Shown: in pieces, positions 1 to 64,000 of the stretch
Layout of the letters: each line of letters opens with the position of its first letter
How positions within the stretch are numbered: the first letter of the stretch is position 1
Assembly (NCBI GenBank): GCA_964344235.1
Contig: CAYFMJ010000001.1
Location: forward strand, 283,020 to 347,019
Reading direction: 5' to 3'
From: an uncultured Methanosarcinales archaeon
GTDB taxonomy: Archaea > Nanobdellota > Nanobdellia > Woesearchaeales > GW2011-AR9
DNA length: 64,000 nucleotides
Translations under genes and position numbers: made by a program
Notes under the pieces: generated by a model
What the model saw: only the letters and a program-made list of their open reading frames with translations
Told to the model about the DNA's origin: nothing
Database searches by the model: none

Positions 1-878
1 GCGTTATTTTTTGCTTCTGCACTTTCTTTCTCATCTCCTGCTTTCGCGCCAGCATGACCAAACTGCACCTGCCAGGGGAATAACGAGGCAGAGGTTCCAG
101 AGACCCACATGACGAGTGGTTTAGTTATTTTTCCCTGCCGCTTAGCTTCTGCGATTTCATACTCAGCAGTACCGCCGATCTCTCCGAGTGCTATGATAAG
201 TTTAATGTTGGGATTGGCTTCGTAGCGGAGGATATGTTGAAGAAGCGTTGACCCGGGAAATTGGTCACCACCAATAGCAACACCTTCGTAAATTCCATCC
301 GTTGCCCGAGAGATTATGTTGAAGAATTCATTCATCATGCCAGCAGAACGTGAAATTAGGCCAACACTTCCCGGTTTGTACAGATTAGCTCTAAGAATAT
401 TCTCGTTCATTCCACCAGCGTGTCCTATTCTGAATTGACCTGCGACAATCCCTCCAACTGTTGCGGGGCCGATAATTGTTTTGCTATGTTGACTTGCAAG
501 TGCAATCAGCTCTTTACTTTGCCTTTCAGGAATGCCTTCAGCGACAATTGTTATTGTTTGAATTGTTGGCACGAGAATTGCTTCCTTTGATGACTGGAAT
601 GAAGACCTGAATGAAGCGAAGTTAATGAATGATGTTGTGTTGGGGTGTTTTGTTGCGGCAGTTGTTATTGAAGAGTAAACGGGGATGAGGATCTCTTTCT
701 CACCAAAGAATGCTTTGTGATGACCAGTTCTTCCAGGATGAATAATTGCAGAGATGCTTGGGGTTTCTCGTTGTGACAGATAATCAAAATCTAACATTCG
801 CTGAATTGGCTTCGCTTTGAGGTTGTAGAAAAATGTGGTTGTTGTTCTATTGAATAATTCATATGGTTGTAACGTCAT
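1..878 (-). CDS. aclA: ATP-citrate lyase large (alpha) subunit, N-terminal CoA-binding/ligase portion; 5' partial gene that runs off the left edge of the window
   Basis: The minus-strand frame translates as MTLQPYELFNRTTTTFFYNLKAKPIQ...ITIVAEGIPERQSKELIALASQHSKTIIGPATVGG...HAGAKAGDEKESAE. This aligns from memory to the CoA-binding region of human ACLY (IAIIAEGIPE...IIGPATVGG...QFGHAGA). The start ATG (revcomp of 876-878) overlaps the stop of the upstream aclB as ATGA. The remainder lies beyond position 1. Confidence 0.8.
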   Translation of the reverse strand, partial: MTLQPYELFNRTTTTFFYNLKAKPIQRMLDFDYLSQRETPSISAIIHPGRTGHHKAFFGEKEILIPVYSSITTAATKHPNTTSFINFASFRSSFQSSKEAILVPTIQTITIVAEGIPERQSKELIALASQHSKTIIGPATVGGIVAGQFRIGHAGGMNENILRANLYKPGSVGLISRSAGMMNEFFNIISRATDGIYEGVAIGGDQFPGSTLLQHILRYEANPNIKLIIALGEIGGTAEYEIAEAKRQGKITKPLVMWVSGTSASLFPWQVQFGHAGAKAGDEKESAEAKNN

Positions 879-2104
879 GAGAGATCACTCTCCGCTATTT
901 GAATGATTTTGGGCATTGATGTTTCTGGGCCATGCACTTCTATAGGGATCTGTAGGTTTGTGACAGTTTCTTTGATCTGGCGTAAGCCTTGTTCGTAATT
1001 TGGGCCACCTCTTCTGACGAAAATTTTGATATTTTGTTCTTTAAGTTGTTGTGCGTGCTCTTCAATGGCTTGGATAAACCCTTTAAACGTGTCTTTAACA
1101 TCAGTGAAGTTAGCGATACCACCAACGATGAAGAGAATTTTTCCATTATTCTTTAGCATCATGGAAATAATGGATTTTGCATATTCGTATGACTCCTGTG
1201 TTGAGGGGTTACCGCTGGATTCTCCATAATTAGCGATTTGATCCCCCTTGCCAAGATTAGCAATCATATCAAGATAGATAATACTTGCTCCGCCACCTCC
1301 AAGGACGTTCCAAATCGTTCCCTGTTGGTTGAGGACGCTTAGCTTTAACGATGCCCCACTATTTCTATCGAGGTTTTCAATGTATTCTTCTTCTGGAAAT
1401 GGTTGTTTGCCAAACTCTTTTGGAAGTTCGGGGGAGATGTGGTTCTTGAATAATGAACAGCTGTCAATCTCTGCGACAGTGTCAAGTAAGTAAATGGTGT
1501 TTGTTGCTTCTTGTATGGTGAATGGGTTAAATTCAAGATAAGTAAAGTCAAGCGTGCGGAATTGTGAGAGGGCCTCTTTAATGAATGATTGAATTGTTGG
1601 GTTTGTCGTGAGTTGTGATAGGTTGTCTGTTGTTAGTTCAGAGAGTGTTGGTACATAGACCGTTTTCACAGCATCCCAGTTTTCTTCAATATTAATTCCT
1701 CCCGTTTCTGAGAAATGAATTGTGTCGTGATCCCGTTCTGATTTTATTGCAAGATAATATTCTTTGTCATGTGGGATGAATGGTTCGATAATGAAATGGG
1801 TTAATGTGTCGGTTGCTTTATCGATAGTAACTTGTTTGTGTTGGTGTTCTGTGATGAATTGTTTCACTTCTTCGAATGACTTGTTTGCTAGTACAAGTCC
1901 ATATTTGCCTCTCTTGCCAAATAATTGGTCTGGTTTTACAACGAGGTTTGTGCTAAGAAGCCAGGGATGTTGCTCTGGAAGTGAGGCGAGGTTGGTTTCG
2001 GGAGTAATGGCAACTAGTTTAATGGCTAATGTGAAGCAGTTTTGTAGTATGTTTTGGAGAATAATCTGCTTTGCATCGTACTCCCTAATTTTCTTCCTAG
2101 CCAT
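875..2104 (-). CDS. aclB: ATP-citrate lyase small (beta) subunit, ATP-grasp/citryl-CoA synthetase domain
   Basis: 409 aa. It aligns collinearly with the N-terminal ~420 aa of ACLY: VVKPDQLFGKRGKYGLV, FIIEPFIPH, FTYLEFNPF, GASLKLSVLNQQGTIWNVLGGGGASIIY, ANYGESSGNPS, GIANFTDVKDTFKGF and IFVRRGGPNYEQGL are all conserved blocks. Confidence 0.85.
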   Translation of the reverse strand: MARKKIREYDAKQIILQNILQNCFTLAIKLVAITPETNLASLPEQHPWLLSTNLVVKPDQLFGKRGKYGLVLANKSFEEVKQFITEHQHKQVTIDKATDTLTHFIIEPFIPHDKEYYLAIKSERDHDTIHFSETGGINIEENWDAVKTVYVPTLSELTTDNLSQLTTNPTIQSFIKEALSQFRTLDFTYLEFNPFTIQEATNTIYLLDTVAEIDSCSLFKNHISPELPKEFGKQPFPEEEYIENLDRNSGASLKLSVLNQQGTIWNVLGGGGASIIYLDMIANLGKGDQIANYGESSGNPSTQESYEYAKSIISMMLKNNGKILFIVGGIANFTDVKDTFKGFIQAIEEHAQQLKEQNIKIFVRRGGPNYEQGLRQIKETVTNLQIPIEVHGPETSMPKIIQIAESDLS

Positions 2105-2118
2105 AGAGGATTTTTTAG

Positions 2119-2427
2119 ATGGCGTATTTAAATAGATTCTGGAAGAATGTTATGGATTCAGAAAATATTAAAAGAGAAGGGAGTTTGGGCAGTAGAATGG
2201 TTTCAGATATTGAGGCAACAATGGAGATGGTTCTGCCAGTCCTTGTAACAGATGTAATGCAAGCTCTTGAAGAGCAAGGAAAGCATCCAGAAGCGGACTT
2301 TACACAGCGGTTACGGGTGGCGTTGTTACGGGTTGTGCCTAAATATCCAGAGATTGAACAGGACGTTTGGGAACCAGGGAAGAAGCAGGCACTGATTAGT
2401 GAGTTGTGTGAGCTGATTGAATTATAA
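2119..2427 (+). CDS. small hypothetical protein; the true start is probably the second Met at 2152
   Basis: The ORF has a charged, protein-like composition. It ends 11 nt into uppP, suggesting co-transcription. A TATTTAAATA box lies at 2125-2134, downstream of the first ATG but ~22 nt upstream of the Met at 2152. The antisense ORF 2115..2450 is Ser/Cys-rich and looks spurious. Confidence 0.45.
   Translation: MAYLNRFWKNVMDSENIKREGSLGSRMVSDIEATMEMVLPVLVTDVMQALEEQGKHPEADFTQRLRVALLRVVPKYPEIEQDVWEPGKKQALISELCELIEL
2125..2134 (+). promoter_or_regulatory. TATA-box-like element (TATTTAAATA) for the small ORF/uppP transcript
   Basis: It matches the archaeal TATA consensus TTTAWATA. Its spacing to the Met codon at 2152 matches the other promoters in this window. 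Confidence 0.4.
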
Positions 2428-3187
2428 GATGGTTTCGATATTGGAAGCAATCATTTTGGGAATTGTGCAGGGAATAACAGAATGGGTGCCGATAAGTTCT
2501 AGTGGCCATTTGGTGTTGTTTGAAACGTTATTTGGTGTACAGCAACCAATTATTTTTGATGCGGTATTACATCTAGGAAGTTTAGTAGCGGTATTATTTG
2601 TCTTCTGGAAAGATATTATGCGTTTGATTCGAGGTTTTTTCCGATGGGAGAAGTTTTATGTGCGATATGTGTTGTGGTTAGCAATAGCTTCAGTACCGAT
2701 TGCAGTTGTTGGTTTATTGTTTAATACACAGATTAAAGCAGCGTTTCATAACTTAACTGTTGTAGGAATTTCATTTCTGTTTACAGCGTTAGTGTTGTTT
2801 TTATCCCGGTTTGCGCGAAGTAGTGGAAGAAAGTTGGGTTGGCGTTCTGTGATTATGATGGGAATTATGCAAGCATTTGCGTTGCTGCCAGGGGTGTCCC
2901 GTTCAGGAATGACGATTGCGACAGGGTTACGACATGGCGTAAAACAGCAGGACGTGGCTCGGTTTTCGTTTTTATTGTTTATCCCAGCGGTTGTTGGCGC
3001 AACGGTTTTGGAGATTGGGAGTATTGGCGAGGTGACAAACGTCGTTGCATTGGGTGTTGGTACGTTGGTTACAGTTATTGTGGGAATTATCACGTTACAG
3101 TTATTGTTGAACATTATTAAGAATCAGAAATTTCATTATTTTGGTTGGTATTGTTTGGTTTTAGGAATTATAGTGTTGGTTTTGTAA
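2417..3187 (+). CDS. uppP: undecaprenyl/dolichyl-diphosphatase (UppP/BacA family)
   Basis: 256 aa polytopic membrane protein with the family signature GITEWVPISSSGHL near the N-terminus and a second conserved block PGVSRSGMTIATG. Confidence 0.85.
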   Translation: MNYKMVSILEAIILGIVQGITEWVPISSSGHLVLFETLFGVQQPIIFDAVLHLGSLVAVLFVFWKDIMRLIRGFFRWEKFYVRYVLWLAIASVPIAVVGLLFNTQIKAAFHNLTVVGISFLFTALVLFLSRFARSSGRKLGWRSVIMMGIMQAFALLPGVSRSGMTIATGLRHGVKQQDVARFSFLLFIPAVVGATVLEIGSIGEVTNVVALGVGTLVTVIVGIITLQLLLNIIKNQKFHYFGWYCLVLGIIVLVL

Positions 3188-3215
3188 TTGGGCATCTTAC
3201 CTCTCGTGCGCAATC

Positions 3216-3223
3216 TTTAAATA
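3216..3223 (+). promoter_or_regulatory. TATA box (TTTAAATA) for the 3245 gene/aglB operon
   Basis: Its centre lies ~25 nt upstream of the ATG at 3245, giving leaderless-type spacing. Confidence 0.45.
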
Positions 3224-3244
3224 GCAGGGTTTTCTCTTTGTTGT

Positions 3245-3838
3245 ATGGGCAGGAAGAAGCGATTTAAAGTTGATTCTAAGAAGGCTATGGCGTGGTTTGT
3301 CATTTTCATCATGGCTTTTGGGGTTCTCGGTTTAGTTGGCGGGGGACTTGTCGGCTTAGGCAATGGTCAGGATTCTGCATATGGTGTGGAGGAGTATAAC
3401 GGTTTTACGTTTACAAGAGATTATAATCATCAATGGATTGTGGAAGTCAATGGACAGAATTTTGGGTTTAGCTATTTCCCAACAGAATTAGAAAATATTA
3501 TTTTGCCCGAGACAATGTCTGGTGTACTGGGTGCTGAGAAAGTGTATCTTGGTTTTATGCCAGAGGATGAAATCGATGTGACATTGTATCGAAATGTGTT
3601 GCGGTCAGTGCTGGCGTTACGGGGCAAATTTGCTCCCGATGCGTGTATGGTAGATGAGGGGTGTGGTGATCTTCCGCTGCTGGATTGTGAAGTAAGCGAA
3701 GGGATTGTGTTACAGCATAGTGAGGATGTCGTGTTGAGTTCTGAGGGCAAATGCGTGGTTGTTGAAGCACCAAATGCATTTGAGTTGCAGAAAATAACAG
3801 AAAGGATTATATATACGTTTCTTGGTGTGATGAATTAG
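3245..3838 (+). CDS. hypothetical N-terminally membrane-anchored protein immediately upstream of aglB
   Basis: 197 aa. It has a basic N-terminus followed by a single hydrophobic helix (AWFVIFIMAFGVLGLVGGGLVGLG). The rest is acidic/soluble with several Cys. It ends 12 nt before aglB. Confidence 0.5.
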   Translation: MGRKKRFKVDSKKAMAWFVIFIMAFGVLGLVGGGLVGLGNGQDSAYGVEEYNGFTFTRDYNHQWIVEVNGQNFGFSYFPTELENIILPETMSGVLGAEKVYLGFMPEDEIDVTLYRNVLRSVLALRGKFAPDACMVDEGCGDLPLLDCEVSEGIVLQHSEDVVLSSEGKCVVVEAPNAFELQKITERIIYTFLGVMN

Positions 3839-3849
3839 GGTGGTTTTAC

Positions 3850-6624
3850 GTGGATGATTCTGAAATCCGTGAAAAGAGAGAGAAATTAGTACAAAATTTT
3901 AAAGGTTTCTTTAGTTCTGCCAGTGAGAATGAAGCTGATCTTAAAGAACAACGGGAAAAAGTTATAGGTACTCTAAAACAGAAAACACATTGGCTGATTG
4001 GTTTAGTATTGGTAGGAATTATCTGGTTTACTTCAAAGTTGCGATTACAAAACTTACCTCTTCTGAAAGATATTACAACGGGAAAAGAAGTGCCACTGGC
4101 GCTGGATCCACATCTATTTTTGAAATACGCACGGCAAATTGTTGAGAATGGAGCGATGGTTGCACATGATGCTGCACGGTTTGTTCCAGTAGGGACGTCC
4201 ACAGTGAATTATGTGTTTATGAGTTCATTTATTGCGTATTTGTATAAATTTATTCATTTCTTTTTCCCGTCTGTGACGTTGGAATATGTTACAGTTATTT
4301 ATCCTGTTATCTGTTTTGCAATAGCGTTGGGCTTCTTCTTTTTACTTGTGAGAAGATTATTTGATTGGAAAGTGGGTTTGCTAGCAACTCTATTCTTAGG
4401 GGTTGTACCTGCGTTTTTACACAGAACGATGGCTGGTTTCTCTGACCACGAGGCGTTAGGTGTTATGCTGATGTTTATGGCGATGTATTTCTATGTGTTG
4501 GGTTGGCAGGCAAAAGGTATGAAGAAGACACTTGGGTGGGGTGTTTTAGCTGGATTGTTTACAGGTTTCATGGGTCTAACGTGGGGTGGTTGGAAGTTCT
4601 TAATCTTGATCATTAGTATCTTTGTGTTGATTGAATTTTTCTTCGATAAGATTGGGAAAAAAGATGTATATCAATATGTGGCGTGGGTTGTTGCTCTTGT
4701 TCTTGTGACAACAGTGTGGATCCCAATGTTTAGTATTAGTTTATTGTTGAGTTCGTTTACTACGGGGATTGCGTTTTTGGTATTATTTATGTTGTTAGTT
4801 CATTTGGCTATTGTGAAGTATAATGTGTTAAGGATTAAGCAAAAGGTTGCAGGGAAAATGCCATTAAGTGTGGCGACGTTTGTGATTAGTTTTGTGTTGG
4901 GAATTCTGTTACTTGGAGTGATTGTAGGACCAAGTGCGCTTTCTCATAAAGTAGAAGAGATTAGTGACAATTTATTACATCCATTAGGAAATGATCGATG
5001 GCAATTAACGGTAGCGGAACAACACCAACCATATTTCGTTGATTGGGTAGCACAGTTTGGCCCGAACTGGTTCTCTGTGCCGTTGTTCTTAACATTGTTT
5101 ATTGTTGGGTCAGTTATTTTATTTCATGCAATGGTGCGGCGTAATAAGAATAGTTCTTTGTTAACGGGCGCGTATGTGTTATTTATCTTAGCATTTATCT
5201 TAAGTAGACACTCTGCAGGTAGCATATTTAATGGGGAAAGTACGATTTCAAAAGTTGTATACTTAGGAAGTTTAGCTGTGTTTGCATTGCTGGCAGTGAT
5301 ATTTTACTTTAAGTCGTTCTATAAAAACCAAGAAGAGTACGAAAAGATTTTAGCATGGGAGAAGAAGTTTATTTTTGTATTAGTGTGGTTCTTAATTATG
5401 GTAATTGCAGCTCGTGGAGCTGTTCGGTTGTTGTTTATTTTCGCCCCAATTACAGCATTAATGGCGGCGTATGCAGTTGTACGTTTAGGGGAGATGGCGT
5501 GGAATGTTAAGACGCAGGTGTGGAAGTATGTTGCGTTGACCGTTTTAGTGTTGGTTGTATTTAGTCCGTTTGCATTTCCTGCACAGGGAATTGTTCCGCA
5601 ATTTACTGAAACGACGTCATCACAAGCAAAGTTTTCCGGTCCATCGTATAACCAACAGTGGCAGGTAACTGGAAGTTGGGTACGAGAGAATGTTCCTGAA
5701 GATGCGGTGTTTGGTCATTGGTGGGATTATGGGTATTGGGTGCAGAATGGTTTTGGAAAAGCTACAGTATTAGATGGAGCGAATAAAATTAAATATTGGA
5801 ATTATTTGATGGGAAGACATGTTTTAACAGCACAAACACAGGAAGAAGCTCTTGAATTTTTGAAAGTACATGACACGACACACTACTTGATTGTTTCTGA
5901 CGAGATTGGGAAATATACAGCGTACTCAAGCATTGGTTCTGACGAGAATTTTGACCGGTTTAGTTGGATTAATGTCTTTGGGTTGAATCCACAGGGAACG
6001 CAGGAGACTCGTGATAAAACAATTCTCATGTACCAAGGGGGTTATGCTCTTGATGATGATTTTGTCTGGGAGGGAAAAGTATATCCTCGCCAAGGTGCAG
6101 GAATTGGAGCAGTGTTCTTACCGATGCAGCAGGTTGAACAGGTTGTTAATGGTGAAGCCGTTCTTACGGGGACGTTTGAGCAGCCAATGATTGCATTGGT
6201 TCATGGGAATGAAAGAGTTGATTTACCTCTAGAATGTATTTATGTTAATGGGCAGATGATCTACTTTGAGCAGCCAGGATATAACGGTTGTTTCAGACTC
6301 ATGCCAACTTTAGCAGGTGATGGGAGTGTGGAGAATCCAATTGGCGCAGGTTTATTTGTTTCTGAGGAAGGTGTTAAAGCACTGTGGACGAATTTGTATA
6401 TTTTCGAAGGAAATAACCCTCGCTACGATACGTCAGCATTTGAGTTGATATATGGGGAAGATGGAGTTTATGCACCTTTGTCGTTGTATCAGAGTAGGAT
6501 TGTTGGACCTCAGAAGATTTGGCAAATTAATTATCCTGCAGGGTTTACGGTTGATGAAGAGACAACTGCGAAGTATCTTGGTGGGAATGAATTATTGCCA
6601 GGTTATTTCTATGATGTTAATTAG
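3850..6624 (+). CDS. aglB: archaeal oligosaccharyltransferase AglB (STT3 family, GT-C)
   Basis: 924 aa. A polytopic N-terminal half is followed by a soluble C-terminal domain. It carries the hallmark WWDYG motif (GHWWDYGYW) and an archaeal-type DK motif ~60 aa downstream (IVSDEIGKYTAY). Confidence 0.9.
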   Translation: MDDSEIREKREKLVQNFKGFFSSASENEADLKEQREKVIGTLKQKTHWLIGLVLVGIIWFTSKLRLQNLPLLKDITTGKEVPLALDPHLFLKYARQIVENGAMVAHDAARFVPVGTSTVNYVFMSSFIAYLYKFIHFFFPSVTLEYVTVIYPVICFAIALGFFFLLVRRLFDWKVGLLATLFLGVVPAFLHRTMAGFSDHEALGVMLMFMAMYFYVLGWQAKGMKKTLGWGVLAGLFTGFMGLTWGGWKFLILIISIFVLIEFFFDKIGKKDVYQYVAWVVALVLVTTVWIPMFSISLLLSSFTTGIAFLVLFMLLVHLAIVKYNVLRIKQKVAGKMPLSVATFVISFVLGILLLGVIVGPSALSHKVEEISDNLLHPLGNDRWQLTVAEQHQPYFVDWVAQFGPNWFSVPLFLTLFIVGSVILFHAMVRRNKNSSLLTGAYVLFILAFILSRHSAGSIFNGESTISKVVYLGSLAVFALLAVIFYFKSFYKNQEEYEKILAWEKKFIFVLVWFLIMVIAARGAVRLLFIFAPITALMAAYAVVRLGEMAWNVKTQVWKYVALTVLVLVVFSPFAFPAQGIVPQFTETTSSQAKFSGPSYNQQWQVTGSWVRENVPEDAVFGHWWDYGYWVQNGFGKATVLDGANKIKYWNYLMGRHVLTAQTQEEALEFLKVHDTTHYLIVSDEIGKYTAYSSIGSDENFDRFSWINVFGLNPQGTQETRDKTILMYQGGYALDDDFVWEGKVYPRQGAGIGAVFLPMQQVEQVVNGEAVLTGTFEQPMIALVHGNERVDLPLECIYVNGQMIYFEQPGYNGCFRLMPTLAGDGSVENPIGAGLFVSEEGVKALWTNLYIFEGNNPRYDTSAFELIYGEDGVYAPLSLYQSRIVGPQKIWQINYPAGFTVDEETTAKYLGGNELLPGYFYDVN

Positions 6625-6639
6625 AGTTTATTGAGAGAA

Positions 6640-7347
6640 TTATGTTGTTTTCTTCTTCCCTACCACAATTACGTTAAAACACCAGTTGGGGAAGACTTGA
6701 AATGGTTTGAGAAGAAAGTATAGCCATCCGGTGTACTGGGGAAAGAGTTGTGTGAGTTGGAACAAAACAGGTATGGTTGCTGAGAGTCCGTGTTTCGCTT
6801 CGATTGTTTGATGCTTTTCCAGCATTCTATAATATTCCCAAATCGGCCTATCGCCGGGATGGTAGGAAACTTTGGCAGTGCGTAATAATCTCCCGAGAAA
6901 CATGAATGAAAATCGTGATGACAAATGGGCAAGATTAGGAATACTCCAAATCATTTTTCCAGATGGTCTAAGGATACGTGTCAGTTCTTTGACAAGTGTT
7001 TCTTGTTGGTCTAATTGGAAATGTTCTATTACATCCAGGCATAGGATTATATCGAAGCTGTTATCTTCAAAGGAATTGTTGAGGATATCATCTTGCTTCA
7101 CGTATTCTGAGCCATAAAATGCGTCAATACCAATTATGTCGTAGCCTTTGTCTTTGAAGTGTTGAACGAGTAACCCCTGACCGCAACCAGCGTCAAGAAT
7201 TTTTGTGTCTTTTGGCAGTGTGTTAAGAAATGATGTGATGTATTTCATCTTCGCGACGAATGTGTGGCGGTAAGACCATTTCTTGAACGTCCATTGTGGG
7301 TTGATTTTCTTGAGGTGTTCCCCCGAGTAAAGTTTTTCGTAGTTCAT
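6640..7347 (-). CDS. class I SAM-dependent methyltransferase
   Basis: 235 aa. Motif I is ILDAGCGQGLL and the post-I acidic residue is IIGIDAF. It sits 20 nt downstream of the B12-rSAM gene on the same strand. Confidence 0.75.
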   Translation of the reverse strand: MNYEKLYSGEHLKKINPQWTFKKWSYRHTFVAKMKYITSFLNTLPKDTKILDAGCGQGLLVQHFKDKGYDIIGIDAFYGSEYVKQDDILNNSFEDNSFDIILCLDVIEHFQLDQQETLVKELTRILRPSGKMIWSIPNLAHLSSRFSFMFLGRLLRTAKVSYHPGDRPIWEYYRMLEKHQTIEAKHGLSATIPVLFQLTQLFPQYTGWLYFLLKPFQVFPNWCFNVIVVGKKKTT

Positions 7348-7366
7348 TGTGTTTGTAGAATAAAAT

Positions 7367-9079
7367 TCACTTCTCCTCGCTTAATACGTTAATTTGCGTG
7401 CCGGGAAGAACACCTTTGTTTTGTTTGTGGATGGAGTAGTTTTTTCGAAGAAAGTTGTATATGTGCTTTCCGAGACGCGTTCCCATAGCGATACCTCGTA
7501 ATTTTATGTACCGATCGTTATCTCGGGCAATCCAGTAGATTAGGGTGCCCAGTTTCTTGCCAAACCGATATTGTAAAAATGATTTGTTGAACACTGCACG
7601 GCCTTTCTTTAATGCTTTCACCCGCTCTTTGAAACGGAATTCTCGTGTTTCATAGACTGGCTGGCCGATTTTTGTGGTGGTGTCTTTCAGGTACTCCTCT
7701 GGTTGCCGTAAGAAGCGGGCGCGTCCAGTTTTTTCTTGTTCTCGAATCCATTTATACACATCTGTTCCAGGATAGGGGATCATGTTTGAGAACATTGCAT
7801 AGTCGCAGGTTTTGAGGATTTTCTTCGCAAATTTCACGGAATCGAGCGCTCGTTCATAGGTTTCTTCAGGATGGCCAACAATAAAGTTAACAGCATGTTT
7901 CAAGCCAACTTTCTTTGTTAGGGCAGATGTTTCTTCAATTTTTTTGAGTGTGGTTGCTTTCTTAATTGTTTTAAGAATGTAGGGGTTACCTGTCTCTAAC
8001 CCATAGGAAACGAAGACGCAACCCGCTTGTTTCATTAATGTAAGGAGTTCTTCATCAACCCTGTCTGCTCGAATGCCGTTTGCACAGTTCCAGTCAAACC
8101 TCATGCCGCTATCGATAATCATGCGGCAGACTTGTTTTGCTCGCTTAATGTCCATGGTAAAGACATCATCAACGAATTCAAAGAACCTGTATCCTTTATC
8201 GTACCAATGCTTGATCTCCGCTAAAATGTGGTCTGGTCCTCGTGGCCGGAAGGCTTGTCCCATACTTACTTTTACGTCGCAAAATGTACAACTATACGGA
8301 CAACCCCGTGAAGTTTCGATCGGGAGCCGCTTATCTACGTAGTGAATATACTTTGGAAGTTCAAATTTCTCATACGCAGGGTAGGGAAGTTCGTCCAGTT
8401 GCCAGTTTAATTTTCTAATTTGGTTTTCAATAATTTGCCCTTTGCCATCTCTCCAAATTAGACTTTTAATTTTGCCTAGTGGCCAGCCTGCACAAAGTTG
8501 GAAGAGAGGGATTTCTCCATCTCTTGTGATGCCGAAGTCAGCATTGGTTTTTTCCAGTGCTTCTCCTTTAACTGTTGAGATGTGGGCTCCACCAAGAATT
8601 AATGGGAGTTTGGTTCTTGTTTTAATTTCATTAATGACTTTATAGGTTCGCACGAAGTCGAAGCTAAACATTGTTACGCCAATAAGATCGGCTTTGAACT
8701 CTTCAGCTTTCTTTACAATGTCATCGATGTTGTAGCCAAGTTGTTGATCGATGACTGCGGTTTCAAAACCTTCGCGATCAAGATAGGCCATTAACATTGC
8801 TATCCCTAAATGGGGATTGAGTGCTTTTCCATACGCGGCAGAAACGTTAGTAACAACGAAGAGAATCCTGTTAAAACGGCGTTTGTACTCCGGACGTTTA
8901 ACATCTTCTTCGTTCTGTGGAACGTATTGTGATTTGATTTTTTCTTGCGCTGCTTTGATTTTCTCAAGAATTGCTTCTTTTTCAGAATCTGGTTTGTTTG
9001 AACTAGGGATTCCGGTGAGGTTTTCTGTAGAAGAATCTTGTGGTACAGTTGCTGTTTCTGGAGGAGTCATGAGAATCAC
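7367..9079 (-). CDS. B12-binding (cobalamin) radical SAM enzyme, class B
   Basis: 570 aa. The N-terminal B12-binding Rossmann-like region reads ILFVVTNVSAAYG...GIAMLMAYLDREGF. The radical SAM cysteine triad is CPYSCTFC. Confidence 0.8.
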   Translation of the reverse strand: MILMTPPETATVPQDSSTENLTGIPSSNKPDSEKEAILEKIKAAQEKIKSQYVPQNEEDVKRPEYKRRFNRILFVVTNVSAAYGKALNPHLGIAMLMAYLDREGFETAVIDQQLGYNIDDIVKKAEEFKADLIGVTMFSFDFVRTYKVINEIKTRTKLPLILGGAHISTVKGEALEKTNADFGITRDGEIPLFQLCAGWPLGKIKSLIWRDGKGQIIENQIRKLNWQLDELPYPAYEKFELPKYIHYVDKRLPIETSRGCPYSCTFCDVKVSMGQAFRPRGPDHILAEIKHWYDKGYRFFEFVDDVFTMDIKRAKQVCRMIIDSGMRFDWNCANGIRADRVDEELLTLMKQAGCVFVSYGLETGNPYILKTIKKATTLKKIEETSALTKKVGLKHAVNFIVGHPEETYERALDSVKFAKKILKTCDYAMFSNMIPYPGTDVYKWIREQEKTGRARFLRQPEEYLKDTTTKIGQPVYETREFRFKERVKALKKGRAVFNKSFLQYRFGKKLGTLIYWIARDNDRYIKLRGIAMGTRLGKHIYNFLRKNYSIHKQNKGVLPGTQINVLSEEK

Positions 9080-9146
9080 ACCTATTGATTACGAATTATG
9101 GTTTAACCCACCTATTTTGTTGTGTGGAAGCTCGGTGTTTAGACCG

Positions 9147-9154
9147 TTTAAATA
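9147..9154 (+). promoter_or_regulatory. TATA box (TTTAAATA) for the ferredoxin gene
   Basis: Its centre lies ~23 nt upstream of the ATG at 9174. Confidence 0.4.
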
Positions 9155-9173
9155 GTTTACGGATGTTTTTTTA

Positions 9174-9470
9174 ATGAAATGTGTTTTTGTGTGCAGAATG
9201 GAGAAGAAATATCGGCTTGTATATCGGAAGAGTGAATGTATTGGAGCAGGAGCGTGTGAAGCAGCGTACCCCGAAGCGTGGTTTTTTGATAAAGAAACAA
9301 GTATTGCGACATTGAAGTCGGAGAAGACGATAAGAACCGATGAGCGAGAGGAGTTGGAGTTTGGCCAGGAAGAGTTTGATAAATTCTTAGAATCAGCACA
9401 AGTGTGTCCTGTAATGATTATTGAGGTGTTTGATCAGGAGACGGGGAAGCGGGTTTTTCCTGAGGAGTAA
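9174..9470 (+). CDS. small single-cluster ferredoxin (Pyrococcus Fd-like fold)
   Basis: 98 aa. The motifs ECIGAGACEAAYPEAWFF ... AQVCPVMIIEV follow the C-x2-G/D-x2-C ... CP spacing of archaeal 7-8 kDa ferredoxins. The gene is convergent with the flippase gene and overlaps its 3' end by ~50 nt. It has its own TATA box. Confidence 0.55.
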   Translation: MKCVFVCRMEKKYRLVYRKSECIGAGACEAAYPEAWFFDKETSIATLKSEKTIRTDEREELEFGQEEFDKFLESAQVCPVMIIEVFDQETGKRVFPEE

Positions 9471-10722
9471 CTGGTGGGTTGTTGTTTTGTATTCGTAATT
9501 TCTTAATTCCATAAATGTTTAGTGCGATTTTTATGATAATAGTGATCGCTGTAGCGATTGGAGCTCCAATGATGCCCCATGCTGAAATGAGTAAGACGTT
9601 GAGTAATGTGTTGATAATCAGTGAGATTGCGAAGTCTGCTACGAGAATTTTCATGTACAGTGGAGAGTATTCGTTTTCTCCCACAAAAATAGAGTTGAAG
9701 TAGGAGTAAAGAACAAGAAGTGTTGAGGAAATAACTAGCGCAATTGGTAAGTATGTTGCGGAGTAGCCTGCACCATATAAAATCGGAACGAGGATGTAGC
9801 TTCCTGCCAAAACGAGAAGTGCGAATGGGATAAGTAATTTGAAGATTCTTTTAAGAGATTGTTTTAACCTATAATGATGAATTGCAGCCATCGGCACAAC
9901 GACCATCGGAAAGACATAGCCCAGTAATCGGATGGTGTTAGTGATAGAACCGTATGCTGAATACAAACCAAGACTGGTGAAATCAACGAGGTATTTAATC
10001 GTGATGGCGTCAGCAAAGCGAAGTGAGTAGAAGCTTACCTGCATTAGGAATAATGAGAGGGCGAGGATGAAGAATTTCTTGAAAGGTGTTGATTGTTGTA
10101 ATTGTGGTTTGGGAAAATGTTTGAGAATTTGTGGAATGCTGGCAACGGTTGCAATGAGGAGTGCTATGGAAAAGCTGATGAGAACATAGGTGAATGGGAA
10201 AAGATACAATGCAAGTAAGACGATGAATAGTATGACAAATATCCTGTTGAGTAATGAGTACATGGAAGCACTGACAAATTTCTGCCAACCACGTAGTATG
10301 TTGTAGGAGATGTAATGGAGTGTGTAGAACACTATGTAGAGAGTAAATGCGAGGTTGAAATATGGAAGTTGTGGGTTAAGATGGGTATATGTAGTGATGG
10401 TTATGGTGATCAGGATGAAGAAAATCGTAAATGGAGTTAAGAGGGTGAGTGCGTGTCTCAGTGAATTTCGTAATCGATGTGGGTTTTTGATAATAATTTG
10501 AGTGATTGCATCAGGAATACCAAAGGAGGTGAATAAAAACACGAGGCTCACAAGGCTGAAGAAGTATGTGAAAATTCCTAATTCTTCTTGTCCGTAGAGG
10601 CGGGCAATAAGAATTTTTATGAAGATGATGGTTAAGGCAATAAACCCATAGATGAAGAATGTTTTGAATAAATGGGCGCGTGTTTCGCCACCAAGAGTGA
10701 GTTTTTTAATTTTTTGAATCAT
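9418..10722 (-). CDS. Wzx-like oligosaccharide flippase (MOP/polysaccharide biosynthesis protein family)
   Basis: 434 aa with ~12 predicted TM helices throughout. The C-terminal tail is low-complexity and Pro/Ser/Thr-rich. Confidence 0.65.
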   Translation of the reverse strand: MIQKIKKLTLGGETRAHLFKTFFIYGFIALTIIFIKILIARLYGQEELGIFTYFFSLVSLVFLFTSFGIPDAITQIIIKNPHRLRNSLRHALTLLTPFTIFFILITITITTYTHLNPQLPYFNLAFTLYIVFYTLHYISYNILRGWQKFVSASMYSLLNRIFVILFIVLLALYLFPFTYVLISFSIALLIATVASIPQILKHFPKPQLQQSTPFKKFFILALSLFLMQVSFYSLRFADAITIKYLVDFTSLGLYSAYGSITNTIRLLGYVFPMVVVPMAAIHHYRLKQSLKRIFKLLIPFALLVLAGSYILVPILYGAGYSATYLPIALVISSTLLVLYSYFNSIFVGENEYSPLYMKILVADFAISLIINTLLNVLLISAWGIIGAPIATAITIIIKIALNIYGIKKLRIQNNNPPVTPQEKPASPSPDQTPQ

Positions 10723-10736
10723 CTGTTGTTATTCTG

Positions 10737-11264
10737 TTATTCTCTTTTTGTTTTTCTAGTTTTTGTTTTTGCAAGGAATGAATGGATTTCTTCATGAATA
10801 GTGTGGGGTGTGGGCGAGTATGAGGCAAAGTTGTGTGTCTCGGCTTTCTGAATACACTCAGCGAGTTGTTGTGGTGTGTCACAATATAGTAGGCCGTCTG
10901 TTTCTTGTGCAATGGCTTGCAGAAACTCTACTTGGTGGCGCGGATCAGTTCTGTTTCTGTTGGGGATACCAATTAATTTCTTTCCCATTTTGAGAATTTC
11001 AAAGATACAACCGGGTCCACCGTGACTGATGATTACGTCTGCTTGCTGTTCATACTTTGTTAATGGTGCTTCAAACGTAAACCAGTTGCAATGTTGTGGT
11101 TTGTATTCTCCATGGCCGAGTTGGATAAGAACGTCGTCTTTGATAACTCCCGTGGATTTTAATCTATCAATCTCTTTGACGAGTTCTTCAAATTTTCCGT
11201 TTCCTACTGTGACGAAGAGCATTGTGTTGAATGTCTGATGGGGATTATGACAACCTCCCTGCAT
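10737..11264 (-). CDS. Alg13-like UDP-GlcNAc transferase catalytic subunit (GT28 C-terminal domain)
   Basis: 175 aa. MLFVTVGNGKFEEL...VISHGGPGCIFEIL is Glyco_tran_28_C-like. It is adjacent to and overlaps the Alg14-like gene. Confidence 0.75.
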   Translation of the reverse strand: MQGGCHNPHQTFNTMLFVTVGNGKFEELVKEIDRLKSTGVIKDDVLIQLGHGEYKPQHCNWFTFEAPLTKYEQQADVIISHGGPGCIFEILKMGKKLIGIPNRNRTDPRHQVEFLQAIAQETDGLLYCDTPQQLAECIQKAETHNFASYSPTPHTIHEEIHSFLAKTKTRKTKRE

Positions 11265-11769
11265 GTTTGGCTTTTGGATAGACTTTTTTCATACTTTCCC
11301 ATTGAACGAGGAAGAGATCAGATACAGGGTAGACGAGTTTTCCAGTTTGTGATTTATGGTGGACCCGCACCCATGACTCAATAAAGATTGTTTTGATACC
11401 CATAACTTTAGCAATCCAGAATAATGGGATGGCAGCGGAAGGGCCGGCACTAATAAACACATCTGGTTTTGCTTTTCGTAAGATATTGAAGCCTTGAATA
11501 GTTGTGGGGAACATGTTGAGGACGACTCTAAAGAGGGATTTATCTTTCATTAACCGTGGATTTTTAATGGTGTGAACTTTCCCGGGATGGTGGATTTTCT
11601 TTGCAGATGTTTGGTCATCATGGCCTACGAGGTATTGAAATTGGTGAGTTGGATCGAGATTTTTTGTTAGTTCCAGTATTTGTGAAGTGTGGCCGCCCAT
11701 CCCTAGGTGAATAAGGAGGTTTTTACTGCTGTTTAGCGTGGTACTCATAAAATGGTCTCGGTTCGACAA
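11245..11769 (-). CDS. Alg14-like membrane-anchoring subunit of a bipartite UDP-GlcNAc transferase
   Basis: 174 aa. HLGMGGHTSQILEL ... FISAGPSAAIPLFWIAKVMGIKTIFIESWVRV are conserved Alg14 blocks. Confidence 0.75.
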   Translation of the reverse strand: MSNRDHFMSTTLNSSKNLLIHLGMGGHTSQILELTKNLDPTHQFQYLVGHDDQTSAKKIHHPGKVHTIKNPRLMKDKSLFRVVLNMFPTTIQGFNILRKAKPDVFISAGPSAAIPLFWIAKVMGIKTIFIESWVRVHHKSQTGKLVYPVSDLFLVQWESMKKVYPKAKHAGRLS

Positions 11770-11812
11770 GATTTATAAAGATTTGGAAAAAGATTTTGGA
11801 AATGGTGGTTCT

Positions 11813-13564
11813 ATGTTGAGGGCGGCAAGGAAAACTCCGTTGGAAGAAGGAGAGTGTAGGACGATTAGCGCTACTTCTGGGAACGTTACTGAGAATGGAT
11901 CCTTAACAGAGACACAGACCGTTTTTGGAGCTACAAGTGAACTTGAGGATGTTACGAAAGAAACCCCTCCCCTGGAAACACAAAGAATAAAAGAGCATAA
12001 ATTTAATTTTCCTAAAGGAAAGACAATTGATTTTTTAAAGGATAAGTATCACCTTATTCTGGTAGCAGTTTTAGTTTTGGTTCTGCTCACACGCTTGAAA
12101 TATATTGGTCAAGAAAGTCTATGGAATGATGCAGCTGTTCACTTGTGGTACGTTATAAAAGTTACTAAAGAACCACTGTTTATACTTAGTCATGAATATC
12201 TGCTTGGAGATTATGCAATCCCACAAACAATTATGACTCTTTTTTACTTTGTTGTTAAAGATGCTCTCACTGCGGGGAAGATTGTTGCAGTTTTATATTC
12301 TTTAGTGGGAGTTGTCTTAATTTACCTTTTAGGCTCAGAACTTAAAAGTAAATTCGTTGGGGTCATGGCGGCTATCCTTTTAGCTTTTAATCATATCTTT
12401 TGGTTTTACAGCGTAAGGCCTTTGGGAGATTCACCGCTAATGGTTAGTACTATTTTTATCTTCTATTGCATGGTTCGGTTAGAAAAAGAAAAAACAATGA
12501 TCTGGGGTTTTCTCACGGGGACCGCCTTCGTTCTCGCACTTTTCCATAAGGTCCAATCCTCTATTTTTATCCTTGGTCTTGTTCTTTACTATATTCTTTT
12601 TAAGCGTAAAGAAATGATTAGAAACAAGCCAACGCTTGTTTCTTGGTTGATACCCGTAGGGACAATTGTGGTGGGGCACCTTGTCGCTCAGATCTTTTAC
12701 GGCCGAGATTTGCTTGGAAGATTATTCGGCTTAATGATTTATTTAAGAGGAATGCCTTTTGGATTTGAGGCTGCTGGTATGCTGGAATGGGTCTTTTCTT
12801 GGTATTTAATCCCGTTTGTTTTCTTGGGGGCTTTGTTCGTTGTTTTTTATAAATATAAGAGATTTTATCCGCTACTTGTTTTAGGGCTTTATTACTGGTT
12901 TTACTTTGAGGTTAATGTTGATAATACGCAAGACAGATATGTTTTACCTCTCCTTCCTATAGCAATATTGTTAGCAGTATTCGCGATAGAAGAGATCGCA
13001 TCATACCTCTCGATGGTCTTCCCGAAGAAAGTGAAATCTATCCTAAAGCATGTGATTGTTATTGCTGTTGTTTTGCTCTTAGCTTTGAATTATTATCAAG
13101 TTGGTGATCCTTTGATTTATAATAAATCGTTTAGTTACACTGGCCATGCAGAAGCAGGTCAGTGGATGAAAGAGAATATTCCTGAGGAGACCCCGATTTT
13201 TGCTGGTTCGTATCGTTTTGTTCGTTTGTTTACTGAGCGTGAGTTTGGTGGGCCGGCGGAAGAATCTTTTGGAGGATCAATTTGGAACCTACGGGCAGAA
13301 AAAGTATATGCATCAAATCGGACTGCCTTTGAGGAGGATCTTTTGCGTCTTTCTCAAGAGAGCGATGTCTATTTGGAAATTGACCACATTGAATACACTC
13401 AACCAAGTTGGTATTATCCATTGACTGAAGATAGCGTTAGCTACTTCGCTTCTCTTGGTTTTAACTTAGTGCATGTTGTCAATGGAAAAGTGCTGACGAA
13501 CGAGGGGGTTATGGAAACACCGATGATTTTTATCTTTAAAAAAGATAAAGTAGAGTTAGAATGA
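11813..13564 (+). CDS. GT-C fold membrane glycosyltransferase (ArnT/PMT-like, GT39/GT83-type)
   Basis: The ORF is open from 11738, but that would overlap the divergent Alg14 gene; the Met at 11813 is preceded by GGTGG. About 11 TM helices are followed by a ~200-aa soluble C-terminal domain. The stop overlaps the start of the CE4 gene. Confidence 0.6.
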   Translation: MLRAARKTPLEEGECRTISATSGNVTENGSLTETQTVFGATSELEDVTKETPPLETQRIKEHKFNFPKGKTIDFLKDKYHLILVAVLVLVLLTRLKYIGQESLWNDAAVHLWYVIKVTKEPLFILSHEYLLGDYAIPQTIMTLFYFVVKDALTAGKIVAVLYSLVGVVLIYLLGSELKSKFVGVMAAILLAFNHIFWFYSVRPLGDSPLMVSTIFIFYCMVRLEKEKTMIWGFLTGTAFVLALFHKVQSSIFILGLVLYYILFKRKEMIRNKPTLVSWLIPVGTIVVGHLVAQIFYGRDLLGRLFGLMIYLRGMPFGFEAAGMLEWVFSWYLIPFVFLGALFVVFYKYKRFYPLLVLGLYYWFYFEVNVDNTQDRYVLPLLPIAILLAVFAIEEIASYLSMVFPKKVKSILKHVIVIAVVLLLALNYYQVGDPLIYNKSFSYTGHAEAGQWMKENIPEETPIFAGSYRFVRLFTEREFGGPAEESFGGSIWNLRAEKVYASNRTAFEEDLLRLSQESDVYLEIDHIEYTQPSWYYPLTEDSVSYFASLGFNLVHVVNGKVLTNEGVMETPMIFIFKKDKVELE

Positions 13565-14496
13565 ATCCCAGAAAGTATGCGACAATTCAAGTAGATTTAG
13601 ATGGCTTATGGACAAATTTAGCGTATTATGGTTATGACCACCCTGTGGAAGATGACCCTGTATTTGCCAGTTCAGTACCTCGTTTTATTGAATTGTTCAA
13701 AGAATTTGATGTTAAAGCAACATTTTTCTTGATAGGCAGGGATGGAGAGGTGCCTTGGAAAGCAGAATTGGTAAAAAAATTGGTCGAGGCAGGGCATGAA
13801 GTTGCTAACCATACTTACAATCACCCTTTTGGTTTACGAAAGTTGCCTCAACAAGAGCAAGTTACAGAGATTGAACGAGGAGAAGAAGTAATCAAAAAGA
13901 TTACTGGGAAAAAACCTCGTGGATTTAAAGCTCCAGGGTATGACATGGACGCAGGAGTTTTGCGGTTATTAGCAGAGAAGGGGTATAGGTACGATTCTTC
14001 AATGATTCCAACGTTTGTATACCCGATGATTATGAAGATGATGCAACTCATTTCGGGTGGGGCAAAACGGACGCACGGGCCAAAGTGGAGTTGGGCGTTT
14101 GCTCCGAATACTGTCTATCGGCCGTCAGGTCATAAAGAGTCAAGACGAGGAAAGATGCCCCTGGTAGAGTTGCCGTGCACAGTTGTCCCGGGGTTGCGGT
14201 TACCGTACCATGCAACGTTTGCATTGCGGTTAGGTATGCCTTACTTTTCACCAGCATATGGGCTTACAAAGATGACTCGCGGGACGTTGAATTATGAATT
14301 TCACGCTGTTGATTTAGCAGATGATATTACTGATGATAGATTGACACACGTCAAGGGAATACCTCTTAGTAAAAGGATTGAACGTTGTCGAGCGATCGTC
14401 AAAAAGATGGTAACTCACTATGATGTTGTTGTGTCTGAGGATTTAGTGCAGGAGGTTCAGCAAGGAAATGGTTTGCTCTCTACTCGCAAAAGATGA
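13561..14496 (+). CDS. polysaccharide deacetylase (CE4/NodB homology; ArnD-like)
   Basis: 311 aa. FFLIGRDGEV...GHEVANHTYNHP is a NodB-type motif. Confidence 0.75.
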   Translation: MNPRKYATIQVDLDGLWTNLAYYGYDHPVEDDPVFASSVPRFIELFKEFDVKATFFLIGRDGEVPWKAELVKKLVEAGHEVANHTYNHPFGLRKLPQQEQVTEIERGEEVIKKITGKKPRGFKAPGYDMDAGVLRLLAEKGYRYDSSMIPTFVYPMIMKMMQLISGGAKRTHGPKWSWAFAPNTVYRPSGHKESRRGKMPLVELPCTVVPGLRLPYHATFALRLGMPYFSPAYGLTKMTRGTLNYEFHAVDLADDITDDRLTHVKGIPLSKRIERCRAIVKKMVTHYDVVVSEDLVQEVQQGNGLLSTRKR

Positions 14497-15523
14497 TGAG
14501 GAACAGTACGACCGGTATGTTAGTAATGTTTCCAACGCTGGTTTTGAATATACTTTGCGTTGGCGCGATATTCTTCAACGTCATTTTGGTTTTCGCTCGC
14601 GATGTATCATCGCTAAGGACGAAGAAGGTAAGATTGTAGGGGTTCTGCCATTATTCCAAGCTCGAGGCATATTTGGTAAGAAGCTCGTTTCTTCTCCATA
14701 CGCGATTTATACGGGCATGTTGGCAGATAATGGAGTGGCGAGAGAAGAGATGATGCATTTTGCAAAACAGTTGTCGATTCAGGAACGTGTAAAATTTTGT
14801 GAGGTTCGTGAACAGTTTCAAGATGATTCCTATATTAAAAGAGGGTTTAGGGAAAACAGTACTGTGTTCAATTTCTCGCTTGCCTTATCTTCTGATGTCG
14901 ATGCCGTCTGGAAGAAATTGCCTAAAGGGAGCGTGCGTTGGGGGGTCAAGAAAGCCCAAAAGAGTGGCTTGCAGTGGCGTTGTGGTATTAGTGAGCGGGA
15001 GCTGCAAGGTTTTTATGCTTTGTTTCTTCAGACACGCAAACTGCGGGGTGTTCCGGGATATCCTTATGCCTATTTCAAAGAAATTCTCTCGACATTTGGG
15101 GAGAATGCGAGAATTTACGTTACTTCATACGAGAATAAACCTGTTGCTACAATCTTCTTGATATATCACAAGAATGAAGTGCGATATGCTTTTGCAGGAG
15201 CAGTTCACGATAAAACAATCATGCAATTGCAACCGTACCATCTTATAATGTGGGAAGCAATTAAAGATGCGTGTAACAGAGGGTATACAACGTTTAACTT
15301 TGGTGGTGCTACACTGCAAACAAATGATGGCGGGTTGTATAATTTTAAGAAGAGATGGGCAGATACGGTTGGGAAAGCGTATTCGTATTATTTCCTTCAT
15401 ACAATGAAAGAAGTTCCCTCAAGCGACACTGCATTTTTTGCTTTGGCCACGAAACTATGGAGGAAGCTGCCTCTGTCGGTTGTTGATACGTTAAGTCCTT
15501 TTGTGATACGGCAATTTGTTTAA
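14468..15523 (+). CDS. FemAB-like / Acetyltransf_6 (GNAT-fold) family protein, paralogue 1
   Basis: 351 aa. Conserved with 15553..16602 and 60917..61942 in the blocks LPLFQ, KLPKGSVRWGVKKAQKSGL, TRKLRGVPGYPYAYF, RYAFAGA, TFNFGGA and FKKRWA. Length and spacing are typical of FemAB/BioF2-like tandem GNAT proteins. Confidence 0.55.
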   Translation: MVCSLLAKDDEEQYDRYVSNVSNAGFEYTLRWRDILQRHFGFRSRCIIAKDEEGKIVGVLPLFQARGIFGKKLVSSPYAIYTGMLADNGVAREEMMHFAKQLSIQERVKFCEVREQFQDDSYIKRGFRENSTVFNFSLALSSDVDAVWKKLPKGSVRWGVKKAQKSGLQWRCGISERELQGFYALFLQTRKLRGVPGYPYAYFKEILSTFGENARIYVTSYENKPVATIFLIYHKNEVRYAFAGAVHDKTIMQLQPYHLIMWEAIKDACNRGYTTFNFGGATLQTNDGGLYNFKKRWADTVGKAYSYYFLHTMKEVPSSDTAFFALATKLWRKLPLSVVDTLSPFVIRQFV

Positions 15524-15552
15524 GAGGAATATTTGGCGGATGATAAAGTCTA

Positions 15553-16602
15553 ATGAAATATACAATAACAATGTTAAGTGAGGAGGATCACGAGCTGTAT
15601 GCGCAGTTTGTTAGTAGCTGCCCTGATGCCCTTTATGAACATTCTTTAGCTGTGAAAGATTTGGTTCAAAGATATTTTAAGTTTGAACCGAGATATATTG
15701 TGGCGAAGAATTCAGTTGGACAAATTGTTGGGGCTTTGCCGTTGTTTAAAGCGAAGAGTTTTGTGGAAGGAACACGCCTCGTTTCTATCCCATTTTTTCC
15801 ATATGGCGGCGTGATTGGGGAGAGTGATGAATGTAAACGTTTGCTGTTAGAGGAAGCCAAGAAGTTGTCAAGTACAAGTAAGTTCTTGGAAATGCGTCAA
15901 CATGGTGAACTCTCGGCGGAAGTTGCTCGAGGTTTTGTAAGACAAGCCCCGATTATTAATTTTTATCTTGACTTGAAAGAGTCCGAGGAGGAGATGTTAC
16001 AATCGTTACATAAAAGTGTGCGATATGATATTCGAAAAGCACAGAAAAATAATTTGCAATTTTCTATGGGGGATACAACCAAGTTGCTCAATGATTTTTA
16101 TGATGTGTATCTGAACACGCGGAAGAGAAGAGGTGTACCGGCGTGGCCAATGGGGCTCTTTAAAGAGGCATTGAAAACATGTGATACAAAAGTTGCGGTG
16201 ACATACCATGAAGGAAAACCAATTGCTGGTTGCTTTTTATTTTTTGATAAAAAGACAATTGAATATGCTTTTGCGGGGACTGACTATCGGCACTCTGCGC
16301 TTTGTCCATATTATCTCTTACTGTGGGAGATTATTTGTTATGGAATCAAGCAAGGTTACACTGTTTTAGAGTTGGGTGGAACGACTAAAGTTATGAATGA
16401 GGGGAATATGTATTCTTTCAAGAAACGGTGGAGTACGAAAACTGAAGAGATCCCTTACTACTTTTATGCACGTGAGGAGAAAAATATTCCTGTGTTACAG
16501 AATTCATTTAAAGTGTATACTCTCTATGGTAAAGTTTGGAGTTTACTGCCGAAGTGGTTGATAAAAAAAATAAGTCCGCCAATTATACGGCAATTTAGTT
16601 GA
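15553..16602 (+). CDS. FemAB-like / Acetyltransf_6 family protein, paralogue 2
   Basis: 349 aa. Tandem duplicate of the upstream gene. Shared blocks: LPLFKA, HKSVRYDIRKAQKNNL, TRKRRGVPAWPMGLF, EYAFAGT, LELGGTT and FKKRWS. Confidence 0.55.
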   Translation: MKYTITMLSEEDHELYAQFVSSCPDALYEHSLAVKDLVQRYFKFEPRYIVAKNSVGQIVGALPLFKAKSFVEGTRLVSIPFFPYGGVIGESDECKRLLLEEAKKLSSTSKFLEMRQHGELSAEVARGFVRQAPIINFYLDLKESEEEMLQSLHKSVRYDIRKAQKNNLQFSMGDTTKLLNDFYDVYLNTRKRRGVPAWPMGLFKEALKTCDTKVAVTYHEGKPIAGCFLFFDKKTIEYAFAGTDYRHSALCPYYLLLWEIICYGIKQGYTVLELGGTTKVMNEGNMYSFKKRWSTKTEEIPYYFYAREEKNIPVLQNSFKVYTLYGKVWSLLPKWLIKKISPPIIRQFS

Positions 16603-16625
16603 TGATGTGGGGAGTGAAGGTATAA

Positions 16626-17630
16626 ATGGTTTCCGTCAAACAAAAATTACAACAAACGTTATGTTCGTATCTTGGTGTTCGTCATGCAGTGCTATTTAGT
16701 TCTTGCAGGAATGCGTTGCATACATTATTAGTTTCATTACAGTTGGGGGGGGGAGAGGTTATCGTGCAGGATTTTATTTGTGATAGCTTAAATCAAGCGA
16801 TTGAGAACGCAGACGGCACAGTTGTCGGTGTTCCGGTGGACGAAAAAACGTTTAACCTTTCTGCAGAAACGGTTGAACAATATATTACGCCAAAAACGAA
16901 GGCAGTTCTCTTCGTTCATACGTACGGGAATCCAACGGGTATTGCTGAGGTTGCAACACTTTGTCAAGATAAGGGTATTGTTTTGGTTGAGGATATTGCC
17001 CATGCTTTGGGCGCTGTTTGTCAGGGGAAAAAAGCAGGGACGTTTGGACAATATGCAGTGTATAGTTTTACAAAACAATTAGTTAGTGGTGGTGGTGGAG
17101 CAGTACTTACGAATGAAGATACGACAGCACTAGTTAAAGAACGTGATCGACATTCAACGAGTGCGCCCATTCTGGGTTACGTGAAACGCGTGATGGCTTC
17201 TCTCTATGAGACAAGAGCGTTTTTTCTTTCAAAGATTCTGATTGATGTCGCTCGAAAGAAAGCGGATTTGAAAATGACGAATGCTCTTGATAGACATTAT
17301 AGTTGTTCTTCGATTGAAGCATGGATGATTCTGCGGCAATTGAATGGCTTGGAGAGGTTGGTGGAGAAGAGACAGCGAAATTATCGTTATTGGTCAACAC
17401 TTGTGAAGACACAAGCGGTTATGAATGGTTGTGAATCTAGTTGCAATTATTTAACAATTATTTTTTCCAGCCGTAAAAATCGAGATAAGGCTGTGGCTCA
17501 AAGTCGTTTTTTACTTCCCCCCTGGCCTGGTTCAAATGTTTCTGAAAAGATTGCTTTTGTGCCTAATAATCCTGCTTTTACACAGAAAAAGTTACGAATA
17601 ATCGCTGGAGCGAGTACAAAAGATTTATAA
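16626..17630 (+). CDS. DegT/DnrJ/EryC1/StrS-family PLP enzyme (short aminotransferase-like)
   Basis: 334 aa. VLVEDIAHALGAV...GQYAVYSFTKQLVSGGGGAV contains the conserved PLP-lysine context. It is shorter than canonical DegT enzymes. Confidence 0.65.
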   Translation: MVSVKQKLQQTLCSYLGVRHAVLFSSCRNALHTLLVSLQLGGGEVIVQDFICDSLNQAIENADGTVVGVPVDEKTFNLSAETVEQYITPKTKAVLFVHTYGNPTGIAEVATLCQDKGIVLVEDIAHALGAVCQGKKAGTFGQYAVYSFTKQLVSGGGGAVLTNEDTTALVKERDRHSTSAPILGYVKRVMASLYETRAFFLSKILIDVARKKADLKMTNALDRHYSCSSIEAWMILRQLNGLERLVEKRQRNYRYWSTLVKTQAVMNGCESSCNYLTIIFSSRKNRDKAVAQSRFLLPPWPGSNVSEKIAFVPNNPAFTQKKLRIIAGASTKDL

Positions 17631-17638
17631 GGAACTCT

Positions 17639-18010
17639 TTGCGGATGAGAATTGAGATGAAAGATAATACAAAAGCGGTGCTTCTGGCTTTAGTTGTAAC
17701 AGTTATTGTCTCTGTGTCTCAGATTCTCTTGAAATTTGGTAGTGAACAGTTTGAATTTTCATTGAATCAAATTACAAATTATCCTCTTATTGTTGGAGGG
17801 GTGTTGTATGTTTTAGGAGCTTTTGTGTTGATTAAGGCGTTTCGTCTCGGTGAACTTTCTGTTGTGTATCCTGTTATGGCATCAAGTTATATTTTAGTGA
17901 CACTGTTATCTGTGCGTTATCTTGGTGAGATTATTACAACACAGAAGTGGGTTGGATTAGCTTTAATTACAATCGGAGTTGTATTTATTGGTAGGGGGGG
18001 TTCACAATGA
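17639..18010 (+). CDS. small DMT/SMR-like 4-TM transporter subunit (ArnE/ArnF-like)
   Basis: 123 aa. QILLKFGS ... ELSVVYPVMASSYILVTLLS ... WVGLALITIGVV are EamA/ArnE-type blocks. Its stop overlaps the start of the next small TM gene. Confidence 0.6.
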   Translation: MRMRIEMKDNTKAVLLALVVTVIVSVSQILLKFGSEQFEFSLNQITNYPLIVGGVLYVLGAFVLIKAFRLGELSVVYPVMASSYILVTLLSVRYLGEIITTQKWVGLALITIGVVFIGRGGSQ

Positions 18011-18339
18011 GTTTAGTTACCGGGCTGTTCTTTTTGCTGATTTCTTCAATAATTGGCGCGTTTAGTACGCTTCTTTTTAAGACTGGGTCTCGGTTTAAAA
18101 TTAGCATTCGAAATAATCACCTCATTGGGGCAGTTGTCCTTGCGGCTTTTTCGTTTGTGTTTTACATTCTTGCGTTACAACAAGCGCCGTTGACGTTCAT
18201 TTATCTGACTGCTTCTATTAGTTATATTTGGGCGATAATCCTGGCTAAAAGTATTTTGAAAGAAAAGATTAACAGAAATAAAATCATTGGAGTATCCCTT
18301 ATTATCATCGGTATTGTTGTTCTTAATTTCCCATTCTAA
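18007..18339 (+). CDS. small DMT/SMR-like 4-TM transporter subunit (second subunit of pair)
   Basis: 110 aa, four hydrophobic helices. Paired, translationally coupled with the preceding gene like ArnE/ArnF heterodimers. Confidence 0.55.
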   Translation: MSLVTGLFFLLISSIIGAFSTLLFKTGSRFKISIRNNHLIGAVVLAAFSFVFYILALQQAPLTFIYLTASISYIWAIILAKSILKEKINRNKIIGVSLIIIGIVVLNFPF

Positions 18340-18388
18340 TGGTGTCCTGTTAAGGAAAATTTATAAATCACGTCTCAGAGAGGCAGAT

Positions 18389-19117
18389 ATGAAATTATCG
18401 ATTGTTGTTCCGTGCTATAATGAGGAGGAAGGTGTTGAAAACCTCTCACAGAAGCTTGAACCGATTCTCCAGGAATTGCAAAAGGAGTGGCAGTTAGAAC
18501 TTATTTTTGTTGATGATGGAAGCAAAGATAGAACGTACGACTTATTGCAGCAGTATTTTGGTGAGAAAGAGTATGTCAAAATTGTGAAGCATGAAGTCAA
18601 TAAGAATATTGGTGCTGCGATGCGAACGGGGTTTTCACATTCAACGGGAGATGTTATTGTGACTATGGATAGTGATTGCACGTACGATCCGCAAGAAATC
18701 TTTGCGATGCTGGGCCTTATGAAGGATGGTGCTTCAATTGTTACGGCTTCACCATATCACCCTCAAGGGGGTGTGAGGAATGTTCCTCTTTACAGAATTT
18801 TTCTGAGTAAAGCTATCACTCAAATTTATAGAACACTTACTGGCTCGAAGATTTACACGTTTACTGCTCTCTTTCGAGCCCATACTCGTGATGTTGTAGA
18901 TACGGTTGCTTTCCAAGCTGATGATTTCCTCGCTACTGCAGAAATGTTAATCAAAGCGTCAATAGCAGGTCATAAAATTCAAGAGCATCCCAGTGTTCTC
19001 AATGTAAGAGAATATGGTGTTTCTAAAATGAGATTGTTACAAGTGATTGGGAATCATGCAAAGTTTGTGGGAAAAGTTGCATCGCTGCGCTTCCGTGGTA
19101 GTTTTAGAAAAAAGTAG
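18389..19117 (+). CDS. GT2 polyprenyl-phosphate sugar synthase (Dpm1/ArnC/GtrB-like)
   Basis: The ORF is open from 18287, but the Met at 18389 (MKLSIVVPCYNEEEG) is the canonical GT2 N-terminus. Also present: IFVDDGSKDRT ... TMDSDCTY. Confidence 0.8.
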   Translation: MKLSIVVPCYNEEEGVENLSQKLEPILQELQKEWQLELIFVDDGSKDRTYDLLQQYFGEKEYVKIVKHEVNKNIGAAMRTGFSHSTGDVIVTMDSDCTYDPQEIFAMLGLMKDGASIVTASPYHPQGGVRNVPLYRIFLSKAITQIYRTLTGSKIYTFTALFRAHTRDVVDTVAFQADDFLATAEMLIKASIAGHKIQEHPSVLNVREYGVSKMRLLQVIGNHAKFVGKVASLRFRGSFRKK

Positions 19118-19130
19118 AAGGTTTGGAGTT

Positions 19131-20231
19131 ATGAAAATAATTACGATTCTAGGAACAAGGCCAGAAATCACGAAACTTTCTCCCGTCTTACCGCTGCTTG
19201 ATGAAGCATTTGATCATAAAGTCATCCATACTGGCCAGCATTATGACTATAAAATGGATGAGATTTTTTTTGAGGAATTGCAATTGCGGAAACCAGATTA
19301 TATGTTGCATGTGGGGAGTGGGAGTCATGCTGAAATGACTGCAAAGATGTTAATTGAGATTGAAAAAATTCTTGTTGCAGAGAAGCCAGATTGGGTGATT
19401 GTGTTTGCCGATCCTAACACTCCGCTTGCAGGGGCGTTAGCAGCAGTGAAGTTACACATTCCTGTGATTCACATGGAAGCAGGGTGTCGTTCTTTTAACA
19501 AAAAGATGCCGGAAGAGATTAATCGAATTGTGTGTGACCATTGTGCAGACTTGTTGCTAGCTCCAGATGAAGTGGCTAGGGGCAACTTGTTACGAGAGGG
19601 TTTGCCTGAAGAGAAGATTGAGGTTGTTGGCAGTACAGCACTTGAAGCGGCGTTGCGGAATGTGGTAATTGCGCGTGAGAAGTCGAAGATTTTGGAAGAG
19701 CTGGGGCTGGTTGATGGCAAATATGCCCTTCTAACAATTCATCGAGCAGAGAATACTGATAATGCAGAAGTGTTGTGTGGTTTAGTGGGTGCAATGAATA
19801 AAATTGCTGAAAAAATTCCGATTGTATTTCCAATGCATCCCCGTTTTGTCAAAGCGTTGCAGCGTGAAGGGTTGCAGTTATCAGAGAAGATTCACGCGAT
19901 TGAGGCAGTTGGTTATGTAGACATGTTGATGTTGTTGGATAATGCATTATTTGTGATGACTGGGTCTGGCGGGTTACAGGAAGAAGCAGCAGCGTTAGAT
20001 ACGCCTTGTCTTGTGATTCGGAATGAAACAGAGTGGACGTATTTAACTGATGCAGGGAAAAATTTGTTGGTTAGTAATGATGGTGGTAAAATAGTGAATG
20101 TGGTCACTGACCTGCTTGACCACCCTGAAAAGCTTACTAATATGAAGAATGTTCAATTAACTTTAAATACGGATGTTTCCCGAAATGTAGTTGATGCAAT
20201 CAAAAGAAATTGTTCAACGAAAGACGCTTAA
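19131..20231 (+). CDS. wecB: UDP-N-acetylglucosamine 2-epimerase (non-hydrolysing, WecB/WbpI-like)
   Basis: The Met at 19131 (MKIITILGTRPEITKLSPV) is 14 nt after the GT2 stop. Conserved blocks: HTGQHYDYKMDEIFF ... HMEAGCRSFN ... PEEINR ... LMTGSGGLQEEA. The ORF track starts earlier, at 19047. Confidence 0.85.
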   Translation: MKIITILGTRPEITKLSPVLPLLDEAFDHKVIHTGQHYDYKMDEIFFEELQLRKPDYMLHVGSGSHAEMTAKMLIEIEKILVAEKPDWVIVFADPNTPLAGALAAVKLHIPVIHMEAGCRSFNKKMPEEINRIVCDHCADLLLAPDEVARGNLLREGLPEEKIEVVGSTALEAALRNVVIAREKSKILEELGLVDGKYALLTIHRAENTDNAEVLCGLVGAMNKIAEKIPIVFPMHPRFVKALQREGLQLSEKIHAIEAVGYVDMLMLLDNALFVMTGSGGLQEEAAALDTPCLVIRNETEWTYLTDAGKNLLVSNDGGKIVNVVTDLLDHPEKLTNMKNVQLTLNTDVSRNVVDAIKRNCSTKDA

Positions 20232-21186
20232 AGGTAAGAACGTTTTAGTGACTGGTGGTGCTGGCTTTGTTGGTGGGCATTTAGTTGATAGGCTCATTGA
20301 GGAAGAACCAGCTTCTATTGTTGTTGCGTCTAATTTCTTTTTAGGAAGCATTTCAAATTTAGATGATGCGCTGAAACGGTTTCCCGTTAAAATTGTACGG
20401 TGTGATGTTGCTGATTTTGAAGAGATTAAAGACGCAATCGTTGATAATGATATTGAAGTTGTGTTTAATTTAGCAGTCATACCTCTGCCAACCTCGCTTG
20501 TAAAACCGGAATGGACTATTCGAAAAAATATTGAGATGACAATTAATATTTGCCAGTTGTTGCGGGAAAAGAAGTTTAAGACGTTAATTCAATACTCCTC
20601 TTCCGAAGCATTTGGTTCAGCACAATACGTGCCGATGGACGGGAAACATCCACTTGACCCTGAAACGCCGTATGCAGCTTCCAAAGCAGCAACAGATCAT
20701 ATTGCGTTATCCTATCATCACACGTTTGGCTGTGACGTTGCTGTGGTGAGGCCGTTTAACCAATATGGGCCGCGGCAGAATGTTAAGAAGTATGCAGGAA
20801 TAATTCCATTAATGGTTGGCAAGATGGTGCGAGGCGAGGATGTGACGATTTTTGGTGATGGGGAACAAACGAGAGATTTTATGTACGTGGGAGATACAGC
20901 AGATTTAACCATTGAAGTTTACAAAAACCCTGCAAGTCGAGGAAGAGTTATTAATGCAGGTAGTGGCCGGGAAGTTTCAATCAAAACTGTTTTAACAAAG
21001 ATGGCAGATATTTTAGAGTATACAAAACCGTTTGTGCATCTCGATGCACGACCCGGTGATGTGAGGAGACACTGTTCTGATATTTCTGAAGTTAGGGAAG
21101 TGCTAGGATGGGAGCCGAAAACTTCGTTTGAGGAAGGGCTTCGTAAAACGGTTGAATGGTACCGTGATCATCCTGAGGTTTTTTGA
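20191..21186 (+). CDS. NAD-dependent epimerase/dehydratase (extended SDR; UXS/ArnA-C-terminal-like)
   Basis: 331 aa. VLVTGGAGFVGGHLVDRL is the Rossmann GxxGxxG motif. YAASKAATDHI is the YxxxK motif. Confidence 0.8.
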   Translation: MMQSKEIVQRKTLKGKNVLVTGGAGFVGGHLVDRLIEEEPASIVVASNFFLGSISNLDDALKRFPVKIVRCDVADFEEIKDAIVDNDIEVVFNLAVIPLPTSLVKPEWTIRKNIEMTINICQLLREKKFKTLIQYSSSEAFGSAQYVPMDGKHPLDPETPYAASKAATDHIALSYHHTFGCDVAVVRPFNQYGPRQNVKKYAGIIPLMVGKMVRGEDVTIFGDGEQTRDFMYVGDTADLTIEVYKNPASRGRVINAGSGREVSIKTVLTKMADILEYTKPFVHLDARPGDVRRHCSDISEVREVLGWEPKTSFEEGLRKTVEWYRDHPEVF

Positions 21187-21731
21187 TGATTCATTCGACA
21201 GCAGATGTTTCTCCAGAAGCAGTGTTGGGGAAGAATGTAAAAGTGTGGCACCAATCGCAGGTACGGGAGAAAGTGATTATCGGTGATAATTGTATTTTAG
21301 CAAAGAATGTGTATGTTGATAAAGATGTAGTTATTGGCAAGAATTGTAAAATTCAAAATAATAGCTCTCTGTACCATGGGGCGTTGTTAGGAGATGGCGT
21401 ATTTATTGGCCCACATTGTGTTTTGACAAATGACAGATATCCTCGCGCTGTTACAGTTGATGGGGATTTGAAACAGGATACTGATTGGGAAGAAGGAAAA
21501 GTTGTGATTAAAGGGGGGGCGTCCTTGGGTGCGGGGGTTATTGTGTTGCCGGGAGTTACAATTGGAAAGTATGCACTCGTGGGAGCAGGGAGTGTTGTTG
21601 CGAAAGACGTTCCTGATTTTGGGTTAGTGTATGGTAACAGAGCGGAGTTACGGGGATTTGTGTGTAAGTGTGGGAAGAAGCTAGCTGTTGGTAAGATTGG
21701 CGGGGAGATGTGTGAGGAATGTTTAGAATAG
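21183..21731 (+). CDS. left-handed beta-helix (hexapeptide) sugar N-acetyltransferase with C-terminal CxxC...CxxC tail
   Basis: 182 aa. Repeated [LIV]-G-x4 hexapeptides (IGDNCILAKNVYV, IGKNCKIQNNSSL, IGPHCVLTNDRYP). The C-terminus FVCKCGKKLAVGKIGGEMCEEC resembles a zinc ribbon. Confidence 0.7.
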   Translation: MMIHSTADVSPEAVLGKNVKVWHQSQVREKVIIGDNCILAKNVYVDKDVVIGKNCKIQNNSSLYHGALLGDGVFIGPHCVLTNDRYPRAVTVDGDLKQDTDWEEGKVVIKGGASLGAGVIVLPGVTIGKYALVGAGSVVAKDVPDFGLVYGNRAELRGFVCKCGKKLAVGKIGGEMCEECLE

Positions 21732-21736
21732 TTGTG

Positions 21737-22669
21737 TTATATTCTCTCTAATTCTGGGATCATTTCTGTTGGATCAACCCCATAGCTTTCTGCCATGCAG
21801 ATGAATGTTGGAGAAACGGTGGCAGGGAATCTTGTGTGGTTATCAAGTAGATGTGCTATGCCTGCTGCATCTGCTGTTACCGAAGCACCTTGGGAATATT
21901 TCCCCGAGTGTATCCCCTGGCGCATTTGTTCTGCAGTAACGTCAATTTCTGCATAAGTCGTACGCGTAATATCTAAGTCGTGAATTGAACGAATAATGGC
22001 AGTAACTCTAACATCTTGTACTCTCGCACTTAAACTTGCCACTCCTGGAAACTCTAGGGAAAGCATTCTTTTAACATGGTCTTCGAATGTAGAGCTATCG
22101 GCTGTCACTTCATCAACGAAGAGAGAAGGGTCGCCGCTGATTCGTCCACCACTTGGGAAAGACCAACTGTTTGTGTAGCAATCAACGTTGTTGGTTCTCA
22201 CTCCGTATAAGAACTGCCTATCACTTGTTCTGATAAGTGTGCTCACTGCAAAAGCGGTTGCTAGCTCATTGCCATTTGGAACTATTGCTCGTAGCGCTCT
22301 ATCCGAGACTTTTCGATATCTGTAAGGGCGATGTTGCGCAGTCCATGTATCATCAATCCCATTCACGGGAGTCGTTCCATGGTGTTGTCTGTAGTCTGTC
22401 TTTCCAAGCCGTATTGCTGTTGTGTCGCTTTCTGGTTGGATTCCATTGAAATATACTAATGGGCCATTGAACAACGTTTTCCTTGCAACTTCTGCTTCTG
22501 CCTTTTTCTCTTTCCACACTCGCTCTATCCTCTTTTTTACTGCTGGTGTTGGGGTAAAATCTTCTCCTCGTTCAAATACTAGGTTTTCACCTAAGGTAAG
22601 GTCACTTGCGTCAAGTTCGGTGATCCAAGAACGTGAGCGATCTCGGGAGTCAAGATGGTATAGGGGCAT
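21737..22669 (-). CDS. hypothetical protein with no catalytic motif I can recognise
   Basis: 310 aa, single long ORF on the opposite strand to the flanking operons. It appears somewhat GC-richer than its neighbours by eye. It may be an internally duplicated alpha/beta fold. Confidence 0.45.
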   Translation of the reverse strand: MPLYHLDSRDRSRSWITELDASDLTLGENLVFERGEDFTPTPAVKKRIERVWKEKKAEAEVARKTLFNGPLVYFNGIQPESDTTAIRLGKTDYRQHHGTTPVNGIDDTWTAQHRPYRYRKVSDRALRAIVPNGNELATAFAVSTLIRTSDRQFLYGVRTNNVDCYTNSWSFPSGGRISGDPSLFVDEVTADSSTFEDHVKRMLSLEFPGVASLSARVQDVRVTAIIRSIHDLDITRTTYAEIDVTAEQMRQGIHSGKYSQGASVTADAAGIAHLLDNHTRFPATVSPTFICMAESYGVDPTEMIPELERI

Positions 22670-22742
22670 TTTTGCTATTTTTTTGTAAATAGAATAAAAA
22701 TCTTATGTATTAATTCCTCTTTCATTAAAAGTTGCATAAGTT

Positions 22743-22750
22743 ATTTAAAC
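22743..22750 (+). promoter_or_regulatory. TATA-like box (ATTTAAAC) for the 22772 gene
   Basis: Its centre lies ~25 nt upstream of the ATG at 22772. Confidence 0.35.
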
Positions 22751-22771
22751 TGATTTGTTCTCGGAGTTGCT

Positions 22772-23170
22772 ATGTCAACGTGGCGTGAGGATTTCGATGC
22801 GTGGAAGGCGTTTGCGGACGCTTATGGTTTACATTCTTTAGATGATCTCTCTGATAGATTTGGCATACCGATTCCAGAAAGTCCAAGTTTCTCTTTTGAA
22901 ACCATTCCTGTGCCACTTTCTCCTGAAAATCAAGATACTCTCGCCGAAGAAGTTCAAAAGCTTTGGGATGTCGAATTTGCTCCTAATGGCTATGAGAATT
23001 CACCTCGTTATGGCGTTTTTGGCATTGATGATAACTTGTGGCTAATTACTGATGGGCTTAGATTTGAGGCATGGGCAACCGACTATGCAACATCTCGCTT
23101 TGCAAATAGAGATGACAAAGAAGTACTTTGGGCTACATTGAATGAGAATCAAAGAAGTTATTTAGAATGA
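22772..23170 (+). CDS. hypothetical acidic protein
   Basis: 132 aa ORF with its own TATA box. It is Asp/Glu/Trp-rich and I recognise no family. Confidence 0.45.
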   Translation: MSTWREDFDAWKAFADAYGLHSLDDLSDRFGIPIPESPSFSFETIPVPLSPENQDTLAEEVQKLWDVEFAPNGYENSPRYGVFGIDDNLWLITDGLRFEAWATDYATSRFANRDDKEVLWATLNENQRSYLE

Positions 23171-23176
23171 TTAAAG

Positions 23177-23638
23177 TTGCCAGGCATTATTGTAGTAACG
23201 AAAATCGCTGGTTCTGGGGGGCGAGATGATAAGTATTTACTCTCTTCACGAAAAGATGTTCGTGATGGTGTGGCTCGGAGGAGGGACCAATCTTTAGAAT
23301 CACCACAAGGATTAATCCCATTGGGAGATTATGCAAACCCTGTCCACACACATGCTCTTAATTTATTGTGTGATGAAGCGGAGATTAGTGAAGGAATGGT
23401 TGAAGGGTTATACTTTAATGGCCTTGTTGAGTCACCTGCGTATGGTGATTTTGCTTTAGTGTTCACTGCAGAAGTTGACCCCGCAGCGCACGTTGTTGCT
23501 GCAACAGAGGAAGCGACTGATTTACATTATAATCGTCAATGGTTCTCGGCAGATGAAATCAATGAGATGCAACCAAATGTAATTAATCCTGCAGTCTATA
23601 ATGCGTTGAAAGTAGCGGGTGTTGTGCGGGAAGATTAA
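23177..23638 (+). CDS. hypothetical protein
   Basis: 153 aa ORF, 6 nt after the previous one. It has no motif I recognise. Confidence 0.45.
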   Translation: MPGIIVVTKIAGSGGRDDKYLLSSRKDVRDGVARRRDQSLESPQGLIPLGDYANPVHTHALNLLCDEAEISEGMVEGLYFNGLVESPAYGDFALVFTAEVDPAAHVVAATEEATDLHYNRQWFSADEINEMQPNVINPAVYNALKVAGVVRED

Positions 23639-23656
23639 AATTACTGTTCCCTAACT

Positions 23657-23664
23657 TTTATAAA
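23657..23664 (+). promoter_or_regulatory. TATA box (TTTATAAA) for the aminotransferase operon
   Basis: Its centre lies ~27 nt upstream of the ATG at 23688. Confidence 0.45.
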
Positions 23665-23687
23665 CGAATTTCTTGCTTTTTTAGGTA

Positions 23688-24755
23688 ATGATTCCAATGG
23701 CGAAGCCTCTCTTAGGTGAAGAGGAAAAGGCGGCAGTTTTGAGGGTATTAGAGTCTGGACAACTTGCGCAAGGTAGTGTTGTTAAAGAATTTGAAGAAGC
23801 GTTTGCAGCGTTTATTGGTGTGAAACATGCTATTGCTACAGGCAATGGTACAGCGGCACTACATACAGCATTAATGGCGCATGATATCAGTCCGGGAGAT
23901 GAGGTAATTACGACGCCGTTTACGTTTATTGCAACTGCCAATGCTATCAAAATGGTTGGTGCGACCCCTGTGTTTGTTGATATTGAAGAAGACTCATTTA
24001 ATCTTAATCCGGAGCTTGTTGCTGGTGCGATTACGGAAAGAACTAAAGCGGTGCTTGCTGTTCATTTATTTGGAAAAGCTGCAAGAGTTGACCGTTTACG
24101 TGAAGTGTGTAGGGAGAATGGTTTGGTATTGCTAGAAGATGCGTGCCAGGCGCACGGGGCGACACATAATGGCGCGAACGTGGGTTCATTTGGTACAAGC
24201 TGTTTTTCATTTTATCCCACAAAAAATATGACTACTGGAGAAGGTGGCATGGTTACAACGAATAATGACGTTGTAGCAGAGAAAGCACGGTGGTTAATTG
24301 ATCATGGGGCTGTAGAAAAGTATACTCATCCAATGTTTGGTTATAATTATCGTATGACGAATATTGCAGCAGCGATTGGCATTGAACAGTTAAAGAAGTT
24401 GCATGAATTTAATGCAGCACGGCGTGGGAATGCGCTGCGGCTGAATGAAGGTCTTGCTGGAGTCCCTGGTCTTGTGTTACCAGTAGTTGAAGAGGGACAT
24501 GTGTTCCACCAATATACTGTACGAGTTAACGATAGAGATGCTGTTGCAGAGTTGCTTAAAGAGAAAGGTGTTGGCTCGGCTGTGTATTATCCTATTCCAA
24601 TTCATAAACAGGGTGCGTATGCAGTCTGGAACAATGTTTCGTTCCCGGCTGCGGAGAAAGCAGCAGCAGAGGTGTTATCTTTGCCCGTTCATCCAAGTGT
24701 GACCCGGGGGGAGATTGACAGAGTTATTTTAGCGATGCGTGAGGTATTGCGATGA
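23688..24755 (+). CDS. DegT-family UDP-keto-sugar aminotransferase (WbpE/PglE/ArnB-like)
   Basis: 355 aa. Present: MAKPLLGEEEK, DEVITTPFTFIATANAI and FSFYPTKNMTTGEGGMV (PLP-lysine block). Confidence 0.85.
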   Translation: MIPMAKPLLGEEEKAAVLRVLESGQLAQGSVVKEFEEAFAAFIGVKHAIATGNGTAALHTALMAHDISPGDEVITTPFTFIATANAIKMVGATPVFVDIEEDSFNLNPELVAGAITERTKAVLAVHLFGKAARVDRLREVCRENGLVLLEDACQAHGATHNGANVGSFGTSCFSFYPTKNMTTGEGGMVTTNNDVVAEKARWLIDHGAVEKYTHPMFGYNYRMTNIAAAIGIEQLKKLHEFNAARRGNALRLNEGLAGVPGLVLPVVEEGHVFHQYTVRVNDRDAVAELLKEKGVGSAVYYPIPIHKQGAYAVWNNVSFPAAEKAAAEVLSLPVHPSVTRGEIDRVILAMREVLR

Positions 24756-25732
24756 TTGAGAAGAAAAGAATAGCAGTAATTGGTCTAGGGAATATGGGGA
24801 AGCATCATGCTCGGAACTATACGCTTGTTCATGGTGTTGAGTTAGTAGCGGTTTGTGACCTTAATAGAACATTAGCTGATACAACAGCAGCGAAGTTTGG
24901 CTGTAAAGCATATTACGATTATAGGCAGATGTTAGACCTGGAGACGATTGATGCAGTCAGTATTGTTGTGCCAACGTTATTTCATAAAGAAGTTGCATTG
25001 TACTGTTTAGAGAAAGGGATTGATATTTTAGTAGAGAAGCCGATAGCGGCTACTGTAGAGGATGCACAAGAAATTATTGCTAAAGCACAGGAGAATGGGC
25101 GGATTTTACAAGTGGGTCATGTGGAGCGATTTAATCCTGCCGTGCAGAAGCTGAAGCAGGTTATTGAAAGTGGCAAGTTGGGAGAAGTAACGTCGGTCAT
25201 TGCTCGGCGGGTGGGGGCAGTTCCGGTACAAGTGAGGGATGCTAACGTTGTTATTGATTTAGCGGTTCATGATATTGATGTGATTAATTACATTTATGGG
25301 GGCTTTCCAGAGAATATTTTGGGGAATATGGGAAAAGCAATGGTTGAGCAGCGAGAGGATTATGCAGAAATCTTCTTAAAGTACGGAAATCGATCTGGCT
25401 ATATTCAGGTGAATTGGATAACTCCTGTTAAGATTCGGAATCTCACCGTAACTGGGAGTCGAGGTTATGCAGAGCTGAACTATATTACGCAGGAACTTAT
25501 CGTGCATGAAAGTAATTATACTAAAGAAGTTGTTGATGAGTATGGCGATTATGTCGTAAAGTTTGGTGTGCCAGATAAAACACATATCGGTGTTGAAGTT
25601 GCAGAACCTCTCCTTTTAGAGTTAGACCACTTTGTTAGCTGTGTGCGGGATCGAAAAGAGCCTCTTGTTACAGGAGAGATGGGATTGCAGGCGCTACGGG
25701 TGGCTCTTGAGGTTATGAAGAATAATGGATAA
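24752..25732 (+). CDS. Gfo/Idh/MocA-family NAD-dependent sugar-nucleotide dehydrogenase (WbpB/WlbA-like UDP-GlcNAcA 3-dehydrogenase candidate)
   Basis: 326 aa. IAVIGLGNMGKHHARNY is an N-terminal Rossmann motif. The EKP motif is LVEKPIAAT. Its start overlaps the aminotransferase stop. Confidence 0.75.
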   Translation: MIEKKRIAVIGLGNMGKHHARNYTLVHGVELVAVCDLNRTLADTTAAKFGCKAYYDYRQMLDLETIDAVSIVVPTLFHKEVALYCLEKGIDILVEKPIAATVEDAQEIIAKAQENGRILQVGHVERFNPAVQKLKQVIESGKLGEVTSVIARRVGAVPVQVRDANVVIDLAVHDIDVINYIYGGFPENILGNMGKAMVEQREDYAEIFLKYGNRSGYIQVNWITPVKIRNLTVTGSRGYAELNYITQELIVHESNYTKEVVDEYGDYVVKFGVPDKTHIGVEVAEPLLLELDHFVSCVRDRKEPLVTGEMGLQALRVALEVMKNNG

Positions 25733-27395
25733 AAAAATTATTTTTCTTGTAATCCTGGGAATTCTTGTGTTCGGTTTTAGGGCTGTTAATCTAAACGAAG
25801 CCATTTATGACGATGAAGCTAACTTTGCGTATTCCTTAACAGTAATGGATGAATGGGGGTTTAATCATGATTTTCCATCTCCACAGTTGTTTAATGTTTT
25901 GTATAAACCGTTTATCGCTTTGTTTGGGTTGCAGACGTGGGTGTTTCGTTTGTTGCCTTGGCTTTTTGGTATATTAAATACAGTTTTTGTATACTTTTTT
26001 GCCAGAAGAAATTGGGGCAAATCAGTTGCTTTTTGGTCGACACTTTTGATGTTAGTAAGTTTTTATCCAACCCTCGCATCCCTACAGTTTGATGTTGAAG
26101 GAAGTTTAGTAATGTCTGCTATTCTGTTATTATTCTTTTCGTATATCGAATCTGAAAGCGCTTATTGTGTGAGAAAAAAGCGATTTTGGCAAATTCTAGC
26201 AGGCGTGGGCCTGGGTATTGCTGTGATTTCAAAGTATAATTCTGTGTATATTGTTTTGCCTTTGTTCATATATGTTCTTATGCGGAACAAGTGGCGCCTT
26301 AAAAATACGTTTAAGTGTCTCTTTTTGGTATATTTCTCAGGTTTTATTCTCTTTGTTGCTCAACTCCTTTTTGCTATTATGATTGTGCCACAAGAGGCTG
26401 CGAATGCAATACCGTTTTTTTCTTGGTCAACTGGATTTGGTGCGGCATATCGTCCAGCTGGTGTCTCCTTTTTAGGGTTACTTATGTTTTCACTGTGGGG
26501 CACGTCGCTTTTGCTCGGCTTCTATCTACTTTCATTTTGGCAACGAAGAAAGAAAACATTATTCTTTTTTTTGTGGGTTACAGGAGCTCTCTTGTTTTAC
26601 ACATTGTTTTTAACGTATGGTTCAATGGATCGCTACTTTATGAACACAATTCCAGCAATGGCGATATTGGGTGGAATCTATATCTCGAGTCTCACCCTAA
26701 AACGAAAACACCTTTTCTTTGGAAGTGTCATCTGTTTCTTCTTTCTTATCATGCTCTTTTTGATAAACTCTTTTCCCATACACTATATTTCACGTTTTCC
26801 AAATCTCTATCTACAAGAACTTACGCTTTTTAACTTGAATTTTCTCTTTTCATACACCTCTGCGTCTGGGCCAACGTTTGGCGTTAATTTTGCAACAATT
26901 TTTCTTTCATTTGTGTTGGCGTTTTATTTTCTCGTGTTTTATTTATGGTATCGTCGAAAGAATAGGGCTCTTGCAAAATATTGCTTCACAGTATTTCTTT
27001 TTGTGTCTATTGCTTTTAATCTCTTTCTCGTCTCGGAATATTTATTTCACCCTACCGGTGTTGCAGTAAGTGATGCCAAAAAAGAAATGATCTCATATGC
27101 ACAACAGAATGAGCTGCCTTTTCCAATATATTCAAACGATGAGGGAATACAATGGTATTTTGATCATTACTATTGGCATAATAAAGAGAACGTTGTGAGT
27201 TTCCCCGACAATGAAATTGGAGATGACCCTCGGTCAGCTATCGAAAGCATCAAAGAAAGAGCTGGGACAATTCTTTTGCTGCATTGGCCACCACTCCATG
27301 AAAAAAGCCCTGCGTGGGCGGTTGTTTCGTTGTGCACACAGAAAGAGGAATTTTTTTCAAAAGGACGATTGATTGGAGAGGTTTACACCTGTTAA
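25725..27395 (+). CDS. second GT-C fold membrane glycosyltransferase (ArnT/PMT_2-like)
   Basis: 556 aa with ~12 TM helices. The N-terminal luminal loop carries acidic residues (YDDEANFAY). A soluble ~120 aa C-terminal domain follows. Confidence 0.6.
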   Translation: MDKKIIFLVILGILVFGFRAVNLNEAIYDDEANFAYSLTVMDEWGFNHDFPSPQLFNVLYKPFIALFGLQTWVFRLLPWLFGILNTVFVYFFARRNWGKSVAFWSTLLMLVSFYPTLASLQFDVEGSLVMSAILLLFFSYIESESAYCVRKKRFWQILAGVGLGIAVISKYNSVYIVLPLFIYVLMRNKWRLKNTFKCLFLVYFSGFILFVAQLLFAIMIVPQEAANAIPFFSWSTGFGAAYRPAGVSFLGLLMFSLWGTSLLLGFYLLSFWQRRKKTLFFFLWVTGALLFYTLFLTYGSMDRYFMNTIPAMAILGGIYISSLTLKRKHLFFGSVICFFFLIMLFLINSFPIHYISRFPNLYLQELTLFNLNFLFSYTSASGPTFGVNFATIFLSFVLAFYFLVFYLWYRRKNRALAKYCFTVFLFVSIAFNLFLVSEYLFHPTGVAVSDAKKEMISYAQQNELPFPIYSNDEGIQWYFDHYYWHNKENVVSFPDNEIGDDPRSAIESIKERAGTILLLHWPPLHEKSPAWAVVSLCTQKEEFFSKGRLIGEVYTC

Positions 27396-27443
27396 GGATT
27401 TTAATATTAAATTGGCGACTCAGAACTGGGAAACCAAATTCAT

Positions 27444-28361
27444 TTAAAATTTATTTTTTAAGAATTTTAGGTCAACTTCTTCACGCCAGAATAAATTTCT
27501 TGCTTTGGCAAATGTGTTAAGGTTCTGCAGGTATAGACTCTGTTTTTGTGGGTCTTTAAACTCGTTCTCTAAGTTTGCTATTTCTTCTAGTTCAACTTTA
27601 ATTGTATCTTTATAGTCTTGATTTGTAAGGTGTTTTAGCATTGACTTATATTGTTGCTTTTTTAGATTAATCCCATATGAAATATATTTTGCATTAAAGC
27701 TTGTTTTCATTCCAGCAATATTACTATCATATTGGCGATAATAAGTATAGCTATTTTTGAGGAGTTTTGCTTTATGACCCTGTGCTAAGAGAGAGGAAAA
27801 AATCCACCAATCAGTTACTACTAAGTTTGAAGTTATTGGAAATATTTTTTCAAGAAGATTAGCCCTTATTGCAGTGTTATTTAGGCCACAAAGGTTTTTT
27901 TTAATGTTATCCACAAATGAAATCGTATCTGACTTAAGTTTTTCTTGATACCAAGGTCCACTTTTTTGTTTTCCATTTTCATATGTTGGAATGAGATCAG
28001 TAAATACAATTTCATCTGTTTGGAGAGCTTCTCTTGTTTTAGCTACTCGGTCTTTGTCAAAATAATCATCAGTATCGGTGAAAATAATCACTTTAACATT
28101 TTCCTTTTTAACTTTCTCTTGGAGTGAAGGGATAATGTATTGCCAAAGAGTGGGACCTTTCGCTCCCGGGTTTGGAACTGGAAGAATTTGAACTTTTATT
28201 TTAGAGTTTATTCGTGCAGTGACCTCTTCTGTGTTAGGATAATTATTGTCAAAAAGCCAAAGTTCGAAGTTAGTATCGGTTTGGTCATTAATGGCTTTTC
28301 TGTATTGGGGCCAAAATGGGCGCATTATGGGATACAGAACGCCAACAACTATTAATTTCAT
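27444..28361 (-). CDS. putative glycosyltransferase (GT-A-like, DxD motif)
   Basis: 305 aa. IIFTDTDDYF is a DxD-type motif. The gene is AT-rich. I cannot assign a family with confidence. Confidence 0.4.
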   Translation of the reverse strand: MKLIVVGVLYPIMRPFWPQYRKAINDQTDTNFELWLFDNNYPNTEEVTARINSKIKVQILPVPNPGAKGPTLWQYIIPSLQEKVKKENVKVIIFTDTDDYFDKDRVAKTREALQTDEIVFTDLIPTYENGKQKSGPWYQEKLKSDTISFVDNIKKNLCGLNNTAIRANLLEKIFPITSNLVVTDWWIFSSLLAQGHKAKLLKNSYTYYRQYDSNIAGMKTSFNAKYISYGINLKKQQYKSMLKHLTNQDYKDTIKVELEEIANLENEFKDPQKQSLYLQNLNTFAKARNLFWREEVDLKFLKNKF

Positions 28362-29053
28362 TTTCTCTTTCTCTCGTCTTTAAAATTGACTGGCTTTTGA
28401 TAACGAAATAATCTAGCATTGGGCATTACCATTACAGAGTTATCTTCAACGTCGGTTTGAATAATTGCTCCCGCTCCCGTTAGAACATTGTTCCCAATCT
28501 TTCTTTTTTCGATAATGCGAGTGCCCATACCAAAGAAGTTATAGTTACCAATAGTAACATTTCCACCAATGATTACACTCGTACAGAAATTACAGAAACT
28601 TCCAATATACGTGTCGTGTCCAATGACACAATAGCGGTTGAAGTAGTTAAAATCTCCAATTTCAATATCTGTTGTAAGGTTCGTTCCAACATTTATAATA
28701 TTTCCCTCTCCGAACTTTACTCCTTCGGCGTCATACAAAACTGAGGGATGAATTAAGTTTGGAAATGTAATGGAACACTGATTATACTGTTTAATCTTTT
28801 GTACAATTGTGGCCGTGGTTCGAGGTGTTCCGTTGGCGACGGCGATACAAATCTCGCTTTTACCCCGGAGGGCAGCATCGAGTGATGGAAATACTGGTAA
28901 GCCGTACACTTTTCTTCCTTTAAATTTCTTAGAGTTGTCAACAAATCCTAAGAGGTTGTAACCACCAATCTGTTTAATAAGCCAGGCAATGTGACGCCCT
29001 TGGCCTCCTGCACAGTAAACGATAATATCTAATGGGGGAACGGTCTCGACCAT
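28358..29053 (-). CDS. NeuD/PglD/PglB-family sugar acyltransferase (N-terminal Rossmann-like + LbH domain)
   Basis: 231 aa. N-terminal IIVYCAGGQGRHIAWLI...LGFVDN, then hexapeptide repeats (IGDFNYFNRYCVIGHDTYIGSFCNFCTSVIIGGNVTIGNYNFFGMGTRII). Confidence 0.75.
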   Translation of the reverse strand: MVETVPPLDIIVYCAGGQGRHIAWLIKQIGGYNLLGFVDNSKKFKGRKVYGLPVFPSLDAALRGKSEICIAVANGTPRTTATIVQKIKQYNQCSITFPNLIHPSVLYDAEGVKFGEGNIINVGTNLTTDIEIGDFNYFNRYCVIGHDTYIGSFCNFCTSVIIGGNVTIGNYNFFGMGTRIIEKRKIGNNVLTGAGAIIQTDVEDNSVMVMPNARLFRYQKPVNFKDERKRK

Positions 29054-29147
29054 GTGCTAGTTGAGGATATTCTCTTTTTAATTCTTATGAAAAATATGTT
29101 GTTTATTTCTACACAACCTTCTATGGAGTTGCTATCTTCTTAGAAAA

Positions 29148-29426
29148 TTAGACTTTTTTTGTAAGAATAAAGAGGTTATCTTTGATAGGCCTGAAGCCTT
29201 TTTGCTTTAAGAAAATGATAATTGATTTAATTGAAGTTAGTCTCGAGACTTCTGCTGGCGGAATGTTTTCTTGTAAGATCTTTTCAAGGCTGGTAATAAT
29301 ATCAAAGTGAGCAATGGAGTCCCATTGAGTATGAGTATCGCATGACGTCTCTATGGTGATCTGGCTAGAAGTAAGGTGTAACACTTTCTGAAATAACTGT
29401 TTTAAATTAATCGAGCTTATTACCAT
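29148..29426 (-). CDS. acyl/peptidyl carrier protein-like (4-helix, phosphopantetheine-attachment Ser)
   Basis: The Met at 29426 gives a ~92-aa protein. WDSIAHFDIITSLEKIL matches the ACP DSL...L serine motif. It overlaps the 3' end of the ligase gene by ~20 nt. The ORF track entry begins earlier, at 29501. Confidence 0.55.
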   Translation of the reverse strand: MVISSINLKQLFQKVLHLTSSQITIETSCDTHTQWDSIAHFDIITSLEKILQENIPPAEVSRLTSIKSIIIFLKQKGFRPIKDNLFILTKKV

Positions 29427-30939
29427 TGTATTCACCTGCAAGAAACAGTTCACGTACTTTGTTTCGTAAAATCTTCCCCCCTCCCCCGAGAGGGAAATCA
29501 TCGATGCTATATATCTCCTCTGGACATTTGTAACTGGCTAAACTATTATGACAAAATTGAACTACACTTTGAGGCTGCCCCTGCTTGCTCGATTCTTTAA
29601 TTTTAACAAGCCCGATTATTTTTTGATTTCTTATCGGATCTGGGATGGCAATGGTCACTGCATTCTCAACTGTGGGGTATGCATAAAGACATTCATCGAC
29701 CTCTCTAAGGGAAACGTTTTTTCCCCCGACAATTGCAATGTCCTTCTTTCTTCCTTTTAAAAAAAGGAATTCTTCCTCATCTACATAACCTAAATCTCCC
29801 GTGTCAAACCAGCTATCTTTGATGACTCTGTTAGTGTTTTCTATATCATCAAGGTACCCTGGCATTAAGCCTTCACAGCGCACCCAAATTTCACCTTCTT
29901 GTTTGGGTTGTGTAATGACATTTCCTTGCGTGTCTCGTATTTGATATTCCGTCATAACCGGTTTGCCGACAGACCCTTTCTTACGCTTCTTTCGCCCATT
30001 AACAAACAGCTGACCAGCGGTCTCACTCATCCCGAGAGAGTCAATCATTGGAAGGTAATAAATTGCTTCAAACTTTTCTTGTACTGAAGCAGGCAGAGGC
30101 GCAGAAGATGTACGAACGAAATCCATGGAGGATATATCAAACTCTTCTTTTTGTATTTCTGAGGCGACAATGATAGAATAATGTGTTGGGGTAGCGTTCA
30201 TCCATGTAGTTTTATATTGGTCCATTAAGTTGAACGTAGTAAAAGGAGTGAACATGCCTTGTTGGTAAACTGCACTACCACCTGTTCTTATAACAGACCA
30301 GATTGTAAAGATTTGTCCATTTGTACCAGAAAAAGGAGTTAGTGCGAGCAAACGATCTTTTGGTTTTAGTTCTAAAGAAATTTCCAAAGATTTTGCTCCC
30401 CAAAGAACATTTTTATGGGTTGATATGATCCCCTTCGGGCTTCCAGTACTTCCAGAAGTATAAAGACAAATGGCGGGGTCATCTTCCTCTATAACTCGAT
30501 CGCTCTTTGATGTAATACCAGATGAAATGGCTTTATCAATGGGGGCGATAAGCACCTGTGTCATTGAGTTCTTAACTTTTTGGGCGAATGAAATATGTTT
30601 GGGGTGAACAAGCAAGCAGTCTGCTCGGTATTTTTTGATTAGTTCTTCTTTTTCATCGTCAAGTAATTTTTCATCAGCCCATAGAACTAATGAACCGTGT
30701 GTGATCGCTCCAAAGTAAGCTAAGTAACCAGCTTTAGAGCGCGGTGATAGAATTAAAAGACGACTCTTTTTTGGAATATTGTTTCTGTCTAAATAGTTTG
30801 CTATAACATTAGATTTCTCAAAGAGCTCTCTATAACTAATTTCTTCGTTATCTTCTGGAAAAATCGCACAAATTTTATTTTGATACTTTTGGGCTTGTAT
30901 CTTCACTAATGCAGGGAGTGAGCGAATTGACATAATCAT
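29407..30939 (-). CDS. AMP-dependent synthetase/ligase (adenylate-forming enzyme; acyl- or aminoacyl-carrier protein ligase)
   Basis: 510 aa. Present: YTSGSTGSPKGI (A3/P-loop), WFDTGDLGY (A7), GRKKDIAIVGGKNVSLREVD (A8). Confidence 0.85.
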   Translation of the reverse strand: MIMSIRSLPALVKIQAQKYQNKICAIFPEDNEEISYRELFEKSNVIANYLDRNNIPKKSRLLILSPRSKAGYLAYFGAITHGSLVLWADEKLLDDEKEELIKKYRADCLLVHPKHISFAQKVKNSMTQVLIAPIDKAISSGITSKSDRVIEEDDPAICLYTSGSTGSPKGIISTHKNVLWGAKSLEISLELKPKDRLLALTPFSGTNGQIFTIWSVIRTGGSAVYQQGMFTPFTTFNLMDQYKTTWMNATPTHYSIIVASEIQKEEFDISSMDFVRTSSAPLPASVQEKFEAIYYLPMIDSLGMSETAGQLFVNGRKKRKKGSVGKPVMTEYQIRDTQGNVITQPKQEGEIWVRCEGLMPGYLDDIENTNRVIKDSWFDTGDLGYVDEEEFLFLKGRKKDIAIVGGKNVSLREVDECLYAYPTVENAVTIAIPDPIRNQKIIGLVKIKESSKQGQPQSVVQFCHNSLASYKCPEEIYSIDDFPLGGGGKILRNKVRELFLAGEYNGNKLD

Positions 30940-31021
30940 TTGAAAAGTTTAGTTTTTTTAAATCTTTAGAAACTCTTTTTGTGAAGACGAGTCTTTATTG
31001 GGCACCTTGTTTTAAGATCTT

Positions 31022-31405
31022 TTACTTTCTTACGTACTTCTTGGAAACTATTGCAAATGCAAGCGCATATTCTGGAGTATGTGATAAAGAGACCTTTACC
31101 TGAAAACGATTTTGTATTTCGGGATAATGGATGAATACATTTGGTGAGCCATCTTCTTTTTTTTTTACTTCAATACATTTGAGGTCACCTTTAAAATCAA
31201 TCTTTAGAACAAGGCCCATCAAAGCTTTAAAAACTGCTTCTTTGGTTGCAAAACGGGCTGCTAGATGTTGAGCTGGGTCTGTTTTTGAAAAGCAATAATC
31301 AAGCTCAGCCTGCCAGAATATTTTTGTGAGAAAGTTTTTATTTGATAATTTCTCTTTAAATCTGGAGATTGCACAAATATCTGTTCCAATAGCGAGGACT
31401 TCCAT
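31022..31405 (-). CDS. acpS: holo-[acyl-carrier-protein] synthase (AcpS-type 4'-phosphopantetheinyl transferase)
   Basis: 127 aa. AIGTDICAISRF, LAARFATKEAVFKALMG, IEVKKKEDGSPNV and VSLSHTPEYALAFAIV align block-for-block with bacterial AcpS. Confidence 0.8.
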   Translation of the reverse strand: MEVLAIGTDICAISRFKEKLSNKNFLTKIFWQAELDYCFSKTDPAQHLAARFATKEAVFKALMGLVLKIDFKGDLKCIEVKKKEDGSPNVFIHYPEIQNRFQVKVSLSHTPEYALAFAIVSKKYVRK

Positions 31406-31431
31406 ATTTCATGTTTTTTTAAGACAAATTT

Positions 31432-31449
31432 ATGTAACTTATGTAACTT
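31432..31449. repeat. tandem 9-mer ATGTAACTT x2 abutting an ATATAAATT element in the acpS/hydrolase divergent intergenic region
   Basis: Read directly from the sequence: ttATGTAACTTATGTAACTTatataaatt, 27-44 nt upstream of the acpS start on the minus strand. Confidence 0.5.
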
Positions 31450-31631
31450 ATATAAATTCTATTTTACTAAAATTATATGTTGTTTTTATTGTTGACCTAG
31501 AATGTTTCACAACGCTTAAATATAAATGTGTTGGGTAATCTCAAGACACGTATTGTATTATTATAGTGGGTTGTTAAGGGAAGTTTTTGCTGTGTTTGTG
31601 TGGATAGTAATAAAGCTTGTAGCAATAAAAA

Positions 31632-32414
31632 ATGGAACAAGAAATCTATTTTCCAACATCAACATCCGATTTGTTATTTGGAAAGCTTCAATGTCCAGAA
31701 GTTGGTGATTTTGGGCCAAAAAGGCGAAAGCTTGTTATTCTATCTCACGGTTATGGTTCGCATTTAGATGCTCGGACAACGCAAATTGGTGTCGTTGGTG
31801 CTCTCTATAAGCGGGGAATTGATACTTTTAGATTTTCGTTCTGGGGAAGCAGCCATTCTGCAGGCAATTTTGAGAAGAATACCCTTACGCAATATATCTC
31901 TGACCTTGAGGCTGCAGTGCGTTATGCGCGAGAAGTTCTGGGATATCACCACATAAGTTTGTATGGCTTTAGTTGTGGAGGTACTATTTCGCTCCATGTT
32001 GCAGCCAAAGATCCTACTATCGAAAAGGTTGCAGTTGTCGCTCCAGTTCTTGATTATCCTGCACAAAGAAGACGTAGACTTGGTGATCTTGTAATGAAGC
32101 ACTGGGAGGAGAGTGGAAAGTTAGAGTTTCCCAATTATGGTGAGGAAAAACATGTTCATTATTACTTCATAGAAGATGCTTACCAGCATATTCTCTTAGA
32201 TGAAGAAGCGACGGTTAATAGGTTGTTAGAAATCTCCCAACCAGTATTACTTCTCCATGGGACGGCGGATTCAGAAGTCCCCTTTTCGCAAAGTCTTCGT
32301 GCTCACGAATCCTTGCCTTCTTCGGAAGTTAGATTATTTGAGGACGATGATCATTGGCTTAGAGCGAATCGTCAGGAGGTTGATGGGTACATTGCAGAAT
32401 GGTTGTCTCAGTGA
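31632..32414 (+). CDS. alpha/beta-fold serine hydrolase
   Basis: 260 aa. The nucleophile elbow is YGFSCGG (GxSxG). A His is present near the C-terminus (DDDHW). Confidence 0.65.
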   Translation: MEQEIYFPTSTSDLLFGKLQCPEVGDFGPKRRKLVILSHGYGSHLDARTTQIGVVGALYKRGIDTFRFSFWGSSHSAGNFEKNTLTQYISDLEAAVRYAREVLGYHHISLYGFSCGGTISLHVAAKDPTIEKVAVVAPVLDYPAQRRRRLGDLVMKHWEESGKLEFPNYGEEKHVHYYFIEDAYQHILLDEEATVNRLLEISQPVLLLHGTADSEVPFSQSLRAHESLPSSEVRLFEDDDHWLRANRQEVDGYIAEWLSQ

Positions 32415-32417
32415 ACC

Positions 32418-32978
32418 TTATCCTTGTTTCTTAATCTTTCTAATATCTATATAATCTATCCCTAAATTCTTAGCAGCATTCTCATCAGATGTTGAATTTC
32501 CGATAAAAAGAATTTTTGGGATTGCAGTGTCGAAATATCTTCTAATTATCAAAAACCCTTCTGAGTTTGGTTTTGTAAAATTAACTTGGTCTTTACCAAC
32601 AATTAATCCAATTCTTTTTCCAATGGCGAATTTTTGCAAGACTTCTCTGATAACTGAAGACTGATTTGATGACCAGACCACCTGTGGCCCAAGGAATTCT
32701 TTCATGATACTCTTGCACTTCTCATTTTCTTTAAAACCATTAACTCCTTGCGATTCGAACTGGTAGGCGATTTCATTAAACTCTTTCTTCCCTACTTCTC
32801 CTAATCTTTCATACACAGTGCTTGCACCACCCGAGTAACTCGTGAAATCAATATCCATGTTGTGTTTCTCTAAGAAATGGTTATGTAATGCCGACCGAAG
32901 AGCGGCCCAATCAACATCTAATTTTCCGATTGTGCCATCAAAGTCCAAGATCAGCAAGTCATATCGTTGGAAATCCAT
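32418..32978 (-). CDS. HAD-superfamily phosphatase
   Basis: 186 aa. Motif I is LILDFDGTIG (DxDGT). Motif III is a K upstream of GNSTSDENAA. Confidence 0.7.
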   Translation of the reverse strand: MDFQRYDLLILDFDGTIGKLDVDWAALRSALHNHFLEKHNMDIDFTSYSGGASTVYERLGEVGKKEFNEIAYQFESQGVNGFKENEKCKSIMKEFLGPQVVWSSNQSSVIREVLQKFAIGKRIGLIVGKDQVNFTKPNSEGFLIIRRYFDTAIPKILFIGNSTSDENAAKNLGIDYIDIRKIKKQG

Positions 32979-33990
32979 TTTCTTGGTATGTTTTTATTGC
33001 GTTCTTTAAATGTGTTATCTTTCGTTGCAATCCAGGAAGCAATTCATCAATAAAATCACTATTGAGCGAATAGTTTAATAAATCTTCCACCCATATACGG
33101 ATTGCGACAATGGGGATACATTCTTTTTCTTGTGCTGTTAAAGGTAATTCTTGGTTGTATGTTTCAATGTAGTGGGTTGCTCTTTCTTGATTAAATGGTA
33201 TGATGTTGCCTTCTGCGTTCCTCGTTGAGAAACACCACATCGCGTAAACTACATCTCTGATATGAGGAATATACATCATCTCGTCTGGGTCAAGCAGTGC
33301 ACTTACCTCGCCTTTTTGATAAATAACGTTTCCTGGCCAGATGTCTTTATGCGCAACGATTTTTGGTAAAGCAGGGTATTGTTTTTTATCAACCAATGCT
33401 ATTTGTTGCTCAACAAGCGGGAGCACTTCTTGTACTCGCTGACGAAACATGCTTGCTGTAGCGCTTTTTGCTTTCTTGCGTACTTCTTGTAACGTTACCT
33501 GTAACCGTTCCCGGCGGAGGAAAATGCTTCTTGTCTCTTTTATGTGCATAACATTGGTGGGTGCCATCGTAGTGAGTGTGCGGTTTAGTGTTGCATGGAA
33601 CTTTGCCATGCTTTGGACTTCAGGTATTATGCTTTGAAATGAACTGCCTTCAATAAAAGGGTAGAGAACGTAATAGTTCTCATTATACTTGACATAGATA
33701 GTATTTTCATTTGTTGTTAGATAGCTGACGAGTGGAATATTCTCGTTCATTACATGCTGCATGAAATGTTGCAAGCCTTTAAAGTAGTGTTCTGGAGTGC
33801 ATAATGCAAAATATTCTTTAGGGATTTCTTTCAGCACGAATTTTGTTGTTCCCTCTGTTAAAAGATGAAGCGAACTTTTTGCATTAAATTTTATGTGAGT
33901 TGATGAACTAAGATTTTTTAGGTTTTTAGAATATGATCTGTTGATGTTTTGTAGCAAATTTTGGGATATCATTGTTTTTGATTTATACAA
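32959..33990 (-). CDS. APH/ChoK-fold small-molecule kinase (aminoglycoside phosphotransferase-like)
   Basis: 343 aa. The catalytic loop is HKDIWPGNVIY (HxDxxxxN). A DPDEM block (DxD-like) follows. Confidence 0.6.
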   Translation of the reverse strand: MYKSKTMISQNLLQNINRSYSKNLKNLSSSTHIKFNAKSSLHLLTEGTTKFVLKEIPKEYFALCTPEHYFKGLQHFMQHVMNENIPLVSYLTTNENTIYVKYNENYYVLYPFIEGSSFQSIIPEVQSMAKFHATLNRTLTTMAPTNVMHIKETRSIFLRRERLQVTLQEVRKKAKSATASMFRQRVQEVLPLVEQQIALVDKKQYPALPKIVAHKDIWPGNVIYQKGEVSALLDPDEMMYIPHIRDVVYAMWCFSTRNAEGNIIPFNQERATHYIETYNQELPLTAQEKECIPIVAIRIWVEDLLNYSLNSDFIDELLPGLQRKITHLKNAIKTYQENGFPTI

Positions 33991-34045
33991 TAATTACACT
34001 TTTAAATAATTCTTTCCCTGTTTCTTGACTTTCTTTTCATAATCT

Positions 34046-34053
34046 ATTTAAAC
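34046..34053 (+). promoter_or_regulatory. TATA box (TATTTAAA) for neuB-like gene
   Basis: Its centre lies ~26 nt upstream of the ATG at 34076. Confidence 0.45.
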
Positions 34054-34075
34054 CGTTCTTTCTCGTTTTTGCAGA

Positions 34076-35122
34076 ATGGACTCAGAGATATATCAGCGGT
34101 TGACAAATGAGACGAAACCTTTTGTTCTGGCGGAAATTGGTTCAAATCACATGGCCAGTATGGAGACTGCTAAAGAGCTTATTGATGCAGCGGTTGAAGC
34201 TGGCTGTGATGGTGTTAAGTTTCAATCACTTGGTTGGAATGATTGGAATTCGAAAACGGTTTTTCAAAAAAGACGTAACTATACTGCTCCTGGCTTGCTA
34301 GTGGTTGGGCTAGAGGCCACTAATAAGTTACTTGAACTCTCAAAAGAGCAACATCACGAATTAAAAAGGTATTGTGATGAGAAAGGCATTCTTTTTTCTT
34401 CAACTCCCGCAACTAACGCCCAAATAGATATGCTTGTTGATGAGCTGAAAGTTCCATTCTTAAAAATTGCTTCAATGGATTTAACAAACCACGATTTCCT
34501 ACGCTATGCTGCATCGAAGGGCGTTCCGATTGTTCTTTCAACGGGGATGGCACTACTTCATGAAATTGCCGAGGCTGTTGAAGTAATTAAGGGAACCGGT
34601 AATGATCAATTGATTCTTCTACATTGTGTGGCAACATATCCTACCCCTCACGATTGGGTTGATCTCCAAAACATCTCCATGTTAAAAGATACTTTTGGTT
34701 TTCCAATTGGCTTTTCAGATCACACTTTGACAGCGGATATCCCAATTGCATCAGTGGCGTTGGGTGCTTGTTTTATTGAGAAACATTTTATGTTAGAAGG
34801 GCAGGAGTGTCGTGAAAAGAAAGTATCCATTACTCCCTCACAAATGAAGCGATTGGTAGAAGGGGCACATAATGTTGGTATGGCAATGGGAACGTATCAT
34901 AGACGCTTAACTGAGCAGGAAGTAATACGAAGAGGATGGATGCGTCGAGGGATTTTGGTTCGAAAAGATTTACCTGCAGGACATATTCTTACGAGGGAAG
35001 ATTTAGTCTTTAAGAGACCAAGTGGTAAGATCCCCGCCAAGGATTGGAAGTATGTTGTTGGGAGAAAGCTTAAGGAGGCAAGGGAAGCAGATGATGTTCT
35101 TGGTTTAGAGGATTTTGAGTGA
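34076..35122 (+). CDS. neuB: nonulosonic acid (sialic/pseudaminic/legionaminic acid) synthase, NeuB family with C-terminal SAF domain
   Basis: 348 aa. VLAEIGSNHMASMETAKELIDAAVEAGCDGVKFQS matches the NeuB N-terminal block (EIGxNHNGS...KFQ). The C-terminal ~60 aa form an antifreeze-like/SAF domain. Confidence 0.85.
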   Translation: MDSEIYQRLTNETKPFVLAEIGSNHMASMETAKELIDAAVEAGCDGVKFQSLGWNDWNSKTVFQKRRNYTAPGLLVVGLEATNKLLELSKEQHHELKRYCDEKGILFSSTPATNAQIDMLVDELKVPFLKIASMDLTNHDFLRYAASKGVPIVLSTGMALLHEIAEAVEVIKGTGNDQLILLHCVATYPTPHDWVDLQNISMLKDTFGFPIGFSDHTLTADIPIASVALGACFIEKHFMLEGQECREKKVSITPSQMKRLVEGAHNVGMAMGTYHRRLTEQEVIRRGWMRRGILVRKDLPAGHILTREDLVFKRPSGKIPAKDWKYVVGRKLKEAREADDVLGLEDFE

Positions 35123-35260
35123 GAAAGGTAAGAATTATCCTTAAGACATTGCCCAACAATCTCTATGTTCTGTGACAAGTCTCTAAAAAATCCCGAGTGA
35201 TGTTACGTTGTTCTATAGTTCCACAACGCTTATTAGTTTTCCTTTATCAGGTGGCAGATT

Positions 35261-36367
35261 ATGAATATACTTGTTACTGGAACGCACAGAGAAGCGACAA
35301 ACACCCTCACTCCTGTTGTAAAAGAATTGGTGCGAAGGGGTCATGATGTGACGGTTTATGCAACAGGGAATGAGCGGGAAGCGGCAGGATTTAATGGACT
35401 TGAATATGAACAGCAGATCCCTACTTCTGATCAATACATAGTGTTAGTTCAAGGTTATGATCTTGTTGTCGCAGGCGTGTCAGGGCCACAAACTCCAGAT
35501 GGATATGTCATTCGCGCCGCAAGGGATAGAGGAATACCTGTTGTTGGTGTTGTTGGGCAGAATCGAGTGTTTAATGTTCGTTTTGGTACTGTTGATGATT
35601 TACCTGATCATATTACTGTTCCAGGGGAAGATTCATACGATTTAGTGAGGGAAGCTGTCGGTGAATGTCTGGCAACGGAAATAATCCGAAGAGCGGTTCC
35701 GGTTGGCTTTCCAGCGTTTGATCATTACGCAGCAACGCGTGAGCGTTTTACTTCTAAACGGCGAGAAGCATTTGTTGCTGAACTTGAATTGGAAGGGCCG
35801 TTTGTTTTTTACCCCTCTGCAAATTTAGACCCAAACACCGACTACATGCGGAGATCGACACGAGATCCTGTTGACAAACGGCAACGGTTTGAGTATGCTC
35901 TACGGCTTACTGAAGAAACATTTAGAGTGGCGTCAGACTTAGGTTTGCATATGGTTGTAAAGCCTCATCCTGGTGAGCAGACAAGACCCAGACACACTTT
36001 AGGGCTTGCGGAACGATTTGGCGTTACATATTTGAGCTACGATCGGTGTGGGACCCAGGATTTACTCCTTGCATCTGCTGTAGTAGTTGCAGGAGAGAGC
36101 GGCTGTTTAAATGAAGGGTGCCTCTTTGATAGAAATACAGGGGCGTTGTTTCCTGGATTGGATGAGGATGTTGTACCCCAATTCTCTGCGACGAAAACGG
36201 GAGCGATTCCTTACACTTTCGAATGGGAGGGTATTGGAAGGATCCTTACTGAGCTTACTTCCTCAGATGAAGATGTACAACGGAGACTTGCTGATCAAAG
36301 AAAAAGGTTTTCTGTTGATGGAAAAGGCGCACAGCGTGTTGCAGATTTAGTTGAGAGAGTGCTCTGA
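35261..36367 (+). CDS. GT-B-fold protein with HP motif (PseG/TagF/KpsS-like glycosyl- or glycerophospho-transferase/UDP-sugar hydrolase candidate)
   Basis: 368 aa. The N-terminal Rossmann-like block is MNILVTGTHREA...GHDVTVYATG. The C-terminal half carries VVKPHPGE. It looks GC-richer than the flanks by eye. Confidence 0.4.
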   Translation: MNILVTGTHREATNTLTPVVKELVRRGHDVTVYATGNEREAAGFNGLEYEQQIPTSDQYIVLVQGYDLVVAGVSGPQTPDGYVIRAARDRGIPVVGVVGQNRVFNVRFGTVDDLPDHITVPGEDSYDLVREAVGECLATEIIRRAVPVGFPAFDHYAATRERFTSKRREAFVAELELEGPFVFYPSANLDPNTDYMRRSTRDPVDKRQRFEYALRLTEETFRVASDLGLHMVVKPHPGEQTRPRHTLGLAERFGVTYLSYDRCGTQDLLLASAVVVAGESGCLNEGCLFDRNTGALFPGLDEDVVPQFSATKTGAIPYTFEWEGIGRILTELTSSDEDVQRRLADQRKRFSVDGKGAQRVADLVERVL

Positions 36368-36395
36368 GCAAGTTGAGTATTCCTTGGGGTGTTCT

Positions 36396-37469
36396 TTAGG
36401 GGCGAGTTGGTATTACTGGTTGCCCTGTTTTTGATCTGAAAATATCTGTATGCCCAACATAGTCTATCTTTCCTGTCTTTATCATTTGGAAAGCAAGATC
36501 TTTGAATCTAGCACTCCACTCTCTACGAAATCCTTCTGCTCCATAGTAGTTCGCAGCAGAGCCTACGGTGTGAGCTACACGTAAAAGAAGTTCTAATTGC
36601 TGTGTTAGCGGACCTTCATGGTTGTACGTTCCTCCCTCACTTTGATGGCCCCTTCGTAACGCTTCTTGTCCAGCAATCAATGTTTCATTGTCAAAATAGC
36701 TAGTGAACAGTGAATGGACGAGGTACATTTCTTGTTCCACCGGTCCTGCTTGACTCCATTCAACATCGGGAAAACTGGGATTACCTGCACTGTCAACGAG
36801 AATATTTCTTGGATGTAAATCAGCTATTGTGAACACGGGGGTGATATGGCTTTCAACTTCTACTATACTCGCAAGGCTTCTCTCGAGAAAACGATTTACT
36901 TCTTCTACTTCCCTTTCAGTGTATGCTGGGGATTGTGTCAATCTGGCTAATCGATAAACAATAAATTGTTTTGCTCTTGCTGTGAACTGTGGGGGGCCTT
37001 GCACACCTTCGGGATTGATGTCACCAAATTTTTCGTATGTTTTGCGGTGGGCTTTTGCTAATTCCATCCCTAGTCTTTCTAAAGAGGCAAGAAAAACGCC
37101 TAATGAATAATCGTGTTCTCTCAAATATTGATCCCATGTCTTTCCAGTGAGTTTTTCTGCAACAAGGAATCGTTCATCGTCAACTTTGAAAGGACCTCTC
37201 ATTTTTGGAGTACGAATCCCTAATTCATTCCTGAGAAAGTTACACAGATAGCCTTCTCTCTCTAGGGAAATTACTCCCCCGTAATGTGAATCTCTTTTCA
37301 CCCTGTGCTTGTCTAATTTTGTAGCTCTTTCAAATCGTACGACAACTTCTTCACCGGAATCTAACGTTACCTCAAAGTTATCATGAGATCGACCTTCAGA
37401 AATTGCGGTAATGGTGTCAACAGAATGTCCTGCTTGTTCAAGTAGTCTCTGAGCACGTTGTTGGTCCAT
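36396..37469 (-). CDS. APH-fold kinase (phosphotransferase enzyme family)
   Basis: 357 aa. IADLHPRNILVDSAGNPSFPDVEWS is the HxxxxN catalytic loop followed by a DVE(W) metal-binding block. The gene is translationally coupled to the upstream cytidylyltransferase gene. Confidence 0.6.
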   Translation of the reverse strand: MDQQRAQRLLEQAGHSVDTITAISEGRSHDNFEVTLDSGEEVVVRFERATKLDKHRVKRDSHYGGVISLEREGYLCNFLRNELGIRTPKMRGPFKVDDERFLVAEKLTGKTWDQYLREHDYSLGVFLASLERLGMELAKAHRKTYEKFGDINPEGVQGPPQFTARAKQFIVYRLARLTQSPAYTEREVEEVNRFLERSLASIVEVESHITPVFTIADLHPRNILVDSAGNPSFPDVEWSQAGPVEQEMYLVHSLFTSYFDNETLIAGQEALRRGHQSEGGTYNHEGPLTQQLELLLRVAHTVGSAANYYGAEGFRREWSARFKDLAFQMIKTGKIDYVGHTDIFRSKTGQPVIPTRP

Positions 37470-38161
37470 TATCCTCTTTTCCGCATTAAGAATTCTGTTA
37501 TGTCAAAGTCGTGTTGTGTATCAATGTCGGTTGAATGCTCAACCGGCATAATATAAGGGTACGTTTTATCCGGGTACTCTCCACTTTCATCAAAAAGAAC
37601 AGATGGTTTGAACACAAACATATTCCCATTGTGAAGGTACACTTTGTCGTTGTCTTGTCGGTTCCCGAAGACTCCCTTTCTGTTGCTCCTAGGTCTTATA
37701 GTTCCATCGTCTTGAATTATCTTAATTCTGTTAGGGTGGACATCAGTTTCACACACTCCTATGACAGCATTTGCATTGTTTTTGAGAAAAATCTCAATGG
37801 CATTGTCAATATCCTGGGCTGTCCGCAAGGGTGAAGTTGGCTGTAAAATAACAACAATGTCTGGGTTGTACCCTGTCTCTTTCTGTAATCGGTCAATTGT
37901 GTAACGGTAGGCATCTGTTGCATCTGCATCATCTGTTGCTAATTCAGCTGGCCGCATAAATGGAATTTCGATGTCATAATGAGAACAAACTTGAGAGATC
38001 TCATTACTGTCAGTTGATAAAACCAGTTTGTTGATAAACTTTGATTTATTCGCTGCTTCAATAGAATAGGCAACCAGCGGTTTGCCATTTAGGGGCTTAA
38101 TGTTCTTTCCAGGAAGGCCTTTTGATCCTCCGCGAGCTGGAATAATTGCTAAAATATTCAT
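37469..38161 (-). CDS. neuA: N-acylneuraminate (CMP-nonulosonate) cytidylyltransferase, NeuA/KdsB family
   Basis: 230 aa. NILAIIPARGGSKGLPGKNIKPLNGKPL is the NeuA-type N-terminal signature. Confidence 0.85.
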   Translation of the reverse strand: MNILAIIPARGGSKGLPGKNIKPLNGKPLVAYSIEAANKSKFINKLVLSTDSNEISQVCSHYDIEIPFMRPAELATDDADATDAYRYTIDRLQKETGYNPDIVVILQPTSPLRTAQDIDNAIEIFLKNNANAVIGVCETDVHPNRIKIIQDDGTIRPRSNRKGVFGNRQDNDKVYLHNGNMFVFKPSVLFDESGEYPDKTYPYIMPVEHSTDIDTQHDFDITEFLMRKRG

Positions 38162-38258
38162 TCTGTTATCACTATTTATGTTTATTATAAAGCTTTTGGA
38201 AGATTAATTCTTTCTATATTACAACTCCATAATTCTTATAAATTAATCCTTAACCACA

Positions 38259-40439
38259 ATGATTAAAAAGATGGATAAACCAGCAATCATAGGTGGAAGA
38301 AAAGAGTTTGAAGAGTTTTTACCGATAGTAAGACCTTCTTTACCAACACTCTCTCAGATAAGCGTTCAAGTAGAAGAAGTTCTGGCGAGCGGCATGGTGA
38401 CGAATTTTTCGAAGTATACTCAACAGCTGGAACGTGAGTGTGGAAATTATCTAAACGTTAATTTTAGTCTTTCTCAACCAAACGCCACCACTGGATTACT
38501 GTTACTCTGTAAAGTGTTAGGTCTTACGGGAGAAGTTATTGTACCAAGTTTTACTTTCTCAGCGACTGTTCATGCACTGATTTGGAATGGCCTTACACCA
38601 GTTTTTGTTGATATTGACCCTGAAACGTTTAACATTGATCCAAAACTCGTGGAAGAAAAGATAACAGACAAGACCTCTGCCATTTTAGGAGTACACATTT
38701 TTGGTAATCCCTGTGACGTTAAGGAATTAGAAGAAATAGCGAGGAAACATGATTTAAAATTACTCTTCGATGCTGCTCATGCCTTTGGTTCGGAGTATCA
38801 AGGAAAGAAAATCGGAGGCTGTGGTGATGCAGAAGTTTTTAGTATGAGCGGAACTAAATTATTAGTGACTGGAGAGGGAGGTTTAATTACCACTACAGAT
38901 AAAGATTTGTCTGACAAGCTTAGGTTAGCAAGGAACTATGGGGATCCGGGAAATTATAATTGTGTTTTTGTTGGTTTTAATGGAAAAATGTCTGAGTTTT
39001 CAGCGATTATTGGCTTGCAGTCTCTGAAAGATATTTCTGGTCAAGTTAGGAATAGAAATATTATTAGAAATATTTTCGAACAAGAGTTACGAAGTGTTCC
39101 GGGAATTAGTTTTCAGAAGATAAGAGAAGGAAATATCACATCAGTGAAAGACTTTTCAATTATAGTTGATAAGAATGAATTTGGCATCAGTAGAGATCAA
39201 TTGGCTAAGTGTTTAGCAGCGGAGAACATTCATTCCAAAAAATATTTTTATCCTCCAATTCATTTTATGGATGCTTATAGAGAGTTTCATGAACAGTATT
39301 ATGGGAAACTACCACACACGGAAAAAGTCTCCTGGAACATTCTTTGTTTGCCGATCCATAGTACTATGTCGGAAGAGCAGGTAAAGAAGATATGCAATGC
39401 AATTAGGAGAATTCAGCATTTTCATCAAGAAATTGTTCAGGAAGCGGAAGATATTAGTTCAGTGTTGATAACAGGGGGCGCAGGGTATGTGGGAGTTGTC
39501 TTAGCAAGGCAGTTGTTAGAGCAAGGGTATAAAGTTAAAATTCTGGACCAGCTTATTTTTGGTAAAGAGCCTTTACAAGAGATTGAAGGACATCCAAACT
39601 TTAGCTTGGAAGTTGGTGTGGTTGAGGATAAATATGTGGTAGAAAAGAGTTTAGAGGGGATTGATGCAGTTATTCATTTGTCTGGTTTATCCAATGATCC
39701 TTCTTGTGAGTTAAACTCTGATTTGACGAAGAAATCAAATATAGATGCAACGAAAGTTCTTTTACAGTTTGCAAAAGCAAAAGGCGTAAAGAGATTTATC
39801 AATGCTTCTTCATGTAGTGTGTATGGTTTTACAAATGGTGTTTTGGTGGATGAACAAAGTCCGCCAAACCCTCTGACTGCTTATGCAAAATCGAAAGTAA
39901 AAAGTGAGGAGTTAGTTCTCGCTGAGTCAGAGGAAGATTTTGTGACAGTTTGTTTACGAAAATCAACGATTTATGGCCCTTCACCAAGAATGAGGTTTGA
40001 TCTTGTTATTAACACAATGACGGGAATGGGAATGAGTGAGGGCAAGATTGTTATCAATGGTGGTGAACAATGGCGCCCTTTCTTGCATGTTGAAGATGCA
40101 GCGAGTGCGTATCTGTTTATGTTACAAGCACCTAAAGAACAAATCAATGGGCAAGTGTTCAACGTAGGGAGTAACTACCAAAACATTAAAATTATAGATT
40201 TGGCGCATAGAATTGCTGCTGTTCTTCCTGGCGTAAAGGTTGAGCAGAGTCACTCTCCCGATAAAAGGAGTTATTTAGTTAGTTTTGATAAAATCAGTGC
40301 ACTTGGCTGGAAAGCTACATTTGATATCGAAGATGGAGTTCATGGTGTGAAAAAACTATTTGATGAAGGAAAAGTGAAGAATTTTCGCGATTTAAATTAT
40401 TTTAACATAAAGAGAATGATTTCCTATTTGAATGTTTAG
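38259..40439 (+). CDS. bifunctional fusion: N-terminal DegT-family aminotransferase + C-terminal NAD-dependent sugar-nucleotide dehydratase/epimerase (PseC/LegC-PseB/LegB-like)
   Basis: 726 aa. Residues ~1-380 carry the DegT blocks (VIVPSFTFSATVHAL, FSMSGTKLLVTGEGG). Residues ~395-726 carry VLITGGAGYVGVVLARQL (GxxGxxG) and YAKSKVKSE (YxxxK). Confidence 0.8.
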   Translation: MIKKMDKPAIIGGRKEFEEFLPIVRPSLPTLSQISVQVEEVLASGMVTNFSKYTQQLERECGNYLNVNFSLSQPNATTGLLLLCKVLGLTGEVIVPSFTFSATVHALIWNGLTPVFVDIDPETFNIDPKLVEEKITDKTSAILGVHIFGNPCDVKELEEIARKHDLKLLFDAAHAFGSEYQGKKIGGCGDAEVFSMSGTKLLVTGEGGLITTTDKDLSDKLRLARNYGDPGNYNCVFVGFNGKMSEFSAIIGLQSLKDISGQVRNRNIIRNIFEQELRSVPGISFQKIREGNITSVKDFSIIVDKNEFGISRDQLAKCLAAENIHSKKYFYPPIHFMDAYREFHEQYYGKLPHTEKVSWNILCLPIHSTMSEEQVKKICNAIRRIQHFHQEIVQEAEDISSVLITGGAGYVGVVLARQLLEQGYKVKILDQLIFGKEPLQEIEGHPNFSLEVGVVEDKYVVEKSLEGIDAVIHLSGLSNDPSCELNSDLTKKSNIDATKVLLQFAKAKGVKRFINASSCSVYGFTNGVLVDEQSPPNPLTAYAKSKVKSEELVLAESEEDFVTVCLRKSTIYGPSPRMRFDLVINTMTGMGMSEGKIVINGGEQWRPFLHVEDAASAYLFMLQAPKEQINGQVFNVGSNYQNIKIIDLAHRIAAVLPGVKVEQSHSPDKRSYLVSFDKISALGWKATFDIEDGVHGVKKLFDEGKVKNFRDLNYFNIKRMISYLNV

Positions 40440-41071
40440 AATTTCTTTGCAACCACTAAGATGTCTGATGCTGCTAGTTTAAAAATGTTCCATTCAGGAA
40501 GTAATAGCCCTAATGAAACAATTTCAGGACTCCGTTTTTCAAAATGAGTAACATTGAATGAAGCTCTCTTCAGCAAATTGCAAATCTCTTGCGTACCAAA
40601 GCCAAGACAATGTTCTGGTCTTTCTGCTTTCACGTACTTCTTTTCATTAATAATCGAAGCAAAATTTTTGACAATATTTTCAGAATTGGGTACAATGATG
40701 ATTGCCCCTCCATCTTCTTTAAGCACTCGGCCTATCTCCTGCAAGGCTAGCATGGGGGTATCAAGGTGCTCTAAGACCATTGAAAAAATAACTTTGTTGA
40801 AAAAGCCGTCCGGGAATGGTAGCTTTTCTCTCGTAATATCAACAACAATGGTTTGTGGTGTAAATTTATTGATGTCAATTGGGTAGTACTGCTTAGGATC
40901 GTTTAGTGTAAGATATTGTAACTGTAGATTGGTGCAAGCACCGATATCAAGAACGTTGTCAGTTGGTTTAATAAAAGTAGCGATATATTGCCTTCTTCTC
41001 ACTGCCGATTTTCTTTGTTTTTTCTGTACATTAGCGTGTTGATATGAGTGAAACCTATTGTGTTTTTTCAT
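40436..41071 (-). CDS. class I SAM-dependent methyltransferase
   Basis: 211 aa. Motif I variant VLDIGACTN. The fold-typical acidic residue is at YYPIDIN. Confidence 0.55.
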   Translation of the reverse strand: MKKHNRFHSYQHANVQKKQRKSAVRRRQYIATFIKPTDNVLDIGACTNLQLQYLTLNDPKQYYPIDINKFTPQTIVVDITREKLPFPDGFFNKVIFSMVLEHLDTPMLALQEIGRVLKEDGGAIIIVPNSENIVKNFASIINEKKYVKAERPEHCLGFGTQEICNLLKRASFNVTHFEKRSPEIVSLGLLLPEWNIFKLAASDILVVAKKF

Positions 41072-41204
41072 TTATTCTTGTGTAAGCTCGTCCTTTTTTT
41101 AAGTTTGTGGAAGTTAGCTGGAAAGAATAGAATCTTTAATTAAATGAAAAGTTACACATAAACTTAATATAGTGGGCGTAACTACAGAGAAAGAGTAAAA
41201 GGAA

Positions 41205-42131
41205 ATGACAAAAACAATGAGAGACCAACTTCGTGCTGATGGTGAATTGGCGTTGGCAGGCCTTGTTCATCCAGAGATTATTCGTGGTGACCCTGCGTCT
41301 TGTACAGCAGAATTTAGCAAATTAATTGTTAATCTTTGCCTCCGTGTGGAAGATGATGATTATGTACGACGTATTACAGAAGACGATGTTGATCGAGTGA
41401 TGCTTCATGCAGATTCCCAGATTGGAAGACCAGAAGCCCACCGTTCTCACATTATCACAACAGGGTATTTGTTCCAAAGTCTCACAGCAGCTCTTCTTGA
41501 TACACATCCAGACTTAGATTTACCCCATCCGGATATTGCGCGTGCTATGGGTTGGCTACACGATCTTAATATGATGTTTAGTAGTTATCAACGAGGAGGT
41601 CAATTGTCGAAGGAATTAGATTTGTTTTTCTTAGGTGCTATGAATGGCTGGACACGGATAGCAGATCATATGGCGATGCATAGTGCTTATTTTGAGATTG
41701 GACAGCTTCTTACTGGGGAGTATCAATTTCCAGAAAAAAATGAAGCGTATGAAGGTATGCGGGAAGTTCTAAGGGGAGGGGGCCCATTATCACTTACTGC
41801 TATCACAGAGCGGTTTAGAGGATATCATCGAGGTACTGATAACATGCCGCTACTCGCCTTAACAGTGGTTGATTATATGGAACGTGGTTTAAGAACCTTT
41901 GATCCTACGAAGATAGAAGCGGACTTTGCTGCACGATCGGAGGATGTTCTTTGGCGCTACCATGGGAAACATGTAGAAGCAGAAATGGCGCCACCGCCTC
42001 TTGGCGTTGCGTTAATGTCGGGGGGATTAACGAGAATAAAAGGGTACAAAGACATAGTTAGAAAACTTCTTTCTGATGATATTGAAGCAATTGATAGGTT
42101 ACGAGAAACAACTCATCTGTTTAAGAAATGA
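41205..42131 (+). CDS. hypothetical protein, possibly HD-domain-like
   Basis: 308 aa. His/Asp residues (HRSH, WLHDL, DHMAMH) are spaced roughly like an HD metal-binding scaffold. It is the first gene of the phosphonate-like operon. Low certainty. Confidence 0.35.
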   Translation: MTKTMRDQLRADGELALAGLVHPEIIRGDPASCTAEFSKLIVNLCLRVEDDDYVRRITEDDVDRVMLHADSQIGRPEAHRSHIITTGYLFQSLTAALLDTHPDLDLPHPDIARAMGWLHDLNMMFSSYQRGGQLSKELDLFFLGAMNGWTRIADHMAMHSAYFEIGQLLTGEYQFPEKNEAYEGMREVLRGGGPLSLTAITERFRGYHRGTDNMPLLALTVVDYMERGLRTFDPTKIEADFAARSEDVLWRYHGKHVEAEMAPPPLGVALMSGGLTRIKGYKDIVRKLLSDDIEAIDRLRETTHLFKK

Positions 42132-42236
42132 TCTTCTGTTCAATAGAATTCCTGAATTTTTGTTACTTTTAAACAATAATCCATAAACTTAATAAAGAAA
42201 TTTGGTGCTTTTGATTGAGTCAAGGTGGAATGATAT

Positions 42237-43538
42237 ATGAAAAAAGTATATGTCGCAATGAGTGCAGACTTCTTACACGAAGGTCATATGAACATCCTAG
42301 ACGAAGCTCGGAAATTAGGAGAAGTAACAATAGGATTATTGACAGATGAGGCTGTAGCTACATATAAAAGAATGCCCCTTTTGAGTTATGAACAACGGAA
42401 GAGAATTTTTCGAAATATTGTTGGCGTTTGTGATGTTATACCACAGCATACTTTAGATTATGAAGAAAATATTCGTCAGTTGAAGCCAGACTTTGTTGTT
42501 CATAGTGATGATTGGAAAACGGGAATACAGAAGCCGATCCGGGAAAAGGTAGTTGCCACTTTACAAGAATGGGGAGGAATACTGATTGAACCAAGATATA
42601 CTGAAGGGATTTCCTCTTCGAAAATGGTTGGTCAAATTCGGGAGAGGGGCACTACTCCTGATGTACGAAGAAATATGCTGCGTCGATTGTTAGCAGCAAA
42701 ACCATTAGTAAGAGTTCTAGAAGCTCATAATGGTCTCACTGGGTTGATTGTTGAAAAAACAAAAATACAGAATCACTTAGGACATATTAAAGATTTTGAC
42801 GGAATGTGGTTAAGCAGTTTGACGCATTCTACCTCTAAGGGAAAACCAGATATTCAATACGTTGATATTACATCCACTGGTCAGACCATTAGTGAAATTT
42901 TTGAAGTTTCTACCAAACCACTAATTGTTGATGCGGATAATGGTGGGCTTATCGAACATTTTCGTTTTACTGTGAGAACGCTGGAAAGGCTTGGTGTATC
43001 TGCAGTTATTATTGAAGATAAAGTGGGAGCAAAACGGAACTCGTTATTTGGAACTGATGTTAAGCAGACACAAGATAGTATTAAAGGCTTTTCAGAAAAG
43101 ATTTCGGAGGGTAAGAAATCTCTAGTTTCTGATGATTTTATGATTATTGCTAGGATTGAAAGTTTCATTTTGAAGAAGGGTCTGGAGGACGCTCTAACCC
43201 GGGCAAGAGCGTACATAGAAGCAGGAGCAGATGCTATTATGATTCATAGTAAAGAGAATTCACCGTCGGAGATTCTTTCTTTCTGTGAAGAGTATAAAAG
43301 GTTTAGCACGAGAGTTCCATTGGTTGCTGTCCCATCTTCGTATAGTGAGATTACTGAGGAGCAATTAATAGAAGCAGGGGTGAATGTTGTGATCTATGCA
43401 AATCACTTACTAAGAAGTGCGTATCCAGCAATGGTTAGGGCGGCGGAGTCTATATTACAACATGGGCGCTGTCATGAAGCGAGCAAGAACTGTATGGAAA
43501 TTAAAGAAATTCTCAAATTGATACCTAATGGAGAGTAG
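42237..43538 (+). CDS. ppm: bifunctional cytidylyltransferase / phosphoenolpyruvate phosphomutase (Fom1-like CyTase-PEPM fusion)
   Basis: 433 aa. The N-terminal ~130 aa are a cytidylyltransferase-like HxGH domain (YVAMSADFLHEGHMNIL). The C-terminal ICL/PEPM domain has EAHNGLTG and the PEP-mutase-specific signature EDKVGAKRNS (EDKX5NS), plus a VDADNGG metal site. Confidence 0.85.
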   Translation: MKKVYVAMSADFLHEGHMNILDEARKLGEVTIGLLTDEAVATYKRMPLLSYEQRKRIFRNIVGVCDVIPQHTLDYEENIRQLKPDFVVHSDDWKTGIQKPIREKVVATLQEWGGILIEPRYTEGISSSKMVGQIRERGTTPDVRRNMLRRLLAAKPLVRVLEAHNGLTGLIVEKTKIQNHLGHIKDFDGMWLSSLTHSTSKGKPDIQYVDITSTGQTISEIFEVSTKPLIVDADNGGLIEHFRFTVRTLERLGVSAVIIEDKVGAKRNSLFGTDVKQTQDSIKGFSEKISEGKKSLVSDDFMIIARIESFILKKGLEDALTRARAYIEAGADAIMIHSKENSPSEILSFCEEYKRFSTRVPLVAVPSSYSEITEEQLIEAGVNVVIYANHLLRSAYPAMVRAAESILQHGRCHEASKNCMEIKEILKLIPNGE

Positions 43539-43635
43539 AGTACCAATATAGTGGACTAATTTAGAGTTCAAAGGTGGCCTTTGAAACAATCACTTTTACA
43601 TATGATTTATAAAGAGGAATACGTGTCGAACCATT

Positions 43636-44775
43636 ATGCAACAAGAATATTTTGGTATGGGAAGTATTACGTTTTTGAAGGAAATATTAGAGCGAGAAAA
43701 CCCGAGTAAAATATTTTTAGTGCGGGGGAAACAGGCGTATGTTTCTTCAGGTGTGCAAAAAAAATTGGAACCCTTTCTTTTTGATTATGAGGTGGTTCAC
43801 TTCTCAGATTTCTCTGTGAACCCAAGAATTGAAGATGTGGAGAAAGGAATAGAACTTTATAAAAAAGAAAAGTGCGATTTTGTCATTGCTGTTGGCGGAG
43901 GAAGTGTTATTGATATGGCGAAGTCAATAAACGTACTTTCTGTGCAACCAGAGGAACCTCCAAAATATATCCTTAAGGAGTTGCCAATAGAGATGAAAGG
44001 AAACCCATTAATTGCTATTCCTACAACATCAGGGACTGGAACTGAAGCAACTCAGTTTGCTGTTGTATATATTGGCAAAAAGAAATATTCACTCGCCCAT
44101 AAAGAAATCCTTCTACCAAGTTATGTGATTCTGGATCCATCATTAACCTCTTCTCTGCCGGCTAAGGTGACAGCTTCAACAGCCATGGATGCATTGGCTC
44201 AAGCTATTGAAGCACACTGGTCAGTTCATTCTACCAGAGAATCAAAGATATTTTCGCGAGGCGCTATTTCACTTATTTTAGATAATGTTCACGCTGCTGT
44301 TAATAGTCCAACAGAAGAAGCGAGAATAGCGATGATGAAAGGTTCAAATTTAGCGGGAAAAGCCATAAATATCGCCAAAACAACAGCATGCCATGCTGTT
44401 TCTTACCCAATCACCTCTTACTTTAATATTCCACATGGCCATGCAGTTGCGTTGACTTTGGGCGAGATGTTTGTATTCAATGCACAAATAGTAGAAGACC
44501 AATGCTCTGACAAAAGGGGAGTGGGTTATGTTAAAGATACAATGTATGAACTGATTCAACTTTTCAAAGTGGAAACTGCTCAAGAAGTTCGTATTAGAAT
44601 AGAACAATTAATGGATTCTATACAACTGGAACGGAATTTGTCAAAGTTACATATTACAACAGAAGATCACTTTAATCTCATCATTCAAAATGGATTTAAT
44701 CCGGAAAGGGTTAAAAATAATCCTCGGCTCTTAACAGAACAGAATTTAAGAAGCATGTTAACACGCATAAAGTAA
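43636..44775 (+). CDS. group III iron-containing alcohol dehydrogenase (phosphonoacetaldehyde reductase candidate, FomC/PhpC/Pdh-like)
   Basis: 379 aa. AVGGGSVIDMAK is the NAD-binding GGGS motif. The His-rich metal site is HGHAVALT. Confidence 0.75.
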   Translation: MQQEYFGMGSITFLKEILERENPSKIFLVRGKQAYVSSGVQKKLEPFLFDYEVVHFSDFSVNPRIEDVEKGIELYKKEKCDFVIAVGGGSVIDMAKSINVLSVQPEEPPKYILKELPIEMKGNPLIAIPTTSGTGTEATQFAVVYIGKKKYSLAHKEILLPSYVILDPSLTSSLPAKVTASTAMDALAQAIEAHWSVHSTRESKIFSRGAISLILDNVHAAVNSPTEEARIAMMKGSNLAGKAINIAKTTACHAVSYPITSYFNIPHGHAVALTLGEMFVFNAQIVEDQCSDKRGVGYVKDTMYELIQLFKVETAQEVRIRIEQLMDSIQLERNLSKLHITTEDHFNLIIQNGFNPERVKNNPRLLTEQNLRSMLTRIK

Positions 44776-44836
44776 TATCGAGTTGTCCATAAGATTATTC
44801 CATAAGTCTTAAGAAGGAGATTTTGACCATGCGAGT

Positions 44837-46324
44837 ATGGTTAATTATGGTTCAAAGCTTCTAAAAGGGGCCGGTATTATTTTCTTTATGAGTTTACTGA
44901 GTGCTGGTTTGGGGTATGGAATACGAATTATTCTTGCTAAGAATTTAAGTACTGCAGATTTTGGCCTTTTTTTTGCTGTTTATAACATAGTGTTGATGCT
45001 TGGTTGGATGAAAGGGTTTAGTTTTACGTCTGTTGTTCAAAAGTTTATACCTGGGTTTAAAGCTAAAGGAGATTATACGAAAATAAAATCAATGTTTATA
45101 TTTGTCCTTATCTTTACTTCATTAACGAGCTTACTGCTTGTCATCTTAATTTACTTATTCCCGGAACACCTTATTAACAGCTACTTTAAGAGTAATGTAG
45201 CAAAGTCATTGCTTTGGATAATTACTCTTTTTTATATTATTGATGACTTCTCAAAGCTTGTTGCGGGATACTTCCTTTCTGTACATTTGCCGTTTCTTTA
45301 CTCCCTGCGGGATTTATTAGTCCGATTATCCCTTTTTCTGCTTTTGTTTGTTGTTACTATTAATACTTTTTCTGTGGCCTGGCTCTATGTTGTAGCAGCA
45401 GCACTCGCACTTGTTGTTAATCTGTTACTTTTTATACGATATTTTCCTTTTCAGTATAAAACTTCAATCACAAAAGATCTAGTGCGGAAATTATTTAGCT
45501 TTAGCACTCCTCTTATTATACGGGATTTTTTTGGCGTCTTTTTGAGTAGGGTGGACAACCTTTTTCTTGTCTATTTCAGGCCTTTGACAGAAGTTGCTAT
45601 CTATAACACTATTTTGCCAACGGCAGAGCTCTTATTGTTTATTTCTCGACCTTTTGCAAAGGTCTTGTTTCCCCTGTCCTCAGAATTGTGGTTTATGCAA
45701 GATAAAAGAAGGCTGAGGAGTCTTCTAGGTATAACCCACAAATATTTGCTGTTACTTTTAATTCCACTCGCACTCTTTGTTGGTTATCTATCAACTTTTA
45801 TTTTAAGTCAATTTTTTGGCTCAGTGTATGTAGAAGGATCTTTTGGATTAAGGATATTAATTGTTGGAATCCTATTTTCTAGCTTGAATCTTGTGGGTTA
45901 TGCTGTTCTAAAAGGCATCGGAAAGACCAAAGAAGTGGCAGTAATTCATATATTTATAAATAGTCTTAATGTTATTCTTAATATAATCTTAATACCCTTA
46001 TTTGGATCATTGAATCAAGGTTATTTTGGGGCTATAATTGCAACAACATGCAGTTTCTTTGTTGCCTTTTTACTTTTGACATACTTCTTACATAAATTTT
46101 TGCACTATAGACTTTCTCTAGCTATCCTTTTATTTATCGTTACAAGTGGTTTTGCTTCTTTGCTTATTATGCATGTCATTGTAACACCGATTTCATCTTT
46201 GTATGTGCAATTAGCTGTTTTTATTGTTGGTTTCTCCCTGCTGTATCTCGTATTTATCTTTGTGTTGAAAATCACTTCAAAGCAAGAGATTGTTACTTTA
46301 TTGAAGATGTTGAGGTCATCTTAG
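44837..46324 (+). CDS. Wzx-like flippase (MOP superfamily polysaccharide biosynthesis protein), second copy
   Basis: 495 aa with ~14 TM helices. The gene is AT-rich. Confidence 0.65.
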   Translation: MVNYGSKLLKGAGIIFFMSLLSAGLGYGIRIILAKNLSTADFGLFFAVYNIVLMLGWMKGFSFTSVVQKFIPGFKAKGDYTKIKSMFIFVLIFTSLTSLLLVILIYLFPEHLINSYFKSNVAKSLLWIITLFYIIDDFSKLVAGYFLSVHLPFLYSLRDLLVRLSLFLLLFVVTINTFSVAWLYVVAAALALVVNLLLFIRYFPFQYKTSITKDLVRKLFSFSTPLIIRDFFGVFLSRVDNLFLVYFRPLTEVAIYNTILPTAELLLFISRPFAKVLFPLSSELWFMQDKRRLRSLLGITHKYLLLLLIPLALFVGYLSTFILSQFFGSVYVEGSFGLRILIVGILFSSLNLVGYAVLKGIGKTKEVAVIHIFINSLNVILNIILIPLFGSLNQGYFGAIIATTCSFFVAFLLLTYFLHKFLHYRLSLAILLFIVTSGFASLLIMHVIVTPISSLYVQLAVFIVGFSLLYLVFIFVLKITSKQEIVTLLKMLRSS

Positions 46325-46364
46325 TTTCTTAATATTTATAAATAGCTGACATTTTTTTTGGAGG

Positions 46365-47780
46365 ATGAAAAAGAACACATTAAATGGTCGAAAGTTTGTT
46401 TTTTTCTCTGGGTCGTCGGGGCGTGACAAGATGATGATAAAAATAGCGAAACAGCTTGCTTCACGAAATGGTGTGAAAACTCACTTCCTGACGTTTACAC
46501 CTGGCCAAACAGTTGATTATTTTGTTTCAGAGGGAATTAAGAGCGATTGTGTTACATCTGTTCTTCACCTCCCTAATCCTGCTGTGAAGCCAGACATGGC
46601 TTTCTTGAAGTCTAAGGAGATAGAATATGGGGTTCAGTTCTTTGACATCTGGCAAATTGCTGCGGCTAGAAGCAAAAAACGCCATAACATAAAGTCCACT
46701 AAGGTGCTGGCCCAAATGGAATTCTTTGTTCGAGAGCTTGAACACTTTATTAAAAAGGTTAAGCCCGATTATCTTGTTGTTTCTGGGGTTTCATCGTATG
46801 TTACCCTCCTTGCATACAAAATTTTTATGAAGAAGGGACTTCCTGTATTAGAGATAACAAACCCACGTATTCCTAATCGGTTTGCAATTGATGATAAACT
46901 GAAATCCGAGTGGCCCTTGCTTGTGAAGAAATACGAAGAAATAAAAAACACCTCTTTGAAGCCGCGGCAGAGGAAAGAAGCGCTGGACTTCATGCAGTCT
47001 TTCTATGTGAAACCTTTAAAGTCAGATAACCAGACTACAGAGAACCAGGACTTCTCACAAAGATTTGCGAGATACTTTAGACACATAAAAACATTGTATT
47101 ATAGACGCCGCCTTCCAGCATTAAGGGTTTTTTGGACTCCTATTAAAGATTTTTTCTTAAAGAATTCTTCACGGTTTGAACTTCCAGTAGATGGAGAAAA
47201 ATTTGTCTTTCACCCTTTACAAATCCAACCAGAGGTTTCTACTCTCCTTAAGGGCAAGTGGTATGTTAATCAAGTAGCCTTGATTGAAAATATCGCCAAA
47301 AGCCTTCCTTGCGATTACAAGCTTTATGTTAAAGAACATGTTAAAAATTATTCCCAGCGCCCCCCAAACTTTCATCGTGATATTAAGCGATTCCCTAATG
47401 TTCGTTTGATTGCCCCTTCCGCTGACACTATTTGGTTAGCCAAAAAATGTTCGCTGGTTACGACGATTACTGGAACGATTGGTTGGGAAGCAATCTTGTT
47501 ACGCAAGCCGGTTTTAACGTTTGGACAGGTCTTTTATAACCAGTTTGAAGAAGTCGTGTCTGTTGTGGATATTAAACAGCTTCCCAACATTATAAAAAGC
47601 AAACTTGATACTGTTGTTGATCTTGAGAAAACACTGCAATTTGTTAGTGCAGTACAACAGTCAACGTTTCCGGGAATAAGAGCTCTTCCAACTGACTGTC
47701 GAGATCGCTCATTAAAAGATGAGAATATCTTAGCGCTCACTCAAGGGTTAGAACAATATATTTATGCAATGAACCTTTGA
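46365..47780 (+). CDS. capsule-polysaccharide-biosynthesis family protein (KpsS/KpsC-like, possible beta-Kdo/nonulosonate transferase)
   Basis: 471 aa, soluble. The C-terminal half (FVFHPLQIQPE ... TITGTIGWEAILLRKPVLTFGQ) resembles the Capsule_synth fold with its HP motif. Assigned by pattern memory only. Confidence 0.35.
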   Translation: MKKNTLNGRKFVFFSGSSGRDKMMIKIAKQLASRNGVKTHFLTFTPGQTVDYFVSEGIKSDCVTSVLHLPNPAVKPDMAFLKSKEIEYGVQFFDIWQIAAARSKKRHNIKSTKVLAQMEFFVRELEHFIKKVKPDYLVVSGVSSYVTLLAYKIFMKKGLPVLEITNPRIPNRFAIDDKLKSEWPLLVKKYEEIKNTSLKPRQRKEALDFMQSFYVKPLKSDNQTTENQDFSQRFARYFRHIKTLYYRRRLPALRVFWTPIKDFFLKNSSRFELPVDGEKFVFHPLQIQPEVSTLLKGKWYVNQVALIENIAKSLPCDYKLYVKEHVKNYSQRPPNFHRDIKRFPNVRLIAPSADTIWLAKKCSLVTTITGTIGWEAILLRKPVLTFGQVFYNQFEEVVSVVDIKQLPNIIKSKLDTVVDLEKTLQFVSAVQQSTFPGIRALPTDCRDRSLKDENILALTQGLEQYIYAMNL

Positions 47781-47818
47781 TAGTGATTTGTATCGCTCTG
47801 TAGTTCTGTTGGTGATTT

Positions 47819-49525
47819 CTAGTCTTTGCCAAGTGTTTGGCGTAAATAACTTTTTGTTTCAATCAACAGCTTCTTTGGGTCTTTTAAGTAATGGGTCTTT
47901 TTAGCGTAGATTAAAGAGAGACCTTTGAGAAACCAGCCAGGAGGTTTTTTTATGAACGTTAGATTATAGTCTAAATAGGTAGTTGTTGTTGATGTAAGCT
48001 TACTTGCGATCTTCATGAGATCTCTCCTCCCTGCACCAAAAGGGTTATCTAAGGGAATCATTGTGAGATCATACGGTTTATTGCAAAGTTGAGAACAGTT
48101 TTTCATGAAATCATCAAAATGGATGGTGGTGAAGTGGATGTCCACTTGGTCCGTAGATCGGCCAACATCTTGATGTTCAAACGCCCATTTTTTGGAGAAG
48201 GAACTCTCTCGAACGTTAACGTTATAGTGCGTTATCTTTCCTTTTGGCTCAAACCCCCCGTATGTGGTTTTATAGTTGTTCATTATCTTCTTATTAATCA
48301 CCACATCTAACTCATAGTGTGAAAAAGTAGCATCGAGTGCTTTGATTACCATGGAAATAAAAGTGCTATTCGCAGAGCCTAATAACAATATTCGCTTAAT
48401 ATTTTGAATTTTCTTTATTGAGAAATGCTTCGCAATTTCTCGCTGAAACTTATTTGTTAGGTATGTTGTGTGGTATGTAACGAGGTCCTTTTCCTGCTGC
48501 TGCAATTCTTTTCGGAAAAAATCCAGTTCTACGGCATGCTCTGGCGAGGCAATGAGGTTGGTTTGCTCGTCGGGATCACGAGAAAGATCATAGAATTCTT
48601 CACTCTGCTCGTCAAATCGAAAAATATATTTATACTTCTCTGTCTGCAAGGCTGTAGCCCGTTCTTTCTGGAAAATATATCGTATGTCGCTGCGGAATAG
48701 TTTTTTTGTATAAGGAGCATCATGTTCAATAAGTGGCAGTAAACTCATCCCTCGAAATCCAAATTCACTGTGAGGAATATTTACAATATCTAGAATAGTT
48801 GGTGTTATGTCAAGGGGACTCACTAGGGTTTTTATTCTCTTTCTCGGACAAGAAGGATATTTCAAAAAAAGGTGTTGTAAAATATTTGAATTGGTAAGAA
48901 TAAGGTCATGGCGCTTCATGATTTTTTTTCGCTCATTGTCATTCCAACCATGGTCTGGGCAGAATAAAAAAAGACAATCATCATACAACCCTTCTTTCTT
49001 TAACCTCTCAATCAGAAGTCGTACGTATTTTGCAGTATTCTCTTGGTTGTTGTAGTTTAGAAGGAGAAAGAACGGTTCTTGTAGCTTTCTTTCTAACAGG
49101 TGATCCAACAGTTTGTTGATGTCCTGGCTTTTCCAATTATCATCATTTCTGATTCCATCGGGCAGCTCCTTTTGGTCTAGTGAAAGAACCGCTTGTTTTA
49201 ATCTCTTCCGAACTTCAGCGGAGTGTGTTGTTGCATATACTGTGTAACCATTTTTTTTAAGAATTCTACTAATGGAAGGAAAGTAATCATGGTCAAAGCT
49301 AAAATCCGCGTTAGTTCTACTGAGATGGATACCAGGCTGGCTAGTCATTAACGAGCTTTGTGACATCAAAGTGCTTGCAGTTGTGTCTACGACGTTTTCA
49401 AAGTACACTCCCTCTGAAGAGATTTCATCAATAATTTTATATTTCCCAAAACGATCCTTTCCAGGATAGTTGCGTATTGCTTCTCCAAGAATCCAGATTA
49501 CATTTAGCTTTTTTTTAGAAGACAT
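47819..49525 (-). CDS. sulfatase-fold (alkaline phosphatase superfamily) phospho-group transferase-like protein (EptA/LtaS catalytic-domain-like, no TM anchor) with extra C-terminal domain
   Basis: 568 aa. Present: NVIWILGEAIRN (cf. EptA VIVGESAR), the Thr/Ser nucleophile region DTTASTLMSQSSLMTS, and the metal site FLFCPDHGW. The last ~220 aa are unassigned. Confidence 0.55.
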   Translation of the reverse strand: MSSKKKLNVIWILGEAIRNYPGKDRFGKYKIIDEISSEGVYFENVVDTTASTLMSQSSLMTSQPGIHLSRTNADFSFDHDYFPSISRILKKNGYTVYATTHSAEVRKRLKQAVLSLDQKELPDGIRNDDNWKSQDINKLLDHLLERKLQEPFFLLLNYNNQENTAKYVRLLIERLKKEGLYDDCLFLFCPDHGWNDNERKKIMKRHDLILTNSNILQHLFLKYPSCPRKRIKTLVSPLDITPTILDIVNIPHSEFGFRGMSLLPLIEHDAPYTKKLFRSDIRYIFQKERATALQTEKYKYIFRFDEQSEEFYDLSRDPDEQTNLIASPEHAVELDFFRKELQQQEKDLVTYHTTYLTNKFQREIAKHFSIKKIQNIKRILLLGSANSTFISMVIKALDATFSHYELDVVINKKIMNNYKTTYGGFEPKGKITHYNVNVRESSFSKKWAFEHQDVGRSTDQVDIHFTTIHFDDFMKNCSQLCNKPYDLTMIPLDNPFGAGRRDLMKIASKLTSTTTTYLDYNLTFIKKPPGWFLKGLSLIYAKKTHYLKDPKKLLIETKSYLRQTLGKD

Positions 49526-49593
49526 GTTTACCTTATCTTTTCATTTTTCTGTTTTGCTTGCGTTTATAAGTTTTATTAAGTTACATACCAGTG

Positions 49594-51075
49594 TTACTGT
49601 TGCTTTTTCAGCGACTCACTTGTACTATACTCTTTTCCTCCATCTTCTTTCACACCATACTTTTTCAGAAGGTAATTATAGAGGAAATAAATAGTGGCGT
49701 CTTGGTCCTCGATCGGAAAGCTTGAAATGACCATTCCCTGTAATCGATGATTACCACATCGTTCTGCATGCCTCTGTGTTGGGGTGAAGATTTCCTTTGT
49801 TTTTAGTAGTGAAGAAGGCCAAAAGCGAAAATCGGTGTCATAGAATAGTAAGTCCGGTGCTTGGTCTAAGTGTTTACCTCTGTATACTTCCTCTTTTTTC
49901 TTTACTTCATGTTTGAAGCACCATCCCTGTTCGCGCTGTAACACTTCATATACTTTGTTCCTTACTCTCTCAAAATCTTCCTTAGCAACACTTCCTGCTT
50001 TGAAATCACTTGTATTGATATAAACGCCATTTTCCATTGCAAAAGCAACAGTATTCTCCCAGTCAATGAGTTTTTTGTTAACAGCATCGTTCCATTGCAA
50101 CGCACCCACTTCGGAGGGAATCAGTCTTGATACATTAGTGCCTTTCAGCAACGCATATGCTAACTTTTTGATTTTGAATTTCATGAGTAAGGTATCAATT
50201 TTGTTGGAATCTAACTTTAGTGTGCTTAAGACAGAAGAGATAAACGTGCTATTTTTTTTCAACTTGAGAAAGTCATTTCTCACTAACCATTCGTTAAGGT
50301 GGAATTTCCCATGCAACGCACCACCGCCGTGGTCGCTTAAGATGATGATTTCGCCATCATGGCCTGTGACGAGTTTTCCAACTTCATGATCGACGAGTTC
50401 ATAATAGTCATAAAATGCTTTTTCATATTCTTCATTCTCTTCATAGATTGGGCTATCGTGGTAGACATACCTGGCCATAAGGTGTTGTACGGCGTCAGTG
50501 CCGTTTTCAACAACAACAACAACGTCTGGTTTTAGTTCTTTGAGTAACTTTTTCACAACTTTAAAACGAACTTCTGTTGCGCTTCTGATTTGCTGTATTA
50601 ACTCATTCATGCTATTCCAGTTGTAGGTAAGTTGGTACTTAGGTAATTCCTCTTTAATCATCTCACGAATCTCTTTTGGGTAGATGAAGGAATCACTGTC
50701 CATGGAAGGTGTGTATACACCCGTTAGAATAAAGCCGTTAAAAGGGCGCGCAGGATATGTTCCTGGAACGTTTATAATTCCGCAACGGGCATCTACTTTC
50801 TCCCAAAAAGGAACAAAATTGTAATGTTTAACAGGGACTTTCGCGTAATCTTTTACTGTATGACAACCAAATAAACCAATCTCTCCTGGATTACTGCCGC
50901 TGACAATGCAAGACCACGCAGGAACAGAATTCGGTGGAATGACGCTTTTTACTTCTTTCAAAGAACCTGCTTTTATTATTTTTTCAATGTTAGGAATTTT
51001 CTTTTTTTTAATAAGTGCTTCAATTAAATTTTTACTTACTCCATCTAATCCAATGACAATTGTCTGTTTATTCAT
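49594..51075 (-). CDS. type I phosphodiesterase/nucleotide pyrophosphatase-family (NPP-like alkaline phosphatase superfamily) enzyme
   Basis: 493 aa. IVIGLDGVS is the N-terminal metal-site Asp. PPNSVPAWSCIVSGSNPGEIG is the NPP nucleophile region. The second metal site is ILSDHGG. Confidence 0.55.
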   Translation of the reverse strand: MNKQTIVIGLDGVSKNLIEALIKKKKIPNIEKIIKAGSLKEVKSVIPPNSVPAWSCIVSGSNPGEIGLFGCHTVKDYAKVPVKHYNFVPFWEKVDARCGIINVPGTYPARPFNGFILTGVYTPSMDSDSFIYPKEIREMIKEELPKYQLTYNWNSMNELIQQIRSATEVRFKVVKKLLKELKPDVVVVVENGTDAVQHLMARYVYHDSPIYEENEEYEKAFYDYYELVDHEVGKLVTGHDGEIIILSDHGGGALHGKFHLNEWLVRNDFLKLKKNSTFISSVLSTLKLDSNKIDTLLMKFKIKKLAYALLKGTNVSRLIPSEVGALQWNDAVNKKLIDWENTVAFAMENGVYINTSDFKAGSVAKEDFERVRNKVYEVLQREQGWCFKHEVKKKEEVYRGKHLDQAPDLLFYDTDFRFWPSSLLKTKEIFTPTQRHAERCGNHRLQGMVISSFPIEDQDATIYFLYNYLLKKYGVKEDGGKEYSTSESLKKQQ

Positions 51076-51188
51076 CTCTGCCGGGCTTTGAATTTTGTTT
51101 ATAAAGATTATGAATAAAGAATGAAAAAAAGAAAGATTTATATACGAAATGTCTCAGAAATAATAAATTAGTAAAACGAGAGGTATCA

Positions 51189-52898
51189 ATGGTTGAAAGT
51201 CAAAATGAGGAAATGTTAGGGACAGTGAAAACTTCTGGTTCGACGCCGAGCGGTGATAGTAGCCCTACAGTTCCTACAGTAAATGTTGCAGTGAACGCCC
51301 CTACAATTGATGGTGGCGTTCAAACACCCATTGCTCCTGCGGCGTCAAACGGAACTTCATTTGCAAATAATAGTGCTTCTGCAACAACTGAGAATGAAAA
51401 ATTTAGAGTGCTCTTAATCCACGCAAATTCTTCTATGGATACCTTAATTCCACCCAACTTGGCAACTCTATCTGCTTATTTGAAACAAGCGGGGAATGAA
51501 GTGAAACTATTTGATACAACGTTTTACAATACCCGTGGATTTACCGGTGATGATTCTCGAGTTAGAACCCTGCAGGTCAAAGAAACTAAGTTTGCTGATT
51601 TAGGAATTCACTTTGAGACGACGGATATGGTGGAAGATTTCATAAAAATAGTTGAGGAATACCAACCTAATCTTGTTGGATTATCTGCCGTTGAGTTGAC
51701 ATTCCAAATGGGGATGAATTTGATCAACGCTATGAAAGAGATCAGACCAGATATCCCGGTTATTGTAGGAGGCTCACATGCTATTACATCGCCTGAGGCA
51801 GTTGCTGCGGAGAAAAATGTTGATCTTATTTCAATCGGAGAAGCTGAAAAATCCTTTGTAGAGTTATGCACTAAATTACAGAACGGCGAAGATTATACTC
51901 AAATTCTGAACATGTGGGTTAAAAAGGATGGCCAAATTTACAAAAATAAGTTGGGAAATCTGATTGCAATGGATGATCTTCCTCGCCAAGATTGGGAAAT
52001 TTTTGATAAACGAAGAATCTACAAACCAATGTCGGGGACTATTGGCAGAACTGGTTGTTTTGAGCTTACGCGCGGCTGTGTTTTCTCTTGCACTTTTTGT
52101 ATCAATGAATTCTTAAATAAGACGCACAAACATCGAAGTTATCGAGAGAAAAGTATCCCTAAATTTATCGAGGAAGTGCAATATTTCAAAGAGAAATATG
52201 GGATTGAATATGTTTATATTCTCGCAGAGATGTTTCTTCCAACTTCTAAAGAGAGAGTACGAGAGTTTTCCCGCCTGTGGAAAGAGAAGGTTGGTCTTCC
52301 ATTTTGGTGTCAGGTAAGGGTTGAGGGCGTTGATGAGGAAAATGCTAGACTGCTTGAAGAAGCGGGTTGTGTATCAATCTCGGCTGGTATTGAGAGCGGT
52401 AATGAAGAATTTAGAAGAAATGTTATTCATAGAATGATGAGTAATGAAAAAATAATTGAAGCGTTTAGAATTCTCAAGAGCACAAAAATGCAAATTTCGG
52501 GCAATAGCATCATTGGGTTCCCTGGAGAAACTCGCGAACAAATATTTGATACTATTGAGCTTAATAGAAAATTAGATTTGGATAATATTATGATTCATGT
52601 CTTTAATCCTTATCGAGGTACAACTTTGTATGATGTTAGCGTTGAAAGAGGGTACATTACTCCCAACCACATGGCGGGTGATTACAGGGCAGATTTTACA
52701 TTAAACATGCCACACATTACAAAGGAAGAAATCCTTGGACTACAAAGAACTTTTAACATGTACGTCAAATTTCCAAGAGAAATGTGGCCCGAAATAAAAA
52801 TTGCGGAAAGGATGGATGAAGAAGGGAACAAGAAATTTGCAGAACTGAGTAAAAAGTTTAAAGAAGAATTCTTTGCAAAACCATTAATGATGCATTAA
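51189..52898 (+). CDS. B12-binding radical SAM enzyme, class B (Fom3/PhpK/GenK-like methyltransferase candidate)
   Basis: 569 aa. The N-terminal ~60 aa are low-complexity Ser/Thr/Pro-rich. The B12-binding domain is FRVLLIHAN...LSAYLKQAGNEVKLFD. The radical SAM motif is TRGCVFSCTFCINEF. Paralogous to 7367..9079. Confidence 0.8.
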   Translation: MVESQNEEMLGTVKTSGSTPSGDSSPTVPTVNVAVNAPTIDGGVQTPIAPAASNGTSFANNSASATTENEKFRVLLIHANSSMDTLIPPNLATLSAYLKQAGNEVKLFDTTFYNTRGFTGDDSRVRTLQVKETKFADLGIHFETTDMVEDFIKIVEEYQPNLVGLSAVELTFQMGMNLINAMKEIRPDIPVIVGGSHAITSPEAVAAEKNVDLISIGEAEKSFVELCTKLQNGEDYTQILNMWVKKDGQIYKNKLGNLIAMDDLPRQDWEIFDKRRIYKPMSGTIGRTGCFELTRGCVFSCTFCINEFLNKTHKHRSYREKSIPKFIEEVQYFKEKYGIEYVYILAEMFLPTSKERVREFSRLWKEKVGLPFWCQVRVEGVDEENARLLEEAGCVSISAGIESGNEEFRRNVIHRMMSNEKIIEAFRILKSTKMQISGNSIIGFPGETREQIFDTIELNRKLDLDNIMIHVFNPYRGTTLYDVSVERGYITPNHMAGDYRADFTLNMPHITKEEILGLQRTFNMYVKFPREMWPEIKIAERMDEEGNKKFAELSKKFKEEFFAKPLMMH

Positions 52899-53548
52899 TA
52901 GGCTGGGCTGAAATCAAGTTCGTCATCCTGGATATAGGCAATCTTTTTTTGCAGTGCAATATATGCTTTCTGCAGCTCCCGACCTAGATAGGCGGCGTGG
53001 TCATATCGAGAAAGAAGGTTTTCTTTAATGGCAGTTTGGTAAATCTCAAGTGGTTTCGTGCCAATGATTTTCACACTGACTTTGTTGACTGTAGGACAAA
53101 ACCCCACATGAATCTCCTTCTTCTGATGATCTACTTTGATTAAAAAATAGCCTTTTTGATCCATCATAAATTCTTTGCGATCATCATATTGAGCGTGGAT
53201 TACTCTTAATGCGGTGGTATCAACCTCTGTTTTCACAACTTTTGTATTATCCTCTTTGTTGATTACCTGGATGGCATTTACGGGACAAGCCTCAGCAGCG
53301 GCAATAAGCTTTTGGGCCTCTTGGGGTGTACAGACAAGACTTCTAACACTATTCTGGTTTTCCTGATGACCTTTGACAAGTTCTGCCGTGTTTTCTTTTA
53401 TGAAAAAATTATTTGGGTCAATCCGTTGACAAACCCCGTTAGCAACACATTTTTTCTGATCTAATAGTACTTGAAAGGATTTAGCTTTTTCTTCTGAGGT
53501 TTGATGTTTATTCTGTTCTGTTGATTGTTGTTCTGTCATGTAAAACAC
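52895..53548 (-). CDS. ferredoxin-domain protein (N-terminal single-cluster Fd paralogous to 9174..9470) fused to an uncharacterised C-terminal domain
   Basis: 217 aa. KKCVANGVCQRIDPNNFF ... LVCTPQE ... AEACPVNAIQV has the same Cys spacing as the 9174 ferredoxin. The C-terminal ~110 aa are unassigned. Its stop overlaps the rSAM stop in a convergent arrangement. Confidence 0.55.
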   Translation of the reverse strand: MFYMTEQQSTEQNKHQTSEEKAKSFQVLLDQKKCVANGVCQRIDPNNFFIKENTAELVKGHQENQNSVRSLVCTPQEAQKLIAAAEACPVNAIQVINKEDNTKVVKTEVDTTALRVIHAQYDDRKEFMMDQKGYFLIKVDHQKKEIHVGFCPTVNKVSVKIIGTKPLEIYQTAIKENLLSRYDHAAYLGRELQKAYIALQKKIAYIQDDELDFSPAY

Positions 53549-53666
53549 GGAAGCTACTTTCTTTATAAATATTCTGAATATCTTGGTTGGAGGCGTGTTC
53601 CGACAGTGGCCTTAATATCTTCCTTCACTAATCGAAGCCCTACAATAGATCATGAGAACTTAGTTA

Positions 53667-53702
53667 CGCCGGGTCATGTAGTACTCTGTACTACAGTGGC
53701 AC
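53667..53702. repeat. perfect palindrome TGTAGTAC-TCT-GTACTACA followed by tandem 11-mer ACTACARTGGC x2, within a 344-bp non-coding gap
   Basis: Read directly. Positions 53667-53685 form an 8-bp stem with a 3-nt loop. Positions 53680-53701 are ACTACAGTGGC ACTACAATGGC. A related CGACAGTGGCC lies at 53613-53623. Confidence 0.6.
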
Positions 53703-53892
53703 TACAATGGCACATAACAGAAATGGGATATTTTTGGAATGTTCCGATAACCATTGATTTTTGTTAGAGATGATTATTTAGCACTCAGCCAGGTGTTCCA
53801 CAATATTTATAAGACCAATTATTTTTTTGAGCGTAAAATGAGCTTGGTGCTCTTTTGGTTGGAGAAAGCTATGTGTTGGTGGTTAATGTATT

Positions 53893-54657
53893 ATGAAAGC
53901 TCTTATCTTAAATTCAGGAGTGGGCAATAGAATTGCTGATGTGGTTAGTGGTAAGCCTAAGTGTTTGATTGAAATTGGCCCCGGAACAACGATCCTGAGT
54001 CAGCAGATCCAGCATCTTCTTGATGCAAACATTAATGAATGTATCGTGACTACAGGTCCTTTTGTTGAAGATATCAAGAATCATATCCGACAGAAATTCC
54101 CTCAGATGAATGTCCAATATGTACATAACCCCCTTTACAGAACGACTAATTATATTTATTCGTTGTACTTAGCTCGAAAGTTTATTGATGACGATATTCT
54201 ATTGCTCCACGGGGATTTAGTATTCGAACCAGAGGTTCTTACACGATTACTTCAGGATTCTGCTCCTAATGCCATCCCTGTTGACACATCTGTGCCGCCG
54301 CCGGAGAAAGATTTCAAAGGCCGAATTGAGCAAGGGTGCATCAAAGAGGTAGGAGTTAATACATCTGGGTCGGATTGCTATTTTGTTGCACCTCTCTATA
54401 AGTTTTCTCAACAATCTTTCCTTGATTGGCTGGTACAGATCGAGCAATTCATTTTTGAGGGCGAGCATACCGTTCATGCCGAGAATGCGCTGAACCAAAT
54501 TATGGATGCACTCCAGGTTAAGGCTGTGCCTATTAATGGAATATTTTGTTCTGAGATTGATACAAAAGAAGATATGGATTCTGTGTGCACGTATTGGCGG
54601 AGGAGGAGCAAGAGAAACGATTATTCTCTTTTGGGTGAGAGCTTAACAAGCACCTAA
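53893..54657 (+). CDS. sugar-phosphate/phospho-alcohol nucleotidyltransferase (LicC/PntC-like cytidylyltransferase candidate)
   Basis: 254 aa. The N-terminal KALILNSGVGNRIADVVSGKPKCL is the GxGxR NTP-transferase signature. Confidence 0.65.
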   Translation: MKALILNSGVGNRIADVVSGKPKCLIEIGPGTTILSQQIQHLLDANINECIVTTGPFVEDIKNHIRQKFPQMNVQYVHNPLYRTTNYIYSLYLARKFIDDDILLLHGDLVFEPEVLTRLLQDSAPNAIPVDTSVPPPEKDFKGRIEQGCIKEVGVNTSGSDCYFVAPLYKFSQQSFLDWLVQIEQFIFEGEHTVHAENALNQIMDALQVKAVPINGIFCSEIDTKEDMDSVCTYWRRRSKRNDYSLLGESLTST

Positions 54658-55757
54658 TTTAGCTGATATTGTTTAACGATTTCTTTACCGAGGTTATGTT
54701 GAATAAATCCTATGGCATGAGAATTACCTTCTTCTGCGACTCTTTGTTGTAACTTTTTGTTGGATAATAGTAATAAGATCTTAGTAGATAGGTCTCTGTG
54801 ACTCCTATTCTTAAAAATAATGCAGTGTCCCCCTGCGGCTTCTCTGAGAGCCCCCCCGCTAGAAACGACTAAAGGAAGTCTCGAGAGTTGTCCCTCAACA
54901 ACAACGTTTCCAAACCCTTCGTCTTTGGAAGGAACAACCATGATTTCTGAGGAGGCTAGAAGGTCCCATTTATCTTGTCCGGTCTTCCGGCCATGGAATG
55001 TGACAGTGTTTTTCAAGTTTAGCGTTTTTGTTATGCTCTGCATTTTTTGTAGGTAATCCTTTGAGCCAGAACCAATAATGTGGAGAGAGACGTTAGGATA
55101 ATCTTTTTTTACTAAGTAAATTGCGTTAAGTAATATATCGACGCCTTTCTGAGAACTGATGCGACCGAGAAAAACGATTGAATCTTTTATTTTCTCGCGC
55201 TTCGTTTTATGAATTGGGGTAAAATTGTTGTAGAGTGTAACTTTCTTTCTCTTAAGGATTATTGAGAACGAAGCTTTGTTTTTGAGATAATCTGAAATGA
55301 AAAATACTTTGTTGAAGAATGGTAAAAACGGTTGCATAAATATCAGGTAGAAAGTGCCCAGGATTTTTGCAACAGGTGGCCCTTCCAGGAATGTATTGTG
55401 GAACGTTACGTATGTTGGTATTTTTCTGTGCTTCCCAATAAGTAATGTTAGTTCTGGGAGCAATGAAGAGTAATGGTGGCTATGAAAAACGTCTGCGTCA
55501 ATGAGACGCAATTCTTTGATAAAACCACGTAAGATGCGGGATGTATTATTTATTCCCCATAGTGTTGGCAATTCGATGACTTTAATACCCCGCCAATGAT
55601 ATTCAACACGATTTTTCTGTTCTCCTCCGCAGATGAGGGTTACTTCGTGCCCTAGCTCTGCTTGTGCTACCAAACCCCAGCGGTTGGCGAAACATTCTAC
55701 CTCTGGTTTGTCTCGCTGAATATACATGTTGTTAATATACGTGTGGACGATTTTCAT
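54654..55757 (-). CDS. GT4 (GT-B, group 1) glycosyltransferase
   Basis: 367 aa. VVPSKDEGFGNVVVEGQLSRLPLVVSSGG is the EX7E motif region. Confidence 0.8.
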   Translation of the reverse strand: MKIVHTYINNMYIQRDKPEVECFANRWGLVAQAELGHEVTLICGGEQKNRVEYHWRGIKVIELPTLWGINNTSRILRGFIKELRLIDADVFHSHHYSSLLPELTLLIGKHRKIPTYVTFHNTFLEGPPVAKILGTFYLIFMQPFLPFFNKVFFISDYLKNKASFSIILKRKKVTLYNNFTPIHKTKREKIKDSIVFLGRISSQKGVDILLNAIYLVKKDYPNVSLHIIGSGSKDYLQKMQSITKTLNLKNTVTFHGRKTGQDKWDLLASSEIMVVPSKDEGFGNVVVEGQLSRLPLVVSSGGALREAAGGHCIIFKNRSHRDLSTKILLLLSNKKLQQRVAEEGNSHAIGFIQHNLGKEIVKQYQLN

Positions 55758-56812
55758 TTTGCTGTTATTGTATGAATGAGTTCTGCTACTTTTGCCCCTA
55801 ATACTTTTGAGTGGAACTGTTGATTGTAGGTTTTCCGAGCCTGCCGTTCAATTGTTTTGAGGAGGGGTTTATTTTCTTTTAGCAACTCTATTTTCTCTGC
55901 AAGTTCCTTCCCGTCGGAAAAATTACAGAAGATAATATCTTTCTTATCAGTAAGAAATTCTTTACAGGCTTTTGCTTCGCCAGTGATAACTGCTTTCGCC
56001 ATTGCTAAACCCTCTATGACTTTGAACGCGACAACTCTCTGCATTTTAGCAACGGCACCGTCGAATTGACCTAATAAAACATCTGCATTCTTTATTTTTT
56101 GAGGGATCATTTGGTAAGTACAGGGACCTTCAAACACTACGTTGTTTAAATCGTTCTGTTCTTTTAGCTGCTGAGCTGGTTTCAATAATGGCCCGGTTCC
56201 GACAAACCGGAATTCAATATCTTTCTTTTCTTTGAGAATTTTTGCAGCGTCTAGAATGTATTGTATACCATGCCCAGCAATGAATGAACCATGGAATAGC
56301 ACTCTGAATTTTTCTTTTTCTTTTTGACCTCTCTGGTCTCTCTCTTGCGGGAAAAAGAGGGTATCGTCAGCCCCCAAAGGAACGCACGTAAACTTATTCG
56401 TAGGAATATTGAATGTTTCTGAAAAGTACTTTCCATGTTCTTCCGTATCAATGATTGTCCTACTTGAGAATTTGCAGGGGATTTTGTCAGTGAACCATAA
56501 CAATTTTGCTCGTAATGATTTCTTTGGCACACATTTTTTCGATTCTACGAGAGCTTCATAATTGGAGATAAAGCAGTCGTGAATGATGGGTTTAAAACAG
56601 AAAAGCCTTGCGAGAAACCAGACAATAATACCTTTTGTGATAAGAGCGTCGTAATCGTTTTTAAGAATGCGCCAACAGAGTTTAATATATTTTAATGAAC
56701 TTGAAGGGGTGTAAAGGATGACGTTTACGCTGTTAGCTTTCAACCCTTCGTATAGGGATTGCCCACGACCGTAATTAGAAAAGTCATGGTCGGCAACTAT
56801 TAGGACTTTCAT
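55754..56812 (-). CDS. GT-B fold glycosyltransferase (GT4-like)
   Basis: 352 aa. The C-terminal Rossmann domain has FRVLFHGSFIAGHGIQYIL ... FKVIEGLAMAKAVITGE. Translationally coupled with the downstream GT4 gene. Confidence 0.6.
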   Translation of the reverse strand: MKVLIVADHDFSNYGRGQSLYEGLKANSVNVILYTPSSSLKYIKLCWRILKNDYDALITKGIIVWFLARLFCFKPIIHDCFISNYEALVESKKCVPKKSLRAKLLWFTDKIPCKFSSRTIIDTEEHGKYFSETFNIPTNKFTCVPLGADDTLFFPQERDQRGQKEKEKFRVLFHGSFIAGHGIQYILDAAKILKEKKDIEFRFVGTGPLLKPAQQLKEQNDLNNVVFEGPCTYQMIPQKIKNADVLLGQFDGAVAKMQRVVAFKVIEGLAMAKAVITGEAKACKEFLTDKKDIIFCNFSDGKELAEKIELLKENKPLLKTIERQARKTYNQQFHSKVLGAKVAELIHTITAK

Positions 56813-56845
56813 TTGTTTGTGCTAACCCCGCTTATTGCAGAGAAA

Positions 56846-57847
56846 TTAAGTCTCATGATTTGGACGGAACTTATTCGCTTGAAGCATTTCTTTGTAGTCG
56901 TCAATAATCTCTTGTACAATTTCTCTAAAACTGTACTCTGGTTGCCAATTGACATGTGACTGAATCTTTGAAATGTCTGGAATTTTGTTCCAAGCTTCTT
57001 CGTAGTCTTTCCCATAAATTTCTTTCGGGTCAACTTGGACGATTTCAGATGATGATCCTGTCATTTCTTTTACGATTTGGGCAACTTCAAGAATTGAATG
57101 TTCATTGTCGGGGTTACCAATGTTATACACTTCTCCTGAAACATCAGAGTTCATGACTGCAACAAAACCATTCACAATGTCTTTTACATGAGTAAATGTT
57201 CGGCGTTGTTGCCCACCGCTGAAGACTGTGATTGGTTTGTTTGTTAATGCTGCGTACACAAAGCGAGGTAATACAAAACCAGCTTTTGCACTTTGCCCAA
57301 CGCCAACGATATTGAATGGCCTAATAACAGTATAATTTAAATCGTTAGCTTTTGCAAAATTGTGTAAACAAATTTCTGTTAATAGCTTACTAACGCCATA
57401 TTCTAACCGAGTTGTTATCTTAGAAGGAACGACACTGTGAAGGTCTTCTCGTTGTGCTGTATTCCCTGGATCTTTTCCATAAACTTCAGAAGTGGAAATG
57501 AAAATAACTTTACAGCCAGTTCTGGAAGCGTGCTTAGCGATTTTAAGAGTTTCATTTAAGATGATTGAACCCATCTTACCTGCATATTTTAGGACCCCTG
57601 CCGGGCCAACGGGACTTGCTAAGTGGTAAATTTCATCATATTTCTTTGAGAGGGGAAATTCTTCAACAGAACAAATATGAATTTCATTAATTTTGGGTGA
57701 TTTAAGGTCTTCTGGTGTTAAGGAGTTGTTAGAAAGGTTGTCAACGATTTCAATACTGCAATCTTCATGTTGTATTAGGTGCTCAATCAAATGAGAACCA
57801 ATAAACCCTAAGCCTCCTGTGATAAGAATTTTTTTCATAGCAAACAC
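56846..57847 (-). CDS. NAD-dependent sugar-nucleotide epimerase/dehydratase (GalE/WbpP-like)
   Basis: 333 aa. KKILITGGLGFIGSHLIEHL is the Rossmann motif. YGVSKLLTE is the YxxxK motif. Confidence 0.8.
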   Translation of the reverse strand: MFAMKKILITGGLGFIGSHLIEHLIQHEDCSIEIVDNLSNNSLTPEDLKSPKINEIHICSVEEFPLSKKYDEIYHLASPVGPAGVLKYAGKMGSIILNETLKIAKHASRTGCKVIFISTSEVYGKDPGNTAQREDLHSVVPSKITTRLEYGVSKLLTEICLHNFAKANDLNYTVIRPFNIVGVGQSAKAGFVLPRFVYAALTNKPITVFSGGQQRRTFTHVKDIVNGFVAVMNSDVSGEVYNIGNPDNEHSILEVAQIVKEMTGSSSEIVQVDPKEIYGKDYEEAWNKIPDISKIQSHVNWQPEYSFREIVQEIIDDYKEMLQANKFRPNHET

Positions 57848-57955
57848 CGAATAGTAGCTGCTTTTTGAATTTGGCTCATATATAAAGGTTGCTAAGGAGT
57901 GTTCACAATTATTTGGGTTGAGCTTCTAATTGCATAAAGCTGTCAAGAGATCTCA

Positions 57956-58630
57956 TTAAACTTCTTCACTAGAGAGATCTTTCACACACAAGATTTGCGA
58001 AGCTGCGTGGGGTTTATGTTTTGTGAACTTTTGTGTGATATCTGAAATAAGTAACCAAAAGTATTGTGGTTTGAAGCGGATATTTGCTCTTTCTCCACGG
58101 AGAGATTTTAGACCGTGGATGCCAGTAACTTGGAAACCTAAATTCTTCATTTCTTCTACTTCCCACCCTGATTTATGTTCTTGCCAAGGGTTTCCTTCAC
58201 AGGCTTCCTGTGGCATGAAACCATTGGGTGTAAAGATGATTACTTTTTTCCGTGCTATTTTCTCCATCATTTTTATGAGTTGTAAGCCTTCTTCTTTCTC
58301 AAAGTGTTCGATGACGTCAGATGCCAAAACGCAGTCAAATGAGTTTTCAGGAAAGTGTTCGCCGATATCCATGATGTTAATTTTCACGTATTTGTCGTGG
58401 ATGTTATTGGCTTTACTTTTATCAATACTAGGTTGGAAGAGGTCGACCCCAACACACTCTAGATTATTTGAGAAGTTTCTAATAGGGGAGTTTGAACCAC
58501 AACCAACATCAAGTAAACTCTTACTTTTCCCCACACTAGCTTCTAGCTCTTTCCGGTAGTCTGGGAACACCTTTACGTATACTTTGTCGTACACCCATTT
58601 TGCGATTTTGTATGGTTTCACGGATATCAA
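57956..58630 (-). CDS. class I SAM-dependent methyltransferase
   Basis: 224 aa. Motif I is LLDVGCGSNSPIRNF. The acidic residue is at CVGVDLF. The motif IV region is LASDVIEHF. Confidence 0.75.
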   Translation of the reverse strand: MISVKPYKIAKWVYDKVYVKVFPDYRKELEASVGKSKSLLDVGCGSNSPIRNFSNNLECVGVDLFQPSIDKSKANNIHDKYVKINIMDIGEHFPENSFDCVLASDVIEHFEKEEGLQLIKMMEKIARKKVIIFTPNGFMPQEACEGNPWQEHKSGWEVEEMKNLGFQVTGIHGLKSLRGERANIRFKPQYFWLLISDITQKFTKHKPHAASQILCVKDLSSEEV

Positions 58631-58676
58631 AATAAAGGGTTATCTATTTAAGCTTTTGGCAATACTGGTTGTGATA

Positions 58677-59864
58677 TTATGCCGTATCAATTGTGTTTTG
58701 GTATAAGTTTTTGTATAATGCAGCAACCCTATCCCAAGTAAATTGTTTGATCTTTTCTTTACCATTCCATTGTTGGGTAGAGTGGAGAATGGTTTTTGTT
58801 GCGTTGTAATAGCCCTCGGTGTCGTACATCTCTACTAAGATGCCCTCTTTACCCTTTTCTATTAAATCGGGTGTGCAGCCTTCGTTCGTTGCTACAACTG
58901 GGATGCCGGTAGCCATTGCTTCCATGACAACACCGGGAAGGCCTTCCCCTTCTGAAGGAAGAATGAGGAGAGTAGCAAGCTGCATGAAATCAGCGAAGTC
59001 AGTTCTGCCACCAGTGAGGATTATTTTGTCTCTAAATTGTTCTGGGACAAGTTGTTTGAATGTATTCTGTCCATGAGCATCTCCTACAAGAAGGACTTTG
59101 ATTTTTTCTTTTTCTTCAAGTAAGCGTTGTCCTACGTCAATCACTGTTTTAATGCCTTTTCTTTCAGTGAGCATGCCAACGTAGAGAATAATTTTTTCAT
59201 TTGTTATATTAAATTCTTGCTTGAGTTTTTGTAGTGTTTCTTCAGAAGCGTTTCCTAATCTTGACGCGTGGATGCCCGTTGGTAGGACATGAAGTTTTTT
59301 TCCAGAGAAACCAACTTGCTTGCCGAAGGGAACCATGGCATGTCCATATGTCGTGAGCTTGTGCGGAATTTTGAAGAGGAAGCGAGCGATAAGTTGTGAG
59401 TAAAGTTTAAACCCTGGAACAAGCCACCATGGTTCTTTCGGTTTGTAGGAATAGCCCACGAACCCGTCGGTAGTGAGAATGGTTTTGTTCTTTCTTGCTT
59501 TGTTGAACGATGCATGTAGTAAAGCTCTGACGCTTAATGGGTAGTAATATTCCCAAATGTGGATGATGTCGTTTTCCTGATAGATTTTTTTGATAGCTTT
59601 GTTGAGTTGTTGGAATTTGGGGAACGAATAACGAAGAGAAGGGATGTACGTTGAGTCAATTGGTATCGTTTTAATGTTGGGGTTGTTCTCAATGAGTTTG
59701 TTGGCACGCCAGTTCTTTGTGTGTTCCCCATGACTTTTGGGATAGAGGATTGTGATGCTGTGGCCCTGTTTTGAGAGAAGTGTGGCTAGCTCAGCGATAG
59801 GCCTGCGCATATTGTCGGTTGGGTTAATGTAGCAAATATTCATTGATACACCTCTTTTTAACAA
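58677..59864 (-). CDS. GT4 (GT-B, group 1) glycosyltransferase
   Basis: 395 aa. ILPSEGEGLPGVVMEAMATGIPVVATNEG is the EX7E motif. Confidence 0.8.
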   Translation of the reverse strand: MLKRGVSMNICYINPTDNMRRPIAELATLLSKQGHSITILYPKSHGEHTKNWRANKLIENNPNIKTIPIDSTYIPSLRYSFPKFQQLNKAIKKIYQENDIIHIWEYYYPLSVRALLHASFNKARKNKTILTTDGFVGYSYKPKEPWWLVPGFKLYSQLIARFLFKIPHKLTTYGHAMVPFGKQVGFSGKKLHVLPTGIHASRLGNASEETLQKLKQEFNITNEKIILYVGMLTERKGIKTVIDVGQRLLEEKEKIKVLLVGDAHGQNTFKQLVPEQFRDKIILTGGRTDFADFMQLATLLILPSEGEGLPGVVMEAMATGIPVVATNEGCTPDLIEKGKEGILVEMYDTEGYYNATKTILHSTQQWNGKEKIKQFTWDRVAALYKNLYQNTIDTA

Positions 59865-59880
59865 CTTATTTAAATAAACT

Positions 59881-60927
59881 GTGGAACGAGTTAATATGTT
59901 ATTGAGTCAGCAAAGAATTGCGGCGAGAATTAGTGATTTGTTTACATTTTCTTCTACTGAATCAGTGCTTAATGGGTATGTAGCTCATAAAAATAGGTAT
60001 TGGGTTGGCTCGGCACGGGAAGGATTGCGGCAAGTATTGTTAGGGATTCGCGGGAAGCGGGTAGGCATACCAGCGTATACGTGCCATGTTGTTCTTGATG
60101 CGGTTAGGAGAGCTGGTTGTGAGCCGGTGTTTTATGATTCTGGTGTTATTGTTTCTGTTGAGGATATTGCTACGGTTATTAAAGACGTTGATGTGCTTGT
60201 GGTGTGTTATAATTTTGGATTTGTTTCAGATGTTGATAAGATTGTAGAGTTATGTCGGGAGCATGATGTGGTAGTGGTAGAAGATTGTGCGCAAGCATTC
60301 GGTGTACATGTTGGGGGTTTTGGAGAGTATGCAGTGTATTCGTTTGGGTTAAGTAAGAATATTGGTTTCTGTGGGGGAATGGTTGCGAGTAAGGGGGGGA
60401 TGGGTGAGATACATTTACCAAAGTATCCTTTGGGAAAGTTGTTATCCGTTATTGGGAAGGTTGCTGCGGCGCCGTTGTTATTTAACAAATACGTGTATCC
60501 ACTGATAAGAAGATTTTTGCAGAGAGAGTTGCATAAAGGTCAGGAATCGTTGTCGTATGCGTGTTCTCCATATGCGAAGAACGTCGTGTTGAAGCAGATG
60601 GGGCGGTATAAAGAAGTTATGGCGTTGCGGCGGAGTAACTTTGAGCATTGTGTAAAAGAATTGCAGGGTGTTGTTGATTTCGTTTCTGCTCCCAGTTCTG
60701 GGTTATATTTTGTGTTGTTGGTTGATAATAGTGTGGAGTTGAAGAGGAAGTTGCTCGCTCGAGGAGTTGAGGTTGGTGAGATGTATACATTCCAATGTTT
60801 TGATACAAATAAGAAGAAAGCAGCTGCTGCAGAAAAGCAAGTATTAACGTTTGCATTATATCGGCCACTTGTGGAAGTTCAGGCGATAATTGGCGCGATT
60901 AAAGGAGTTTGTGCTGATGGAAATTAG
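59881..60927 (+). CDS. DegT-family PLP enzyme (short form), paralogue of 16626..17630
   Basis: 348 aa. Present: IPAYTCHVVLDAVRRAGCEPVF, VVVEDCAQAFGVHVGG and EYAVYSFGLSKNIGFCGGMV (PLP-Lys context). Confidence 0.65.
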   Translation: MERVNMLLSQQRIAARISDLFTFSSTESVLNGYVAHKNRYWVGSAREGLRQVLLGIRGKRVGIPAYTCHVVLDAVRRAGCEPVFYDSGVIVSVEDIATVIKDVDVLVVCYNFGFVSDVDKIVELCREHDVVVVEDCAQAFGVHVGGFGEYAVYSFGLSKNIGFCGGMVASKGGMGEIHLPKYPLGKLLSVIGKVAAAPLLFNKYVYPLIRRFLQRELHKGQESLSYACSPYAKNVVLKQMGRYKEVMALRRSNFEHCVKELQGVVDFVSAPSSGLYFVLLVDNSVELKRKLLARGVEVGEMYTFQCFDTNKKKAAAAEKQVLTFALYRPLVEVQAIIGAIKGVCADGN

Positions 60928-61942
60928 AGAGATTAGTGTTGAGACGGAAGAGTATCGTGATTTTTTGAAAAGGTATGATCATTGGTTATTTCACACATTT
61001 CATTTTAAGAAGTTTATTGAAACCGCGTTTGGTTGTGTGTATCGGTTTATTGCAGCAGTTGAGGGGGATGCTGTGAAAACAGTGTTGCCGATTGTTGAAG
61101 TAAAGAGTAGATTGTTTGGGAATAAAGTTATTTCAACAGCGTATATTGAGTATGGTGGTTTTGCAGGAGATGAAGATTTTGTTAAAGACATTTTGAAATA
61201 TTTGCAGATGAACTATAAAAAAAATAATCAGTACCTGGAGATAAGAGGGAGTGCGGCATTTGATGAAATTTTGTCAAAGAAGTTGCAGAAAGCGGATTTG
61301 TATAAGCGATTTGTGTTGAAGTTAGGTGGGGTTGAAGATGTATGGAACGGTATTCAGAAGTCTAAGAGGAAAGCGATTAAGAAATCGTTGAAGGGTGTTG
61401 AAGTTAAAGAGTTGTCGGCTTCTGATGTCGGTGATTTTTACCAGTTGTATCTACGAAATATGCGAAGGTTTGGTAGTCCGCCGTATTCTAAGAACTATTT
61501 TGAAACTTTTTTTGAAGGTATTGTGGAACATAACTTGGGAAGAATATATGGGGCGTATTGCAATGGAACACTCGCTGCAGCGTTACTTGGGTTTCATTAT
61601 GGTGATCGAGTACATATTTTAATTGCAGTGTCTGATCCAACATATCAGGAACATAGGCCAAATGACGCAGTGCATTGGAAGTTTATTGAATGGGCGTGTG
61701 AGAGTGGTTACACGTGGTTTGATTTTGGGAGAGTTAGAGAAGAGTCAGGACAGTTTGAATACAAACGGAAATGGGGGGGAGAATTGTTAGAGTTACCATC
61801 ATACTTTGCGTTGTGGAATACGAAAAAGATTCCAATTGTTGATCCAAAGAAACATGGAATGTTAACTGAGGCGTGGAAGAAAATGCCTTTGTGGTTGACT
61901 CGGTTGATTGGTATGAAATTGAGGAAAGGACTGGGTATTTAG
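60917..61942 (+). CDS. FemAB-like / Acetyltransf_6 family protein, paralogue 3
   Basis: The ORF is open from 60890. The Met at 60917 reduces the overlap with the DegT-like gene to 11 nt. It shares the YAFAG-type core (ILIAVSD), FDFGRV and the C-terminal YKRKWGGEL block (cf. FKKRWA/FKKRWS in paralogues 1 and 2). Confidence 0.5.
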   Translation: MEIREISVETEEYRDFLKRYDHWLFHTFHFKKFIETAFGCVYRFIAAVEGDAVKTVLPIVEVKSRLFGNKVISTAYIEYGGFAGDEDFVKDILKYLQMNYKKNNQYLEIRGSAAFDEILSKKLQKADLYKRFVLKLGGVEDVWNGIQKSKRKAIKKSLKGVEVKELSASDVGDFYQLYLRNMRRFGSPPYSKNYFETFFEGIVEHNLGRIYGAYCNGTLAAALLGFHYGDRVHILIAVSDPTYQEHRPNDAVHWKFIEWACESGYTWFDFGRVREESGQFEYKRKWGGELLELPSYFALWNTKKIPIVDPKKHGMLTEAWKKMPLWLTRLIGMKLRKGLGI

Positions 61943-61945
61943 TTT

Positions 61946-62683
61946 CTAATCCTTACTTCTTTTAATCCACTCTTCACAGCTAACCCATTGACAGTTAGAG
62001 CGTTTGATATAATTCTCAAAGATGCTCCATGCTTTGGTTCCGGTGTTTCTGTGAAGTGCTTTGCTAATAAGTGTGTTTGCTGCTGAGAGTTCTGTTTTTT
62101 CTAAGAATTCCCAAGGGTGGAGGTAGAACATATAGGGTTTAGGGAATAATTTGGAAACGGGATGAAATAATTTGAGGTAGGATAAACCAGAATTTATTGT
62201 TGGGGGGATGAATGTCGTCATTGGAAATTGATATACGTTATTTTTCACAAATGGTTGCTTTGGAAGATTTTTATTTCTATACCGTTTGGGGAAATAACGC
62301 GCAAGAGAGGCATCATACTGATAACCGTGTTGTGCTAAGAGTTCATGATGATTCTTGGTTGTAATAAATCTTGGAGCACGGAAGCCTTTACACTCAATGC
62401 CATGTTGAGCGAATGCTTCTTTGGATGTTTTGATTTCAGATAATGCATTCTCCTCGGTTAACGAGGCATGAGTATGGGAATGTGATGCGATTTCATGTTT
62501 CTTAGCAATTTCTTTGATTTCTTTTGAGTATCTTTCCAATAAACTTGATACCACAAAGAACGTTGCTTTAATGTTATATTTATCAAAGAGTTGGAGAAGT
62601 TTTGGCACGATGGTTGTCATGCTTTTACATTCATTACTGCCTAAATCTGGTTCCAAATCCACTGTCATGATGCGTGTTCTCAT
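61946..62683 (-). CDS. polysaccharide deacetylase (CE4/NodB), second copy
   Basis: 245 aa. TFFVVSSLLERYSKEIKEIAKKHEIASHSHTHASL is a NodB motif (HE..SH..H). Confidence 0.75.
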   Translation of the reverse strand: MRTRIMTVDLEPDLGSNECKSMTTIVPKLLQLFDKYNIKATFFVVSSLLERYSKEIKEIAKKHEIASHSHTHASLTEENALSEIKTSKEAFAQHGIECKGFRAPRFITTKNHHELLAQHGYQYDASLARYFPKRYRNKNLPKQPFVKNNVYQFPMTTFIPPTINSGLSYLKLFHPVSKLFPKPYMFYLHPWEFLEKTELSAANTLISKALHRNTGTKAWSIFENYIKRSNCQWVSCEEWIKRSKD

Positions 62684-64000
62684 AGTAGCTCGTTAAGTTT
62701 GATATTTTTCTGTGGTAGATCTTCAGCGTCAATGAACATCCTATGCCATAGTTCAAAATTGATAAATGTGAATAGCTGTTTGCCGTATAAAAGTTTTGAG
62801 GAATTGTAATTCTGCCAGATTTTTTGAATGTGGTGATAATTGAAATAGCCACGTTTCTTTACGGATGAAAGGGTAAAGAGCTGTTCAGTGAGGTCTTTCA
62901 ATTCTTCTTTATACCATCTATCAAGTGGCATGAGGAATGGATGTTTTTTGTTATTGTTTTTTGGAAGAAGTTTACTCATCGCTTGTTTTAGGATGATTTT
63001 ATCTTTCTTGAACTTTGGATCGAGCGTTGTTGCGTGTTCAACTATATTGTGGTCCAAAAATGGCACACGACCTTCAATAGAGTGAGACATAGTCATTCTA
63101 TCATTAATGTGAAGCACATAATTTGGTAACCATGTTTTGGAGTCGTAATAGAGCATACGGTTAATAATGGGTTTGCGACTTTTTTGCCAATGTTGTTGTA
63201 GTTGTTTGTTTTCAAGTTTTTGAAGATGTAACTGCTTCTGGTCATTATTACTGAGAATGGAAGTAAATTGTTGATATTGTTGAAGTTCTGTTTGTTTTTT
63301 TGCAAATAAATCAATGAATTTCTCTTTGCCTTTTTCTCCAATTGAGGAGGGATAGTTGAAGAGTTTGTCTAAGACCGGGATGGGAATTGCTTTTGCAAGT
63401 GGTTGGGGAATAAATTTGAGTTTCTGTGCTTGCAACATTTTTTGGTATTGTACGTAACCGCCATAGATTTCATCAGCTCCCTCCCCGGAGAGAACAACTT
63501 TGACTTTTTTGGATGCTAATTCTGAGAGTTTGAATTGTGGAATCACAACAGGATCACCATGGGGCATGTCTAAGTGCCAGAGGATTGTTGGCAGAAGTTC
63601 TGAGATGTTGTTGTTGTTGTTGATTTCATGATGGTCTGTGTTGAAGTGGTCTGCGATAACTCTTGCTTTATGCAGTTCATCAGCTTCGCTGTTCTCAAAT
63701 CCTACCGAGAACGTTTTGACGGGTTCTTGTTTAATCTGAGAAGCAAGTGCAGTAATGGCAGAGGAATCTAAACCGCCAGAGAGGTATACACCAACGGGAA
63801 CATCTGCTACAAGACGTTTCTTGACAGATTCGTGTAGTAAGTCATGGACTTCCTTGGTGGCGTTATTGTTTTGTTTGATGTTTGGGAGAGGAATGTTCCA
63901 GAACTGACTGATTGTTAATCGGTTTTCTTTAAGAATCATATAATGGCCTGGGAGCAGCTTCTTGATGTTTTGGAATAATGTTTCTTCCCCTGGAATGTAA
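62680..64000 (-). CDS. asparagine synthetase (glutamine-hydrolysing)-like amidotransferase; N-terminus lies outside the window
   Basis: VPVGVYLSGGLDSSAITALAS is the AsnB PP-loop (SGGLDSS). The reading frame stays open upstream of the listed Met to the window edge, reading ...YIPGEETLFQNIKKLLPGHY, which is a typical AsnB glutaminase/synthetase junction. Confidence 0.75.
   Translation of the reverse strand, partial: YIPGEETLFQNIKKLLPGHYMILKENRLTISQFWNIPLPNIKQNNNATKEVHDLLHESVKKRLVADVPVGVYLSGGLDSSAITALASQIKQEPVKTFSVGFENSEADELHKARVIADHFNTDHHEINNNNNISELLPTILWHLDMPHGDPVVIPQFKLSELASKKVKVVLSGEGADEIYGGYVQYQKMLQAQKLKFIPQPLAKAIPIPVLDKLFNYPSSIGEKGKEKFIDLFAKKQTELQQYQQFTSILSNNDQKQLHLQKLENKQLQQHWQKSRKPIINRMLYYDSKTWLPNYVLHINDRMTMSHSIEGRVPFLDHNIVEHATTLDPKFKKDKIILKQAMSKLLPKNNNKKHPFLMPLDRWYKEELKDLTEQLFTLSSVKKRGYFNYHHIQKIWQNYNSSKLLYGKQLFTFINFELWHRMFIDAEDLPQKNIKLNELL

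What the first reader, a model, noticed from the sequence alone, without database searches (positions are those of the whole stretch)
14468..17630. Three FemAB-like (Acetyltransf_6) paralogues, two in repeated DegT-like + FemAB-like pairs
14468..15523 and 15553..16602 are tandem paralogues and 60917..61942 is a third. All share conserved blocks: LPLF, KxxRxxxxKAxK, TRKxRGVP, YAFAG-type core and FKKRW/YKRKW. Paralogues 2 and 3 each neighbour an unusually short DegT-family enzyme, with opposite gene order: 16626..17630 follows paralogue 2, and 59881..60927 precedes paralogue 3. FemAB-type enzymes transfer aminoacyl groups from aminoacyl-tRNA to an amine. A DegT enzyme would create the amino group on a sugar. 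Together they suggest an aminoacylated amino-sugar (e.g. Gly/Ala/Thr-amide) in the glycan, made by a tRNA-dependent route not described for archaeal glycosylation.
Basis: inference. Interest (0 to 1): 0.7.

Follow-up and report, generated by a model that had tools for sequence, protein, structure and literature searches.

The report
Amino-acid-adding sugar enzymes in DPANN archaeon
A tiny-celled (DPANN) archaeon carries three copies of a Fem/VimA-type enzyme that most likely hangs an amino acid onto an amino sugar of its surface glycans; the same chemistry is known from gum-disease bacteria but has not been described in archaea.

Summary
Three FemAB/Acetyltransf_6 paralogues lie at the stated coordinates, and two sit beside short DegT-family genes. 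Both DegT-likes keep the catalytic lysine.

The predicted Fem1 structure matches aminoacyl-tRNA-dependent transferases (FemX, FemA, Sba18/Sbb17, MprF) far better than acyl-CoA GNATs. The FemX Lys305 equivalent is invariant in 49/49 relatives.

A cytoplasmic CE4 polysaccharide deacetylase adjoins Fem1 (13/13 related genomes) and lies near Fem3 (20/22 loci). An AsnB-like amidotransferase follows the second deacetylase. WbpB/E/D/I-like genes lie a few kb away.

This gene set corresponds to the bacterial Wbp/Vim pathway (Veith 2020). There VimE deacetylates a 2,3-diacetamido sugar and VimA, a TIGR03019 match, adds Ser or Gly.

The short DegTs are still real partners: Fem2–DegT in 9/9 loci and DegT–Fem3 in 20/21. 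They form a DPANN-only clade that is sometimes fused to an ArnE/F-like flippase subunit.

The cassette also holds ArnC-like GT2, ArnE/F-like and ArnT-like genes, which suggests a lipid-phosphate route.

The amino-acid donor and the acceptor are inferred, not shown. I rate it a new variant of a known kind, of moderate interest.

The parts
13561..14496 (+). Deac1: cytoplasmic CE4 polysaccharide deacetylase (VimE/ArnD-like). Its end overlaps the start of Fem1.
   Evidence: PF01522, E 5e-25. Best NCBIfam hit is TIGR03006, the XrtA-system deacetylase (72 bits); ArnD is a weak hit. No signal peptide or TM segment. Lies immediately upstream of Fem1-type genes in 13/13 genomes.
14468..15523 (+). Fem1: Fem/VimA-type double-GNAT, putative aminoacyl transferase.
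   Evidence: PF02388 and PF13480. TIGR03019, E 1e-56. AF2 model pLDDT 95.8. Foldseek top hits are FemX, FemA and Sba18. K294 aligns with FemX K305 and is invariant.
15553..16602 (+). Fem2: tandem paralogue of Fem1 (38% identical).
   Evidence: Always followed by DegTs1 (9/9), even where it is separated from Fem1 by 8 kb (L013).
16626..17630 (+). DegTs1: short DegT-family sugar aminotransferase from a DPANN-only clade.
   Evidence: PF01041, E 6e-47. Lys150 and Asp123 are invariant. AF2 pLDDT 90.5; TM 0.75-0.79 to perosamine synthase, WbpE and ArnB. Tight clade, with some members fused to EamA.
17639..18339 (+). Pair of small EamA/SMR-like membrane proteins (17639..18010 and 18007..18339): ArnE/ArnF-like putative lipid-phosphate-sugar flippase.
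   Evidence: PF00892. NCBIfam hits to ArnE and ArnF, below cut-off. Conserved after DegTs1 in 9/9 loci. Found between DegTs2 and Fem3 in 8-9 loci.
18287..19117 (+). GT2: polyprenyl-phosphate sugar synthase-like (ArnC/PpgS/dolichyl-phosphate hexose transferase-like).
   Evidence: PF00535. Best NCBIfam hit is ArnC (91 bits); also PpgS and the haloarchaeal Dol-P hexose transferase. Conserved in all 13 related loci.
11738..13564 (+). PMT_2 GT-C glycosyltransferase (ArnT/PMT-like) directly upstream of Deac1. Putative final transferase on the outer face.
   Evidence: PF13231 and PF02366. 9 hydrophobic segments. Conserved upstream of Deac1 in most relatives.
19047..21731 (+). WecB 2-epimerase (19047..20231), SDR 4,6-dehydratase/epimerase (20191..21186) and hexapeptide N-acetyltransferase (21183..21731): WbpI-like and WbpD-like precursor enzymes.
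   Evidence: TIGR00236 wecB scores 334 bits, above its cut-off.
23688..25732 (+). Full-length DegT aminotransferase (23688..24755; WbpE-like) and GFO/IDH oxidoreductase (24752..25732; archaeal UDP-GlcNAc 3-dehydrogenase-like, WbpB-like).
   Evidence: PF01041, E 3e-128. NF040723, 346 bits. The pair is conserved downstream in relatives.
59881..60927 (+). DegTs2: second divergent short DegT-family protein. Its end overlaps the start of Fem3.
   Evidence: PF01041, E 5e-17. The lysine aligns with PglE K184. Upstream of Fem3-type genes in 20/21 informative loci.
60917..61942 (+). Fem3: third Fem/VimA-type paralogue.
   Evidence: PF13480, E 2e-23. TIGR03019, E 4e-59. 123 close relatives, named Woesearchaeota or Nanoarchaeota wherever an organism name is given.
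61946..62683 (-). Deac2: second cytoplasmic CE4 deacetylase, convergent with Fem3.
   Evidence: PF01522. Best NCBIfam hit is TIGR03006 (80 bits). Present in 20/22 informative Fem3 loci.
62680..64000 (-). AsnB-like amidotransferase (WbpS/TIGR03108-like). The ORF runs off the window end.
   Evidence: PF00733, E 3e-91. TIGR03108, 239 bits. No stop codon up to 63999. Relatives are 636 aa with a GATase domain.

Best explanation
**What it is.** The three Fem-like proteins are the archaeal counterparts of VimA, the TIGR03019-type transferase. They are cytoplasmic double-GNAT enzymes that put an amino acid onto a free amino group of an amino sugar destined for surface glycans.

**Proposed steps**
1. 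WbpB/E/D/I-like enzymes in the same island (GFO oxidoreductase, full-length DegT, hexapeptide acetyltransferase, WecB) make a 2,3-diacetamido sugar nucleotide.
2. An ArnC/PpgS-like GT2 probably loads the sugar onto a polyprenyl (dolichyl) phosphate.
3. The leaderless CE4 deacetylase (Deac1 or Deac2) removes one N-acetyl group.
4. The adjacent Fem enzyme acylates the exposed amine with an amino acid, most probably taken from aminoacyl-tRNA. The invariant Lys294 would play the role of FemX Lys305.
5. Fem2 works as a unit with the short DegT. It either aminoacylates a second amine that this aminotransferase installs, or extends the first residue.
6. The ArnE/F-like pair flips the product, and a PMT_2 GT-C enzyme transfers it outside.

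The Fem3 cassette does the same on a second, lipid-diphosphate-type glycan. It holds DegTs2, Fem3, Deac2, an AsnB-like amidotransferase, GT2 and GT4s, and in relatives an AglH/WecA-like initiating transferase.

**Shown versus inferred.** Shown: family, fold, active-site conservation, cytoplasmic location, and conserved gene partnerships. Inferred: the acceptor, the order of steps, the amino acid, and tRNA as donor.
For: **Family and fold**
- Pfam and NCBIfam assignments.
- AF2 model pLDDT 95.8.
- The Foldseek top 23 PDB hits are all aa-tRNA-dependent transferases: FemX_Wv (E 1e-19, TM 0.70-0.74), FemA, FemX_Sa, Sba18/Sbb17 bound to the amino sugar streptothrisamine, and MprF/PGS domains. Acyl-CoA tandem GNATs rank lower, most at TM 0.34-0.55 (VipF about 0.4).

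**Active site**
- The query motif FKKRW aligns with FemX F304-K305.
- The lysine is invariant in 34/34 and 49/49 sequences across all three clades, with an aromatic residue before it in 49/49.
- Lys305 is described as catalytic in PMC12945691.

**Partners**
- Deac1-Fem1 in 13/13 loci and Fem2-DegTs1 in 9/9 loci.
- DegTs2-Fem3 in 20/21 and Deac2 in 20/22 loci, with AsnB beside Deac2 in all but one of the loci where its side is sequenced.
- Both deacetylases hit TIGR03006 best, and AsnB hits TIGR03108. These are the families that partner TIGR03019.

**Precedent**
- In the Wbp/Vim pathway, a vimA swap changes Ser to Gly on the 2-N position of a 3-N-acetyl uronic sugar, VimE is a CE4 deacetylase, and VimA matches TIGR03019 (PMC7468200).
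- A Fem-like enzyme that glycylates an amino sugar from Gly-tRNA is known: Orf11.

**Route**
- WbpB/E/D/I-like genes lie in the cluster.
- The GT2 hits ArnC best, the small EamA pair hits ArnE/F, and there is a PMT_2 GT-C.
- DegTs1 is fused to EamA in some genomes.
- Fem, Deac and DegTs proteins have no signal peptide or TM segment.
- AglB/STT3 lies 8 kb upstream.
Against: - No biochemical data exist for any TIGR03019-type enzyme as to donor. The VimA paper does not mention tRNA, and older work called VimA an acetyl-CoA transferase.
- TIGR03019 scores are below the equivalog cut-off.
- I could not align VimA itself with these proteins. The link runs through the shared profile.
- No UDP-GlcNAc 6-dehydrogenase (WbpA) was found in the window, so the uronic acid that an AsnB/WbpS-type amidotransferase would need is unaccounted for.
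- All ArnC, ArnE/F and ArnD matches are far below family cut-offs, so the lipid-phosphate route is a resemblance.
- The role of the two short DegTs is unresolved.
- No dedicated tRNA gene lies in the window.
Confidence: 0.55

Rival explanations
1. First reader's version. The short DegT enzymes, not the deacetylases, create the amino groups that the Fem enzymes acylate. The pattern would be ArnB-then-N-acylation: transaminate a keto sugar, then aminoacylate the new amine. This may hold for Fem2 and Fem3 while Fem1 uses the deacetylase route, so it overlaps with the main explanation.
For: - Fem2-DegTs1 are paired in 9/9 loci and stay together when moved 8 kb from Deac1-Fem1 in L013.
- DegTs2-Fem3 are paired in 20/21 loci. 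L040 and L041 keep DegTs2-Fem3 without any deacetylase or AsnB.
- Both DegTs keep the catalytic Lys and Asp.
- DegTs1 has an intact sugar-aminotransferase fold.
Against: - Fem1 never has a short DegT of its own, yet it always has Deac1 (13/13).
- No dedicated oxidoreductase or dehydratase to make the keto substrate is consistently present in either cassette.
- DegTs1 lacks the N-terminal segment and part of the C-terminal domain of canonical NDP-sugar aminotransferases, so its substrate may not be an NDP-keto-sugar.
- In the studied Wbp/Vim system the acylated amine comes from deacetylation.
Confidence: 0.3
2. The Fem-like proteins are ordinary acyl-CoA-dependent N-acyltransferases (GNATs) that re-acylate the deacetylated sugar with a short acyl group rather than with an amino acid.
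For: - Many database names for close relatives are 'GNAT family N-acetyltransferase'.
- VimA was once described as a putative acetyl-CoA transferase.
- The donor has never been measured for this subfamily.
Against: - Structural neighbours are aa-tRNA-dependent enzymes. CoA-dependent tandem GNATs rank clearly below them.
- The FemX catalytic Lys and its neighbouring aromatic residue are invariant.
- Swapping vimA between species changes which amino acid is on the sugar.
- Removing an acetyl only to add another small acyl via a 350-aa double GNAT, when hexapeptide acetyltransferases are already encoded nearby, is less economical.
Confidence: 0.1
3. They are peptidoglycan or pseudomurein interpeptide-bridge enzymes, as the automatic names say ('peptidoglycan bridge formation glycyltransferase FemA/FemB', 'lipid II:glycine glycyltransferase').
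For: - Source names.
- Membership of PF02388.
- A GT28-type Alg13/Alg14 pair and a MOP flippase lie nearby.
Against: - No Mur ligase, MraY, PBP or pseudomurein gene is present in 64 kb.
- By the alignment, the FemX residue R211 is Tyr198 here. By my recollection, R211 binds the UDP-MurNAc-pentapeptide.
- The FemX equivalog model scores 40-53 bits against a cut-off of 500.
- The context is AglB, Wbp-like and Arn-like glycan genes.
- The hosts are DPANN archaea.
Confidence: 0.03
4. The acceptor of Fem2 (with DegTs1) is not a sugar amine but an aminophosphonate decoration. This would follow dehydrophos biosynthesis, where an aminotransferase makes the aminophosphonate and Fem-like DhpH/DhpK aminoacylate it from aa-tRNA.
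For: - Phosphonate genes are in the island: a PEP mutase-cytidylyltransferase fusion at 42237..43538 and Fe-ADH at 43636..44775.
- In L004/L013 a phosphonate cluster lies between Fem1 and Fem2-DegTs1.
- The DhpH/DhpK precedent.
Against: - In 8 of 9 genomes Fem2-DegTs1 sit directly between Fem1 and the EamA pair, with no phosphonate gene beside them.
- In the window the phosphonate genes are 25 kb away.
- DegTs1 has the sugar-aminotransferase fold.
Confidence: 0.04

Closest known systems
Wbp/Vim pathway of Porphyromonas gingivalis and Tannerella forsythia (VimE deacetylase, VimA transferase, WbpS amidotransferase; Veith et al. 2020, PMC7468200)
   Same: The gene set matches: WbpB/E/D(/I)-like enzymes for a 2,3-diacetamido sugar, a CE4 deacetylase, a TIGR03019-type Fem-like transferase and an AsnB/TIGR03108-like amidotransferase. 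The product there is a 2-N-seryl or 2-N-glycyl 3-N-acetyl uronic sugar.
   Different: - The host is an archaeon.
- There are three diverged transferases, two of them in tandem, instead of one.
- Each of Fem2 and Fem3 is coupled to a private short DegT clade.
- Arn-like lipid-phosphate genes (GT2, ArnE/F-like pair, GT-C) are embedded in the cassette.
- No T9SS/PorU, exosortase or WbpA was seen in the window.
- Sequence identity to bacterial TIGR03019-type proteins is only about 25-30%.
- VimA itself was not aligned here.
TIGR03019 / TIGR03006 / TIGR03108 trio of bacterial PEP-CTERM/exosortase EPS loci
   Same: Fem1-3, Deac1-2 and AsnB each have the corresponding model as best or joint-best NCBIfam hit, over the full length for Fem1-3. 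The genes are adjacent, as in bacteria.
   Different: All scores are below the equivalog cut-offs. No exosortase or archaeosortase and no PEP-CTERM protein was identified in the window. The function of the bacterial trio is itself untested.
FemX of Weissella viridescens and FemA/FemX of S. aureus (FemABX aminoacyl-tRNA transferases)
   Same: Double-GNAT fold (TM 0.70-0.74), the catalytic Lys with a preceding aromatic residue, and a size like FemX_Wv without the coiled-coil arm.
   Different: About 15% identity. The acceptor-binding residue R211 is not conserved. There is no peptidoglycan pathway, and the acceptor is presumably a monosaccharide amine.
Orf11/Sba18/Sbb17 of streptothricin-type antibiotic biosynthesis (Gly-tRNA-dependent acylation of the amino sugar streptothrisamine)
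   Same: A Fem-like enzyme that aminoacylates a sugar amine from aa-tRNA. It is a clear structural match (E 2e-13, TMt 0.78).
   Different: It belongs to secondary metabolism in Streptomyces, is a smaller protein (about 285 aa), and has no deacetylase or glycan-assembly context.
Arn (PmrHFIJKLM) pathway for L-Ara4N on lipid A, and the mycobacterial PpgS/Rv3779 GalN system
   Same: The logic matches, with recognisable counterparts: DegT aminotransferase (ArnB), GT2 polyprenyl-phosphate sugar synthase (ArnC/PpgS), CE4-type de-N-acylase acting before flipping (ArnD), a small EamA/SMR pair (ArnE/F) and a GT-C transferase (ArnT).
   Different: There is no ArnA. All matches are far below family cut-offs. 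Fem-type enzymes are added, which the Arn pathway lacks. The target is not lipid A.

Membership tests
FemABX family (PF02388/PF13480) aminoacyl-tRNA-dependent transferases | Sequence membership above the curated Pfam thresholds | tested here: met
   All three score above gathering thresholds for PF02388 (39.9-73.8 bits against 24) and PF13480 (59-83 bits against 22).
FemABX family (PF02388/PF13480) aminoacyl-tRNA-dependent transferases | Two tandem GNAT domains forming the Fem fold | tested here: met
   Fem1 AF2 model, pLDDT 95.8 and pTM 0.91. Foldseek gives FemX_Wv TM 0.70-0.74 and E 1e-19, followed by FemA, FemX_Sa, Sba18 and MprF domains. Only Fem1 was modelled.
FemABX family (PF02388/PF13480) aminoacyl-tRNA-dependent transferases | Catalytic lysine (FemX_Wv K305) preceded by an aromatic residue (F304) | tested here: met
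   Fem1 F293-K294 aligns with FemX F304-K305. The lysine is invariant in 49/49 sequences, with F or Y before it in 49/49. The role of K305 is taken from PMC12945691.
FemABX family (PF02388/PF13480) aminoacyl-tRNA-dependent transferases | Uses aminoacyl-tRNA as the acyl donor | not testable with these tools
   Needs an enzyme assay. No dedicated tRNA gene is in the window.
FemABX family (PF02388/PF13480) aminoacyl-tRNA-dependent transferases | Peptidoglycan precursor as acceptor (UDP-MurNAc-pentapeptide or lipid II) | tested here: not met
   FemX R211 corresponds to Tyr198. The NF047883 FemX equivalog scores 40-53 bits against 500. No Mur or PBP genes are in the window.
VimA / TIGR03019 (pepcterm_femAB) module | Match to TIGR03019 at equivalog level | tested here: inconclusive
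   Full-length alignments with E 1e-49 to 1e-59, but 165-200 bits is below the 260-bit cut-off.
VimA / TIGR03019 (pepcterm_femAB) module | Adjacent CE4 deacetylase of the TIGR03006/VimE type | tested here: met
   Deac1 overlaps Fem1 and Deac2 abuts Fem3. TIGR03006 is the best hit for both, though below cut-off. Conserved in 13/13 and 20/22 loci.
VimA / TIGR03019 (pepcterm_femAB) module | AsnB-like amidotransferase (WbpS/TIGR03108) in the locus | tested here: met
   62680..64000, minus strand: PF00733 and TIGR03108 at 239 bits, below cut-off. Conserved next to Deac2. Absent from the Fem1/Fem2 cassette.
VimA / TIGR03019 (pepcterm_femAB) module | Wbp genes for a 2,3-diacetamido (uronic) sugar | tested here: inconclusive
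   WbpB-, WbpE-, WbpD- and WbpI-like genes are present. No WbpA-type 6-dehydrogenase was found in the window.
VimA / TIGR03019 (pepcterm_femAB) module | Associated sortase-type system (exosortase, PorU or archaeosortase) that uses the aminoacyl sugar | tested here: not met
   None among the window ORFs I scanned against Pfam (about 60 of 72 ORFs of at least 100 aa; the rest mostly overlap them). The rest of the genome was not available.
VimA / TIGR03019 (pepcterm_femAB) module | Product is an N-aminoacyl amino sugar | not testable with these tools
   Needs mass spectrometry or NMR of the glycan.
DegT/DnrJ/EryC1/StrS sugar aminotransferases (the two short DegTs) | PF01041 membership, fold-type I two-domain structure, Schiff-base Lys and PLP-binding Asp | tested here: met
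   (K150, D123 and E122 invariant). The DegTs1 model gives TM 0.75-0.79 to perosamine synthase, WbpE and ArnB. DegTs2 was not modelled.
DegT/DnrJ/EryC1/StrS sugar aminotransferases (the two short DegTs) | Canonical N-terminal segment and the GTxAL phosphate-binding motif | tested here: not met
   The DegTs1 clade starts about 35 residues late, reads SCRNAL for GTxAL, and lacks about 25 residues of the C-terminal domain.
Arn-type polyprenyl-phosphate aminosugar pathway | ArnB, ArnC, ArnD, ArnE/F and ArnT counterparts at family level, plus ArnA | tested here: not met
   Counterparts are recognisable but far below cut-offs: ArnC 91 against 529, ArnE 44 against 92, ArnD 26 against 382. No ArnA formyltransferase is present. 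It works like Arn but is not a member.

The most novel reading that the evidence does not exclude
DPANN archaea use aminoacyl-tRNA outside translation to build an aminoacyl, or a short peptide (Fem1 then Fem2, plus Fem3 on a second glycan), on a lipid-linked amino sugar. This would be the first tRNA-dependent glycan modification in Archaea. A new membrane-associated DegT clade would act on a lipid-linked rather than a nucleotide-linked sugar. The free alpha-amine would serve either as a cationic surface charge or as the nucleophile to which a sortase-like enzyme anchors surface proteins, as in the bacterial T9SS linking sugar.
Probability: 0.25. Interest if true: 0.75.

Novelty: new variant of a known kind. 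Interest (0 to 1): 0.55.

Why it matters
**Non-ribosomal use of aminoacyl-tRNA.** If confirmed, this would extend the Fem-type use of aminoacyl-tRNA, so far a bacterial speciality in the literature I read, to the surface glycans of Archaea. It would apply specifically to the host-dependent, genome-reduced DPANN lineages, whose cell surfaces mediate attachment to hosts.

**The donor question.** It offers a compact, conserved and soluble enzyme set (deacetylase plus Fem-like) with which to settle the still-open donor question for the whole VimA/TIGR03019 family. By my search that wider family has thousands of members across bacteria and archaea (8,431 cluster representatives).

**A new DegT clade.** It points to an unstudied DegT clade that may act at the membrane.

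**Annotation.** The current database names for these proteins ('peptidoglycan bridge formation glycyltransferase', 'lipid II:glycine glycyltransferase', 'GNAT N-acetyltransferase') are probably wrong.

Tried and rejected
**Searches that failed or found nothing**
- The locus search with the diverse alignment A2 failed because no stretch was conserved enough. I repeated it with the closer set A3.
- The afdb50 fold library was unavailable, so I could not retrieve VimA or other UniProt-named neighbours by structure.
- A literature search for AglU, the Methanococcus N-glycan threonine-attaching enzyme, found nothing in the held library.
- 'VimA' with aminoacyl-tRNA or tRNA gave only irrelevant hits.
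- 'FemAB' with archaeal N-glycosylation gave none.
- 'FemX' with DPANN gave only a Patescibacteria peptidoglycan mention.
- The DPANN protein-family paper mentions murein-lytic proteins, not Fem.
- There are no tRNA genes and no Rfam families in the window. So there is no locus-specific non-proteinogenic tRNA of the kind S. aureus uses for FemXAB.

**Explanations considered and rejected or downgraded**
- The peptidoglycan or pseudomurein bridge reading is rejected on context and acceptor residues.
- The acyl-CoA GNAT reading is disfavoured on structure and on the vimA-swap precedent.
- The aminophosphonate acceptor idea is kept only as a low-probability rival.
- I suspected a truncated AsnB lacking its glutaminase domain. 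In fact the ORF simply runs off the window end.
- I looked for an archaeosortase or exosortase and for a UDP-sugar 6-dehydrogenase in the window. Neither was found.

Full report
**1. The observation**

- Fem1 (14468..15523), Fem2 (15553..16602) and Fem3 (60917..61942) all exceed the Pfam gathering scores for FemAB (PF02388) and Acetyltransf_6 (PF13480).
- All three align over their whole length with NCBIfam TIGR03019, the 'FemAB family XrtA/PEP-CTERM system-associated protein'. E-values are 1e-49 to 1e-59, but the scores fall below the equivalog cut-off.
- They are old paralogues, 38% and 27% identical to Fem1.
- The listed motifs hold for Fem1 and Fem2. Only some hold for Fem3, which has LPIV, NMRRFGSP and VHILIA in place of LPLF, TRKxRGVP and YAFAG. 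The KxxRxxxxKxxK and [FY]K[KR][KR]W blocks are shared by all three.
- The two DegT-like ORFs (16626..17630 and 59881..60927) pass PF01041 and are only 21% identical to each other.

**2. The organism and the island**

Close homologues of all these proteins that carry an organism name come from Woesearchaeota, Nanoarchaeota or Nanoarchaeia MAGs. An identical protein lies on contigs of 140 and 412 kb. A few records are labelled 'uncultured Methanosarcinales'.

The window is one long glycan-biosynthesis island. It encodes:
- UppP and AglB/STT3;
- flippases, an Alg13/Alg14-type two-part GT, two PMT_2 GT-C enzymes, GT2 and GT4 enzymes, and two B12-radical-SAM enzymes;
- nonulosonic-acid and phosphonate genes.

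**3.

A leaderless CE4 polysaccharide deacetylase overlaps the start of Fem1 (13561..14496). A second one (61946..62683, minus strand) abuts the end of Fem3. It is followed by an AsnB-like amidotransferase that runs off the window end.

The best NCBIfam hit of both deacetylases is TIGR03006. The AsnB-like protein hits TIGR03108 as strongly as generic asparagine synthase. TIGR03006 and TIGR03108 are the families that accompany TIGR03019 in bacterial EPS loci.

**4. Are the partnerships conserved?**

I fetched 13 genome loci with Fem1-type genes and 26 metagenome loci with Fem3-type genes. I then scored their ORFs with the window's own proteins.
- Deac1 sits immediately upstream of Fem1 in 13/13 genomes.
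- Fem2 is present in 9 of the 13 and is followed by DegTs1 in 9/9. In L013 the Fem2-DegTs1 pair lies 8 kb from Deac1-Fem1 but is still a pair.
- The four genomes without Fem2 lack DegTs1.
- DegTs2 precedes Fem3 in 20/21 informative loci. In 8-9 of these a pair of small EamA genes lies between them.
- Deac2 follows Fem3 in 20/22 informative loci, and AsnB sits beside it in all but one of the loci where its side is sequenced. In fuller loci a GT2 comes next, and in two inspected relatives an AglH/WecA-type Glycos_transf_4 follows that.

So there are three conserved modules:
- [Deac1+Fem1]
- [Fem2+DegTs1]
- [DegTs2+Fem3, usually with Deac2+AsnB]

The deacetylase pairings are just as strong.

**5. 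What kind of enzyme the Fem-likes are**

- The AF2 model of Fem1 is confident: pLDDT 95.8, pTM 0.91.
- Its 23 best PDB matches are all aminoacyl-tRNA-dependent transferases: FemX of W. viridescens (E 1e-19, TM 0.70-0.74), FemA, S. aureus FemX, Sba18/Sbb17 crystallised with the amino sugar streptothrisamine, and the MprF/PG-synthase domains.
- Acyl-CoA-dependent tandem GNATs rank below them, most at TM 0.34-0.55 (VipF about 0.4).
- In the sequence alignment with FemX, the shared FKKRW block places Fem1 F293-K294 on FemX F304-K305. Lys305 is the catalytic residue (PMC12945691).
- This lysine is invariant in 49/49 distinct full-length Fem1/2/3-type sequences, and the preceding residue is aromatic in 49/49.
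- The FemX residue R211, which by my recollection binds the peptidoglycan precursor, is Tyr here.
- Like FemX_Wv, the protein has no coiled-coil arm. Absence of that arm does not argue against tRNA use.
- Fem1-3, Deac1-2 and DegTs1-2 have no signal peptide or membrane segment. This fits chemistry on the cytoplasmic side, where aminoacyl-tRNA is available.

**6. The DegT-likes**

- Both keep the Schiff-base lysine and the PLP-binding Asp. They align to K186 of perosamine synthase and K184 of PglE. K150, D123 and E122 are invariant in a 30-sequence alignment.
- The DegTs1 model (pLDDT 90.5) is a two-domain sugar aminotransferase, with TM 0.75-0.79 to perosamine synthase, WbpE, QdtB and ArnB.
- DegTs1 belongs to a tight clade (45-56% identity) whose named members are all Woesearchaeota/Nanoarchaeota and that is separated by a wide score gap from all other DegTs.
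- That clade lacks about 35 N-terminal residues, has SCRNAL for the usual GTxAL, and lacks part of the C-terminal domain.
- In several genomes DegTs1 is fused to the following small EamA membrane protein. This suggests it works at the membrane, possibly on a lipid-linked substrate. That last step is inference.

**7. The closest known system**

A full-text search led to Veith et al. 2020 (PMC7468200). [quoted passage not shown] - WbpS, an AsnB-like TIGR03108 protein, amidates it;
- the CE4 deacetylase VimE is proposed to remove the 2-N-acetyl group;
- VimA, which matches TIGR03019, adds serine or glycine.

Exchanging vimA between the species changes the amino acid. The free amine of that residue is where the T9SS sortase attaches cargo proteins.

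The window holds counterparts of almost every element:
- a WbpB-like oxidoreductase that matches the archaeal UDP-GlcNAc 3-dehydrogenase model (346 bits);
- a full-length WbpE-like DegT;
- a WbpD-like hexapeptide acetyltransferase;
- WecB (WbpI-like);
- AsnB, the two deacetylases and the three Fem-likes.

No WbpA-type dehydrogenase and no sortase-like gene was seen. That paper never mentions tRNA, and I found no later paper that does. The donor is therefore open for the whole subfamily. A tRNA-dependent Fem-like acylation of an amino sugar is established for Orf11.

**8. The second resemblance: an Arn-like lipid-phosphate route**

In the Fem1 cassette the order is PMT_2 (GT-C), Deac1, Fem1, Fem2, DegTs1, EamA, EamA, GT2, WecB, and so on.
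- The GT2's best NCBIfam hit is ArnC. PpgS and the haloarchaeal Dol-P hexose transferase also match.
- The small EamA proteins hit ArnE and ArnF.
- Deac1 weakly hits ArnD.

All these scores are far below family cut-offs and ArnA is absent. This is a 'works like', not a membership.

**9. Proposed mechanism and confidence**

1. A diacetamido sugar is made.
2. It is probably loaded on a polyprenyl phosphate.
3. It is de-N-acetylated by the leaderless CE4 enzyme.
4. It is aminoacylated by the adjacent Fem enzyme.
5. Fem2 together with DegTs1 modifies it a second time.
6. It is flipped, and a GT-C enzyme transfers it outside.

The Fem3 cassette does the analogous job on a second glycan.

I put 0.55 on N-aminoacylation of a sugar amine by these enzymes with aa-tRNA as donor. 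The rivals are:
- a DegT-made amine for Fem2 and Fem3 (0.3, overlapping with the main explanation);
- an acyl-CoA donor (0.1);
- an aminophosphonate acceptor (0.04);
- a peptidoglycan-type role (0.03).

**10. Novelty**

The wider family is large. There are 8,431 cluster representatives at E ≤ 1e-3, but only 231 at E ≤ 1e-30. The module is known from bacteria.

What I did not find described:
- its presence in archaea;
- the tandem Fem pair;
- the private short DegT clades, including the EamA fusions;
- the merger with an Arn-like route next to AglB.

I rate it a new variant of a known kind, with interest 0.55.

Noticed in passing
window 28358..31405 (minus strand): A PglD-like hexapeptide N-acyltransferase (28358..29053), a 117-aa ORF with a weak phosphopantetheine-attachment match (29148..29501), an AMP-binding adenylating enzyme (29407..30939) and a 4'-phosphopantetheinyl transferase (31022..31405). 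Together they look like a carrier-protein-dependent route for putting an unusual acyl group on an amino sugar.
   Followed up: no
L011 3384..4796; proteins P0183, P0187, P0209, P0211: In several relatives the short DegT (DegTs1 type) is fused in one ORF to the following small EamA/ArnE-like membrane protein. A soluble PLP aminotransferase fused to a flippase subunit is unusual.
   Followed up: partly
window 42237..44775; L004 9231..16847: Phosphonate biosynthesis genes lie inside the glycan island: a cytidylyltransferase-PEP mutase fusion and an Fe-alcohol dehydrogenase. In one relative a fuller set (CDP-alcohol phosphatidyltransferase, Fe-ADH, TPP decarboxylase, PEP mutase) is inserted between Deac1-Fem1 and Fem2-DegTs1.
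   Followed up: partly
window 38259..40439 (+): A 726-aa fusion of a full-length DegT aminotransferase with an NAD-dependent epimerase/dehydratase domain.
   Followed up: no
window 7367..9079 (-) and 51189..52898 (+): Two B12-binding radical SAM enzymes in the glycan island. The first is conserved next to the flippase/Alg13/Alg14 genes in relatives, which suggests C-methylation or another radical modification of the glycan or its lipid carrier.
   Followed up: no
window 34076..38161: NeuB-type nonulosonic acid synthase (34076..35122), two APH-like kinases and a CMP-sugar cytidylyltransferase (37469..38161). This indicates a sialic-acid-like sugar pathway in a DPANN archaeon.
   Followed up: no
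window 21737..23638: Three ORFs (310 aa on the minus strand; 132 and 153 aa on the plus strand) lie between the acetyltransferase and the WbpE/WbpB-like pair. They match no Pfam or NCBIfam family.
   Followed up: no
L015, L017, L018, L022 (record titles): Four MAGs that carry the same cassette as the Woesearchaeota/Nanoarchaeia genomes are titled 'uncultured Methanosarcinales archaeon'. The label looks doubtful.
   Followed up: no
L021 4864..6027 and L022 11071..12228 (minus strand): In two genomes that lack Fem2 and DegTs1, a different, full-length (about 385 aa) DegT-family gene lies convergent right after Fem1. Some DegT stays next to a Fem gene even there.
   Followed up: no
window 875..2104 (-) and 52895..53548 (-): An ATP-citrate-lyase-type ATP-grasp/citrate-binding protein, and a ferredoxin fused to a PterinBD-DUF4346 domain, sit at the edges of and inside the glycan island.
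   Followed up: no

Follow-up and report, generated by a model that had tools for sequence, protein, structure and literature searches.

The window, the whole 64-kb stretch of DNA that was analysed (64,000 nucleotides), carries on its minus strand five co-directional genes, which encode an AcpS-type protein, an ANL ligase, a carrier protein, an LbH N-acyltransferase and a GT2-like protein. The AcpS, ligase, carrier and acyltransferase genes and a divergent alpha/beta hydrolase gene, the five features of an earlier note on this DNA, have the coordinates given there. The genes of the region are as follows.

27444..28361, minus strand: GT2-like protein, 305 aa, last of the co-directional block (PF00535, 25.3 bits, marginal)
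28358..29053, minus strand: NeuD/PglD/VioB-family LbH N-acyltransferase, 231 aa (PglD_N and Hexapep)
29148..29426, minus strand: stand-alone acyl carrier protein, 92 aa, WDS[IL]xH subfamily (family profile), overlapping the ligase gene
29407..30939, minus strand: ANL-superfamily adenylating ligase, 510 aa (PF00501 and PF13193)
31022..31405, minus strand: AcpS-type 4'-phosphopantetheinyl transferase, 127 aa (PF01648, TIGR00516), predicted to prime the carrier
31632..32414, plus strand: alpha/beta-fold esterase-like hydrolase, 260 aa (Hydrolase_4, Abhydrolase_1), divergent from the AcpS gene
32418..32978, minus strand: HAD phosphatase, overlapping the next gene by 20 nt
32959..33990, minus strand: APH-family kinase
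34076..35122, plus strand: NeuB-family nonulosonic acid synthase (PF03102, E 4.6e-71)
37469..38161, minus strand: CMP-nonulosonate synthetase, CTP_transf_3 (PseF model, 157.7 bits, E 3e-46)
38259..40439, plus strand: fused 4-aminotransferase (DesI/PseC/LegC-like) and NAD-dependent 4,6-dehydratase, 726 aa (profile scores, Pfam families)

The window contains one carrier ORF and one AcpS ORF. The carrier start is placed at the ATG at 29426, which is backed by homologues and metagenome gene calls; the mechanical ORF begins upstream, at 29501.

The AcpS-type protein matches PF01648 (E 1.1e-15, 58 bits, cutoff 25), as the earlier note had proposed to check, and TIGR00516 acpS (61.8 bits, cutoff 59.8). 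The block-for-block resemblance to bacterial AcpS that the note described extends to an end-to-end alignment with the B. subtilis enzyme (1F7L, 1F80), in which D9, E56, K60 and H109 correspond to the 'GLD', 'KEA..K' and 'THT' blocks. These four residues are invariant among 12 homologues, so that the Mg-binding Asp and Glu, on which the note had made the assignment depend, are both kept. The same gene is retained in the sister loci L012 and L013 and in the P0129 contig.

The carrier protein belongs to a family of small proteins: a phmmer search of 1.84 billion representatives returned 106 matches, nearly all of 70-95 aa. An alignment of 33 family members shows no variation at W35 and S37 and very little at D36 and H40. 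The family profile matches solved ACPs (5e-14 to 9e-14) and aligns the carrier serine with the DSL serine of E. coli ACP. The DSL serine motif reported earlier is real, its local form being W35-D36-S37, and the conserved serine that a true carrier must have does not vary across the family. Ser37 is predicted to be the phosphopantetheine site. The outcome with PF00550 is divided: the carrier alone scores 17-18 bits, below the GA threshold of 20.8, but 28 of the 33 family members match. The carrier still scores 86-95 bits with profiles from which the window sequence and its clade had been left out. A single-sequence AF2 model was uninformative (pLDDT 43.6). Pfam scans of the window found no KS, KR, DH or MCAT, and the carrier is therefore no component of fatty-acid synthesis.

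The ligase matches PF00501 (E 1e-60), again in line with the earlier expectation, and PF13193. Besides the A3 (TSGSTGSPKG, 161-170), A7 (TGD) and A8 (GRKKD) motifs already noted, it has A5 (GMSE) and the A10 Lys. The overlap between the ligase and carrier genes that the note had seen amounts to 20 nt, with GGTGA located 6 nt upstream of the carrier start, and an overlap of 11-20 nt is kept in L012, L013, the P0129 contig and L031, that is, in five loci including the window. The ligase clade is small, with about 9 homologues at 38-59% identity and about 30% beyond. Some homologues are fused into AMP-binding and PP-binding didomains, and others, of bacterial origin, into tridomains of AMP-binding, WDS-carrier and N-acyltransferase domains. 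Such ligase-carrier-N-acyltransferase fusions support the order of action from ligase to carrier to transferase. The substrate of the ligase is predicted to be a carboxylic acid that is loaded on the carrier.

The Dlt system, in which a stand-alone adenylating enzyme (DltA) loads a small dedicated carrier (DltC) to decorate a cell-surface polymer, has a similar ligase and carrier architecture, and N-alanyl and similar nonulosonates are known chemically. By this reading the ligase would activate an amino acid, for instance D-Ala, and a glycan or polymer would be decorated from the aminoacyl-carrier. However, carboxylic-acid ligases and luciferases make up nearly all of the top 60 PDB matches of the ligase; one peptide synthetase and one 2,3-dihydroxybenzoate-AMP ligase are the only others, and DltA is missing from the set. 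Furthermore, amino-acid-activating domains bind the alpha-amino group with an Asp that the A4 region of the ligase, 'PFSGTNG', does not have. Dlt proper depends on the MBOAT protein DltB together with DltD, and it attaches an activated amino acid as an ester to teichoic acids outside the membrane. The window shows no such features, and Pfam scans of it found neither MBOAT/DltB nor DltD. Aminoacylation of the Dlt type is thus highly improbable, and of the two analogies drawn in the earlier note, acyl-ACP-dependent N-acylation of sugars and Dlt, the second is the weaker.

The best solved relatives of the ligase are oxalyl-CoA and fatty-acyl-CoA ligases, and a JGI homologue has been auto-named oxalate-CoA ligase. 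The ligase could accordingly be an ordinary acyl-CoA synthetase, for example for oxalyl- or short-acyl-CoA, with the LbH enzyme using acyl-CoA or acetyl-CoA, as characterised NeuD/PglD-family enzymes do, and with the carrier and AcpS serving another acyl transfer. This is improbable in view of the gene overlap kept in five loci and of the fusions to carrier and N-acyltransferase domains, and no further carrier-using enzyme was found in the window.

The NeuD/PglD-type LbH acyltransferase that had been recognised downstream on the same strand carries PglD_N and Hexapep domains and scores 154.7 bits against TIGR03570 NeuD, just below the cutoff of 160.8. Its best PDB matches are VioB (7txp, 2.6e-23) and PerB (4ea7), and His146 in 'IGHD' aligns with the His of PerB 'vvdHD'. 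Orthologues in the sister loci are 58-64% identical, and these clusters contain no other enzyme of the PglD_N type. The predicted role of the acyltransferase is to acylate a 4-amino sugar with the group borne by the carrier. Characterised PglD, PerB and VioB use acetyl-CoA, and the sequence gives no sign of acyl-carrier use. The LbH fold itself can use a carrier-bound donor: LpxA and LpxD move acyl groups from acyl-ACP to UDP-amino sugars. However, these enzymes belong to a different LbH subfamily, match only weakly (E 1e-8 only) and transfer long-chain 3-hydroxyacyl groups from FAS into lipid A, not into glycan nonulosonates. The four module proteins together retain the complete set of catalytic residues: D9/E56/K60/H109 in AcpS, W35-D36-S37 in the carrier, A3-A10 in the ligase and H146 in the acyltransferase.

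Archaea generally lack ACP and AcpS (PMC3533463; bioRxiv 10.1101/2024.07.05.601840), and the premise of the earlier note thus agrees with the literature. A carrier and its priming enzyme in an archaeon run against this general view. All four module families are typically bacterial, and many of the nearest relatives of AcpS are bacteria, among them Omnitrophota, Endomicrobia and Elusimicrobia, as would be expected if a piece of bacterial DNA had been wrongly joined to an archaeal contig. However, Micrarchaeota and Nanoarchaeota provide the closest named AcpS matches, and the same ENA contig encodes a type II methionyl aminopeptidase (311 bits, cutoff 223) and an STT3/AglB whose only NCBIfam match is archaeo_STT3. 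Assemblies from four separate runs, and also an NCBI contig of 412 kb, have the identical module flanked by the same genes, and in GC and GC3 the module genes fall inside the range of the flanking genes. The archaeal origin of the contig is supported by these markers, the four-run assemblies and the neighbour-like base composition, and a chimera or contamination is hardly credible.

The set of ligase, overlapping carrier, PglD-like LbH enzyme and AcpS is also found in three more lineages, namely the P0129 contig, L012/L014/L024-26 ('MAG: archaeon SI039_bin19') and L013. The module is thus present in related genomes and metagenomes, where the note had named its absence as a sign of contamination, and in the MAG labelled archaeon its flanks are orthologous as well. 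The recurring modules always adjoin CTP_transf_3, DegT and Polysacc_synt_2 genes, which stand for CMP-nonulosonate synthetase, aminotransferase and 4,6-dehydratase. The CMP-nonulosonate synthetase gene accompanies the module in all four lineages; in the P0129 contig, L012 and L013 it is the gene directly upstream of the ligase. NeuB lies beside the module in both contigs long enough to show it.

This context refines the archaeal glycan (Agl) island of the earlier note to a nonulosonic-acid cluster with NeuB, CMP-NulO synthetase and the aminotransferase-dehydratase fusion. NeuB scores 289.8 bits with TIGR03569 and 236 bits with PseI, both under the cutoffs. The aminotransferase half of the fusion scores 339 bits with DesI, 209 with PseC and 177 with LegC, and the C-terminal half 93 with LegB; the fusion likely supplies the 4-amino-4,6-dideoxy acceptor. 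No clear NeuC/LegG or PseG step adjoins the module (an Epimerase_2 gene lies 9 kb off), and searches with the 368-aa neighbour gave it no assignment.

From sequence and gene context, we consider it fairly probable that the module is a self-contained carrier-protein-dependent N-acylation cassette in an archaeal cluster for nonulosonic acid of the legionaminic/pseudaminic type. Domain and catalytic-residue evidence on all four proteins supports the cassette, which most likely decorates a sugar of the cell surface with an unusual acyl group. The AcpS-type transferase would move 4'-phosphopantetheine from CoA onto Ser37 of the carrier; as no housekeeping priming enzyme is expected in the host, the cassette would bring its own AcpS. 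The ligase, translationally coupled to the carrier, would adenylate a free carboxylic acid without an alpha-amino group, probably short or functionalised, and then thioesterify it to the holo-carrier. The LbH enzyme would take the acyl-carrier instead of acetyl-CoA as donor and acylate, at the 4-amino group, the NDP-4-amino-4,6-dideoxy-hexose(NAc) that the fusion protein produces. After removal of the nucleotide, NeuB would join the acylated sugar with PEP and the cytidylyltransferase would activate the product, giving a CMP-5-acetamido-7-acylamido nonulosonate for a surface glycan. The AcpS, carrier, ligase and transfer system outlined in the note is thus borne out in its parts, residues and recurrence, and its biochemical steps are inferred.

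Most likely, a carboxylic acid without an amino group is attached by N-acylation to an NDP-4-amino-4,6-dideoxy sugar, which would lead to a 7-N-acyl nonulosonic acid. However, DesI, the best model for the aminotransferase half, belongs to the dTDP-glucose series, and the acceptor could be a viosamine-like sugar. An acylated NDP-4-amino-4,6-dideoxyhexose of the viosamine, perosamine or bacillosamine type would then enter the glycan as such. The VioB and PerB matches point the same way, as do the acylation of viosamine in the best-studied analogue and the GT2-like gene, which overlaps the acyltransferase gene by 4 nt and has an orthologue (53% identity) directly after the acyltransferase in L012/L024. 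The conserved company of the CMP-NulO synthetase and NeuB argues against such an acceptor, and a Leg/Pse-type pathway requires one PglD-type N-acylation and no more, for which the cluster has no second PglD_N enzyme. We regard this acceptor as rather unlikely and favour the 7-N-acyl nonulosonate.

The cassette design has bacterial precedents; what is new here is its self-priming archaeal form. The closest studied analogue is the viosamine island of Pseudomonas syringae pv. tabaci (vioA, vioS, vioB, vioR, acp, vioM, vioT), which has homologues, orfA-orfE, in the flagellin glycosylation island of P. aeruginosa PAK (PMC3927599). In this protein-glycan locus a dedicated small ACP adjoins a VioB/PglD-family LbH acyltransferase and a sugar 4-aminotransferase, and VioB acts in the formation of 4-N-(3-hydroxybutanoyl)viosamine, a 4-N-acyl 4-amino-4,6-dideoxy sugar rather than the N-acetyl form (PMC3927599). 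However, KAS III and a ketoreductase build the acyl chain on the ACP, which housekeeping AcpS primes, whereas the window lacks KS and KR, has its own AcpS and a ligase predicted to import a ready-made acid, and combines an archaeal host with a NeuB/CMP-synthetase context. Bacterial flagellin glycosylation islands likewise have an ACP and an AMP-dependent synthetase among pseudaminic-acid genes, presumably for acyl decoration of the nonulosonate or glycan (Aeromonas group II FGI, PMC7874193; Enterobacteriaceae FGIs, PMC4875605). Unlike the present cassette, they also have FabG, LuxE and LuxC, lack their own AcpS and serve O-linked flagellin of bacteria, in an equally presumed role. The tri-domain bacterial proteins, such as P0142 of Solidesulfovibrio sp., have a ligase of the same lineage at about 30% identity, a carrier with the WDS motif, and the loader-carrier-N-acyltransferase order, but they are single fused chains with an AAC(3)-like N-acyltransferase of another fold and are known by sequence only.

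The divergent alpha/beta hydrolase of the earlier note is present, with carboxylesterases as its best PDB matches, and an orthologue (56% identity) adjoins NeuB in L012/L024/L026. It is possibly an editing thioesterase or an esterase and, speculatively, may clear mis-loaded carrier. The APH and HAD genes, which fall outside the proposed scheme, are co-conserved with the cluster (tblastn identities 34-40%) and fused in L012 (542 aa). Variant cassettes keep AcpS and the carrier but have another loader or transferase: an AAC(3)-like NAT in L031, and FkbH with carrier and NAT inside a sugar cluster in L033, which comes from a Nanoarchaeota MAG.

The module is encoded by five co-directional minus-strand genes between 27444 and 31405, in which an AcpS, an ANL ligase, a carrier protein and an LbH acyltransferase are followed by a GT2-like gene, and an alpha/beta hydrolase gene diverges from the block. 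The 64-kb window contains only one carrier ORF and one AcpS ORF.

Genes of the module and its divergent neighbour
31022-31405, minus strand: AcpS, first gene of the block, 127 aa
29407-30939, minus strand: adenylating ligase, after an 82-nt gap
29148-29426, minus strand: carrier protein, its ATG 20 nt inside the ligase reading frame, with GGTGA 6 nt upstream
28358-29053, minus strand: LbH acyltransferase, after a 94-nt gap
27444-28361, minus strand: GT2-like gene, overlapping the acyltransferase gene by 4 nt
31632-32414, plus strand: alpha/beta hydrolase, divergent from AcpS

An earlier note on this DNA had described an AcpS, an adenylating enzyme with full AMP-binding motifs whose gene overlaps that of the carrier, a NeuD/PglD-type LbH acyltransferase downstream on the same strand and an alpha/beta hydrolase on the divergent side, and all of these assignments are upheld. 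AcpS is a single-domain protein that exceeds the cutoffs of both PF01648 (58 bits, cutoff 25) and the NCBIfam equivalog-domain model for acpS, TIGR00516 (61.8 bits, cutoff 59.8), and B. subtilis AcpS aligns with it over the entire length. D9, E56 and K60 align with the Mg2+/CoA-binding residues D8, E58 and K62 of the B. subtilis enzyme, and the Mg-binding Asp and Glu that the same note had singled out are both kept (D9 and E56). These three residues and H109 lie within the AcpS blocks IGxD, RFAxKEAxxKA and SxSHT and are invariant in an alignment with 11-12 homologues.

The ligase is unambiguously an ANL enzyme, with both the N-terminal and C-terminal domains (PF00501, E 1e-60; PF13193) and the core motifs A3, A5, A7 and A8 together with the A10 catalytic Lys. 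Its clade comprises about nine sequences at 38-59% identity, beyond which identity to generic FadD-like enzymes is about 30%. The A4 region reads PFSGTNG and lacks the Asp typical of amino-acid-activating domains. Almost all of the best 60 PDB matches are carboxylic-acid ligases and luciferases, the exceptions being one peptide synthetase and one DHB-AMP ligase, and DltA is not among these 60. Because the A4 region is without Asp and the relatives are carboxylic-acid ligases, Dlt-like aminoacylation is unlikely; among the 50 window ORFs (150 aa or longer) scanned against Pfam, none is a DltB (MBOAT) or a DltD. Of the two analogies offered in the earlier note, the one with Dlt is the weaker, and a Dlt homologue is rejected. 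The likeness of the ligase to oxalyl-CoA ligases is too unspecific to name its substrate.

Taken alone, the carrier is the weakest call of the module. By itself it scores 17-18 bits against PF00550, below the GA of 20.8, and a word-index homologue search gave no match beyond the carrier itself, so that exhaustive HMMER searching was required. Run exhaustively against 1.84 billion representatives, phmmer returned 106 matches, nearly all of them ACP-sized. PF00550 is matched by 28 of the 33 members of the carrier family, and the family profile matches solved ACPs at 5e-14 (PDB 2lml) and 9e-14 (E. coli ACP). The motif W35-D36-S37-I38 is of the D-S-[LI] type that carrier proteins have at the start of helix II. 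In the 33-sequence alignment W35 and S37 are invariant and D36 and H40 nearly so, giving a WDS[IL]xH motif, and the family-profile alignment puts S37 in register with the DSL Ser of E. coli ACP. The conserved Ser expected from PP-binding domains, to which the earlier note had tied its carrier assignment, is thus present. Leave-out profiles, which contain neither the window carrier nor its close clade, still score this carrier at 86-95 bits, although this leave-out test is not fully independent because the members were originally picked by similarity to the query. As to the four-helix bundle expected of an ACP, a single-sequence AF2 model places the helices plausibly but is untrustworthy (pLDDT 43.6).

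The acyltransferase combines an N-terminal PglD_N domain (PF17836) with C-terminal hexapeptide repeats (PF00132). In the alignment with PerB, His146 matches the catalytic His; VioB is the best relative of known structure, and TIGR03570 gives 154.7 bits, slightly below the cutoff of 160.8. The characterised NeuD, PglD, VioB and PerB members use acetyl-CoA as the acyl donor. The function of the cassette is read from computation throughout. In the proposed mechanism, Ser37 of the carrier would be primed with phosphopantetheine by AcpS, and the ligase would load this carrier rather than CoA, as the conserved gene overlap and the carrier fusions of homologues indirectly suggest. The acyl-carrier would then be the donor for the LbH enzyme, with a 4-amino sugar as the likely acceptor. 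In the Pse and Leg pathways, C4 of the hexose becomes C7 of the nonulosonate, and the predicted end product is a 7-N-acyl nonulosonate.

The module is embedded in a nonulosonic-acid cluster, which also holds two APH-family kinases and a HAD phosphatase.

Nonulosonic-acid cluster genes
34076-35122: NeuB
37469-38161: CMP-nonulosonate synthetase
38259-40439, plus strand: fusion of sugar 4-aminotransferase and 4,6-dehydratase, 726 aa

The two domains of the 726-aa fusion are encoded by separate genes in three sister loci (L012, L013 and the P0129 contig). On the minus strand at 32418-33990, an APH-family kinase gene and the HAD phosphatase gene overlap by 20 nt, and in the sister lineage L012 the two are fused into one 542-aa protein (4481-6109). 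Such a kinase-phosphatase pair beside NeuB recalls phosphorylated-nonulosonate routes, although these would fit poorly with a 6-deoxy sugar. A 368-aa ORF (35261-36367, plus strand) separates NeuB from a kinase gene; its GC of 0.46 is the maximum for the cluster, and the sister loci lack an orthologue. It has no Pfam or PDB match, its only NCBIfam match is the BFO_1060 glycosyltransferase at 16.8 bits, far below the cutoff, and its single-sequence AF2 model is unusable (pLDDT 38.7). This ORF could supply a missing nucleotide-sugar hydrolase or epimerase step.

An assembly chimera, which would make the module foreign to this archaeal contig, is rejected. Identical module proteins are encoded in the assemblies from four sequencing runs of one project and on a 412,874-bp NCBI contig, and the GC (0.33-0.40) and GC3 (0.27-0.39) of the module genes fall in the range of the surrounding genes. 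A methionyl aminopeptidase of type II (311 bits, cutoff 223), which is the archaeal/eukaryotic type, is encoded on the 140-kb ENA contig to which the window belongs. The STT3/AglB protein of the window (924 aa) has archaeo_STT3 as its only NCBIfam match, and an Alg13/Alg14 pair is also present; the window has no tRNA or Rfam matches.

The gene linkage is conserved. Three ligase-clade contigs at 56-59% identity were inspected, and the module is present in all of them.

Gene content of the sister loci
P0129 contig: CTP_transf_3, ligase, 81-aa carrier (20-nt overlap), PglD-LbH, AcpS, NeuB
L012: AcpS, PglD-LbH, GT2-like, APH-HAD fusion, NeuB, alpha/beta hydrolase, CTP_transf_3, ligase, carrier
L013: AcpS, dehydratase, DegT, CTP_transf_3, ligase, carrier, PglD-LbH

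Genome and metagenome scans with the carrier motif led to the L012 lineage again, with one hit (L014) labelled 'MAG: archaeon isolate SI039_bin19'; the genome scan used a 5-sequence carrier alignment, and the genome of the window itself was not among its matches. The earlier note had asked whether the module might be absent from relatives, and its presence in the sister loci, including this MAG, answers the question. The module and the orthologues of the sugar pathway occur together in the L012 lineage, which indicates that the module has been inherited together with the sugar pathway.

Proteins of the L012 lineage against those of the window (tblastn)
Acyltransferase: 64%
Ligase: 56%
Alpha/beta hydrolase: 56%
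NeuB: 56%
GT2-like: 53%
Carrier: 49%
AcpS: 39%

Other loci combine AcpS and a WDS carrier with different partners. In L031, whose ligase is 42% identical, AcpS is followed by an AAC(3)-like N-acyltransferase, the ligase and an overlapping WDS carrier, with CTP_transf_3 further along. A different self-priming cassette is found in a Nanoarchaeota MAG (GCA_964360275.1; L033, 8001-11705), where AcpS, a 602-aa FkbH-like loader, a 76-aa WDSFNH carrier, a MaoC dehydratase and an AAC(3)-like N-acyltransferase are encoded in this order within a UDP-sugar dehydrogenase/aminotransferase cluster. A Micrarchaeota MAG carries AcpS, HMGL-like and AMP-binding genes beside a flippase. In bacteria, ligase homologues occur as fusions with a PP-binding domain, and in five of them (P0140-P0144) the ligase, a WDS-carrier and an N-acyltransferase form a single chain. 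These fusions imply a flow from loader to carrier to N-acyltransferase and provide the strongest computational argument for it. As a separate observation, a recurring gene set accompanies AcpS and a WDS carrier in four loci (L006, L010, L011 and L031), consisting of an HMGL-like aldolase, an AMP-binding ligase, a Cyclase (PF04199), an AAC(3)-like N-acyltransferase and a DUF4910/DUF2172 aminopeptidase-like protein. This set seems to represent a second, uncharacterised type of carrier-dependent sugar-modification cassette.

Pfam scans of the 64-kb window found no KS, MCAT, KR, DH or ER. With no KS, KR, DH or MCAT gene present, a remnant of a type II fatty-acid synthase is excluded, and the cassette is filed under neither Dlt nor FAS. 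V. cholerae tetronate/ACP and C. jejuni Cj1307/Cj1308 are precedents to which no evidential weight was given. The closest genetically studied analogue is the viosamine island of P. syringae, in which an ACP, a KAS III, a ketoreductase and VioB lead to 4-N-(3-hydroxybutanoyl)viosamine on flagellin (PMC3927599). Both loci bring together a dedicated ACP, a VioB-like LbH acyltransferase and a sugar 4-aminotransferase. However, the viosamine island builds the acyl chain on its ACP by means of KAS III (VioS) and the ketoreductase (VioR), whereas Pfam scans found no ketosynthase or SDR ketoreductase adjoining the module, where an ANL ligase takes their place. In bacterial flagellin glycosylation islands, too, the pse genes are accompanied by an ACP and an AMP-dependent synthetase (PMC7874193, PMC4875605). 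The cassette differs from the bacterial systems in that the acid would be imported by the ligase rather than built, in that it carries its own AcpS, and in its archaeal host and N-glycan-type island.

In line with the earlier note, the literature describes nearly all archaea as lacking ACP and ACP synthase, a few horizontal acquisitions excepted, and the idea of an ACP-independent fatty-acid metabolism in archaea rests on this absence (PMC3533463; bioRxiv 10.1101/2024.07.05.601840). Some DPANN MAGs already carry the automatic NCBI annotation 'holo-ACP synthase', so that finding the gene is in itself no novelty. The literature searched contained no description of a self-priming sugar N-acylation cassette in a nonulosonate pathway. 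The locus and its relatives provide a concrete, conserved context in which archaea keep both ACP and AcpS, as a cassette with its own priming enzyme inside a sialic-acid-like sugar pathway. Bacterial-type AcpS and WDSxxH carriers occur in the lineage of the window, in the 'archaeon' MAG and in Micrarchaeota and Nanoarchaeota MAGs. A tentative joint reading, which we consider possible rather than probable, is that these proteins form portable self-priming glycan-acylation cassettes and do not serve lipid synthesis. On this reading, these archaea would phosphopantetheinylate proteins mainly, or solely, in order to decorate glycans. Both the loaders (ANL ligase, FkbH) and the N-acyltransferases (PglD-type LbH, AAC(3)-like) would be interchangeable, and the products would be N-acyl nonulosonic acids, or further N-acylated amino sugars, new to archaeal surface glycans. 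The locus leads to the testable prediction that an archaeal surface glycan carries a new N-acyl nonulosonate, and the compact four-gene system of priming enzyme, carrier, ligase and transferase could diversify the N-acyl groups of nucleotide sugars in vitro. ACP and AcpS matches in archaeal MAGs should not be taken as evidence of bacterial-type fatty-acid synthesis.

The wider window is a glycan island with AglB, flippases, many glycosyltransferases, a UDP-GlcNAc 2-epimerase and WbpB/E/D-like genes, and it further holds a PEP-mutase fusion, three FemAB-like proteins and two B12-radical SAM enzymes. The first of these, a cytidylyltransferase-PEP mutase fusion of 433 aa, precedes a gene for an Fe-dependent alcohol dehydrogenase (42237-44775, plus strand), which suggests a phosphonate decoration of the glycan, of the hydroxyethyl- or aminoethylphosphonate type; the P0129 sister contig has the same fusion. 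Bacterial FemAB enzymes add amino acids from aminoacyl-tRNA, and by analogy the three FemAB-family/Acetyltransf_6 proteins (14468-15523, 15553-16602 and 60890-61942, plus strand) may attach amino acids to sugar. The B12-binding radical SAM enzymes (7367-9079, minus strand; 51189-52898, plus strand) may act on sugars or phosphonates, as C-methylases or as modifiers of another kind. A ferredoxin-domain protein (52895-53548, minus strand) has a C-terminal DUF4346 pterin-binding-like domain and is related to the C-termini of MtrA and of dihydropteroate-synthase-like archaeal proteins. ATP-citrate-lyase-type subunits adjoin the island, one at 875-2104 (minus strand) and the other encoded by the next gene, outside the window, at 11227-13032 of the longer contig L021. 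The same contig carries a free-standing LAGLIDADG_3 homing-endonuclease-like ORF just beyond the window (L021, 17552-18301), and an Asn-synthase ORF lies at the right edge of the window.

Follow-up and report, generated by a model that had tools for sequence, protein, structure and literature searches.

In the window, a stretch of 64,000 nucleotides of metagenomic DNA from an uncultured, probably DPANN-type archaeon, the genes listed below lie in an archaeal glycan context with AglB/STT3, PMT_2, flippases and glycosyltransferases. The window further holds two phosphonate genes, for a Fom1-like CyTase-PEP mutase and an Fe-ADH.

27444..28361 (-): GT-A-like protein, about 305 aa (FTDTDD and YRQH), weak Pfam Glycos_transf_2
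28358..29053 (-): PglD/NeuD-type N-acyltransferase (PglD_N and Hexapep; NCBIfam NeuD_NnaD, 155 bits)
29148-29426 (-): carrier protein, first gene of an acyl-donor set (29148..32414)
29407-30939 (-): AMP-ligase, same set
31022-31405 (-): phosphopantetheinyl transferase, same set
31632-32414 (+): alpha/beta hydrolase, same set
32418..32978 (-): HAD-IA (C1-capped) phosphatase-like protein (HAD), 186 aa, Pfam HAD_2 E=1e-11
32959..33972 (-): APH/ELK-fold small-molecule kinase (K1), 337 aa, Pfam APH E=1e-11
34076..35122 (+): NeuB-family nonulosonate synthase (NeuB and SAF), Pfam NeuB E=5e-71
35261..36367 (+): HP-motif (KPHPGE) protein, 368 aa, NCBIfam BFO_1060 E=0.003
36396..37469 (-): second APH-fold kinase (K2), 357 aa, Pfam APH E=3e-10
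37469..38161 (-): CMP-nonulosonate synthetase (NeuA/PseF/LegF type), Pfam CTP_transf_3 E=8e-27
38259..40439 (+): fusion of a sugar 4-aminotransferase (DesI/perosamine-synthase-like, N-terminal; DegT E=1e-101) and an SDR (C-terminal; 'Epimerase' E=7e-44)
46365..47780 (+): KpsC/KpsS-like 'Capsule_synth' protein, second candidate nonulosonate transferase, Pfam Capsule_synth E=2e-10

The earlier note had described a nonulosonic acid (NulO) module in seven open reading frames, and all seven were verified at their coordinates, with their domains, by Pfam and NCBIfam matches; its NulO module is supported, and neuB and neuA are what it took them to be. For K1, which had been listed as 32959-33990, homologues and the public gene call begin at the ATG at 33972; the TTG at 33990 is an improbable start. 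Tentatively, and jointly with the pathway proposed below, the region may be read as a core for NulO biosynthesis and transfer inside an N-glycan/surface-glycan locus.

A NeuB gene lies at most about 1.2 kb from K1 in all seven K1 lineages examined (the window, L004, L013, L020, L021, L022 and L028), mostly in divergent orientation with a short spacer (103 bp in the window), an arrangement that fits neighbouring pathway steps. The HAD gene directly follows K1 in five of the seven; in L013 and L028 K1 is present and HAD was not found within the sequence examined. In the window the 3' end of K1 and the start of HAD share 20 nt, in P0003 both form a single polypeptide, and in L004 NeuA, a hydrolase, NeuB and K1-HAD form an operon with all genes in the same direction, while in L022 HAD is fused to a GNAT acetyltransferase. 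As the same genes co-occur in independent metagenomes, their arrangement is far above chance, and the linkage of kinase, phosphatase and NeuB is genuine. This adjacency, the K1-HAD fusion and the conserved coupling of NeuA and K2 uphold the kinases and HAD as members of the module. When one chain holds both a kinase and a phosphatase, some reaction must take place between their two steps, and NeuB is the invariant neighbour, which supports the order kinase, NeuB, phosphatase.

K1 carries the catalytic motifs HKDIWPGN and DPD, in agreement with the aminoglycoside-phosphotransferase-fold kinase assigned to it earlier. Its family is tiny: 1.84 billion representative proteins yield about 10 clusters at E<1e-30, and a gap in score from 226 to 92 bits sets them off; by these sequence comparisons it is a dedicated family of its own. 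Its only detectable relatives are APH/ELK-fold kinases (NahK 4OCJ, MTR kinase, actinobacterial GlcN kinase 6HWL, homoserine kinase II, CotS/CotI/YtaA), with which it shares the fold and the catalytic HxDxxxxN...D motifs, but the similarity is marginal (at most 92 bits, profile E 1e-6 or worse), and K1 makes up one separate small family and K2 another. The nearest relatives of K1 all match homoserine-kinase-II/CotS models, its profile matches in the PDB are APH(9), HSK-II and NahK, and its fold matches include MTR kinase and 6HWL, the latter an APH-fold precedent for a hexosamine 6-kinase. K1 is as similar to anomeric kinases (NahK, MTR kinase) as to 6-kinases, and Kdo-kinase model matches occur among its neighbours.

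The HAD motifs DFDGT, SSN, K and GNSTSD are intact and all four are kept in five homologues, which agrees with the HAD phosphatase proposed earlier, as does the HAD_2 match. The closest solved relatives are generic sugar-phosphate and phosphoglycolate phosphatases, with beta-PGM weaker and NANP absent from the matches to solved proteins, and the best family models are phosphoglycolate phosphatases. In its sequence relationships HAD is more like sugar-phosphate phosphatases than mutases.

NeuB scores below the NCBIfam cut-offs for both the NeuB and PseI equivalogs. Aligned with NeuB of N. meningitidis it has D at position E134 and retains R314, a position at which animal NANS differs (PMC8208679). 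E134D is a published marker of phospho-substrate use in the NeuB family, but though present in the window NeuB it is not diagnostic, as it occurs in 107 of the 122 NeuB sequences scanned, bacterial ones among them, and the NeuB adjoining the K1-HAD fusion has E instead. The alpha2-beta2 loop is less acidic in K1-linked NeuBs, a trend that fails in L013 and L028 and is confounded by phylogeny. NeuB thus appears to be without convincing adaptation to a phosphorylated substrate. The earlier note had taken a grouping of the kinases with homoserine kinases, and of NeuB with PseI/LegI clades, as evidence against its reading, and this is found in part: the K1 relatives are homoserine-kinase-II/CotS-like, and the bacterial NeuB closest to that of the window belongs to a Leg-type cluster, alongside a PtmE-like nucleotidyltransferase.

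For NeuA the top NCBIfam model is PseF, at 158 bits and under its cut-off of 206; NeuA-GFO and NeuA-DegT fusions are seen in related loci. K2 (motifs ADLHPRN and PDVE) overlaps neuA, its start and the neuA stop sharing TAATG, and this overlap recurs in L021, so the translational coupling noticed earlier is real and conserved in two lineages. K2 and K1 are unrelated and no close paralogues, and K2 is equally rare: a word-indexed search gave no further match, a PDB sequence search no match, and homologues (32-45% identity) were found only in the NulO loci L013, L021 and L027, in the last within an operon of post-NeuB enzymes (GNAT, SDR, ApbA, NeuA-DegT fusion). Coupled to neuA, K2 would have the nonulosonate, or else the CMP ester, as its substrate; it is superfluous to a kinase-NeuB-phosphatase scheme, and this counts against the scheme.

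The DegT-SDR fusion has a full-length counterpart of 54% identity in a Nanoarchaeia MAG (L013) and is therefore no assembly artefact. The best PDB match of its DegT half is DesI (2PO3, 255 bits), with perosamine synthase at 191 bits and NtdA (4K2B) at 122 bits. The SDR half has the motif ASSCSVYG...YAKSK without TDE or TDK, and its top PDB match, at 157 bits with the next at 92 bits, is 6VO6, with which it has the motifs SPRMR(F/L)DL and PDKRxYLVS in common and which I take to be the C4-dehydrogenase Cj1427. Cj1427 acts as a C4-dehydrogenase in the GDP-heptose pathway (PMC10680097). On the strength of 36% identity to this one characterised enzyme, the SDR half is a predicted nucleotide-sugar C4-dehydrogenase. 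Of the aminotransferase-dehydratase fusion in the earlier note the fusion stands and the dehydratase does not: with the TDE/TDK residues missing and 6VO6 closest, a PseB/LegB 4,6-dehydratase is not supported. For the same reasons the 6-OH of the hexose is probably kept and can be phosphorylated. As PseB/LegB 4,6-dehydration gives a 6-deoxy sugar, which cannot be 6-phosphorylated, the earlier scheme was inconsistent within itself, a conflict that disappears only with an SDR that, as here, is no dehydratase. SDR type and kinase do not go together strictly. Among the K1-less loci two retain an intact pathway SDR, which in L023 is a PseB/PglF-type STDKA dehydratase and in L027 is not; L027 pairs a window-type SDR with K2 only, and L026 has only fragments of a window-type SDR and no kinase.

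Among the family-model matches in the window no NeuC/LegG or PseG was recognised, and the Epimerase_2 protein is a non-hydrolysing WecB. The GT-A-like protein, encoded outside the coordinates that the earlier note gave for the module, is a candidate for this missing NDP-sugar-releasing step: its gene lies alongside NeuB in most loci examined, with homologues adjoining PglD-like and NeuB genes in L004, L021-L024 and L027 and a more distant one in bacterial L025, and the position of the PglD-like gene beside it and NeuB is conserved across loci. L013 has K1, K2, the DegT-SDR fusion, NeuB and NeuA with neither gene. The acyl-donor set recurs in L004, and L021 has BKACE instead.

The best single reading, though a tentative one, is that kinase, NeuB and phosphatase act in this order through a phosphorylated intermediate, and I infer each step from the gene content and linkage observed. 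The fusion would oxidise a nucleotide-HexNAc at C4, Cj1427-like and without 4,6-dehydration, and then transaminate it, giving an NDP-4-amino-4-deoxy-HexNAc with the 6-OH intact. The new amine would be N-acylated by the PglD-like enzyme, with the acyl group from the AMP-ligase/carrier-protein set, and the free aldose released, possibly by the GT-A-like protein. K1 would phosphorylate the 6-OH, NeuB join the 6-phosphate and PEP to a nonulosonate 9-phosphate, HAD take off the phosphate, NeuA make the CMP-sugar, and the HP-motif and/or KpsC/S-like protein attach it to the glycan. The pathway is predicted to yield a 5,7-diacylamido-3,5,7-trideoxy-nonulosonate with the 9-OH intact, which may be of a kind so far undescribed.

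The module resembles the Leg and Pse pathways of C. jejuni, L. pneumophila and Halorubrum sp. PV6, the last an archaeal example of the legionaminic/pseudaminic type (PMC6137143), in its 4-aminotransferase, PglD-type N-acyltransferase, NeuB-family synthase and CMP-synthetase, in their clustering with glycan assembly genes, and in having its nearest bacterial NeuB relatives in Leg-type clusters. In contrast to these pathways it has no PseB/LegB/PglF-type 4,6-dehydratase, its SDR being closest to 6VO6, and no recognised NeuC/LegG or PseG, whereas its two APH-fold kinases and HAD occur in no described Leg or Pse pathway; the words 'kinase' and 'phosphatase' are absent from the Halorubrum sp. PV6 paper (PMC6137143). 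With animal GNE kinase/NANS/NANP it would share the sequence sugar-6-phosphate, nonulosonate-9-phosphate, nonulosonate. NANP is a capped HAD_2-type protein, as is the HAD of the module. Bacteroides thetaiotaomicron makes Kdn by the same phosphorylated route with BT1714/BT1713, which is thus not confined to animals (PMC6200933). Unlike in these routes, however, the module kinase has the APH and not the ROK fold, HAD is neither detectably near NANP nor of the cap-less BT1713 type, NeuB retains R314 and does not group with NANS, and a 2,4-diamino hexose takes the place of ManNAc or mannose as the predicted sugar.

A serious rival, albeit an unlikely one, follows the logic of heptose pathways: K1 would be an anomeric kinase on hexosamine 6-phosphate drawn from central metabolism and HAD would remove the 6-phosphate, giving HexN(Ac)-1-phosphate for nucleotide activation in place of a phosphomutase, while NeuB takes an ordinary unphosphorylated sugar. 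In the GmhA/HddA/GmhB/HddC pathway the anomeric kinase (HddA/HldE) is likewise followed by the phosphatase GmhB, and such consecutive action suits the K1-HAD fusion, just as the HAD-GNAT fusion would mirror GlcN-1-P acetylation. The anomeric kinases among the K1 relatives agree with this, as do the scarcity of standard sugar-activation genes that is often met in DPANN genomes and the origin of 6VO6, presumably Cj1427, in a pathway with a kinase and a HAD phosphatase. However, K1 always adjoins NeuB and not the early enzymes DegT and SDR, and in L004, L013, L021 and L022 the surroundings of K1 lack a sugar-1-P nucleotidyltransferase; the K1-less L025 and L026 carry PtmE-like CBS-nucleotidyltransferases, and L027 has nucleotidyltransferases of other types. 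Set against the GDP-heptose pathway itself (PMC10680097), the kinase is APH-fold and not GHMP, HAD belongs to the capped subfamily IA and not to the GmhB-type IIIA, the SDR forms one protein with an aminotransferase, and GmhA and HddC are missing. Somewhat less probable still, one or both kinases could add a phosphate to the completed nonulosonate or to its CMP ester (e.g. at O-9, O-8 or O-4), so that the glycan bears a phospho-nonulosonate or the phosphate offers a handle for further substitution, with HAD editing or recycling this phosphate. The coupling of K2 to neuA in the window and L021, the L027 operon and the NeuA fusions, which point to extensive post-NeuB modification, favour such tailoring, and with the Kdo kinase KdkA, a protein-kinase-fold enzyme phosphorylating an ulosonic acid, there is a precedent, matched by the Kdo-kinase models among the K1 neighbours. 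A decorating kinase fused to a phosphatase would be self-cancelling, though, and archaeal glycans are not known to contain a phosphorylated nonulosonate.

It is improbable, but consistent with some of the data, that the phosphate serves as a handle as in kanosamine synthesis (NtdABC), with K1 phosphorylating a free hexosamine, oxidation, transamination and acylation proceeding on the sugar phosphate and not on a nucleotide sugar, and HAD dephosphorylating just ahead of NeuB. NtdA, a DegT-family sugar-phosphate enzyme, is among the aminotransferase matches, a nucleotide-releasing enzyme of the NeuC/LegG/PseG type was not recognised, the HAD-GNAT fusion would suit an acylation with dephosphorylation after it, and L013 does without GT-A-like and PglD-like genes. 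Yet DesI and perosamine synthase, both nucleotide-sugar enzymes, match the aminotransferase half far better than NtdA does, the closest relative of the SDR is a GDP-sugar enzyme, and most K1 loci have the GT-A-like DxD protein, whose presence implies a nucleotide sugar. That the kinases and HAD are merely co-located in a glycan island, serving acyl side-chain metabolism, phosphonate/choline-type head-groups or regulation, is very improbable: the phosphonate genes, the homoserine-kinase models of K1 and the phosphoglycolate-phosphatase models of HAD would agree with it, but K1, HAD and NeuB remain neighbours even on short contigs and where phosphonate genes are missing, whether accompanied by the AMP-ligase set (window, L004) or by BKACE (L021).

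In the kinase-NeuB-phosphatase reading the last step falls to a transferase, and the HP-motif protein is on its sequence a probable CMP-nonulosonate-dependent one, instead of the PseG/LegG-type hydrolase suggested earlier. It has no Pfam family, and its sole family signal is the weak but near full-length BFO_1060 match; BFO_1060 is an orthologue of the Tannerella Pse/Leg transferases (PMC5420450). With Tanf_01245, TFUB4_00887 and BFO_1060 of T. forsythia (PMC5420450) it also shares the HP motif, whereas their D/E-D/E-G motif was not located in it, and its membership in that family is not established by so weak a match. An AF2 single-sequence model reached a pLDDT of 39, too low to judge a GT-B fold. 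A homologue of 36% identity adjoins neuA in the Woesearchaeota locus L024, and homologues of the KpsC/KpsS-like protein (34-51% identity) adjoin NeuB or NeuA in L023, L026 and L027.

All open reading frames that the earlier note had listed for the nonulosonic-acid (NulO) module were found, and their domain assignments stand in Pfam and NCBIfam:

32418-32978, minus strand: phosphatase-like gene, here HAD (HAD_2)
32959-33990 as listed, minus strand: kinase 1, here K1 (APH)
34076-35122, plus strand: NeuB (NeuB and SAF domains)
35261-36367, plus strand: HP-motif protein (KPHPGE motif; without Pfam family)
36396-37469, minus strand: kinase 2, here K2 (APH)
37469-38161, minus strand: NeuA (CTP_transf_3)
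38259-40439, plus strand: fusion of DegT and SDR domains

The start of K1 is the ATG at 33972, according to its homologues and to the public gene call. K1 overlaps the start of HAD by 20 nt, and the neuA stop overlaps the start of K2 as TAATG.

K1 and K2 are pathway-specific kinases. Both exceed the Pfam APH cut-off of 23 bits (45 and 41 bits, respectively), and the catalytic loop HxDxxxxN and the metal-binding D are present in both and invariant among their homologues. K1 scores below the cut-offs of the homoserine kinase type II and CotS models (63 vs. 271 bits and 53 vs. 173 bits, respectively), as do the next-closest proteins in sequence space. Among 5.8e9 proteins, a word-indexed search returned only three relatives of K1, one of them a K1-HAD fusion of 542 aa (P0003), while HMMER, run exhaustively over 1.84e9 representative proteins, placed the K1 family in about 10 clusters at E<1e-30, under which the score drops from 226 to 92 bits; the proteins under this gap all match the homoserine-kinase-II/CotS models, again below the cut-offs. 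K1 was recovered from seven distinct lineages (27-45% identity), and all seven have a NeuB gene no more than about 1.2 kb away from it, mostly in divergent transcription. This much strengthens the earlier claim that the NeuB/NeuA module includes kinases and a phosphatase. The arrangements in the window and in related loci elsewhere (L numbers) are:

Window: K1-HAD divergent from NeuB
L004 type: single operon of NeuA, hydrolase, NeuB and K1-HAD
L013: K1 adjoining NeuB, K2 convergent
L020: NeuB followed by K1 and HAD
L021: NeuA-K2, HAD-K1 and NeuB
L022: K1, a HAD-GNAT fusion and NeuB
L028: K1, with a TIM-barrel-NeuB fusion at 1.1 kb

K2 matched only itself in the word-indexed search; tblastn located homologues in L013, L021 and L027, all three of which are nonulosonate loci, and in L021 the start of K2 again overlaps neuA. 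A close paralogy of K1 and K2 was rejected (hhalign probability 6%). Against PDB sequences K2 gave no match, either as a single query or as a profile. The predicted model of K1 (pLDDT 58, pTM 0.62) retrieved with Foldseek only generic APH-fold small-molecule kinases, none at E<1e-3, and is uninformative on the substrate. HAD has all four motifs of its family (DFDGT, SSN, K136 and GNSTSD, the last being GDS in homologues), conserved among homologues; a cap insert of about 85 aa separates motifs I and II. The best PDB matches of its profile are generic HAD-IA phosphatases, and NANP is absent from the 54 PDB sequences at E of 0.1 or better. In two separate lineages without HAD, a Pol-beta-type nucleotidyltransferase and a small partner ORF, resembling an MNT/HEPN pair, adjoin K1 (L013 12132-13182, L028 1612-2602).

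The window NeuB belongs to the NeuB family (PF03102, E=5e-71; SAF PF08666, E=5e-7) and aligns over residues 13-329 with Neisseria meningitidis NeuB, scoring below the NCBIfam cut-offs of both the NeuB_NnaB equivalog (290 vs. 400 bits) and the PseI equivalog (236 vs. 340 bits). Its nearest relatives are from uncultured archaea (45-61% identity), followed by Bacteroidota and Deltaproteobacteria (42-45%). The substitution E134D has been proposed as a marker of synthases with phosphorylated substrates, and eukaryotic NANS has a valine in place of R314 of the SAF domain (PMC8208679). The window protein does have D at position 134 (KIASMD), but so do 107 of the 122 sequences scanned, throughout the NeuB clade and including bacterial members, and E is kept in the NeuB that adjoins the K1-HAD fusion; I did not count this residue as evidence for a phosphorylated substrate. 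The arginine in the SAF domain is kept (FKRPSG), so that the loss typical for NANS is not seen. When the NeuB proteins linked to K1 were compared with those from loci without K1, the sole group-specific difference was a less acidic alpha2-beta2 loop, which is confounded by phylogeny and absent in L013 and L028. NeuA is a member of the CMP-nonulosonate/Kdo synthetase family (PF02348, E=8e-27) and scores 158 bits with the PseF model, which is under its cut-off (206 bits).

Several of the closest NeuB relatives (P0020-P0029; L023 10001-11581; L024 1758-3338) carry a 2H-phosphoesterase domain (PF13563) of about 190 aa, N-terminal to NeuB in five of the five relatives that could be mapped, and with a degenerate first HxT motif (HIP). 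As a substitute for HAD this domain was discarded, since its loci, besides having no HAD, are without kinases and the motif is degenerate; no homologue of it is found within the window. Other fusions are NeuA with a GFO oxidoreductase (L022 2877-4631), NeuA with a DegT aminotransferase (L027 13573-15564) and a xylose-isomerase-like TIM barrel with NeuB (L028 2610-4349), which suggest that the nonulosonate is oxidised and aminated after its synthesis, and that an isomerase or epimerase feeds NeuB.

Canonical Leg and Pse pathways pair an aminotransferase with an NDP-HexNAc 4,6-dehydratase, recognisable by TDE, TDK or STDKA, and the SDR half of the fusion had been taken for such a dehydratase (PseB/LegB). 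This assignment has to be given up, as the fusion has ASSCSVYG...YAKSK in place of these residues; STDKA-type enzymes are present in L023 and L026, two loci without K1. The nearest solved relative of the SDR half is 6VO6 (6VO6/6VO8, 157 bits; runner-up 92 bits), with which it has the motifs SPRMR(F/L)DL and PDKRxYLVS in common, and which, going by the depositor's molecule name, is presumably Cj1427. Cj1427 acts as a GDP-heptose C4-dehydrogenase, releasing a 4-keto sugar (PMC10680097). The aminotransferase half is nearest to DesI and perosamine synthases. Judged from these resemblances, the product of the fusion is most likely an NDP-4-amino-4-deoxy sugar with its 6-OH retained. This would remove an inconsistency in the earlier proposal, as a 6-deoxy Leg/Pse precursor cannot be phosphorylated at that position, and it predicts a nonulosonate in which the 9-OH is retained. 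A LegB/RmlB-like dehydratase gene lies 17 kb from the fusion (20191-21186), and in principle its enzyme might supply the nonulosonate pathway. It is part of a second amino-sugar set at 16626-21731, together with a short DegT protein (334 aa), GT2, WecB and an LbH acetyltransferase, and next to this set lie genes for an archaeal UDP-GlcNAc 3-dehydrogenase with its aminotransferase (23688-25732).

While canonical Leg and Pse pathways release the nucleotide by NeuC/LegG or PseG, neither a NeuC/LegG hydrolysing 2-epimerase nor PseG was recognised; the sole Epimerase_2 protein of the window (19047-20231) scores 334 bits as WecB equivalog vs. 68 bits as NeuC and was rejected for this role. This makes the product of 27444-28361 (minus strand), which is GT-A-like, about 300 aa long and has the motifs FTDTDD and YRQH, a candidate for the releasing step; as a pathway enzyme, e.g. 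an NDP-sugar hydrolase, it may so far be undescribed. NeuB occurs together with this protein and with a PglD-like acyltransferase in most loci examined, and the two are linked to each other in most archaeal loci examined, except L013, where both are absent. The bacterial Sediminibacterium locus has a distant GT-A-like homologue directly upstream of NeuB, and a PglD-like gene was not detected there.

The HP-motif protein had been suggested as a PseG/LegG-type hydrolase. It has neither a PseG nor a MurG signal, no Pfam match and no PDB-level sequence signal, and its sole family match is a weak, nearly full-length one (E=0.003) with the NulO-transferase model BFO_1060, a family that includes genetically validated Pse/Leg transferases from Tannerella (PMC5420450). 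A homologue with 36% identity adjoins neuA in a Woesearchaeota locus, and a single-sequence AF2 model was too poor for use (pLDDT 39). A transferase role appears more likely than that of PseG. A second candidate for the nonulosonate transferase is the KpsC/S-like gene at 46365-47780, which three loci conserve beside NeuB or NeuA. GC content is 0.46 in the HP-motif gene and 0.42 in K2, above the 0.375 of K1 and the 0.364 of HAD, and the L004-type locus has neither of the first two between neuB and neuA, which hints at their separate acquisition.

Going beyond gene content and gene linkage, I infer as the best single reading a modified form of the route from kinase over NeuB to phosphatase that the earlier note had put forward. 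A nucleotide sugar would be oxidised at C4 and then aminated, the new amine would be N-acylated and the free sugar released, K1 would phosphorylate its 6-OH, NeuB would make the 9-phosphate, HAD would remove the phosphate, and NeuA would activate the sugar with CMP. This is favoured by the invariant adjacency of K1 and NeuB, by the fusion of kinase and phosphatase, which requires an intervening reaction, by the operon order of L004, by the availability of the 6-OH, by the greater likeness of HAD to phosphatases than to mutases, and by precedents in animals and in Bacteroides thetaiotaomicron, for which a phosphorylated nonulosonate route is described (PMC6200933). Against it, NeuB shows no convincing signature of phosphate binding, given the frequency of E134D, its lack next to the K1-HAD fusion, and the retained R314. 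Also unfavourable are the equal similarity of K1 to anomeric kinases and 6-kinases and the lack of HAD, in the sequence examined, in two of the K1 lineages; moreover, the scheme gives K2 no role.

The strongest rival follows the logic of heptose pathways: K1 would phosphorylate the anomeric position of a hexosamine 6-phosphate, HAD would strip the 6-phosphate, and the pair would feed nucleotide activation. The K1-HAD and HAD-GNAT fusions would then both join consecutive steps, but the constant adjacency of K1 and NeuB and the absence of a nucleotidyltransferase near K1 are left unexplained. Behind it come the tailoring of the finished sugar, by K2 especially, and a nucleotide-free 'phosphate-handle' route.

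To my knowledge, the pathway of Halorubrum sp. PV6 is the sole archaeal nonulosonate pathway characterised. It follows the canonical scheme (LegB, C, H, G, I and F) and has neither kinase nor phosphatase (PMC6137143), whereas the window module has two APH-fold kinases and HAD. In the literature that I searched, no nonulosonate pathway is described as using APH-fold kinases or HAD-IA enzymes, and no archaeal one as having this arrangement of kinases and phosphatases. The product family and most enzymes are already familiar; new are the pair of kinase and phosphatase and the fusion of C4-oxidase and aminotransferase, and probably a 9-hydroxy diamino product. The boldest reading, which I consider rather improbable, is that DPANN-type archaea make an undescribed class of nonulosonic acids (5,7-diacylamido-3,5,7-trideoxy, with the 9-OH kept), with a fusion of C4-oxidase and aminotransferase in place of the 4,6-dehydratase and with 6- and 9-phosphorylated intermediates in the last steps, formed by a dedicated APH-fold kinase and dephosphorylated by HAD. 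If true, the product would in effect be '9-hydroxy-legionaminic/pseudaminic' acid, 16 Da above Leg5Ac7Ac, and archaea would have independently reinvented the animal kinase/NANS/NANP logic. If the best single reading is right, the product may be a new sugar, and phosphorylated intermediates in nonulosonate synthesis would have arisen more than once. Small symbiotic archaea would then make such sugars with enzymes absent from described pathways: kinases of two private families, a phosphatase of the HAD type and the fusion of C4-oxidase and aminotransferase. Sialic-acid-like sugars influence cell-surface recognition.

The window also encodes AglB/STT3 (924 aa), several PMT_2 proteins, flippases and many glycosyltransferases, which marks it as an archaeal surface-glycan locus. 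Its sequence is found identically inside a 140-kb metagenome contig (PRJEB17505); a 412-kb NCBI contig likewise carries its proteins. The host is probably a DPANN-type archaeon, as loci related by K1 or NeuB bear the names 'Candidatus Nanoarchaeia archaeon', 'Candidatus Woesearchaeota archaeon' and 'archaeon SI039_bin19'.

Adjoining the module are phosphonate-type genes (42237-44775, 47819-52898), with a Fom1-like cytidylyltransferase-PEP mutase fusion (42237-43538), an Fe-alcohol dehydrogenase (43636-44775), a B12-radical SAM enzyme (51189-52898; a second one lies at 7367-9079), a sulfatase-family protein and a type I phosphodiesterase-family protein; a phosphonopyruvate decarboxylase was not found in the window. 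Between a methyltransferase and the PEP mutase, 41205-42131 encodes a protein of 308 aa with an H...HD-like motif (WLHDLNMM) and neither a Pfam nor an NCBIfam match, which differs from its neighbours by a higher GC content (0.43) and a composition rich in arginine and glutamate. Three FemAB-like/GNAT (Acetyltransf_6) genes, two polysaccharide deacetylases and an asparagine-synthase-like amidotransferase (14468-16602, 60890-61942, 13561-14496, 61946-63939) together suggest an aminoacyl or amide decoration of the glycan. Over positions 1-64000 the GC skew is positive in almost all 2-kb bins, stretches of minus-strand genes included, and the cumulative skew climbs to 5.0.
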